DNA from: Methanobacteriota archaeon
GTDB taxonomy: Archaea > Thermoplasmatota > Poseidoniia > Poseidoniales > Thalassarchaeaceae
NCBI GenBank assembly: GCA_002716085.1
Contig: PAYZ01000001.1
Location: forward strand, 1-32,000
DNA: 32,000 bases
Reading direction: 5' to 3'
Position 1 is the stretch's first letter; the number at the start of each line of letters is the position of its first letter. The translations under genes and the position numbers were made by a program. A model generated the notes under the pieces. That model ran no database searches, was not told the DNA's origin, and worked only from the letters and a program-made list of their open reading frames with translations. Below, one piece after another: positions 1-32,000 of the stretch.

Positions 1-1
1 A

Positions 2-868
2 GGCGAGTCTGACACAGTCAGAGATCAAGCAGTCGAGAAGGGAATCCAGAATGGAGTCATGACCGCATACGCCATCCACGAGCTAAACGCTGCTATAATC
101 AAGGCTGACGCTGGAAACTGGGGACCAGATGATGCTCAGCACGCCTGGGACGAGGGATGGGCATTCTACCACGGTCCCGATGATTCTGATCACGACTACG
201 ACGGTTGCGGACCATATGCCACTGCCAACAAGAGGGCCGGGAACTTCGGAACTGCCAATGCTGCTGGCACAGCAGCTACCAATGTCGCAACACTAGCGGC
301 AATGAACGCAGGACTCACCGCTATGCAGAACGAGGACAGGCAGGCACTAGTAGATGCACGAGACGAGATTCTCAAGCAAATTGTCATCGTATATTCACAG
401 GCCTCAGTAAGATATGCCTCTAAGATGACTGATGACCTAGCTGCTGGAGACAAGTCAGACTACGACAAGCATCAGGCAGAGGGCCACGCATTCTACAGGG
501 TTATAGAAGCATACGTTGCCGAGCACACTTCGATCTGCTACAACATGGCCTCCCACGTTGTCACAGCAGACAGCTCTCAGGCCTCTTGTGAGGGCTATTC
601 TTACTACGACGCAGCAACAGATAACAACAGCATGAACTACACTGGCTGTTACAACATAGTTTCCCATCAGACTACCGAAGACAACCAGTCTACTTGTGAG
701 GCGTATGGATGGATGGCTAATTACTACTCCAACAAGATCGTAGCAATGTTCGACTTGGCCAATGATGGAGATGCTAGCAAGGACTACGAAGCTGACATCA
801 GAATGTGGCTACAGCCGGCATGGGATCACTATGGAATCACGGCTGCTGATATAGGGACACTCCAATAA
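2..868 (+). CDS. 3' part of a probably secreted Cys-containing protein. Tentatively an imelysin/EfeM-, DUF4856- or Fea1/ISIP2a-like iron-binding protein. The 5' end lies outside the window.
   Basis: The frame of the 59..868 ORF stays open back to nt 2. MTAYAIHE... has no signal peptide, so the real start is probably upstream. An EG[WH]AFY motif occurs twice (AQHAWDEGWAFYHG and KHQAEGHAFYRVIE; the second contains HxxE). A CYN..SH..T.D...CE.Y module is duplicated. The family call rests on motif style and the iron-uptake neighbours, not on a search. Confidence 0.55.
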   Translation, partial: GESDTVRDQAVEKGIQNGVMTAYAIHELNAAIIKADAGNWGPDDAQHAWDEGWAFYHGPDDSDHDYDGCGPYATANKRAGNFGTANAAGTAATNVATLAAMNAGLTAMQNEDRQALVDARDEILKQIVIVYSQASVRYASKMTDDLAAGDKSDYDKHQAEGHAFYRVIEAYVAEHTSICYNMASHVVTADSSQASCEGYSYYDAATDNNSMNYTGCYNIVSHQTTEDNQSTCEAYGWMANYYSNKIVAMFDLANDGDASKDYEADIRMWLQPAWDHYGITAADIGTLQ

Positions 869-875
869 AATGGAT

Positions 876-958
876 ACGTTGGCGGGGGGGCATCACCCCA
901 ATAGCATCATTTTCGGTTTTTCCGTAAACCGACCCCCCGTCAACAACACCCATTTTTC
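876..958 (+). terminator. Nested hairpins followed by a T-run, downstream of the first CDS. Possible terminator or structured intergenic RNA.
   Basis: GTTGGCGGGGGG (878-889) can pair with CCCCCCGTCAAC (933-944): 12 bp including one G.U. An inner TCGGTTT (913-919) / AAACCGA (926-932) stem is an alternative, because it shares nt 932 region with the outer stem. CATTTTT follows at 951-957. The stop codon is at 866-868. Confidence 0.3.
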
Positions 959-991
959 GAGGATTAGCTGTACTAAATTATCGGTGTAACG

Positions 992-3370
992 ATGAGAATA
1001 GGAATAATTCTGGTAACTATTTTCCTGATCTCATTATTATCCCCAGTTAGTACATCTGAAGACTCAGAACAACATGCATTCACCTTGTCGGGCAACGTCT
1101 TCTCATCTGGGGGCCAACCAGCAAATTCAACTTCGATAAAGGTCGATTCGATGGAATCGACGTGGTCCTCCGAAGGATTTTACTCATTCGAAGGCATTTC
1201 CCCTGGAGAGCATACTGTTAGAGCATACTTCATGAACGATGGACATACTGTTGTGTACAGGAAGATAATTGTCGAATCCGATATGAATCTTGATTGGTAC
1301 GAGGGAAGGAACTGGATCACGTTCAAGGTCTTCGAAGATGACAACAATATTGCTGAATCATCACTAAACACTGTAGAACTAGTCGAGACTTCGGAGAATA
1401 TTTCCACTCATTCAGGAAGAGGGGAGTTCGGGCCTTACCAAATTGGAGAATACTATACACTAATGTCGTACTATGGGGGAGACGATCATTCAACTCAATT
1501 CATCCACTTCAGGATGGAGGCAGGGTCTTCTTCGGTACACGGTCCGAATGATTTCCATTTTTACCAGGGAAAGAATAGCAGGTACGGATTTTTAACCGAT
1601 TTAGATGGAAACCCCATCACTGGTGCATCTGTTAGTACTGAATCGGCTAGCTCGATTACTAACTCAGACGGCTTCTTTCTTCTCCAGAATATGGAAGTTG
1701 GTTCCACTCAGAACTTATCTGTTTCTAACTGGGGTTACCAAATCATCGATCCGATTAACATAGAGATTTCCGATGGAGAAGGGTGGCTTAATATCACCTC
1801 TACAGTTGAGATAGAAATGCCTGATTACGCCAATTTCACTACACAAATCATTACTTCTCCACTAGAACAGATTACTATTGATTGGAGTGGAGGAGAGTAT
1901 ATTGATTTCTACTCTCTATATCTAGGTGAAGAACTAGTTTACAGGGGCGAGAAGGAGAGTTTTAACTTCGTACCGGAACGGGCAGGAAACTATCAATTTA
2001 GAATCGAATCTTCCAATTCCAACGGCTCTAAGATCAATCCAAGTGATTTGCAGGTCATAGTTCTACCAAACCAGCCTAACTCAGATTTGTGGTCTCAGGG
2101 AATGAGTTGGAATTATTCTCTTCTCTCAACCCCAGAATTCTATCAAAACAAGACATACACGGCAATAGGATCGGAGCCAATAATAGACGCATTTGGTAAT
2201 AATCGCTCCTCGTACATTCTCAGAGTCTCGGACGAAGAATATGAGGAGGGGGAGAAGGCTTTCCGATGGGTAGACTCAGAGAGCCTAATGACAATTCACA
2301 CATTCTGGGTAGATGCACCTTCTTCATCTTCTTACTACATGGAAGGTTTCCTGGGTTGGAACTTCACCGATCCAAATGGTATTCCCGTGAATCCCCTCAA
2401 TTACGTAGCAGGGGGTGAACTAACTCTTCACTTCAACAGGACAAATATCATTGGAGTACCGGGCCATCCAAACGGTTACGCTGATACCATGAATTCTGTG
2501 ACAGTCACTCATGGAGTTGAACTTACTACTTCTGCGGGTACCTTCATCACGACTCATCTAGAAATAACTGATAACAATGATGGATTTGTCTCTTGGGAGA
2601 TGTGGTACAATGAGACAGTTAGGAACTGGGTCAAGATCATAGATAAGTTACCAGGATCTCACTCAGATGAGGTAATTTCCGAGTTGACATCATTCGAAGT
2701 CCCAACCTCTCCCCAATTCATTACTGAAGACAATAGTAACTTTTCTGACGATGATATAGAGATAGAATGGGCCCAATTCCCTGGTGCTCAAAGATACAAA
2801 CTAATAGAGAACGGAGAAGTTGTATACCTTGGAGAAGAATCCAAAATAAAACTCATCAACAGGAACGACGGAGAGTACAATTTCCAGATATTGGCAGAGA
2901 TGACATCAGGTCAGATTATTCAAGGTAAGAGTATTACCGTCGAGGTATTCTTTGTTCTAGAGCCGCCTGAATTTATTTCAAAGTCACACTCTACAATAAA
3001 TTCGGACCAATCAATTCTGATTTGGTCTCCAGTGGACAGGAGCCTAGATGAGTATTTTGCAGGGCAAGTGATCTATTCTGTCTGGGTAATGCCAGAAGAA
3101 GGGCCATCTTACGAAGCGTATAATGGTCCTGAGAACCAGACGCTTCTGGAGGGACTAGAAACAGGGATTAATCGAATTAGGGTAAAGGCAACTCTAGAAA
3201 ATGGAAAAACTTCAGAATTTTCAGACTCCATCTTCATTACTTTCGAAGAGCCAGAAGAGAACGAGGACGGCCTCCCTTTCCTACCAGCACTGACTACTCT
3301 GACTCTGCTTGTTTTCGCTTCCAGATTTTCAATTACGAGGAGGAATGAAAGTTGGCAAAATCACCCCTAA
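992..3370 (+). CDS. 792-aa anchored cell-surface glycoprotein. It has CarboxypepD_reg-like and FN3-like beta-sandwich modules around a central domain I cannot assign.
   Basis: N-terminal signal/TM (MRIGIILVTIFLISLLSPVSTSE). At least a dozen N-x-S/T sequons. Two carboxypeptidase-regulatory-like modules (FTLSGNVFS...GEHTVRAYF and YGFLTDLDGNPITGASV...). Three FN3-like modules (ITIDWSGGEY..., IEIEWAQFPGAQRYKL..., ILIWSPVD...). An acidic linker is followed by LPF, a hydrophobic stretch and RR at the C-terminus. Confidence 0.85.
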   Translation: MRIGIILVTIFLISLLSPVSTSEDSEQHAFTLSGNVFSSGGQPANSTSIKVDSMESTWSSEGFYSFEGISPGEHTVRAYFMNDGHTVVYRKIIVESDMNLDWYEGRNWITFKVFEDDNNIAESSLNTVELVETSENISTHSGRGEFGPYQIGEYYTLMSYYGGDDHSTQFIHFRMEAGSSSVHGPNDFHFYQGKNSRYGFLTDLDGNPITGASVSTESASSITNSDGFFLLQNMEVGSTQNLSVSNWGYQIIDPINIEISDGEGWLNITSTVEIEMPDYANFTTQIITSPLEQITIDWSGGEYIDFYSLYLGEELVYRGEKESFNFVPERAGNYQFRIESSNSNGSKINPSDLQVIVLPNQPNSDLWSQGMSWNYSLLSTPEFYQNKTYTAIGSEPIIDAFGNNRSSYILRVSDEEYEEGEKAFRWVDSESLMTIHTFWVDAPSSSSYYMEGFLGWNFTDPNGIPVNPLNYVAGGELTLHFNRTNIIGVPGHPNGYADTMNSVTVTHGVELTTSAGTFITTHLEITDNNDGFVSWEMWYNETVRNWVKIIDKLPGSHSDEVISELTSFEVPTSPQFITEDNSNFSDDDIEIEWAQFPGAQRYKLIENGEVVYLGEESKIKLINRNDGEYNFQILAEMTSGQIIQGKSITVEVFFVLEPPEFISKSHSTINSDQSILIWSPVDRSLDEYFAGQVIYSVWVMPEEGPSYEAYNGPENQTLLEGLETGINRIRVKATLENGKTSEFSDSIFITFEEPEENEDGLPFLPALTTLTLLVFASRFSITRRNESWQNHP

Positions 3371-4434
3371 TACCGATTTTCCTCTTTTCAGTAGTGTTTC
3401 TATCCGCTATTGGTGCATGGCAGTTTTCATCCACAATTTCTGATACAAATCAATCTGGATCAATTTCTGTGGTCGACTCCAATGGTAAAGAGCACTTCTT
3501 TGACGAGCCCCCCAATCGTGTGGTTCTGACAAATACTTACGCTGCAAGTGTGATGAGGATGCTGGGAATCAACAATTCAGTAATTGTCGGGGTCTCTGGT
3601 GACTTCTACGACGAGACTCTGTGGCCAGAACTGTCCAGAAGAGAAATTGTGCAGCAATCTGCTCATTCTGAGATTGATTTCGAGGCCCTTTTGGATTCTC
3701 GTCCAGATGTCTACATAGTTTTCGCTACAAATGGCATGGTTGACACCAATTCAATCAGAGAGAAATTAGAACCTGTAGGGATAAGGGTCCTAGCCTTGGA
3801 TTTCTACAAGTACGACACTCTGAGGATTGAGATTGGAGTCATGGCAGAGTTATTTGGAAAACAGAGTGAGGCCGAGGATTTGTTTTCCGAGTTCGACTCA
3901 ATCGAGAACATGGTAACCAGTCGAACTTCGCAGTTAACAGAATCTGAGAGGCCAATTGTAGTCATGGAGCACCATGCATCTCTCACTCGCGACCCTGTTG
4001 TGCTTACTGGGACATCACAGTGGACAGATATGATATACAAATCAGGAGCAATTAATCAGTTTGCAGATCTTCCAGGCCACACAACTCATGTTGATATGGA
4101 AGCGATCCTAGATGCAAACCCAGACGTATTGATGTTTGATGGAATTGTTTTCGATATTGGATTCAATTCCTTTGATGATGGGGGCAAGTGCGACACTCAT
4201 CTGGAATTTATTAGAGGAAGGCCCGGTTTTGAAGATATTAATGCTGTTAAGGACGACCGAATGGTGATCATGTCTGGCGAATTTGCAGGGCCAATGATGA
4301 TTCACGGTCTTCCTACTTTAGCTAAGATCATCCACCCGGAGATTTTCTCAGATATAGACGCAGATTCTATTCTCGACGAATATTTCTCAAAGTATCATGG
4401 AATTGAACGAAGGGGCAAGTTCGTTTGCACATAG
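3352..4434 (+). CDS. ABC importer substrate-binding protein, type-2 (FecB/BtuF/HemT class; iron-siderophore, haem or cobalamin).
   Basis: TTG start with GGAGG (3339-3343) 8 nt upstream. It overlaps the upstream stop by 19 nt. N-terminal TM anchor (PLIPIFLFSVVFLSAIGAW). The fold-style motifs of Peripla_BP_2 proteins are present (RVVLTNTYAASVMRMLGI..., PDVYIVF..., NPDVLMFDG). It sits directly upstream of a FecCD permease. Confidence 0.85.
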   Translation: MAKSPLIPIFLFSVVFLSAIGAWQFSSTISDTNQSGSISVVDSNGKEHFFDEPPNRVVLTNTYAASVMRMLGINNSVIVGVSGDFYDETLWPELSRREIVQQSAHSEIDFEALLDSRPDVYIVFATNGMVDTNSIREKLEPVGIRVLALDFYKYDTLRIEIGVMAELFGKQSEAEDLFSEFDSIENMVTSRTSQLTESERPIVVMEHHASLTRDPVVLTGTSQWTDMIYKSGAINQFADLPGHTTHVDMEAILDANPDVLMFDGIVFDIGFNSFDDGGKCDTHLEFIRGRPGFEDINAVKDDRMVIMSGEFAGPMMIHGLPTLAKIIHPEIFSDIDADSILDEYFSKYHGIERRGKFVCT

Positions 4435-4449
4435 GAGGTGTTATCTCTG

Positions 4450-5487
4450 ATGGATTCCCTGTCTAAGAAACATATTGCAAACTCGAAACTCCAGATTTCT
4501 AAGATAATCGTTCTAGTTGTTTCCACACTCCTTTTTTCTTTGCTAGCAATGGGATGGGGGTCATCTTCAAATCTTGATATGGCGACTACAATGAAGATTA
4601 TTCTAGGTTTGGAGGATCCAGATGAAGTACAGTCAGCCATAATATGGAAGCTTAGATTTCCTAGAATATTGATGGCAATAATTGCAGGCGCCGCTCTGGC
4701 AACTGCAGGTGCACTGATGCAGGGTTGTCTAGGAAATCCCCTAGTGTCACCTCTTACTTTGGGTGTTGCTTCTGGAGCAGCTCTAGGTGCTGCGTTTGCA
4801 ATAATTCTAGACTTTTCTGTATTCCCTCAGATTGCAATTGTCACAAACTCTTTCCTTTTCTCTCTACTAGTGGTCGGGGTAATTATTCAACTGGGTAAAA
4901 TGCGTTCCGTTTCTGCAGAGTCCTACATTTTGGTCGGAATCGCAATCACATTTATCGCTGGAGCCATCGTTTCTACAATGCAATATTTCGCTACAGATGC
5001 TCAACTTTCTCAATTGACGCATTGGTCCTTTGGAAGCCTGTCCAGACCAACTCTTTCGAATGTCGTATGGATTGGTTTAGGTGTCGCTTTTCTAATGCCT
5101 TTGGCAATGACCTCGTCTTGGGATCTTAACGCAATGTCATTGGGGGGTGACGATTTTGCAATCTCCACGGGGGTAGATCCAGAATCTACTAGGAAGAATA
5201 TTCTGATTCTTTCAGCCCTTATGACATCATTGGTGATTGCATTTACAGGGTTAATTGGTTTCGTCGGACTAGCTGCTCCACATATGAGTAGGCTAGTAAT
5301 CGGTAATGACTACAGAAAGCTAATTCCATGCTCTGCAGTAGCTGGATCTTTCCTGATGCTTTTCGCTGACACAGTAGGAAGGATTGCATTCGCCCCCATA
5401 GTTATTCCAGTAGGAATTATGCTATCCATTGTCGGCGGCCCTCTATTCATGTATCTATTATTGAACAATAGGGGGGAGATAATGTGA
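4450..5487 (+). CDS. FecCD/BtuC-family ABC importer permease.
   Basis: Polytopic membrane protein with typical FecCD motifs (RFPRILMAIIAGAALATAGALMQ, NPLVSPLTLGVASGAALGA, GLIGFVGLAAPHMSRL, GGPLFMYLL). The ATG at 4450 lies 11 nt after AGGAGG (4433-4438). The GTG at 4438 from the ORF track is the alternative start. Confidence 0.9.
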   Translation: MDSLSKKHIANSKLQISKIIVLVVSTLLFSLLAMGWGSSSNLDMATTMKIILGLEDPDEVQSAIIWKLRFPRILMAIIAGAALATAGALMQGCLGNPLVSPLTLGVASGAALGAAFAIILDFSVFPQIAIVTNSFLFSLLVVGVIIQLGKMRSVSAESYILVGIAITFIAGAIVSTMQYFATDAQLSQLTHWSFGSLSRPTLSNVVWIGLGVAFLMPLAMTSSWDLNAMSLGGDDFAISTGVDPESTRKNILILSALMTSLVIAFTGLIGFVGLAAPHMSRLVIGNDYRKLIPCSAVAGSFLMLFADTVGRIAFAPIVIPVGIMLSIVGGPLFMYLLLNNRGEIM

Positions 5488-6293
5488 GCAGCCTTCTAGA
5501 AGTCAGCAAATTGAATTACAGTTGGGGCCAGAAAAAGGTTCTCAATGACATTACATTCGATATACAATCCAACCATATAGTAGCAATCCTAGGGAAGAAT
5601 GGAGTGGGTAAAACTACTCTGATAAAGTGCATTAATAGAGTCCTCAATCCCGATTCAGGAACTATCAAGATTTCAACACAGAATACTTCCGATCTATCCT
5701 TTTTGGATATTTCAAAATCTGTCTCATATGTCCCACAATCAGTTAAAACTAGCTTTTCGATGGACGTTTTTGAGGTAGTTCTACTAGGTAGGAAGCCGCA
5801 TATCTCATGGAGAGTTTCTAAAGAGGACAGGGAGGCGGTAAGCAGAACTCTGCGTCTACTCGGACTGGAGGATCTAGCTTTCCGAAAGTTCGACAGGCTT
5901 TCTGGAGGGGAGAGACAGAGGGTAGTTGTAGCAAAGGCAGTAGTCCAAGATCCGTCTATTTTCCTATTCGACGAACCTACTAGCGATTTGGATTTGAGGA
6001 ATCAGATCGAGGTAATGAAGAGCATCAAGCAAATTGTTTCTGATTCAGAATCAGAAAAATCTGCTATTATCGCAATCCATGATATCAATATTGCAGCAAG
6101 ATTCGCTGACAGGATTCTTCTATTGCACAATGGAAAGATAAAGGCGGACGGAACTCCCACGGAGGTCCTGACGAGGGAGAATATAGCTCAAGTCTTCGAA
6201 GTAACTTGTGAAATCATCCTCCCAACAGAAAAATCTCCAATGCGGGTTCTAGTTGATGATGAAATATGGTACAAGGAAAAGAAAAGGGATTGA
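5484..6293 (+). CDS. ABC importer ATPase (FecE/FepC/BtuD class).
   Basis: Walker A GKNGVGKTT, signature LSGGERQRV, Walker B IFLFDEPTSDLD, H-loop IHDIN. The GTG start overlaps the permease stop (GTGA at 5484-5487). Confidence 0.92.
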   Translation: MSSLLEVSKLNYSWGQKKVLNDITFDIQSNHIVAILGKNGVGKTTLIKCINRVLNPDSGTIKISTQNTSDLSFLDISKSVSYVPQSVKTSFSMDVFEVVLLGRKPHISWRVSKEDREAVSRTLRLLGLEDLAFRKFDRLSGGERQRVVVAKAVVQDPSIFLFDEPTSDLDLRNQIEVMKSIKQIVSDSESEKSAIIAIHDINIAARFADRILLLHNGKIKADGTPTEVLTRENIAQVFEVTCEIILPTEKSPMRVLVDDEIWYKEKKRD

Positions 6294-6294
6294 A

Positions 6295-6747
6295 ATGACT
6301 GAACGGAAATTGACGATTATTTATGGAACAGAAACAGGAAACTCAGAAGAATTAGCTGAAGATACAGCAATATCAGCAAAAAAATACGACCTCACCCCTG
6401 TCGTAGTTGATATGGAAGATATGACTGCAGATTCAATTTCAGAGGTTGAGAGATTAATTGTTATTTGCAGTACATGGGGTGAAGGCGAACAACCAGTCAA
6501 TGCACAGGATCTTTACGACGATGTTTGCCAACTCGAAGATTCAAAGTTAGAAAATACAAAATTTTCAGTTCTTGCACTCGGAGATTCAGCTTTCGAGTTT
6601 TTCTGTGAATCTGGCAAAGAGTGGGACGCAATTCTTGAGAAAAAGGGAGGTATTAGAATTAATGATAGAATCGATTGCGATACAGATTATGATGACTATG
6701 TCGAGGAGTGGATCAACACAACTCTAAGTTTTATGAAGGATGTTTGA
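6295..6747 (+). CDS. Flavodoxin (FMN-binding, CysJ/P450-reductase-like flavodoxin domain).
   Basis: LTIIYGTETGNSEELAED is the phosphate-binding loop. LVICSTWGEGEQP and VLALGDSAFEFFCESGK are also present. The ATG at 6295 lies 1 nt after the ATPase stop. The 6253 start in the ORF track would overlap the ATPase by 41 nt. Confidence 0.85.
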   Translation: MTERKLTIIYGTETGNSEELAEDTAISAKKYDLTPVVVDMEDMTADSISEVERLIVICSTWGEGEQPVNAQDLYDDVCQLEDSKLENTKFSVLALGDSAFEFFCESGKEWDAILEKKGGIRINDRIDCDTDYDDYVEEWINTTLSFMKDV

Positions 6748-6764
6748 TAGGGGGAAAGAGAGAA

Positions 6765-7613
6765 ATGTCAGAGAAAGAAGACTCCAGAAAAGTGATATCG
6801 CGACACTCTCCTCCAAGTGGAAGAAATACTCAGAACCAAGAATTACTTTACGACGCAAATATCCCAACCCCCTCCCATCCTGAACTGGCCAGAACCATGG
6901 CAAGAAAAATTGGAACAGGAACACTTTGCACGTTGTCTTCTAATCCAGAAGGATATCCATACGGATCTTTTGTTACCTATTCGATCCATAATGGAGATCC
7001 AATTTTCTTAATTAGTGCTCTCGCAGAGCATACAAAGAACCTCAACCTATCTACTAGGTCATCATTACTAATTTCAGAGGGAGGCGAAGGAAATCCACTG
7101 GCATTGGGAAGAGTTACGCTAATCGGAGATTGTTTAATAATGCCTGAAGAGGAAAGGCAATCGGCCAAGGAAAACTTTCTAGAAAAGCATGAAAGCGCCT
7201 CATTCTATGTTGATTTCAAAGACTTTCACTTCTACAAACTAAGAGTCGACTCCGTGAGATACATAGGTGGATTTGGCCGAATGTCTTGGATTGATGGTGA
7301 CGATTGGTCCAAAGCCCAACCAGATCCTCTAGAACCATTCTCAAAGGACATTATTGACCATATGAATGATGACCACATTGATGCAATGATCGACTGTTGT
7401 ATTAATTTGAGTAAAGCAGTAGACACTTCAAACGTAGAGATGACAGGAATCGATCGATACGGATTTGAGATGTCGGCAATTACAGAAGAGGGGCCAAGAC
7501 CAATCAGGATCGCATTCAATAAACAGGCCACAACCCCTGAAGAGGCTAGAATCCAAATCATCTCAAGAGTAAAAGAAGCCAGACAGATTTCCAAAGACAA
7601 AGACAAACCGTGA
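6765..7613 (+). CDS. HugZ/COG0748-type putative haem-utilisation protein (PNPOx-like split beta-barrel plus DUF2470).
   Basis: ARTMARKIGTGTLCTLS...GYPYGSFVTYS...LISALAEHTKNL...GRVTLIGD...FYVDFKDFHFYKLRVDSVRYIGGFGRMSWI is the split barrel. IIDHMNDDHIDAM...MTGIDRYGFEM...IRIAF is the DUF2470-like part. The ATG at 6765 follows GGGGAAAGAGAG and lies 17 nt after the flavodoxin stop. Confidence 0.7.
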   Translation: MSEKEDSRKVISRHSPPSGRNTQNQELLYDANIPTPSHPELARTMARKIGTGTLCTLSSNPEGYPYGSFVTYSIHNGDPIFLISALAEHTKNLNLSTRSSLLISEGGEGNPLALGRVTLIGDCLIMPEEERQSAKENFLEKHESASFYVDFKDFHFYKLRVDSVRYIGGFGRMSWIDGDDWSKAQPDPLEPFSKDIIDHMNDDHIDAMIDCCINLSKAVDTSNVEMTGIDRYGFEMSAITEEGPRPIRIAFNKQATTPEEARIQIISRVKEARQISKDKDKP

Positions 7614-7625
7614 CTTTCAACCCAA

Positions 7626-8630
7626 TTAGTAAGTTCCCACCATATTTCTCACAGCTCTCTCTACATCGATTTGACCATCAAGCAGACTACCCAGAGTTTC
7701 TAAGAAGGGGGTGCTCAAACCCATTCTTTTTGACATGTTAAGGAACATCCTAGTGGCCCTAACTCCCTCAGCAACCATGTGCATCTCTGCTAAAGATTCC
7801 TCCAGGTTCTTGCCCGATCCCAGTTTCTCTCCTAGGGTCCGATTCCTGCTCCTAGGGCTAGATGCAGTAACGTACAAGTCGCCTATTCCTGCAGGCCCGA
7901 AAGCAGTCCTATCATCAGCCCCCATCTCCTTGAGGAGCATTATCCCCTCGCTGTACCCGGAGAGGACCAGAGCCGCCTTCAGGTTGTCTCCACCTATGCT
8001 GTCCCTGAGGCCGTCAACTAGGCCACATGCTAGGGCCACGCAGTTCTTGTATGCCCCCCATAGCTCTGCTCCAACGGGGTCGTCTGCAGGAGTTAGGATA
8101 AGCGACCCTGTGGATAGGCGCTCGGAGACCCTTTCTGCTACGCTCCTATCGTGGCATGCGACCAGGGCATTGGTTATCACTCCTCGAGCAACCTCAGGAG
8201 CTATTGTGGGCCCAGTCATCACAACCACTGGATTGGATAGCCCCGATTCTGCGAGCCTCCTCTCTATCGCATGGGAGATCATTTCTGAACCGCCTTCTTC
8301 AACGGGGGCAAGCCCCTTTGCCAAGTCAATGAGTAGGTGAGAGGGCCTAAGTGAGGGCACAAGTCTATCAACCACTTCTAGGATTACAGAGCTCGGAAGT
8401 GCGAGAACCAGAATCTCGCATGAGTCGGTAACATCGGAGATTTCCATTGTGCATTGAAGATCCGGGATCTTGAATCCAGGGAGGTACTTTTCGTTCTCAG
8501 ATCTATCCATCACAGACTCGTACACTTCTTCTTCGATAGTCCATCCAATGACATTATGGCCGTCATTGCACCAAGCCAGTGCCAATGCCGTCCCCCAGTT
8601 ACCAAGACCTAGAATTCCAATTCTCGCCAT
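7626..8630 (-). CDS. gpsA: NAD(P)H-dependent sn-glycerol-3-phosphate dehydrogenase.
   Basis: MARIGILGLGNWGTALA (Rossmann motif), NEKYLPG, LAKGL, GPTIAPEVA, DPVGAELWGAYKNCVALACGLVDGL, GDNLKAALVLSGYSE, GIGDLYVTASSPRSRNRTLGEKLG and VAEGV are collinear with bacterial GpsA. GGAGAT lies about 8 nt upstream of the ATG. Confidence 0.9.
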   Translation of the reverse strand: MARIGILGLGNWGTALALAWCNDGHNVIGWTIEEEVYESVMDRSENEKYLPGFKIPDLQCTMEISDVTDSCEILVLALPSSVILEVVDRLVPSLRPSHLLIDLAKGLAPVEEGGSEMISHAIERRLAESGLSNPVVVMTGPTIAPEVARGVITNALVACHDRSVAERVSERLSTGSLILTPADDPVGAELWGAYKNCVALACGLVDGLRDSIGGDNLKAALVLSGYSEGIMLLKEMGADDRTAFGPAGIGDLYVTASSPRSRNRTLGEKLGSGKNLEESLAEMHMVAEGVRATRMFLNMSKRMGLSTPFLETLGSLLDGQIDVERAVRNMVGTY

Positions 8631-8730
8631 AATTGCTATCTCCGCGTCGCAGAGGACCTGTTATGACCCTATGGGGGTGGGATGGGTGTTCCGCTGACTT
8701 CTTGGCGGGTAATTATTCCCGCGATAATGA

Positions 8731-8815
8731 GCAGGGGTACCCGAGCGGTCAAAGGGGCTGGGTTTAGGTCCCAGTGCGTAGTGCTTCGCAGGTTCGAATC
8801 CTGCCCCCTGCACCA
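8731..8815 (+). tRNA. tRNA-Leu (anticodon UAG), class II, with CCA encoded.
   Basis: Hand-folded cloverleaf. Acceptor GCAGGGG/CCCCTGC. Anticodon stem CTGGG/CCCAG with loop TTTAGGT. 13-nt variable arm. T arm GCAGG-TTCGAAT-CCTGC. Discriminator A followed by CCA. Confidence 0.93.
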
Positions 8816-8866
8816 CTACAAATATCACTCGCTGGATTGAAGGCCAGAGCCAGGCCCCTAGTCTCA

Positions 8867-8951
8867 GCAGGGGTACCCGAGCGGTCAAAGGGGCAGCGTT
8901 CAGATCGCTGTGCGTAGTGCTTCGCAGGTTCGAATCCTGCCCCCTGCACCA
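8867..8951 (+). tRNA. tRNA-Leu (anticodon CAG), class II, with CCA encoded.
   Basis: Same sequence as the 8731..8815 tRNA except for the 17-nt anticodon arm (stem CAGCG/CGCTG, loop TTCAGAT). Confidence 0.93.
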
Positions 8952-11900
8952 TCACTGTATTCGGATTCTCTTGGACCTAATACTAGCCAGGTCCCTCTTC
9001 TTTAGTCCTGCAATCCTGTAGGCCATCAGTCCCAGGAATATGGTGGATGCAGCAATCATCATCCACGCCTCTCCGCCTAGCGGTCTAGTGGGGTCCTTGG
9101 ACCAGTCCTTCCATCCAGTTGCAGGGTCCAGCCTCCCGTCCTCCGAGTCTGGTATCCCGTCGTTGTCATCGTCTGTGTCGAACAGATCTTTGATCCCGTC
9201 TCCGTCGAAATCGGCACTGGAGGATTCGTTCGTGTCTTCTAGGACGGTTTCCACCTCATCCAATGCTATCTCGTCACCCGGGAGAACCACTATGGGGCAA
9301 CCGAGGTCATTCCCAGGAAGCATCAGTATGGCCATCATTTCAGGATTCTGAGAACTGACTCCGGCCAAGTAGGGGCACTCGTCAGCGTTGTCCCCAACCG
9401 TGTCTCCATCGGTGTCCTGCCACTCGGTAGAGTCGTTGGGGAACAAGTCCCTGTTGTCTCCAATGTTGTCGCCATCAAGATCCGACCATTCAGACGCATC
9501 CAGCCGGAATGCGTCCACTGTGTCGTTGTAGCCGTCGTTGTCATCGTCAGTGTCGTTTTCGTTCCCGATGCTGTCACCGTCGGTGTCATACCATTCCGAT
9601 GGATCCAAGGGGAAAGCATCGCCCAAAGGTAGAATTGCGCATTCAGCAATTCCGTCTTCGTCTATGTCGGGTCCCTGCGAAATCACGCTCGGTGGCACGT
9701 TAACCAAAGTCATTCCCTCGTAGTCCGACCTTGGTCCATCGCACTTCCCGTCGTTGTCATCGTCAGGGTCCCTGTTGTCCCCTATGGCGTCCCCGTCGAA
9801 GTCCGACCACTCTTGGTTATCCTCGGGGAAGACATCGAACATGTCGTCCCTGCCGTCTCCGTCGTCATCTTGATCTTCGTTATCGCCTATTCCGTCCAAG
9901 TCTACGTCTTTCCATTCGGTTTGGTCATAGGGAAATAGGTCTTCAGTGTCATTGACGCCGTCGTTGTCATCGTCAGAGTCCAAGCTATCGGGTATCTTGT
10001 CCCCGTCAGAGTCGACCGAGACGTTGGGGTCTAGTGGGTCGAAGTCTCTATCATCGGGGACCCCGTCGTTGTCGTCGTCTGAATCTGTGGTGTCGGGGAT
10101 GTGGTCGCCATCGAAGTCAGCCAAGCACATGTCCGGTGAAGTGGATCCCTCCGAAATAGTAGAGTGAAGCGCCGGGCACTGGGTCTGTGCCACGGCTTCG
10201 TTCACATCGACATAGAACCCAAAGGAAGAGATCGTGCACTGGGACTGGCCCTTAAGACTGGAGAAATAGCCCTTCGTGCAACCAGTCTGATTCAGCTGTC
10301 CCGAATCGGGTACGCTGAAGCCTCTGTCAGCCTTAAGGCAGGTAGTTTGCTGAGATTGGGGTTGGTATGAGCCTGGTGAGCAGGGAACCTGCTCCTTCGA
10401 ACCGTGCCCCAGGTCTATGGCTACTGGACTAGTTCTGTCAATCGAGGTTCCATCACCAAGCTGCCCCAAGGAGTTGAGGCCCCAGCACTCCAAGCTGGCA
10501 TCATCGAGGATTGCACAAGTATGCCTCTGCCCAACAGAGATTGACAGAGCACTAGTCGGCAGGCTAACTAGGTTTGGAAGAATCTGGCTAACAAGGGTCC
10601 CGTCCCCAAGCTGGCCCACCGAGTTATCTCCCCAACATGCCACTTCGCCAGATTCATAGAGGGCACAACTATGGAACAGCCCGGTCTGTACATCTGCACC
10701 AGTTTGCGATGCGTCTATTGCCACATTCGTCGGGAGGGGGGACTTCACGGTATCGCCCACTCCAAGCTGGCCGAAGCCATTGAAACCCCAGCAGTAAAGA
10801 GACCCATCATTGAGGCCTGAACAAGTATGGAAAGGCCCTGCATCTAAGGATACCACATCGCTATCTCCGGGAATTGCCACATCCCTTGGCCTAAGCCTGT
10901 CGACCGTCGAACCATCTCCCAACTGACCGTGCCAGTTGTCCCCCCAACACTTTGCCGACCTGTCCTCAAGTATAGCGCAAGTGTGGTAGGAACCCGCAGA
11001 GATTTGGTTTACAAGAATCCCCCCCGTGAAAACCTCTACCGGAGAATTCCTGTTTGCCCTAGTCCCATCTCCTAGCTGCCCGTTGCTGTTCTCGCCCCAG
11101 CACATAGCTGTTCCATTTTCGAGAACGGCGCATGAGTGTGCCTCTCCAGAAGAAATTCCCACGGCAACCGCCCCGTGACCAAGGTCTACGGAGACGGGCG
11201 TAGTCTTCTCAATAGTTGTCCCGTCGCCCAACTGTCCGAATTCGTTGGAGCCCCAACAGCGCACAGAGCTATCATCCATTAGCGCACAAGTGTGGTATGA
11301 ACCAGTTGAGATCTCGATTGCTCTTCTACCCAGTGGCATTGATGCTTTCTGAGGATCAGAACTCCCCGTTCTCGTACCATCTCCTAGCTGCCCGTTGCTG
11401 TTCTCTCCCCAGCAGCTCACCGATCCATCGTCCAGGATGGAGCAAGTGTGCAAAGCTCCAGCAGAGACTCTGGTCAGAACTGGAACGCTGTGCCCCGCCA
11501 CTGCCCAGTTGCACGAATCGGCAGAGGTCTGCCCTGTGAGGTTGTTGAACTGTCCCGCAGGGCAGGGAGTCCCCTTTGATGCACCGCTTCCGGATACGAA
11601 GTAACCTGCCCTTGCCGGATCACATGATGTCTGGGCCGGGAGCTCCTGGAATGTACCCGGGCCACATTGGGTCTGCAGGGAAGCTCCATCGGAGTTTGTG
11701 AAGTTCCCAGGGCTAGCTGGAATCATTACCGTGTATCCCGAACTGGGGACATAGTATCCAGGAGCAGCATCGCGACAAGAGAACCTTCCATAGTTCCCTG
11801 GCGTGCAGTCCGCGGCAACGGTCGGATTCGAGTCATCGCTGTCTGCCCCACTAGCGAAACCGTCTCCGTCAGAATCTCCAACGTTCCTGACCTCGAAGAT

Positions 11901-14900
11901 GTTCATTTCTCCATCAGAAGGGTCGTTGAGGTCTCTCTCGGAGGATGCCATGTATGTCCACCTCGGCAATGAGAATGTTGACGGAGAGGTCCCTTGGGAG
12001 AGTTGTCCCTGGCCATCTCCACCCCAGCATTGAGGTAGATCATTGCTAGCCACTACACAGGTGTGGTGATGGCCCGAGGTAACCGAAATAGCCCCTAATC
12101 CACCGATAAGGCCAATTTCAGTTGCGCTCGAAACTTGCGCAGAGGTGCTGCCATCTCCAATCTGTCCCTCGGAGTTTCCGCCCCAGCAGTGCAGAGATCT
12201 ACTTGTGTCTATGGCGCAGGTATGCCACTCGCCCGAATCAAAAGAAGTGACTCCAGTCAGAGTACTAGTGACCGTGGATGCGTCGTTTTGCTGATTTGTT
12301 CCTCCTTGACCCAGCTGTCCGTGCGAGTTTCCGCCCCAGCACTTCAGGGTCTTGGAGCTGTCCAGCAAAGCGCATGTGTGGGAACCCCCCGAAGATACGG
12401 CTACTACGTCTCCTCCGATTGCAGGGAGCGGTACTGCAGTGTTGCTGGGAGTAGTTGAGCCATCGCCCAGCTGACCATTGTCATTGGATCCCCAGCATGC
12501 CAATGACCAATCGTCTAGGACTGCACAGGTATGGTTTGCACCAGCAGAAACTGCTAGGGCCTTTTTTCCAGATAGGCCTACTGAGACTGGCGTACTGCTG
12601 TCCGAATTGGTTCCGTCACCCAACTGGCCGTGATCGTTATTTCCCCAGCACTCCAAGCTCGCGTCATTCAGTATCGCACATGTGTGCCAACCACCTGCAG
12701 AAATCTGAACAGGCACCCCAGAAAGACTGGTTAGAACTGGGCTGCTGCTGTCAGTGTTGGACCCATCGCCCAGCTGACCTTGATCGTTATCGCCCCAGCA
12801 CCTTACTTCTCCGTTGTCAAGAGTGGAGCAGGTGTGTTCCTTTCCTGAACTGATCGATACAGCAGTTCGCCCCTGATCAAGACTGACAGGAGTCATGGTC
12901 AACCTATCGACTGTGGTCCCATCTCCAAGCTGGCCAGCAGAGTTGTCACCCCAGCATTGGAGCGTGGTATCGTCGAAAATCGCACACAGATGCCCTTCGC
13001 CCGCCGACATCGTAGTCTCAGTGAATATCGATCCCGATTGGAAACCTGGCTCGTTGAGGCCATCTGATACCGGGTGCCTCATGTCGGAAATTATCCCCGT
13101 GCTAGAGGCGACGTAGTACTTCTGCGACGGCCCTTGTGCCACATTTGTTCCAGAGACTATGACCTCCCAGTCCCCTGCATCGGGGAAGTCCCTAACGGTC
13201 ACCCCAACTACGTTGTTCAGGTCATCGTTTGAGTAGGGATACACGTTCCCATAGGGGTCCTTCAGTGTAATGTCCAAGTCATTGATGAGCTGCTTCCCTG
13301 CCGATGGAGCATTTACAGGGTCGTTCCAGACCAGTGCTACTCTGAAAGACTCGAGTCCAGTGTCTGGGATTGTGAGCATGAAAGAGTGGCTCTCCCCCGT
13401 GGTGATCTCGGTCCCTTCAGAGAATCCCGCACCTACTGCATTCTGTATGTCAACCCTGCCCCATCCCTCATGCAAATTGGGGGACAACTCCTTCGCACCA
13501 TTGGCCCCGTCCCCTCCAGTAGAGTACTGTCCCAGCATCTCATGGGCTCCTGCGATTAGAATGGCTTTGACTAGAGCCGACTCTGGACAGGAATCGCTTG
13601 TAGGGTTGTTGGCAAGGTCGCAATTGTAACCCGAACCCGGGACGTTGTTCAGGTGTTCAATCAGTAGGGCTGCAGTACCAGCAGTTAACGGAGTCGCCAT
13701 AGATGTGCCACTCTTGAATGTGTAGTAGTCGCCCCAGTCATCCGATGCACGAACTTCCGCTAGACTCGATCGAGTCGAGAGGACATATGTGCCTGGAGCA
13801 ACCAGGTCTGGCTTGATCCTGTTGTCGTTTGTGGGCCCCCTATTGGAGAAGCCTGCCATCCCCTCTGGGTTGTTTGCAACCTTGTCCTCGGCTATTGGCG
13901 GTGTTCCGAACTTGTCCACTGAGGGGAGGGTTCTAAATGGCATAGTCTGCCACTGCTGGGAAACCTCTGGCCTGTTGTTCTCCGAGGCTCCAATGGACAG
14001 GATGTTCTTCGCAGTAGCCTGTTTGTTCATTGCACCGGTGTTTATCTCGCCGTTCTTGCCCCCAGTGCAGGAAGTTTGTCCAATGGCATCGTAATTGCAG
14101 TCAAACGCGTCGTTGCCCATGGCATATAGGATTGTCAGATCAGTTAGGGTGTTTGCCTGGGTGTCAATTGACTGGGCCGTAGTGTCATAGTAGTTCCAGC
14201 AGGCAGAGCCTGCGCACCCCGAAACGCTCCTGTCCGGGCCAGAGCCCCACGAGTTGGTATGCACTCTCGCACCCTTGTCATAAGCCTCCTGGAAGAAAAC
14301 GGTGTATCCCGGATTATACAATCCACCTTCGTCTTCTTCCAATGGGCCAGATGTGGTATCTACTCCTTGGAAGACCATTAGGGCACCAGGAGCTGTACCA
14401 GCAATGTCATCGTCCTGCCCATTCCCATCCGCATCTACTCCTGCCGAGTTCACGCCGCTCCCTAAAGCTGAACCTGCAACGTGAGTTCCGTGACCGTTGT
14501 AATCCTCGGGACCGTCAGTGCAGGTCGAACAGGTGTAAGTAATGACTGAATGTAGGCGACCATAGAAGTCAGGATGGATGTCAGAGTTCTGAATGTTGCA
14601 GTGAGCAATGCTGTTGCAGTTCACTGCCTCATCCAGGCCAGAATCCATTACCGCGACAATCACTCCATTACCTGAAAGAGTGTCGGAACCCATGTTTCCT
14701 GGTTCTGCAACCCAGTCAGTTCCAATCACTTCACCAGCCCTGCCATTGTCTAACTCATCTGGGTAGCTAGGCTCAATCCACTCCACGAAAGGCTGTGCAA
14801 TTAGAGTCCCGACCAACTTATCATCGACAATTACTTTCGCCAGCCTGCCTATGCTGAAGTCGATAACCTCGATCCCCGAGTCTTCCAGGTCAGGCAGAAG

Positions 14901-15503
14901 CCCGTCTCCACTGAGAAGGAGATTCATGACGTATCTATCTCCTTCCATTATCGCACCACCCTTGGAATCAGAGGAAAGAAGGGGCAATACATCTGGGGCT
15001 AGCTTGTCAGTTGGATCGAGTCGGAATGCACCTATGACGCCAGCATCCATTAGCTCTGAAGGGGTTAGTTTGGGAACATCGCAGTGGAACCCTTGGGGTG
15101 AGTAGAAAGTCTTGCATTCAATCCCCATCTTGTCTAAATCGGACTTCCAGTGGGAAGGAACCGGATACTCATGTCCAAGGGTGTGCCATCCTGAGATAAC
15201 CTTCTCTCCAGTTCTCTGAGTCCAGTCCTGGATTGGGACATAAGTCGCTGTTCTATGAAATAGGGCAGCTTCTCCAATATTTCCTCCATCTGACTCCCAT
15301 CCATGCGAGGGATCGAAATGATCGGGCTCTCCGATGTCTAATTTATGATCCTCGAAAACAAACCCCAATGTGGACCTAGCGCCCCTTTCTTCTGAGAATT
15401 CTTGCATTCCCGAAATCTGTACCAGTGAAATCGCTACTGGGAGGACCATGATCCCGACCAGTACGAAGGACAGGAGCTGCCTCGCCGCGTTACCACTGGC
15501 CAT
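8952..15503 (-). CDS. 2183-aa membrane-anchored surface protein. Domain order: signal/TM, propeptide-like region, subtilisin (S8) protease, beta-sandwich, RCC1 propeller, Cys-rich modules, RCC1 propeller, Cys-rich modules, thrombospondin-type-3 repeats, C-terminal TM.
   Basis: One uninterrupted ORF. The catalytic triad motifs are VAVMDSGLD (D287), NGHGTHVAG (H338) and SGTSMATP (S601). CWGxNxxGQLGDG repeats number 7+7. CxPGxY-type Cys-rich modules and many DxDxDGxxDxxD repeats are present. TM WMMIAASTIFLGLMAY is followed by a basic tail. Confidence 0.9.
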   Translation of the reverse strand: MASGNAARQLLSFVLVGIMVLPVAISLVQISGMQEFSEERGARSTLGFVFEDHKLDIGEPDHFDPSHGWESDGGNIGEAALFHRTATYVPIQDWTQRTGEKVISGWHTLGHEYPVPSHWKSDLDKMGIECKTFYSPQGFHCDVPKLTPSELMDAGVIGAFRLDPTDKLAPDVLPLLSSDSKGGAIMEGDRYVMNLLLSGDGLLPDLEDSGIEVIDFSIGRLAKVIVDDKLVGTLIAQPFVEWIEPSYPDELDNGRAGEVIGTDWVAEPGNMGSDTLSGNGVIVAVMDSGLDEAVNCNSIAHCNIQNSDIHPDFYGRLHSVITYTCSTCTDGPEDYNGHGTHVAGSALGSGVNSAGVDADGNGQDDDIAGTAPGALMVFQGVDTTSGPLEEDEGGLYNPGYTVFFQEAYDKGARVHTNSWGSGPDRSVSGCAGSACWNYYDTTAQSIDTQANTLTDLTILYAMGNDAFDCNYDAIGQTSCTGGKNGEINTGAMNKQATAKNILSIGASENNRPEVSQQWQTMPFRTLPSVDKFGTPPIAEDKVANNPEGMAGFSNRGPTNDNRIKPDLVAPGTYVLSTRSSLAEVRASDDWGDYYTFKSGTSMATPLTAGTAALLIEHLNNVPGSGYNCDLANNPTSDSCPESALVKAILIAGAHEMLGQYSTGGDGANGAKELSPNLHEGWGRVDIQNAVGAGFSEGTEITTGESHSFMLTIPDTGLESFRVALVWNDPVNAPSAGKQLINDLDITLKDPYGNVYPYSNDDLNNVVGVTVRDFPDAGDWEVIVSGTNVAQGPSQKYYVASSTGIISDMRHPVSDGLNEPGFQSGSIFTETTMSAGEGHLCAIFDDTTLQCWGDNSAGQLGDGTTVDRLTMTPVSLDQGRTAVSISSGKEHTCSTLDNGEVRCWGDNDQGQLGDGSNTDSSSPVLTSLSGVPVQISAGGWHTCAILNDASLECWGNNDHGQLGDGTNSDSSTPVSVGLSGKKALAVSAGANHTCAVLDDWSLACWGSNDNGQLGDGSTTPSNTAVPLPAIGGDVVAVSSGGSHTCALLDSSKTLKCWGGNSHGQLGQGGTNQQNDASTVTSTLTGVTSFDSGEWHTCAIDTSRSLHCWGGNSEGQIGDGSTSAQVSSATEIGLIGGLGAISVTSGHHHTCVVASNDLPQCWGGDGQGQLSQGTSPSTFSLPRWTYMASSERDLNDPSDGEMNIFEVRNVGDSDGDGFASGADSDDSNPTVAADCTPGNYGRFSCRDAAPGYYVPSSGYTVMIPASPGNFTNSDGASLQTQCGPGTFQELPAQTSCDPARAGYFVSGSGASKGTPCPAGQFNNLTGQTSADSCNWAVAGHSVPVLTRVSAGALHTCSILDDGSVSCWGENSNGQLGDGTRTGSSDPQKASMPLGRRAIEISTGSYHTCALMDDSSVRCWGSNEFGQLGDGTTIEKTTPVSVDLGHGAVAVGISSGEAHSCAVLENGTAMCWGENSNGQLGDGTRANRNSPVEVFTGGILVNQISAGSYHTCAILEDRSAKCWGDNWHGQLGDGSTVDRLRPRDVAIPGDSDVVSLDAGPFHTCSGLNDGSLYCWGFNGFGQLGVGDTVKSPLPTNVAIDASQTGADVQTGLFHSCALYESGEVACWGDNSVGQLGDGTLVSQILPNLVSLPTSALSISVGQRHTCAILDDASLECWGLNSLGQLGDGTSIDRTSPVAIDLGHGSKEQVPCSPGSYQPQSQQTTCLKADRGFSVPDSGQLNQTGCTKGYFSSLKGQSQCTISSFGFYVDVNEAVAQTQCPALHSTISEGSTSPDMCLADFDGDHIPDTTDSDDDNDGVPDDRDFDPLDPNVSVDSDGDKIPDSLDSDDDNDGVNDTEDLFPYDQTEWKDVDLDGIGDNEDQDDDGDGRDDMFDVFPEDNQEWSDFDGDAIGDNRDPDDDNDGKCDGPRSDYEGMTLVNVPPSVISQGPDIDEDGIAECAILPLGDAFPLDPSEWYDTDGDSIGNENDTDDDNDGYNDTVDAFRLDASEWSDLDGDNIGDNRDLFPNDSTEWQDTDGDTVGDNADECPYLAGVSSQNPEMMAILMLPGNDLGCPIVVLPGDEIALDEVETVLEDTNESSSADFDGDGIKDLFDTDDDNDGIPDSEDGRLDPATGWKDWSKDPTRPLGGEAWMMIAASTIFLGLMAYRIAGLKKRDLASIRSKRIRIQ
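9129..10118 (-). repeat. Thrombospondin-type-3-like Ca-binding repeat region (DxDxDGxxDxxD), coding.
   Basis: The protein carries repeated DSDDDNDGVPD, DSDGDKIPD, DVDLDGIGDNED, DFDGDAIGDNRD, DTDGDSIGNEND and similar units. The exact 17-mer CCGTCGTTGTCATCGTC (minus strand = DDDNDG) occurs at 9157, 9532, 9748 and 9958. A one-mismatch copy lies near 10066. Confidence 0.85.
10404..11486 (-). repeat. RCC1-like repeat array 2 (7 blades), coding.
   Basis: The CWG motifs are SCWGENSNGQLGDG, RCWGSNEFGQLGDG, MCWGENSNGQLGDG, KCWGDNWHGQLGDG, YCWGFNGFGQLGVG, ACWGDNSVGQLGDG and ECWGLNSLGQLGDG. Confidence 0.85.
11964..13016 (-). repeat. RCC1-like repeat array 1 (7 blades, about 51-52 aa period), coding.
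   Basis: The CWG motifs are QCWGDNSAGQLGDG, RCWGDNDQGQLGDG, ECWGNNDHGQLGDG, ACWGSNDNGQLGDG, KCWGGNSHGQLGQG, HCWGGNSEGQIGDG and QCWGGDGQGQLSQG. Each is preceded by an HTC(A/S) strand. Confidence 0.85.
13434..14681 (-). other. Peptidase S8 (subtilisin-like) catalytic domain of the giant protein (approximate bounds).
   Basis: I checked the D287 codon at 14643-14645, the H338 codon at 14490-14492 and the S601 codon at 13701-13703 against the DNA. The His-to-Ser spacing is about 263 aa, so Cys-containing insertions are implied. Confidence 0.85.
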
Positions 15504-15504
15504 A

Positions 15505-15527
15505 GTCCTCCTACTATGTAGGAGGAC
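15505..15527 (-). promoter_or_regulatory. Perfect 10-bp inverted repeat with a 3-nt spacer, directly upstream of the giant gene's ATG. It could be an SD-sequestering hairpin or a palindromic operator.
   Basis: The + strand reads GTCCTCCTAC-TAT-GTAGGAGGAC. The minus-strand mRNA would read GUCCUCCUAC-AUA-GUAGGAGGAC-U-AUG. The only GGAGG upstream of the start is therefore paired with UCCUCC. A TATA-like AATTTTAAT lies at 15530-15538. Confidence 0.6.
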
Positions 15528-15660
15528 ATTAAAATTGCCTTTGCCGATTGTTGAAAGTCCCTAGAAAAATCCAATCGGTTTGCTAACTCTGAAAGACACA
15601 AGTCCACGTCTTGAATCTCCATCCAAACAACAAATATACTCGATCTCCCTACTGGGGCCA

Positions 15661-17817
15661 ATGGAAGGAGATGAAGCCTCTATAGGGACAAACTACGAGA
15701 CTGAAGACTCCGATCCATCAGGGCAAATTGCAGCAGAGATCGATGAAGAAAATGTAGATCGAATCGACATAGAACTAGACCGGATAAGGGAAAGGAGGAT
15801 CAATCCAGAAAGTAGCTTCCTCGTGAACACCATGGTCCCCCGTACTGTTGATGACTACACTCTTGTCTTTGGTTTGATCAGTGGCTTGGTATTCTTCGGA
15901 CTGATTTCTGTTGCTTCTTCTGGTTTGGTTCTGGGTGACTCAATAGCCGTGGACGAGACTCTCTCAGGCACGGTCTTGGATCCTTCTGAGTGCGTGGACA
16001 GGAGGGGGGAGGTCTGGGTCGAGACCTGGATCGAAGGAGATGACCTACTAATCAGAAGCAACAATGTCCCTCCATCATCTTCTGCAATTATTGTTTTTGT
16101 CTCGAATGGGTCTTCAATTCCTCCTGAAATAGAGGCCCAATCTGAAACAGAAATCGACTTGATCATAGGGGGTCTTGGAAATCTAGACTTGGAACTTAGT
16201 AAGGAAGAATTGGCTGATGGAGATTATTGGATTCAAATCGTTGTATTCTATTTGGAAAATAGCTCAGATGACTGGTCAATAGCCCCCATTGAGGAAATCT
16301 ACGAGAAACTTAACGAATCTCTGAACCAGGATGGCTGGCCCGGAGTAACGGTCAAGGAATTAGAGATTGAGTTGCACACCACCGACTCATCCTTCTTCGG
16401 ATCAGGTGAAACTCATAGGAAGATGGAGAAGTTCGACGAGGATCCTAGGACCTGCTTCACCATTCAGAAGATGGGCGCTTGGGGATGGTGGCTAATGGCA
16501 GCAGAATGGATAGGGGGAAGGGAAACCGCTATGCTTACTGGTGGAAGTGCAGAAGTTCCACCTTGGTACATGGCAATGGTATCGCTAGGGATGTCAATAT
16601 TCTTCCTCTGCGTCCAATATCCGCTAATGCACAGACTCTACCACCGAGAGACGGATGACCTTCTATCCAGTGATCAAATGAGAAGATTGATCCAAAGGAC
16701 AGTTGAATCAGCAAGTAAGAGGCTACACATCAGGCCAGATCTGGAATCAATGAAAGTTCAGGATCGCGCAATCTCGGTAGACGTATATCTGACTTATGCG
16801 AATACCAGGAGGACCATTGTTTCACCCATTGAGACTAAGGGGACTCTCATCAAAGACATTCTTTCCGAGTTCAGGATCTTTGGAGAGATGAGGCCACTAC
16901 AGATAAAGACAGTAAGAACCGACTCAAGCTCAGAGTCAGAAAAGTCTTTTTCTGAGAAGAGCATTCTCTCTGAAAACACGGATGAACTAGAGCTTTCAGA
17001 GGACTATACAGAGTTCTTCTCAAGAATGGGTCAATTCGGTAACTTGGAGGAAGCCTTCCGCGAGTCTATGCTAAGGTGGTTCAAGAAGAACCAGCTCCTA
17101 GACTACGGGTCCGCCATAATGGCAGACGAGGATGCAGTCTTTGTAAGAGTCATATACAGGCCGATAACAAAGTTCGCATACTTCCTCTTTAAGCAAACTT
17201 ATCAACATCTTCAGGGAGATCTTAGGGATCATCTTGGAAGCGATCTCGAACATCTTCTCGAAGGAAGAGAATTGGTCGTAAGCGCTAGAAATGAGAAGTC
17301 AACACTTGCAGACCGAGCAGTAGCTGGAAGGGTTGAGCAGGGCTTCCAGGATCTGACTGGCGAAGCTATGGTGGCGAAAAGAGGGGGAATACCGGGAGCT
17401 CTTCTGCAGAATCCATTCATGGGGGACATTCTCTCATCTGTAGAGTACGTCGCATACAAGAACCGCCCCCGAATAGATAGATACGGGTTCTGGGGGCTAA
17501 TTGTCTTCGTTTGGATCCCATTCATGGCTAGCGGAGTGTTAGTAGGCGCGATGCTAGGATTGGTTGCTAGAATGAGGTTTGAGAGGGTCCTCGCTGCTTG
17601 CTTCATTGGGGGGACTGCGGCATCAATAACGTGGGCCTATACAGCGAAAGGAATCATAGAGTTCATGGAGAAGTACCATGCTGAGGCGCTCATCCCGTTC
17701 GTTATTCTTCTAGCCATAGCATTCACTATGCTGAAAATAAGGGACAATAAGAGGCATCGCAGAGAGGAGCTATTCAGAGATTCCATGGCCTTCTTCGCTG
17801 GAGCCTCAGAGTCATAG
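15661..17817 (+). CDS. Polytopic membrane protein of unknown function. It has an acidic N-terminus, an extracytoplasmic domain, a roughly 270-aa cytoplasmic domain and a C-terminal 3-TM module.
   Basis: The ATG at 15661 is preferred over the TTG at 15580, because a TATA-like AAATATAC (15632-15639) lies about 25 nt upstream of that ATG (a leaderless-style arrangement). TM segments include LVFGLISGLVFFGLISVASSGLVLG, WYMAMVSLGMSIFFLCVQYPL, FWGLIVFVWIPFMASGVLVGAMLGLVA, VLAACFIGGTAASITWAY and LIPFVILLAIAFTML. I do not recognise a confident family. The C-terminal module faintly resembles small COG2426-type membrane proteins. Confidence 0.7.
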   Translation: MEGDEASIGTNYETEDSDPSGQIAAEIDEENVDRIDIELDRIRERRINPESSFLVNTMVPRTVDDYTLVFGLISGLVFFGLISVASSGLVLGDSIAVDETLSGTVLDPSECVDRRGEVWVETWIEGDDLLIRSNNVPPSSSAIIVFVSNGSSIPPEIEAQSETEIDLIIGGLGNLDLELSKEELADGDYWIQIVVFYLENSSDDWSIAPIEEIYEKLNESLNQDGWPGVTVKELEIELHTTDSSFFGSGETHRKMEKFDEDPRTCFTIQKMGAWGWWLMAAEWIGGRETAMLTGGSAEVPPWYMAMVSLGMSIFFLCVQYPLMHRLYHRETDDLLSSDQMRRLIQRTVESASKRLHIRPDLESMKVQDRAISVDVYLTYANTRRTIVSPIETKGTLIKDILSEFRIFGEMRPLQIKTVRTDSSSESEKSFSEKSILSENTDELELSEDYTEFFSRMGQFGNLEEAFRESMLRWFKKNQLLDYGSAIMADEDAVFVRVIYRPITKFAYFLFKQTYQHLQGDLRDHLGSDLEHLLEGRELVVSARNEKSTLADRAVAGRVEQGFQDLTGEAMVAKRGGIPGALLQNPFMGDILSSVEYVAYKNRPRIDRYGFWGLIVFVWIPFMASGVLVGAMLGLVARMRFERVLAACFIGGTAASITWAYTAKGIIEFMEKYHAEALIPFVILLAIAFTMLKIRDNKRHRREELFRDSMAFFAGASES

Positions 17818-17857
17818 TCAGATTGAATACGCATATCTGTTCCCCTGAGTCGATTAT

Positions 17858-18535
17858 ATGGCACTAGTGAGCATCAATGGTTTAGAGAGACATTACGAAA
17901 TGGCTTCAGAGACAGTGAAAGCACTGGATGGAGTCAATCTTGAGATAATGGAAGGGGAGAGAATCATCCTCCTAGGCCCATCTGGGTCGGGCAAAACTAC
18001 GCTACTAAATTGCCTTTCAGCATTGGACAGCCCCACTGCCGGGAATTACACATTCTCTGGGGCCGACGTTCCAAAGGATGACTCCGAGTCCATGACTTCA
18101 TTCAGGAGGGAGAACATTGGTTATGTTTTCCAGTTCTTTAACCTCCTACAGGATCTAACCGTTTTGGAGAACATTCTCCTGATTCAGGAGCTCGCTGGTG
18201 GAAGGGACGAGAATAGGGCTCGAAATCTCCTAGCCCTTGTTGGCCTCGAAAAAGAAGTAGACCGTTTCCCGGCAGAAATCAGCGGTGGACAGCAGCAGAG
18301 GGTTGCTATAGCCAGAAGCCTTGCAAAGAGCCCCAGGCTTCTTCTCGGGGACGAACTGACTGGGAATTTGGACTCCAAAACCTCATCTTTAGTTATGGAA
18401 GTTCTAGTGAGAGCTTGCGAGTCGGAGGGAATAACCTGCGTCTTCGTAACTCACGATGAGACACTGGTTGACTTTGCTACTAGGGTTGTAAGGATTGACA
18501 GCGGTAAAATCATCTCCGACGATCGCGTAGGTTAG
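17858..18535 (+). CDS. ABC transporter ATPase, MacB/LolD/FtsE class.
   Basis: Walker A GPSGSGKTT, Q-loop IGYVFQFFNL, signature ISGGQQQRVAIARSL, Walker B LLLGDELTGNLD, H-loop THD. Confidence 0.92.
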   Translation: MALVSINGLERHYEMASETVKALDGVNLEIMEGERIILLGPSGSGKTTLLNCLSALDSPTAGNYTFSGADVPKDDSESMTSFRRENIGYVFQFFNLLQDLTVLENILLIQELAGGRDENRARNLLALVGLEKEVDRFPAEISGGQQQRVAIARSLAKSPRLLLGDELTGNLDSKTSSLVMEVLVRACESEGITCVFVTHDETLVDFATRVVRIDSGKIISDDRVG

Positions 18536-18543
18536 GTGTCAAA

Positions 18544-21000
18544 ATGCTAGTTCTCCTGACCAAGCGTCTCGCTAGGAGCATGATGCGGTCGAAGGTCAGG
18601 ATCATTGCAGTTGTTTCCATGGTAGCAGTAGCCGTCTTTGCAGGCGTTTCATTTGCTTCCTATGCACACACCGTTTCAGGAATGTACGACAAAATTTACG
18701 AGGACTCGGAACAAGGAGTGAACTTGCCCGACGTTTGGGTTGAGAATCCGAGTGGTACTTGGGACGGACCAACATCAGACTTACTTTGCGAGGAGATTTC
18801 CGAAAAATGGGCAGATTCGGAGTTGACGATGAATGAATGCGAGCCTAGACTAAGGCTTGATGGTACAATGTTTCACACATTCGTCGATAATGGAGCGGCC
18901 GAAGAAAGGATGGTTCCTGCAGTCTGGCATGGGGTTGACGAGGGCGTAGTGGACAGAGTGTGGATCCCTGAAAACGAATGCTGCTCTGGAAGGATTGCCA
19001 ACAGTGCTGACGAGGTAGTCATAGACGTTCGAGTAGCATCAGGTATGGGCATATCTTTGAATGATTCAATCACGATAGGAGCAGGTTCGGGTAGAATGAA
19101 CTTCACCGTAGTAGGAATAGGACTACACTCTAATCATCTGTACTATTCACAGGAGGGATCGATATTCCCCGCCGATCCAGGAACCTTTGCAACTGGATAC
19201 CTCTCTTCAGAGGGTCTAGAGAGGCTTGCAAATCTTGGCGAAGGCTCTTCAAATCTGTTGTTGATAGATGTCTCAGGGACACCAGATTTCGACATTCCAA
19301 GTACAGATGAGGAAGAGGGCCCACAGCTAAAAGCGATTATTCAGAATATAGACGATACTGTTACTCAGGAAGCAAACTCGACAACTTTGGTGTATGACAG
19401 AACTCAAATCACCTCAGTTGAGTTTCTGCGTGCCGATGCCGAGGGAGCAATGACATTCTACACTCCAGTCACGGGGATGATCGCTGCAATTGCGGGCATC
19501 ACGATTTTTCTTAGTCTCCAGAGACTCGTCCAGTCTCAGTCCAGAGAGATTGCCATATTGAGGACCCTAGGAATACCAAGGCGAGAAATAATGCCTGCCT
19601 ACTTCCTAATGCCTCTGGCAATCGGTTCTCTAGGCTCTATTATTGGAGTATTTCTAGGGGTGCTATTCGGGGCTCCCGGGATGATAGATTTCTATGAGGA
19701 TATTCTCGGAATACCGGTCTTGGAATCAATCGATCTTGTCCCCCTAGTGATTCAGATTGTTGGGGTTACGATGATGGTCGTCTTAGTCTCGGGAGTCCTT
19801 CCAGCTATTCAAGCTGCCAGATTACAGCCTTTGGAAGTCCTAAGGGGCCAACACGAGATTAGAATTTCTTCAAGGCGTGTACAGGAAATAACTTCCAATT
19901 TGCCTGCAACAGTCGGCCTAACTATTCGGTCAAGCATAAGGAAGCCTACCAGATTGACCTTCACCTTCTTAGCAGTGGGGCTTTCCATGCTTTTATTCGG
20001 AAGCACAATTCTAATGATGGGCACTATGGAAGAAGTGACAATTGGTAAGATAGAAGAGGACCAGAACTGGGACGTCCAGTCTAGTATTTTACCCGGTGGT
20101 GAGGGGGGAGTAATTGAGTGGGTAGAATCAAAGAATGGGACCTACGAGATAATCATTGATTTCCCAGCAAACCCAGTAAATGACTCAAGAGTGATTTTGG
20201 TAAAAGGTATGGAAACTCTCTCTACTGGTAACGAAGCATTCGTAGTTCTGGATATGAAGAAAGGTAGCATACCTGTGCAAGGGGCAGAAACTATGCAGAT
20301 TCTAATCGATGATGGCCTAAACCACTTTCTTGGATGGGATATTGGGGATAAACCCACACTAGTTTTTGGCTCTTCTTCCGTCGAGGTAGAAGTAGTTGGC
20401 ATCACACAAGGGGAAATTAGCCGAACTGCGTACCTCCACAGATCCGACTTGGCACAAGTTGTAGGCATAGAAGCCACTGCAGTTCTCATAGATCTCCCAG
20501 AAGGGCAGTCGGTAGATAGTGGTCTAGGGGACGTGTCACTTGGAGTTGTAGAGAAGGAAGACTTGATTTCCTCCTATGAGTTAATTTTGGAACAACAGCA
20601 GTCCTTCCTAGGAGCCATCCTGTTCCTTGGAATCCTGATTGCTATAGTCGTCCTTTTCAACACGTTGATTATCAACCTCTCAGAAAGAGACAGGGAGATA
20701 GCAACATTGAGGGTTCTAGGGGCACCAATGAATAGGCTGGGTTGGATGATGTTTGGAGAACATCTGGCAATAGGGCTGATAGGGGGGGCCCTTGCATTCT
20801 TATTCACTCTTGGAGGTACGCAGGCAATGGTCTCCACATTCATCCAGTGGTCGTTTTTCTTTAGGATATCTGCTGATCCCGGAGTTGCAATTCTGCTCAT
20901 AGGGATTGTGGTATTAATTTCCGTCGCCCTGACCCCATACGGAATGAGGCGCATAAAGAACATGGACCTTGTCGAGAAGGTCAAAGACCTGTCACAGTAG
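18544..21000 (+). CDS. FtsX/MacB-type ABC transporter permease with a duplicated architecture (two extracytoplasmic domains, two FtsX 3-TM modules).
   Basis: The layout is an N-terminal TM, a roughly 250-aa external domain and three TMs ending in LPAIQAARLQPLEVLR, followed by a second TM, a roughly 190-aa external domain and three TMs (ERDREIATLRVLGAP...). It starts 8 nt after the ATPase stop. Confidence 0.88.
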   Translation: MLVLLTKRLARSMMRSKVRIIAVVSMVAVAVFAGVSFASYAHTVSGMYDKIYEDSEQGVNLPDVWVENPSGTWDGPTSDLLCEEISEKWADSELTMNECEPRLRLDGTMFHTFVDNGAAEERMVPAVWHGVDEGVVDRVWIPENECCSGRIANSADEVVIDVRVASGMGISLNDSITIGAGSGRMNFTVVGIGLHSNHLYYSQEGSIFPADPGTFATGYLSSEGLERLANLGEGSSNLLLIDVSGTPDFDIPSTDEEEGPQLKAIIQNIDDTVTQEANSTTLVYDRTQITSVEFLRADAEGAMTFYTPVTGMIAAIAGITIFLSLQRLVQSQSREIAILRTLGIPRREIMPAYFLMPLAIGSLGSIIGVFLGVLFGAPGMIDFYEDILGIPVLESIDLVPLVIQIVGVTMMVVLVSGVLPAIQAARLQPLEVLRGQHEIRISSRRVQEITSNLPATVGLTIRSSIRKPTRLTFTFLAVGLSMLLFGSTILMMGTMEEVTIGKIEEDQNWDVQSSILPGGEGGVIEWVESKNGTYEIIIDFPANPVNDSRVILVKGMETLSTGNEAFVVLDMKKGSIPVQGAETMQILIDDGLNHFLGWDIGDKPTLVFGSSSVEVEVVGITQGEISRTAYLHRSDLAQVVGIEATAVLIDLPEGQSVDSGLGDVSLGVVEKEDLISSYELILEQQQSFLGAILFLGILIAIVVLFNTLIINLSERDREIATLRVLGAPMNRLGWMMFGEHLAIGLIGGALAFLFTLGGTQAMVSTFIQWSFFFRISADPGVAILLIGIVVLISVALTPYGMRRIKNMDLVEKVKDLSQ

Positions 21001-21008
21001 GCGAGTGC

Positions 21009-21791
21009 ATGAGGGTGGTAACTTGGAACCTAAACGGTATCCGTGCCGCCCATAGAAAGGGGCTAGATGACTTTATTGAGCGCATAAATGCCGACATCAT
21101 GCTCTTCCAGGAGGTTCGGGCTTTGCCAGAACAGATGCCTAAAGAATGGTCAGAACCAGAAGGCTACGAGGTTATTTGGCATCCAGCTCAGAAGAAGGGA
21201 TATTCCGGAGTTATGTCATGCTCACGAATTGGTATGATTGAGATGGAGAGGGGAATTGAAACCGGTCTTGACGAGACCAGAGACCCTGAGGGCAGGGTTC
21301 TAGTAACAAATCATGGAAATCTAAGTTGCATCAACATGTACCTGCCAAACGGATCATCTGGCCCTGAAAGGCAGCAATACAAGGACCAGTGGCTAGAGGA
21401 CATGCTAGAGTGGAGCAGGAAGTTCGTTGAATCTTCGGAACCTTCTCTGCTTTGTGGAGATCTTAACATTGCCCATACTGAGGATGACATTTGGGATCCA
21501 GTGGGAAACAAGCGCACGTCAGGTTTTCTTGAACACGAGAGGGAGTGGTTCGACAGGATGCTAGAAATTGGATGGAACGACCTGCTCCGAATTCATGTCG
21601 GACAGGTAAAAGGCCCCTATTCGTGGTGGTCCAACTTCCGGAGGGCCAGAGAGAGGGACAGAGGATGGAGGATTGACTACGTCTTAGGAAATCATGCAGC
21701 TACTCCCTTGATGAGGTCGGCAGAAATCATGCGGGAAGGGGGTCTCGTAGTTTCTGATCATGCGCCCGTCATAGTGGACTTAGATCTCTAG
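21009..21791 (+). CDS. xth: Exodeoxyribonuclease III / AP endonuclease.
   Basis: MRVVTWNLNGIRAA, DIMLFQEVR, GYSGV, CINMYLPNG, LLCGDLNIAHTEDDIW, WRIDYVL and SDHAPV are collinear with Xth/ExoIII. Confidence 0.92.
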   Translation: MRVVTWNLNGIRAAHRKGLDDFIERINADIMLFQEVRALPEQMPKEWSEPEGYEVIWHPAQKKGYSGVMSCSRIGMIEMERGIETGLDETRDPEGRVLVTNHGNLSCINMYLPNGSSGPERQQYKDQWLEDMLEWSRKFVESSEPSLLCGDLNIAHTEDDIWDPVGNKRTSGFLEHEREWFDRMLEIGWNDLLRIHVGQVKGPYSWWSNFRRARERDRGWRIDYVLGNHAATPLMRSAEIMREGGLVVSDHAPVIVDLDL

Positions 21792-21867
21792 AATCCACAT
21801 ATTGGGGCCAAATAGTCAAGAATCACGGAAACAAGACCTTTCAAATGAGTGGTGTGGACGACCTGAT

Positions 21868-22662
21868 ATGGCGGATCTCCTTTCTGCTAGGCTAGAAGCT
21901 ATCCTTCCGGGGGGAAAGGGGGTCTGGGTCCCAATGGACCACAGCTCTTCTGCATTTCCAGAGAAAGGATTGGAGGACTCCAACCTTTCTGTAGATGCTG
22001 CTATAGAAGGTGGAGCAGATGCAATTATCCTCCACAAGGGGGCAGTAAGTTACCATTCATCGAGAACTGGGTGGAATAGGTTCGTATGCCATACTTCTGT
22101 TTCCACTTCTCATGGGGGCGCCCGATCTCAGGATAAGGTGGTGGTTGCAACGGTACCCGAGTGTTTGGACAGGGGAGCTATTGGCGTTTCAGCTCAAGTG
22201 AATCTCGGTGATCCGGCTGAGCCAGAAATGATTCAGAGAATGGGGTCGATAACAACCGCTGCTCACAAACTAGACACTCCGGTTCTAGGGATGTTCTACC
22301 CCCGGGGCCCGAATTTATCATTAGATCCGTCAGACACTACTGGAGGGGTCGCCCATGCCGCTAGACTAGCTTGGGAGATCGGCTGCAATGTGGTAAAGGT
22401 TCCATGGACAGGTTCCGAGGACTCATTCAGAATCGTTACTTCTTCGGTTCCAATCCCTGTTCTTCTCTCAGGAGGGCCCAGAAAGACCTCATTCATTGAG
22501 ACTCTAGAAATTGTTGAGAAATCGATTAATGCAGGGGGATCTGGTGTTTGCATAGGAAGGCTTGTTTTCGCATCAGATGACCCCTCTTCTCACATCAGGG
22601 CCCTAAGAGCAATGATCCACGATGGGGCAAATCCAGAAGAAGCCTCTCGGCACCTGGGGTGA
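21868..22662 (+). CDS. aroA': 2-amino-3,7-dideoxy-D-threo-hept-6-ulosonate (ADH) synthase, a class-I aldolase (DhnA/FbaB) family member.
   Basis: Class-I aldolase pattern (VPMDH..., GADAIILHKG, NVVKVPWTG with the Schiff-base Lys, LLSGGP, GSGVCIGR). The assignment as ADHS rather than FBP aldolase rests on its position directly upstream of DHQ synthase II. The ATG at 21868 is preferred to the TTG at 21802. Confidence 0.7.
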   Translation: MADLLSARLEAILPGGKGVWVPMDHSSSAFPEKGLEDSNLSVDAAIEGGADAIILHKGAVSYHSSRTGWNRFVCHTSVSTSHGGARSQDKVVVATVPECLDRGAIGVSAQVNLGDPAEPEMIQRMGSITTAAHKLDTPVLGMFYPRGPNLSLDPSDTTGGVAHAARLAWEIGCNVVKVPWTGSEDSFRIVTSSVPIPVLLSGGPRKTSFIETLEIVEKSINAGGSGVCIGRLVFASDDPSSHIRALRAMIHDGANPEEASRHLG

Positions 22663-22666
22663 AAGA

Positions 22667-23602
22667 ATGCAGATTTGGACAGATTCTCTACCTCAGGGAA
22701 GTCCCGAATACGATGTAGTTAGCAGGGTTTGGACAGGAAAATCTACTGATGTTTCAGAAGTAGAAATTGACGATAAATCGGGCCAATCGGAAGCCATCTC
22801 ATTAATCGGGATGGTTCCTTGGATCCTGGTAAGATGCTCAAATTGGACTATGGTCCCGCTAGAGAATATCGTGGCAGCAGCCAGGGGATCGGGGACAAAG
22901 ATTGCAGCATATATCGACAAGGAGGTCGAGCTGGGAGGTGCCGCTTTCGCTCTTGGAGAAGGGGTGGATGCCGTTCTAGTTCCAAGAAACCTCTTGATTG
23001 AAGCCTCAAGAATTTTCAAAGAGAGGATATGCACTCCAGTGAGAGTCAAGGAGAAAGGAATCTCCGTAGATGAAGCCGAAGTTTTGGCTGTCGAGTCAGT
23101 CGGAATGGGGGAAAGGGCCTGCATCGACCTTACGAGGCAGTTGGAAGACGGTCAAGGCATGGCAATAGGATCAATATCGGGTATGCTGTGTATGATTCAC
23201 GGGGAGACAATTCAATCGGAATTTGTACCCACCAGGCCATTCCGGGTTAACGCTGGTGCCATTCATTCATATGCGCTAATTCCTGATGGAAAGACAAAGT
23301 ATCTGAGTGAGCTGAATTCCGGAGACGAAGTTGCAATTGTTTCCGAAAATGGAGCCGCTGAGAAAGCCACGATTGGAAGGATAAAGATTGAGAATAGGCC
23401 CCTATTAATGGTCAGGTTTTCCATGCAAGGATCCCTTGGTCAGGTCGTACTTCAGCAAGCTGAGACCGTTCGAATAATCTCCCCCGGGGGCAAAATTGAA
23501 TCAGTCACCAATATAGAACCAGGAATGAGAATCTCACTAATTTTAGGAAACAGAGGGAGGCACCTAGGAATTCCTATCGGAGCGGAGGTGACCGAGAAGT
23601 GA
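22667..23602 (+). CDS. aroB': 3-dehydroquinate synthase type II (archaeal).
   Basis: The family call comes from general similarity recognised by eye (…VPLENIVAAARGSGTKI..., GVDAVLV, PFRVNAGAIHSY, GRIKIENRPLLMV) and from operon context. The ATG at 22667 lies 4 nt after the upstream stop and is preceded by GGGGTGA. The product is about 311 aa, which is short for the family. Confidence 0.7.
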   Translation: MQIWTDSLPQGSPEYDVVSRVWTGKSTDVSEVEIDDKSGQSEAISLIGMVPWILVRCSNWTMVPLENIVAAARGSGTKIAAYIDKEVELGGAAFALGEGVDAVLVPRNLLIEASRIFKERICTPVRVKEKGISVDEAEVLAVESVGMGERACIDLTRQLEDGQGMAIGSISGMLCMIHGETIQSEFVPTRPFRVNAGAIHSYALIPDGKTKYLSELNSGDEVAIVSENGAAEKATIGRIKIENRPLLMVRFSMQGSLGQVVLQQAETVRIISPGGKIESVTNIEPGMRISLILGNRGRHLGIPIGAEVTEK

Positions 23603-24456
23603 ACACTCTCGGAAAGGGGAGGGCCAATGGTGCCATCTCTATCCTTCACTCTCTTGGCCTTGGGAGGGGTTGCTCAATCGGAATTGGAATAGAAACTGAA
23701 GTAGCTCTGGTCGATGAGAGGTCAGACATCTCGGCGGATTCCCACAATTTGCTCAACTCCATAGAGGCATGTTGGAGATCAGAGGGCCTACCCTTGCCAG
23801 ATAAGATTGGCTGGAAGGTTACAAGCGACATCCCCATTGGCCAGGGCCTTAAGTCAAGCTCAGCACTCGCCTGCGCAGCTATTCTAGCAATGAACGAGAG
23901 TGCTTGGACAAACCTGTCGGAAAATTCGATTGTAGACTTGGCAGTAAAATCACAGAGATTGGCCAAATGCACAATTACTGGGAGCATGGATGACACTTGG
24001 GCATCAATTTCTCCAGGATGGAAATTGGTCGACCCATCTCTCGATGCTTCATCTTCAGTGATTATTGAGGGTATAATTGATGAGAGTTTTTCAGTACTAA
24101 TTTGCCTAAGAGGAAATAGGAGCTCAGTAGTTTCCAGCAGCCCATTTCTGGAACAGGAACCACTCTTTCAGAGGTCACTAGCATCGATAATGAGGAATTC
24201 GCCCCTAGACTCAATTTCAACAAACGGGATGGCTGTCGCAGTTGCAACGGAAGACTTTGACGCCCTCAGAATATGCAACCTATGCATAGCAAAAGGAGCG
24301 GTAGCTTCTGGAATCAGTGGTTCTGGCCCAGCGATTTCCATAGTTTGTTATGAAGATGACTCAAAGGCACTTGAGGAAGTGATTATCGACATGGGCTTTG
24401 ATGTCATAAAAACCAAATTCTCGACTTCTGAGACTCTAATTGAGGAGGCTTTCTGA
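23599..24456 (+). CDS. aroK: Shikimate kinase, archaeal GHMP-kinase type.
   Basis: GHMP motif IPIGQGLKSSSALACAAILA. The N-terminal GRANGAISILHSLGLGRG is typical of archaeal shikimate kinases. C-terminal SGSGPAI is present. The GTG start overlaps the upstream stop (GTGA at 23599-23602). Confidence 0.8.
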   Translation: MNTLGKGRANGAISILHSLGLGRGCSIGIGIETEVALVDERSDISADSHNLLNSIEACWRSEGLPLPDKIGWKVTSDIPIGQGLKSSSALACAAILAMNESAWTNLSENSIVDLAVKSQRLAKCTITGSMDDTWASISPGWKLVDPSLDASSSVIIEGIIDESFSVLICLRGNRSSVVSSSPFLEQEPLFQRSLASIMRNSPLDSISTNGMAVAVATEDFDALRICNLCIAKGAVASGISGSGPAISIVCYEDDSKALEEVIIDMGFDVIKTKFSTSETLIEEAF

Positions 24457-25589
24457 TGGGGATGAAATTGGGCGATAATGTCAAAGTGACAATTTTCGGT
24501 GAGAGCCATGGGAAGTGCGTAGGGGCCCTAGTGGAAGGGATTCCTCCTGGGACGCCAATAGATTTGGAAGCACTATCCAGGGACCTTTCAATGAGAAAAC
24601 CCGGGAAGAGGGGCCTTTCTTCAAGACTAGAGTCTGACGAGTGTGAGATACTTTCCGGAGTCTATCAGGGAAAGGCAACAGGTTGGCCTCTATTGATGGT
24701 GGCCATGAACTCTGATGCCCGCCCTTCCGATTACCAGTTTCTTCCAGATCACCCTCGCCCAGGACATGCAGATCTGGTTGAGGCAATTTGGTCCAAAGGT
24801 TCCTTTGATCCCAGAGGAGGGGGGTCCCATTCGGCTAGGCTAACCTTGGGAATAGTAGCAGCTGCAAGCCAAGTTAGAACAATCCTGGATGAATCAGGAT
24901 GGTCTTGCTGCGCACATCTAAGCAGAGTAGGAGAAGCTTCTTCGAAGCCACTATTTCATTTGGATAGGGAAAGCCCCATCCCCGAAGGATCCGCTATGTC
25001 CAGACTAAATTGCAGAGATCCGGAAGCAGCGGAAGAAATGGAAGCACTCATCAGACAAATCCGCAAAGAAAAGGATACTATCGGCTCTGTCGTAGAACTT
25101 CTCATAGAGGGATTGCCAATTGGGCTTGGTGAACCTTGGTTCGATGGAATTGAACCCTCTCTCGCTAGGGGATTGATGGCAATCCCAGGAGCTAGAGCTG
25201 TAGAATTCTCGAACGGAATTGGGGCCTCTATGTTGAGGGGGTCGGAAAATAATGATATGTGGTTGCCAGGAAAAGAAACACCAAGACTACAGGGATCGGA
25301 TATAGGGGAAGCAGACGGAGCTTTGGGAGGCAGATCAACTGGAGCACCCATTAGGGCACTGATTCATTTCAAACCACCTAGCAGCATTCCCCGGGAGCAG
25401 ACAACCCTACATCTGCCTAGTAACGAGATTAGGCCTTTGAAGGTGGGAGGGAGGCATGATCCGGTTATAGGTCCAAGAGCAGCTCCAGTAGTCGAGGCAA
25501 TTGCAATGTTGGTAATCTCTGATTTGGGAGTAATGGGAGGCTTTCTGGAAAGTACTATGTCCGGCTCTCAAGGTAATGCTGAATCCTGA
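24456..25589 (+). CDS. aroC: Chorismate synthase.
   Basis: Motifs FGESHG, MRKPGKRG, RPGHAD, GGGSHSAR, GLGEPWFD and GGRHDP are present. The ATG overlaps the upstream TGA (TGATG at 24454-24458), and GAGGAGG lies 8 nt upstream. Confidence 0.93.
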   Translation: MGMKLGDNVKVTIFGESHGKCVGALVEGIPPGTPIDLEALSRDLSMRKPGKRGLSSRLESDECEILSGVYQGKATGWPLLMVAMNSDARPSDYQFLPDHPRPGHADLVEAIWSKGSFDPRGGGSHSARLTLGIVAAASQVRTILDESGWSCCAHLSRVGEASSKPLFHLDRESPIPEGSAMSRLNCRDPEAAEEMEALIRQIRKEKDTIGSVVELLIEGLPIGLGEPWFDGIEPSLARGLMAIPGARAVEFSNGIGASMLRGSENNDMWLPGKETPRLQGSDIGEADGALGGRSTGAPIRALIHFKPPSSIPREQTTLHLPSNEIRPLKVGGRHDPVIGPRAAPVVEAIAMLVISDLGVMGGFLESTMSGSQGNAES

Positions 25590-26481
25590 GTGGCAAGTTT
25601 ATTGCGAACATTGAAGCTATGACAGCGAAAACCAGAATCGTACCAAGAGCTACGCCGTATACGCTTGTCAGCTCTACGCTTTCCTCGAGTCTATTTGCTG
25701 CAACTGGGTCGATGATTCCAACAAAAAGTGGAACTATGAAATTGATGAATAAAGTCAGCATTGCAACGATAGATGCGACCGCAGGAGTGTAGCCCAATGC
25801 AGTCCTGTATCTTCTTGAAATGTTGTTAACATTCATCACGTAAACTTCTCCAGTTCTTATAGAAGTGTCAAGCATTGAGAAGCGAATTACGCCACTTGAG
25901 ATTTCTATGAAGACAACTAGGATTACCGCATATAGGATAAGAAGCAACTTCTGAACCGCTTCGTTTTCGGGAAGGAAGCTCAGTCCAAACTCGACCTTGC
26001 TACCGGCGAATCTAATTGTAACCAGAATTAGAGCTACGTAAGAAATTAGCATTGCCCGCTGGTCTCGTTGGTATACGCCATAGAAACCCCCAAACATTCC
26101 TGTCAGAATTAGAATCATGTGGATCCAAAAACCCAGAAAACCTATTCCAGCCATATTCGCAATTGCGAACCATGCAGTGCCTGAAACCGGAGTTAGCATG
26201 AATGTGAGGAAGCACAGTAATAGAAGGGCTGCTGACGACCACATCTGTAGAGTTAGAACCATCCTATTTGGTGGAACGAACTCACGATTGACTAGTATAG
26301 GCCCACCAAAGATAGTCTCAATCCAACCTGGAATCTCCGCTTCAGGCACTGCGTCATCGGGAATTCCAGTTTCTCTTTTTATCGTCCCTGCGGCCTTTTT
26401 CCTACTTGGAGCAGAAGATCGTACAACCTTGCCCTCGTACAGATGGGAGGTATCGACCGGCCCCTTACTCTCTTCAGCCAT
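25555..26481 (-). CDS. Polytopic membrane protein (about 6-7 TM), unknown function. It is the last gene of the MoxR/DUF58 cluster.
   Basis: A charged N-terminal region of about 60 aa is followed by repeated hydrophobic segments (AALLLLCFLTFMLTPV, AIANMAGIGFLGFWIHMILILTGMF, MLISYVALILVTI, LLLILYAVILVVFIEI, AVASIVAMLTLFINFIVPLFVGII, YGVALGTILVFAVIASMFAI). It starts 9 nt after the DUF58 stop. Confidence 0.7.
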   Translation of the reverse strand: MAEESKGPVDTSHLYEGKVVRSSAPSRKKAAGTIKRETGIPDDAVPEAEIPGWIETIFGGPILVNREFVPPNRMVLTLQMWSSAALLLLCFLTFMLTPVSGTAWFAIANMAGIGFLGFWIHMILILTGMFGGFYGVYQRDQRAMLISYVALILVTIRFAGSKVEFGLSFLPENEAVQKLLLILYAVILVVFIEISSGVIRFSMLDTSIRTGEVYVMNVNNISRRYRTALGYTPAVASIVAMLTLFINFIVPLFVGIIDPVAANRLEESVELTSVYGVALGTILVFAVIASMFAINLPLRIQHYLESRT

Positions 26482-26490
26482 AATTTACCC

Positions 26491-27810
26491 TCAGAAACCT
26501 CTGGCCCCGGCCAATGCAGTAAATAGGAGCATGTCAGGCTCCCAATCCATTACGTAAGCCCCAAGCCCTCTCAATTCAGTCATCAGAATGTCGCGTTCTG
26601 TCTTCAGAACCTCGTATCCAGTCCTATCTATCCTCCTCGCATCGAACTCAAACTCTAGACTGCTAGGCGACAAAACAGTGACTTCGAAACTCCTAGCTCT
26701 AAGGTCTCTAACTGCATCCACAATGGTCGGATCGTCCTCCAAGGGGGAGAGGATGACTATTGGACTCCCCCTATGGATATGCGGCATTATCCTATTTGTT
26801 ACAATCTTTAGTGGCGTATTTCCTTTTGCCATAGCACCAGCAAGCTTTGTGAGGATGATGTAAAGCTGCTTCTTTCCTGTGTCTCTGTCTACGGAGACTA
26901 TCTCGTCACCATAAACCACTAGGCCAACAGAATCCCTTCTTGAAAGGAAGTACTGGGAAAGACTAGCTGCAGCCCTAGTGCTGAAAACTAATGAGTTCCT
27001 GCTTACAGGACCAGTCTCGCTAACTGCTCTGCTATCGACGATTAGAATAACATCGCTAACTGCGTCCCTTTCAAATTCGTTAACCATCATTTTTCCATCC
27101 TGTCTAGCTGTGGCCTTCCAGTTAATTTTCCTCATTGGATCTCCTGGGAGATATTCTCTAAGGTTATAGAAGTTAGAACCCTCTCCAGGATTCCGAATAT
27201 TAACAGCACCAGTGAAGATTTTTGGAACACGACTCTTGATCATTGCATCCTTGATGTCTTCCATCTTCGGGAATACTAGGAAGTCGTCATAGAGTTGAAT
27301 TTCCTTCTCATTGTGGAAGAGCCCCAATTCGTCTTGAACCCTAATGCATACAGGACCTATGGTGTAGAATCCCCTCAGTGGAGTCTCAATGGTGTAGGAA
27401 ATCTCGGTCTCCCTATTTGGCCCTATTTCCATTAAGACATAGTTTGCCCCTTTTTTGATTCTCATGACCTCTGGAACTCGGTCTCTTAGTTCCAAGACCT
27501 TTGCCATTCCAGAACGATTCTGTATTCTTAGGGTTACATCGATCTCTCCATCTTCGAATACTCTAGATGACGAAGTCTTCCTCATTGCAATAATACTCTG
27601 GAGTTGCACCCCCTCATCCAAATTCGTCTCCTCAATCCTCCTACCTGTGGAGGCAACATCCCCATGAGCCGTTCTAAGAGCCGCCCAAGTCAGAAATGAA
27701 AGTAGTACAACTGCTACAGTAACCAGTTGCTGGTTGCGTAGAACCAATCCGAGAAGGTACATCGCAATAGACAGAGATCCAAACATCGCTGACTTCCGGC
27801 TCCAGGCCAT
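26491..27810 (-). CDS. DUF58-family protein (2 N-terminal TMs, beta-sandwich, vWA-like domain).
   Basis: Hallmark motifs are LREYLPGDPMRKINWKATARQDGKMMVNEFERD and then ILIVDSRA.... The N-terminus has TMs FGSLSIAMYLLGLVL and VTVAVVLLSFLTWAAL. GGTGGGAGG lies directly upstream of the ATG. Confidence 0.85.
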   Translation of the reverse strand: MAWSRKSAMFGSLSIAMYLLGLVLRNQQLVTVAVVLLSFLTWAALRTAHGDVASTGRRIEETNLDEGVQLQSIIAMRKTSSSRVFEDGEIDVTLRIQNRSGMAKVLELRDRVPEVMRIKKGANYVLMEIGPNRETEISYTIETPLRGFYTIGPVCIRVQDELGLFHNEKEIQLYDDFLVFPKMEDIKDAMIKSRVPKIFTGAVNIRNPGEGSNFYNLREYLPGDPMRKINWKATARQDGKMMVNEFERDAVSDVILIVDSRAVSETGPVSRNSLVFSTRAAASLSQYFLSRRDSVGLVVYGDEIVSVDRDTGKKQLYIILTKLAGAMAKGNTPLKIVTNRIMPHIHRGSPIVILSPLEDDPTIVDAVRDLRARSFEVTVLSPSSLEFEFDARRIDRTGYEVLKTERDILMTELRGLGAYVMDWEPDMLLFTALAGARGF

Positions 27811-27828
27811 CCTCCCACCTCTGCATCT

Positions 27829-28893
27829 TCAGACGGTCGGCACGTTTGCGGCATTCTTTCCGTGCAGGATGTCTCGGATTATCTCTCCGTTCTCCAGTCC
27901 CTTAATTTGATGCTCCGGCTTGAGTATTAATCTGTGAGCAACAGCAAGCTCTGCAATCGACTTCACGTCATCAGGAGTCACGAAATCTCTACCTCGCATT
28001 GCGGCCACAGCTCTACTGGTCTTCAGTAAGGCTTGGGAACCCCTAGGGGATGATCCAACCAGAACTCTGGGATCCTCTCGGGTCCTAGCTACAATGTCAA
28101 CCATGTACTCCCTTACAGACCTGTCCACATAGACTTCCTCGCATGATTGTTGCATTTTCACAACGATGCTAGGGTCTGTAATGCTGTTCACGTCAACGTC
28201 ATCTTTCTTTCTCTCGATCCTCCTCTGGAGAATCTCATTCTCGTCAGTCCTATCAGGATACCCAACCATCATCTTCATCATAAAACGGTCAAGTTGGGCT
28301 TCAGGTAGAGGGTAAGTCCCCTCCTGCTCCACGGGGTTCTGAGTTGCCATTGTTAGGAAAGGAGAAGGTAGCTTGTGAGTCACTACTCCAATCGTTACCT
28401 GCTTCTCCTGCATGGCCTCTAGAAGTGCTGCCTGAGTCTTTGGAGGGGCCCTGTTAATCTCGTCGGAAAGAAGTAAGTTACAGAATATGGGCCCCGGCTT
28501 AAACGTAAACTCACCTTTCTTAGCGTCATATATGTTTGTTCCAGTAATATCTGCTGGGAGAAGGTCGGGTGTGAATTGAACCCTCTTGAAATCACAACCC
28601 AGTGCATCTGCGAATGTGTTGGTCATCAGAGTTTTTGCCAGACCAGGGAAGTCCTCGAATAGCAGGTTCCCATTTGAGAGGATATCCACCATCACATTGT
28701 CAATCACGTGGGATTTTCCAATGATCACCTTCTGAACCTCGGTGCTAATTGCCTGACCCATCGCCCCTGTTGCTGACAATACTTCGTCTATCTTGCTTGT
28801 TCCACGTGCCTCTTGGGCCTTCTTTGCTAGCGCCGCTTCCTGTCCTCCTGGCTGTTGTGCAGGCATCCCTTTTGCTGGTTGTGTTTCGCTCAT
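27829..28893 (-). CDS. MoxR-family AAA+ ATPase.
   Basis: Motifs are LLFEDFPGLAKT (Walker A), LLSDEINRAPPKTQAALLEAMQE (Walker B/sensor), ATQNPVEQEGTYPLPEAQLDRF and SPRGSQAL. The ATG at 28893 has GGAG 8 nt upstream and is preferred to the TTG at 28914. Confidence 0.92.
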   Translation of the reverse strand: MSETQPAKGMPAQQPGGQEAALAKKAQEARGTSKIDEVLSATGAMGQAISTEVQKVIIGKSHVIDNVMVDILSNGNLLFEDFPGLAKTLMTNTFADALGCDFKRVQFTPDLLPADITGTNIYDAKKGEFTFKPGPIFCNLLLSDEINRAPPKTQAALLEAMQEKQVTIGVVTHKLPSPFLTMATQNPVEQEGTYPLPEAQLDRFMMKMMVGYPDRTDENEILQRRIERKKDDVDVNSITDPSIVVKMQQSCEEVYVDRSVREYMVDIVARTREDPRVLVGSSPRGSQALLKTSRAVAAMRGRDFVTPDDVKSIAELAVAHRLILKPEHQIKGLENGEIIRDILHGKNAANVPTV

Positions 28894-28910
28894 AATTACA
28901 TCTCCATTTT

Positions 28911-30536
28911 TCAATTATTTTTTCCCCATCGCCTGATGGCTTGCATCAGCTTGCGCAACTCTTGAGGGGTGTACGTCCGGCTTTGGCTATAAGCCAATTC
29001 CACAAGCCTAGGGTCCCCAATCATTGCTTGAACTTCGGGAGGAGGCCTCTGAGCCATCTCATCCCGAGTTAGATCATGGTGGATTCTTACCTTTGTTAGA
29101 AGCGCTCTTCTAACTCTATCACGATAAGAGCTCGGGTCTAACTTCTCCGGTCTCTGATTGAACTTTGTGAGGTCAAAAACATGTCTCCAGTTCTCTTTCT
29201 CCGGAATCACCATCATTGCAACTAGGAGAAGCAGTCCAACGTTTAGGACAACTAACCACTTCAGAAACTCGTTTGAAGTTAAGAGGACTATAGTCCCCAT
29301 TGTCTCCACGAAAGGCGCGGAGATGACTCCTGTAACATGTCTGCTCTCGTCGAAAACAATCTGGAAATTACCCATATCAGCCTTAATGGGGGCAGATAGG
29401 TTGACATTGTCAAACTCCATCATATCGTAAATTAATAGCTTGAAATACCTCTCATTTCCGCCCCAGTCGTTGTTATTGAGAATCTCCTGAGTCCAACAGT
29501 TGTTCCTCGTATATTCTCCTATTGCCGAACAATCGCTGCTCAGACCCTGCTCCCTTGCATCATCCAATTCCCACAGTAAATTCGAGAAAGACTCTTCATC
29601 TGAAACGAATACAATGCTTCCAGTAACTTCAAGCTCACCTACTCCGGAAGAGAAAGCAGTCCTGTCTTCTGAGGGAACTTCATCGAATACCTTGATTCCC
29701 GGGTAGTCAAACCTCATCATTAGCCTGAGGTCACCCGGGGCAGGATTCTCGGGGTTGGTTGCATCACCATCTCCTGCAATATCGATGAATGCCGAAGATG
29801 ACGCCTTGCCCAATGTGAGTATAACTCTATGATTAGGTTGCTCGATGTCCTTCAGAATTGGTTCAAACTTCAGACCCGTAGGGGATTTGTACATTACAGG
29901 AAGCCTACAATCTTTCAATCCATCGGGATTCTCGATTTGGAAAGGAGTGCAGCCTTGCATCAGGGCCCCAGGCGACATTTTGTCTATATCTTGAGCTATT
30001 GGAGAAGCACTCCATACATTCTCCCAGTCAATAATTTGCTGACCGGAATCAGAGTACACCCAATGTTGCTTCTCATCCATCAGATCGTCATTGAAGAACG
30101 TCACACCGAACATATTTGCCAGCCTGTTTGCGTTGGTGTTGTCCGATGCAACAATTACCTTGCCACCCTTCTCAGTTACGAATTTGAAAATCTCATCTGC
30201 TTCAGTCTCATCAATTGGCTTCTCGGGGCCGATTATTGCTAGAAGGCTTCTATGTGGGTCCTTCCAGTCATTCACAAGCATTGGTGTTGACATGGTGTTG
30301 GCTACTAGGTAATCCTCCTCCACAAGTGAGTCTCTCATATCCGAGACTTGGAACAATTCCCTATCTTCGTAGGCCGAGTATGCAGTCTCCTTTCCCATAA
30401 CAAAGAACATTGGCATTACTAACAGAAGCGAGGCAGTAATCACCAGAGAATAGAATACAGACTTGTTGAATCTAACCTCGCTATTTTTTTCCTCAGGCAC
30501 CACACCCAACCCCTTTCCAGATGGGCCTAGGCCCAT
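28911..30536 (-). CDS. Bitopic membrane protein with a large external domain. Tentatively DUF4350-like, the usual partner of MoxR/DUF58 in archaea.
   Basis: An N-terminal TM (VFYSLVITASLLLVMPMFFVM) is followed by an external domain of about 400 aa containing FVTEKGGKVIVASDNTNANRLANMFGV. A second TM (WLVVLNVGLLLLVAMMVI) and a basic cytoplasmic tail follow. A TATA-like ATATAA (minus strand, 30566-30571) lies 30-35 nt upstream of the ATG. Confidence 0.6.
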   Translation of the reverse strand: MGLGPSGKGLGVVPEEKNSEVRFNKSVFYSLVITASLLLVMPMFFVMGKETAYSAYEDRELFQVSDMRDSLVEEDYLVANTMSTPMLVNDWKDPHRSLLAIIGPEKPIDETEADEIFKFVTEKGGKVIVASDNTNANRLANMFGVTFFNDDLMDEKQHWVYSDSGQQIIDWENVWSASPIAQDIDKMSPGALMQGCTPFQIENPDGLKDCRLPVMYKSPTGLKFEPILKDIEQPNHRVILTLGKASSSAFIDIAGDGDATNPENPAPGDLRLMMRFDYPGIKVFDEVPSEDRTAFSSGVGELEVTGSIVFVSDEESFSNLLWELDDAREQGLSSDCSAIGEYTRNNCWTQEILNNNDWGGNERYFKLLIYDMMEFDNVNLSAPIKADMGNFQIVFDESRHVTGVISAPFVETMGTIVLLTSNEFLKWLVVLNVGLLLLVAMMVIPEKENWRHVFDLTKFNQRPEKLDPSSYRDRVRRALLTKVRIHHDLTRDEMAQRPPPEVQAMIGDPRLVELAYSQSRTYTPQELRKLMQAIRRWGKNN

Positions 30537-30607
30537 TCAGCAAATTCGCGAATAGCAAATCACGGTTATATGTTCCTGACCATAGCTCGTTTTCTGATGA
30601 TCTGACA

Positions 30608-31564
30608 CTATTCCAATGTCTCCCAATCGTGTATTTTCGACCTAGGGGATAGTATCGCAAGAATAAATGAAAAGCCAACGAACATAAATCCCGGTGCTGG
30701 CAGGTTGGACTGAATAGAATCTTCAATCGATTCAGACTCTTCATCATCATCACTGGAGGGGCTTCCAGTAGGCGGGGGTTCAACCGAAATCCTTGCTTCA
30801 TCTGTTGAATATACACTTTTACCGTGATTCATAGCCATCTTCGAGTGAACTGTAACCGTAACATCGCAGTTCCTCCTCGGATGGCTTTCAGAGGCAGAAA
30901 CCCTCAGATCTGCATCCTTTGATTTACCCAGACCGATGTTTCCGACCAACAGGGAATCGAGGCCATTGTCTGTCGTTAGCAGAGGGCAGTCATCATCTAC
31001 TTCGATCTCGCCAACCCCATCTTCTGAATTGCCATTGTTCCTCACAATAACTGTCAGTATGGTATCTGTTCCGGCGTTTATTGGTCCGAACGGATCAGAA
31101 ATGTCCACCGATAAATCATAGATAACAGGAATCTCAAGGTCACCCTCTCTGCTCTTAGAAGAGCCCAATGGATCGGGAACTCCCTGCCGAGCAATCACTG
31201 TCGCAGAAATAGAAATCTTCTCTGTTTTTCCAGCTTCAAAAGAAAAAACGTCAATCTCGCTAATCACTAACTCGAAAGTTTCGTTTGTTCCAGATTGAAT
31301 AGTCTCACTTTCGGTGCCTTCGTGCTTTCCTGAAAATGGAATCTCGTACGAAAACTCAACCGTAATCTCGGTCACTCCCGAATTCTCAACAAAGAAGCCC
31401 ACCTCGACTGAACCTTCTTCAGAAAGAAGGAAGGAGTTAGTCGAGTCTTCCTCGGGATAATTTATGCCCAACTCCCAAGAGTCCAACTCTTGAGCCTTTG
31501 ATTGAGTGATGCCGAAAACTGAGAGCATCAATATCGTCCCAATCAGGATCGAAATCAACCTCAT
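30608..31564 (-). CDS. Secreted CARDB-like beta-sandwich protein with a PGF-CTERM archaeal sorting signal.
   Basis: Signal peptide MRLISILIGTILMLSVFGITQSKAQE. CARDB-style segment LSVDISDPFGPINAGTDTILTVIVRNNGNSEDG. Ser/Asp/Glu-rich linker. P291-G-F293 (codons checked at 30686-30694) is followed by MFVGFSFILAILS and PRSK. Confidence 0.8.
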   Translation of the reverse strand: MRLISILIGTILMLSVFGITQSKAQELDSWELGINYPEEDSTNSFLLSEEGSVEVGFFVENSGVTEITVEFSYEIPFSGKHEGTESETIQSGTNETFELVISEIDVFSFEAGKTEKISISATVIARQGVPDPLGSSKSREGDLEIPVIYDLSVDISDPFGPINAGTDTILTVIVRNNGNSEDGVGEIEVDDDCPLLTTDNGLDSLLVGNIGLGKSKDADLRVSASESHPRRNCDVTVTVHSKMAMNHGKSVYSTDEARISVEPPPTGSPSSDDDEESESIEDSIQSNLPAPGFMFVGFSFILAILSPRSKIHDWETLE

Positions 31565-31568
31565 TTGA

Positions 31569-32000
31569 CTAGCTCACCACTAGGTCCCTGCAAGCTCTCT
31601 TCGTTAAGACCTTCACCATCTTTCTTCGGTATGGGGGGGAGAACCACGTATTCTGAACTGGTTTCACAGCTTTTCGAATTGACTCTGCTAGCTCATCAAC
31701 TGAGTCCTCGCCATTCCAATCTGATAGTGCATTCTCAGACTGCTCGATATGAAGGCTAGGGACTGACTCCAATCCAGTAGTAGCTACTCTCAAGTCGGCC
31801 GGCCTGCCATCTTGTCCACATTTCCAAAGCACGGCCACCCCAGCTTCAGGAAAGTCCCAAGAATCCCTTTGGCTAAGCTTCTGGTAGTCTCCACACCAAT
31901 CTTCTGAGCCATCGGGTATTGTAACATGTGTAACCATCTCTCCTTCTTTGAGAACATTTCGAGTCATTCCATCAAGTTGGAAGAAGTCATTCAGAGGCAT
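31569..32000 (-). CDS. C-terminal part of a CoxM/CutB-type FAD-binding (medium) subunit of a molybdopterin (xanthine-dehydrogenase-family) enzyme. The 5' end lies outside the window.
   Basis: YQKLSQRDSWDFPEAGVAVLW...LRVATTGLESVP...SPPYRRKMVKVLTKRA matches the CO_deh_flav_C pattern. Only 143 aa are present, and the reading frame runs into the window edge. Confidence 0.65.
   Translation of the reverse strand: MPLNDFFQLDGMTRNVLKEGEMVTHVTIPDGSEDWCGDYQKLSQRDSWDFPEAGVAVLWKCGQDGRPADLRVATTGLESVPSLHIEQSENALSDWNGEDSVDELAESIRKAVKPVQNTWFSPPYRRKMVKVLTKRACRDLVVS

Follow-up and report, generated by a model that had tools for sequence, protein, structure and literature searches.

Candidate haem acquisition and utilisation genes in a Marine Group II archaeon

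In the Gram-positive Isd/Shr relay, haem passes from a surface receptor to the IsdE lipoprotein, through the IsdF permease, and on to a cytoplasmic haem degrader. The HugZ/ChuZ/HutZ loci of Helicobacter, Campylobacter and Vibrio combine a haem-degrading split-barrel protein with haem ABC import genes under iron control, and rely on a TonB-dependent outer-membrane receptor. The neighbourhoods of prokaryotic HOZ-like genes (HOZ, homolog of HugZ) have been surveyed by Grosjean et al. (2024, J Biol Chem; PMC11602992), and HOZ-like genes located beside FecCD were proposed there to form haem-utilisation clusters. In Fusobacterium nucleatum, the hmu operon encodes a flavodoxin-family protein, HmuF (PMC10404700).

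For archaea, we found no description of a haem uptake system in the literature; the original prediction for this DNA was likewise aware of no characterised haem uptake and degradation system in planktonic marine archaea. Marine Group II (MGII; Poseidoniales) archaea rank with the most abundant archaea of the plankton. To our knowledge, no member has been cultured, and next to nothing has been described of their iron nutrition. Here, we describe a gene cluster at positions 2–7613 of a 32,000-nt stretch of MGII DNA (the window), which on balance, judging from its sequence, we take to be an iron-starvation-induced cluster for haem acquisition and utilisation.

Gene order and iron boxes

The cluster consists of seven co-directional genes, all on the + strand, as seen both in the ORF listing and in gene calls on identical metagenome contigs. 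The original prediction had this arrangement right and counted eight genes, although its own list of contents amounts to seven. All five junctions that it quoted are correct: a 19-nt overlap between the surface-protein and binding-protein genes (3352/3370), binding protein to permease (4434 to 4450), a GTGA shared by the permease stop and the ATPase start (5484–5487), ATPase to flavodoxin (6293 to 6295) and flavodoxin to HOZ (6747 to 6765). Pfam and NCBIfam profile searches likewise bore out its domain assignments, with matches to Fea1, Peripla_BP_2, FecCD, ABC_tran, Flavodoxin_1 and a split barrel with DUF2470. The core of the cluster, from the surface protein to the HOZ protein, is syntenic in ~24 Poseidoniales species-representative loci, in the order surface protein, binding protein, FecCD, ATPase, (flavodoxin), HOZ. 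As the same order recurs in these loci while their proteins are 43–85% identical, the arrangement goes beyond chance. The HOZ gene adjoins the importer in all Poseidoniales loci but one (L031, where it lies ~3 kb off). The source names of the homologues are Thalassarchaeaceae or Poseidoniales. Elsewhere in the window, the archaeal hallmarks mentioned in the original prediction were found as a shikimate cluster with 3-dehydroquinate synthase II, a DeoC-type aldolase and a GHMP-type kinase.

The first gene (2..868, + strand) comprises the 3′ 289 codons of a FEA1-related lipoprotein, its 5′ end being cut by the window. An identical, full-length copy (L001:2863-4104) encodes 413 aa, with the N-terminus MNGKLQSIMMTMLMMASALSGC and the lipobox LSGC. 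The NCBIfam profile NF038033 (FEA1_rel_lipo; cut-off 250 bits) scores 226 bits on the window fragment and 370 bits on the full-length copy, which also matches Pfam Fea1; score and lipoprotein signal together place the full-length gene among the FEA1-related lipoproteins. Judged by its family, the product probably binds Fe(III) outside the cell. Because the gene moves around the cluster between genomes and is often found near a transferrin-like/PhnE-type ABC system, it probably takes no step in the haem route and serves a separate one, and it appears to be co-regulated with the haem module without being fixed to it. The putative iron-binding secreted protein of the original prediction is better regarded as a co-regulated Fe(III)-binding lipoprotein.

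Just 3′ of the Fea1 stop lies a GC-rich hairpin with T-runs (878..944, + strand; MFE -39.7 kcal/mol, z = -2.8). It is kept after Fea1 in three further loci (L009, L012 and L026), even with a different next gene, and the L026 hairpin shows a compensatory G-C to A-T change. No Rfam family matches it. The hairpin may set Fea1 apart from the genes that follow, either as a partial terminator or by stabilising the 3′ end. It lies within the 123-nt gap between the Fea1 and surface-protein genes (869–991), and is a point against the putative co-transcription across this gap.

Regulation of the cluster is suggested by a recurrent box, TTAGG-N4-CCTAA, of which 438 kb of MGII-type loci contain 43 copies and 915 kb of bacterial loci contain none. 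Boxes are located upstream of Fea1, of the surface-protein gene and of the gene for a transferrin-like binding protein. In L001, two TroR-like boxes precede the Fea1 ATG by 2 and 45 nt, just outside the window, and in five loci (L011, L015, L018, L019, L024) the surface-protein gene has a box directly upstream; within the window's own 869–991 gap, there is none. In its longer form, TTTAGG-N4-CCTAAA, the locus box matches the TroR/DtxR motif of Haloferax volcanii obtained by ChIP-seq (TTTAGGC-NNN-CCTAAAANAN; bioRxiv 10.1101/2023.08.16.553580), as expected of a TroR/DtxR regulon. DtxR-family genes adjoin the operon in divergent orientation in L024, L019 and L091. A second flavodoxin, unrelated to the one in the cluster, is encoded near the DtxR gene of L024. 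Since boxes of the TroR/DtxR motif stand at the promoters, iron control is likely, and by its sequence the cluster is probably iron-repressed by a DtxR/TroR-family regulator. The boxes offer a first way into a Poseidoniales iron regulon, and a motif with which metagenomes and metatranscriptomes can be mined.

The surface protein and the importer

The second gene (992..3370, + strand) encodes a 792-aa anchored surface protein that we call Surf792. It has a signal-like N-terminal helix, 15 N-X-S/T sequons and, in the AF2 model, a C-terminal TM helix at residues 764–788. In this all-beta model (pLDDT 78), beta-sandwich domains resembling Ig, Fn3 and CarboxypepD_reg follow one another in a chain, with an orphan domain in the centre and the anchor at the C-terminus. 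Pfam matches are limited to CarboxypepD_reg and Y_Y_Y, and a Foldseek search with the whole protein returned generic Ig chains only. A family search gave 284 matches, all of them unnamed and MGII-like, and the family does not seem to have been recognised before. In the loci examined, its gene is always directly upstream of the binding-protein gene.

The orphan domain (residues 355–585; 2054..2746, + strand) has no sequence match in Pfam or the PDB, and an exhaustive HMM search of 1.84e9 proteins placed it in 37 clusters. Its AF2 model (pLDDT 81.5, pTM 0.79) gave weak Foldseek matches to YmcC, RseB, LolA, ependymin and VioE (best E 0.015, TM 0.35-0.47), none of them at E <= 0.001, so that the fold assignment is weak; distant members show faint matches to DUF3108. 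The model suggests a beta-rich domain that is possibly a LolA/RseB-like open half-barrel. Residues W367, G370, M371, W373, W426, W456, F518, W535 and Y539 are invariant across distant members, and we regard the domain as a candidate ligand pocket. Where downstream DNA is readable in such distant relatives (five of five), the next gene encodes a Peripla_BP_2 protein of the same subfamily as that of the window; a sixth relative (L094) stands outside this count, as its contig ends 207 nt past the surface-protein gene. We propose that Surf792 is the component that captures the ligand, putatively haem.

The binding protein (3352..4434, + strand; 360 aa, TTG start) is a membrane-anchored class III protein (Pfam Peripla_BP_2, 1e-25). 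In a profile search against the PDB, YiuA-like proteins came out on top (9ht5/6b2x; 89 and 80 bits), followed at a distance by IsdE (33 bits) and BtuF (5ysc; 14 bits, E 0.14). Besides IsdE, no depositor-named haem binder is among the matches listed at E <= 1 (best 20 chains), and the NCBIfam model for IsdE (TIGR03659) scored 28 bits against a cut-off of 299. No equivalog-level match to known haem binders (IsdE; ShuT/PhuT/HmuT) was thus obtained, IsdE giving 28–33 bits. The original label of a type-2, FecB/BtuF/HemT-class binding protein holds for the Peripla_BP_2 family but should not be taken to mean kinship with canonical haem binders, from which the protein is remote by sequence.

Sequence comparison here speaks against haem: the nearest relatives of the binding protein are YiuA-like "iron/siderophore" binders of unknown ligand, and ShuT/PhuT/HmuT are far from it. 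This fits a rival reading, unlikely but deserving attention, in which the importer takes up a non-haem iron chelate (a xenosiderophore, which might be amphiphilic, or some other complex of Fe(III)), and the flavodoxin and HOZ genes are there only through co-regulation, for sparing iron or for haem homeostasis. The flavodoxin would then replace ferredoxin, HOZ would recycle or sense endogenous haem, and the LolA-like pocket could equally take a lipidic siderophore. This is countered by the position of HOZ, which stands beside the importer in essentially every Poseidoniales locus across ~55% protein divergence, and by the gene calls and neighbouring ORFs that were scanned, among which there is no siderophore-interacting reductase (SIP/FhuF).

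The permease (4450..5487, + strand; 345 aa, with an alternative GTG start at 4438) is a clear FecCD member (Pfam, 2e-80), and all NCBIfam equivalogs (BtuC, FhuB, FecD) remain below their cut-offs. The ATPase (5484..6293, + strand; 269 aa; ABC_tran, 9e-32) is closest to the haem ABC ATP-binding protein PRK13548 (225 bits, cut-off 261). Together, the adjacent or overlapping genes for a class III binding protein, a FecCD permease and an ATPase make up a type II (FecCD/BtuCD-class) ABC importer. A corrinoid (BtuFCD-like) importer, its link to iron or haem being coincidental, is highly improbable: BtuC models are indeed the best NCBIfam matches of the permease (199 and 185 bits) and a corrinoid ATPase model the second best of the ATPase (221 bits), but these scores are far under the cut-offs of 334, 461 and 537 bits, and BtuF matches the binding-protein profile at an E of only 0.14. 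In addition, TroR-type iron boxes mark the operon in many genomes, and its neighbours are HOZ or ChuW/HutX, Fea1 and DtxR. A BtuF/BtuC affinity, which the original prediction had named as evidence against itself, therefore did not appear at equivalog level in the profile scores.

Putative haem-degrading partners in Poseidoniales and Methanomassiliicoccus

The last gene (6765..7613, + strand) encodes a 282-aa cytoplasmic protein with Pfam matches to CREG_beta-barrel (7e-24), DUF2470 (1e-16) and PNPOx_N. The barrel (56–201) precedes DUF2470 (212–285; 301-aa ORF numbering), which is the HOZ architecture. Accordingly, the best PDB matches are MSMEG_6519 (5bnc, 2e-44; 35% identity over 245 aa), AtHOZ1 (6m09, 3e-29) and PtHOZ1 (2e-26), while HugZ (3gas) reaches only 3e-4. 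Three histidines, H89, H199 and H204, are invariant in 14 relatives. H89 (motif LAEHTKNL) aligns with AtHOZ1 His135 and HugZ His136 at the dimer-interface haem site, and H199/H204 (HMNDDH) align with His201/His206 of PtHOZ1B at the DRI site. On sequence grounds, the protein belongs to the HOZ family and has kept the histidines of the haem sites. HugZ proper was rejected, as the protein obtains 65 bits with TIGR04109, whose cut-off is 240, and its residues 215–293 match profile positions 2–77, so that the domain order is reversed. Of the original HugZ/COG0748-type assignment, the split barrel and DUF2470 are retained; the type is HOZ.

MSMEG_6519 and AtHOZ1, the closest characterised relatives, are described as haem-degrading (PMC11602992), and we propose that the archaeal protein is an O2-dependent haem-degrading enzyme as well. 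The same survey also records non-enzymatic members of the family (PMC11602992), some HOZ/DRI proteins, namely GBP and Rv3839 (the latter in PMC13258150), sense haem or regulate its synthesis without being enzymes, and PMC11014987 describes DRI as a regulatory domain that binds haem. A ferrochelatase gene, moreover, lies within a few kb of the locus in several MGII genomes, and with it nearby HOZ could act on endogenous haem. These points are shared by two rivals. They agree with uptake of a chelate. They also agree with a reading that we judge improbable, in which haem is imported but HOZ is a cytoplasmic chaperone or sensor, which would hand intact haem to haemoproteins (haem piracy) or tune haem synthesis instead of degrading haem for its iron. 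The haem-degrading activity ascribed to the two closest relatives argues against a chaperone or sensor, as do the adjoining flavodoxin, a putative electron donor that suits a redox enzyme, the counterpart of HOZ in anaerobes (ChuW), which is a degrading enzyme, and the presence of an iron box over the operon with no obvious haem signal.

The flavodoxin (6295..6747, + strand; 150 aa) is of the CysJ/CPR FMN-domain type (Flavodoxin_1, 2e-28; best NCBIfam match TIGR01931, cysJ FMN region, 135 bits). We propose that it donates electrons to the haem-degrading protein; alternatively, it could be a low-iron substitute for ferredoxin, flavodoxin being the classic replacement of ferredoxin under low iron. 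Fourteen Poseidoniales loci have it in the cluster, in some cases at a more upstream position, and this mobility within the island, like the unrelated flavodoxin of L024, counts in favour of chelate uptake.

Haem as the substrate is favoured by a parallel in Methanomassiliicoccus luminyensis, where the operon (WP_020424289.1, WP_081579923.1, WP_019177805.1) encodes in order a surface protein, binding protein, FecCD, ChuW/HutW, ATPase and HutX. ChuW/HutW scores 490 bits with TIGR04107 (cut-off 400) and HutX 154 bits with TIGR04108 (cut-off 110). The surface protein is shorter (438 aa), and the operon has TroR-like boxes and a divergent DtxR gene. ChuW/HutX were found in the orthologous loci L090–L092 (ChuW of L090, 458 bits), and both families are absent from the window and all Poseidoniales loci by tblastn, making ChuW/HutX and HOZ mutually exclusive among the retrieved loci. 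The binding protein of the window is 38–41% identical to those of ChuW/HutX operons versus 22–23% to same-locus paralogues, and the permease 47–48% identical to those of ChuW-linked operons versus 37% to paralogues. Binding-protein residues E206-H207-H208, Y154, W224, M315, R56 and R290 are invariant across the Poseidoniales and ChuW/HutX-operon groups. Judged by sequence, the import module, including the orphan surface protein, is orthologous to that of M. luminyensis, where it is coupled to anaerobic haem degradation. Two unrelated haem degraders on one import module favour haem as its substrate. This coupling in Methanomassiliicoccales also counts against a chelate, as we know of no role for ChuW/HutW and HutX genes in siderophore use. 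We found no paper on the M. luminyensis operon, which is known from automatic annotation only.

Proposed route and comparison with known systems

The core of the original prediction, a locus for haem/iron capture, import and degradation in which a surface protein takes the place of an outer-membrane receptor, is supported by the TroR/DtxR boxes, the ChuW/HutX coupling in M. luminyensis and the HOZ histidines. With haem as the preferred substrate, the system could work as follows. When iron is sufficient, a DtxR/TroR-family repressor would sit on the TTTAGG-N4-CCTAAA boxes over the promoter. Outside the cell, the FEA1-related lipoprotein would bind Fe(III), probably for its separate route. Surf792, anchored at its C-terminus, would lift its Trp/Met/Tyr-rich half-barrel off the membrane on Ig-like domains and capture free or detritus-derived haem, which would be handed to the membrane-anchored class III binding protein (with its invariant EHH, Tyr154 and Met315). 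The FecCD permease and ATPase, a type II importer by family, would then bring the putative haem substrate in. In the cytoplasm, dimeric HOZ would bind haem and cleave it with O2 and electrons from the CPR/CysJ-type flavodoxin, releasing Fe2+. The anaerobic Methanomassiliicoccus would retain the steps from regulation to import, with ChuW/HutW and HutX in place of degradation by HOZ.

A bolder version, which we put forward tentatively, is that the Surf792 family is a new Thermoplasmatota-specific cell-surface haem receptor or haemophore on an orphan LolA-like half-barrel, unrelated to NEAT, HasA, HmuY and TonB-dependent receptors. Together with a binding protein and ABC importer dedicated to it, it would form an archaeal system pluggable into either an aerobic step (HOZ and flavodoxin) or an anaerobic one (ChuW and HutX), and MGII would draw much of its iron from haem scavenged in phytoplankton detritus. 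If so, the family would lengthen the short list of known haem-capture folds by a new type of receptor. Should haem be what the locus imports, MGII would join the marine haem-iron cycle, and hemin would be a rational supplement in attempts at MGII cultivation. As M. luminyensis is cultured and has an orthologous module, the hypothesis is directly testable.

Several known systems resemble parts of this locus. Like the Isd/Shr relay, it belongs to a cell without an outer membrane and would join an anchored capture protein, a tethered class III binder, a FecCD-type importer and a cytoplasmic degrader. Unlike Isd/Shr, it has no NEAT domain (Pfam and PDB searches were negative), its anchor is a C-terminal TM helix instead of a sortase wall attachment, its degrader is HOZ-type and not IsdG/I, and its binding protein reaches only 28–33 bits with IsdE. 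With the HugZ/ChuZ/HutZ loci, it shares a split-barrel protein of the same superfamily, putative haem ABC import genes and probable iron control; the HugZ order of DRI then barrel is, however, reversed in the archaeal protein, and no TonB-dependent receptor is encoded at the archaeal locus. As in the neighbourhoods described in PMC11602992, a split-barrel+DRI gene lies beside FecCD-family and other iron-transport genes. That survey is bioinformatic, archaea have 0 occurrences in its main text, and neither the Surf792 family, the partner flavodoxin, the TroR boxes nor the ChuW parallel is described in it. The hmu operon of F. nucleatum likewise holds a flavodoxin-superfamily gene inside a haem uptake and degradation operon. 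Its HmuF has a haem-binding helical cap and acts with HmuW as a hydride-transfer anaerobilin reductase (PMC10404700), unlike the archaeal flavodoxin, which is a plain, short CysJ/CPR-type protein beside an O2-dependent-type enzyme. The ChuW/HutW-HutX operon of M. luminyensis shares the boxes and an orthologous surface protein, binding protein, FecCD and ATPase, and differs in the degrading step, where a radical SAM methyltransferase and the HutX carrier stand in place of HOZ and flavodoxin.

The gene unit and its surroundings

Between positions 2 and 7613 lie seven co-directional genes, all on the + strand; here the ORF list agrees with gene calls made independently on marine metagenome contigs of 100% identity. 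The original prediction had counted eight; its shared orientation and all the gene junctions it quoted were correct, and profile searches confirmed every one of its domain calls. The unit starts with a Fea1-like gene (2..868) whose first 124 codons are cut by the window. The full gene (413 aa, L001:2863-4104, on an identical contig that extends upstream) passes the NCBIfam FEA1-related lipoprotein model (370 bits versus a cut-off of 250). It is followed by genes for a 792-aa surface protein, Surf792 (992..3370), a binding protein (3352..4434, with a TTG start and a 19-nt overlap with the Surf792 gene), a FecCD permease (4450..5487), an ATPase (5484..6293, with a GTGA overlap with the permease gene), a flavodoxin (6295..6747) and a split-barrel+DUF2470 protein (6765..7613).

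A GC-rich hairpin with T-runs (GGCGGGGGGG...CCCCCCGTC) lies at 878-944, after the Fea1 stop codon. Three related loci retain it whatever the next gene (L009, L012 and L026, the last with a compensatory change), and it matches no Rfam family. The hairpin looks like a 3′ element of Fea1 and could be a terminator, processing site or stabiliser, which makes co-transcription of Fea1 with Surf792 only a possibility.

The unit is closed by a convergent, bacterial-type gpsA (7626..8630, - strand; 273 bits), encoding an NAD(P)H-dependent glycerol-3-phosphate dehydrogenase. For an archaeon such a lipid-backbone enzyme is unusual, and it is a recognised trait of Marine Group II (MGII); its linkage to the cluster recurs in several, not all, related loci. 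Next are two tRNA-Leu genes on the + strand (anticodon TAG, 8731-8815; anticodon CAG, 8867-8951) and, on the - strand, the gene for a 2183-aa secreted or anchored protein (8952-15503) with a subtilase domain, more than 20 RCC1 repeats, ephrin-receptor-like modules and acidic Asp-rich repeats. The G+C content of this region is 0.54-0.56, markedly above the 0.40-0.45 of the haem cluster. The archaeal hallmarks claimed for the rest of the window are borne out by an archaeal-type shikimate cluster (DeoC-family aldolase, 3-dehydroquinate synthase II, GHMP-type kinase and chorismate synthase; 21802-25589, + strand), after which comes a MoxR AAA ATPase and DUF58 pair (26491-28914, - strand). Based on this cluster and the source names of homologues, we assign the sequence to an MGII archaeon (Poseidoniales, Thalassarchaeaceae-like).

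The HOZ protein, importer and surface protein

Database labels for the last gene read 'HugZ family' or 'heme iron utilization protein', and it had been predicted as a HugZ/COG0748-type split-barrel+DUF2470 protein. The domain content stands; HugZ proper is ruled out, as the protein scores 65 bits with TIGR04109 (cut-off 240) and has its domains in the opposite order. With a split barrel followed by DRI/DUF2470, the predicted protein belongs to the HOZ (homolog of HugZ) family as defined by Grosjean et al. 2024 (PMC11602992). Its best solved relatives are MSMEG_6519 (2e-44, 35% identity), AtHOZ1 and PtHOZ1, and residues H89, H199 and H204 are invariant among relatives. H89 aligns with the haem-propionate histidine of AtHOZ1 (His135), and H199/H204 with the DRI histidine pair of PtHOZ1B (His201/206), which in ChuZ is the 'extra haem' site. 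That haem is imported and the HOZ protein serves as a chaperone or sensor is decidedly unlikely; MSMEG_6519 and AtHOZ1 are both termed haem-degrading (Grosjean et al. 2024, PMC11602992). The same work reports that prokaryotic HOZ-like genes often adjoin FecCD, transferrin-like and other iron genes, and archaea are absent from its main text.

The nearest non-archaeal HOZ relatives come from Vicinamibacterales (Acidobacteriota) and Myxococcota and are 52-59% identical (loci L033-L088 versus L009-L034). The proteins of MGIIa and MGIIb are separated by a similar distance, which suggests transfer between the domains. Neighbours of the Vicinamibacterales relatives are uninformative (PIN domains, Na/H exchanger), and among bacterial loci FecCD, ATPase and HOZ occur together only in two from Myxococcota (L027, L081). 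The flavodoxin comes closest to the CysJ-type diflavin reductase FMN domain, a domain type that in eukaryotes supplies haem oxygenase with electrons. A haem operon of Fusobacterium likewise includes a flavodoxin-family protein (PMC10404700).

The binding protein, permease and ATPase are predicted to form a type II ABC importer, whose ligand is not given by sequence alone. All NCBIfam equivalogs (BtuC, FhuB, FecD, haem or corrinoid ATPases, IsdE) fall far below their own cut-offs. Against the PDB, the profile of the binding protein ranks YiuA-like proteins first, with IsdE at 33 bits and BtuF at E 0.14. A literature search for what its nearest solved relatives (9ht5/9hrj/9hrp/9if3) bind found no ligand, and MGII genomics mentions only 'fragmented iron ABC transporter' genes (PMC6741140). 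Corrinoid import would fit an importer of this type; with BtuC and BtuF this distant, we consider it highly improbable.

Surf792 is all-beta. It combines Ig/Fn3/CarboxypepD_reg-like domains with a central domain of high conservation (residues 355-585) and a TM helix at the C terminus. Searched in full length by sequence and profile, it matched nothing in PDB or Pfam past Fn3/CarboxypepD_reg, and its central domain has no match among Pfam families or PDB sequences. An exhaustive HMM search found this domain in just 37 clusters among 1.84 billion representative proteins. Its AF2 model (pLDDT 81.5) weakly resembles the open half-barrels of YmcC, RseB, LolA and ependymin (best E 0.015), whose ligands are hydrophobic; distant family members give faint DUF3108 matches, which point in the same direction. 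Foldseek with the full-length model returned generic Ig/Fn3 chains alone (GhpA, titin-like proteins, complement) and was discarded as a functional lead. A PGF-CTERM anchor was also dropped, NCBIfam giving no match on Surf792.

Conservation and iron boxes in Poseidoniales

We mapped synteny by tblastn over 26 Poseidoniales species-representative loci, in which both MGII families are represented. The order surface protein, binding protein, FecCD, ATPase, (flavodoxin), HOZ is kept wherever the contig is long enough, with core proteins about 43% to 85% identical to those of the window. Fea1 is mostly upstream of this core (downstream of HOZ in L019 and L024), and the flavodoxin is sometimes relocated upstream (L012, L014). 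Ferrochelatase lies a few kb or less away in five loci (L001, L009-L012), and a PhnE-type permease and an ATPase are recurrent neighbours, together with a binding protein that matches the Transferrin domain. Given the fixed core order, the mobile Fea1 and flavodoxin and the recurring iron neighbours, the region is an iron island around one tightly conserved core.

In L001 the ATG of Fea1 is preceded, at distances of 45 and 2 nt, by two copies of a 16-bp palindrome, TTTAGGT-TT/TG-ACCTAAA. MGII-type loci (438 kb) hold 43 instances of the pattern TTAGG-N4-CCTAA, bacterial loci (915 kb) none. These boxes are found upstream of Fea1 or, if Fea1 sits elsewhere, of the surface-protein gene (L011, L015, L018, L019, L024), and they also precede the transferrin-like binding-protein gene (L017, L018, L025, L028, L031, L032). 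The pattern agrees with the Haloferax volcanii TroR motif TTTAGGC-NNN-CCTAAAANAN, known from ChIP-seq and reporter assays (bioRxiv 10.1101/2023.08.16.553580), and in L019, L024 and L091 the operon has a divergent DtxR-family gene as its neighbour. From the box distribution, the motif agreement and these regulators, we infer on good grounds that iron represses the operon. The window's 123-nt Fea1-Surf792 gap holds no DtxR box; allowing ≤1 mismatch, the pattern has one match in the whole window, which is chance level.

Just upstream of the window, hemH (ferrochelatase, 230 bits; L001:1646-2662, - strand) is divergent from Fea1. Their common intergenic region carries both TroR-like boxes, so haem synthesis may be tied to the same iron switch as Fea1. 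A DUF454 gene adjoins hemH and is also found beside a distant Surf-like gene (L095). Besides these genes, a PhnC/PhnE-type ABC transporter adjoins the haem cluster in many Poseidoniales genomes (L017:10532-13840, L013, L018, L025, L028, L031, L032, L001:1-935). Its binding protein matches Pfam Transferrin and Phosphonate-bd, with TroR-like boxes directly upstream of its gene. This system probably takes up ferric iron, not phosphonate, and may be a partner of Fea1.

ChuW/HutX-linked relatives and the proposed pathway

Six of the most distant surface-domain members were looked up for their neighbours. In five, a Peripla_BP_2 gene directly follows the surface gene; in the sixth (L094), only 207 nt of contig remain past the gene. 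The operon of Methanomassiliicoccus luminyensis (L091/L092) consists of a divergent DtxR gene, surface protein, binding protein, FecCD, ChuW/HutW, ATPase and HutX, while a metagenome contig (L090) carries surface protein, binding protein, FecCD and ChuW. The ChuW proteins score 490 and 458 bits versus an NCBIfam equivalog cut-off of 400, and HutX 154 versus 110. TroR-like boxes also precede the surface-protein gene in these operons. Upstream of the M. luminyensis operon (L091:1-8674) are a Flavin_Reduct protein, flavodoxin-like Flavodoxin_4 and Flavodoxin_2/FMN_red proteins, and a 1100-aa LRR/Fn3/Big surface protein; downstream, a second FecCD system is accompanied by two more ferrichrome-like binding proteins, both iron-boxed.

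Binding proteins of the ChuW operons are 38-41% identical to the window's, versus 22-23% for same-locus paralogues, and the permeases 47-48% versus 37%, which points to a specific relationship. None of the loci compared has both HOZ and ChuW/HutX. A single capture-and-import module is thus coupled with two unrelated haem-degrading systems, and this is the strongest available argument that its substrate is haem. The module could instead take up a non-haem iron chelate, HOZ and flavodoxin then being iron-sparing functions under shared regulation; we regard this as rather unlikely beside two haem degraders on one module. Residues invariant in both groups are candidate ligand contacts: E206-H207-H208, Y154, W224 and M315 in the binding protein, and W367, M371, W373, W426, W456, F518, W535 and Y539 in the surface domain.

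Haem capture, import and degradation in four steps is the best-supported reading, held with moderate confidence. At low iron, TroR/DtxR repression would be lost; the anchored surface protein would then capture haem and hand it to the tethered binding protein for ABC import, after which cytoplasmic HOZ would cleave it with electrons from flavodoxin, releasing iron. Fea1 is probably a co-regulated Fe(III)-binding lipoprotein serving another route. A cultured relative makes the hypothesis directly testable.

The O2-dependent type (HOZ) belongs to marine, surface-ocean Poseidoniales, whereas the radical-SAM anaerobic type (ChuW) belongs to an anaerobic methanogen of the same phylum. Loci for haem ABC import and degradation, and HOZ next to FecCD, are of an already known kind. 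New, as far as literature searches reach, are the archaeal setting in MGII, which are abundant and uncultured, an orphan surface-protein family that is the importer's fixed partner, the HOZ/ChuW interchange on an orthologous module, and the TroR-type boxes at these loci.
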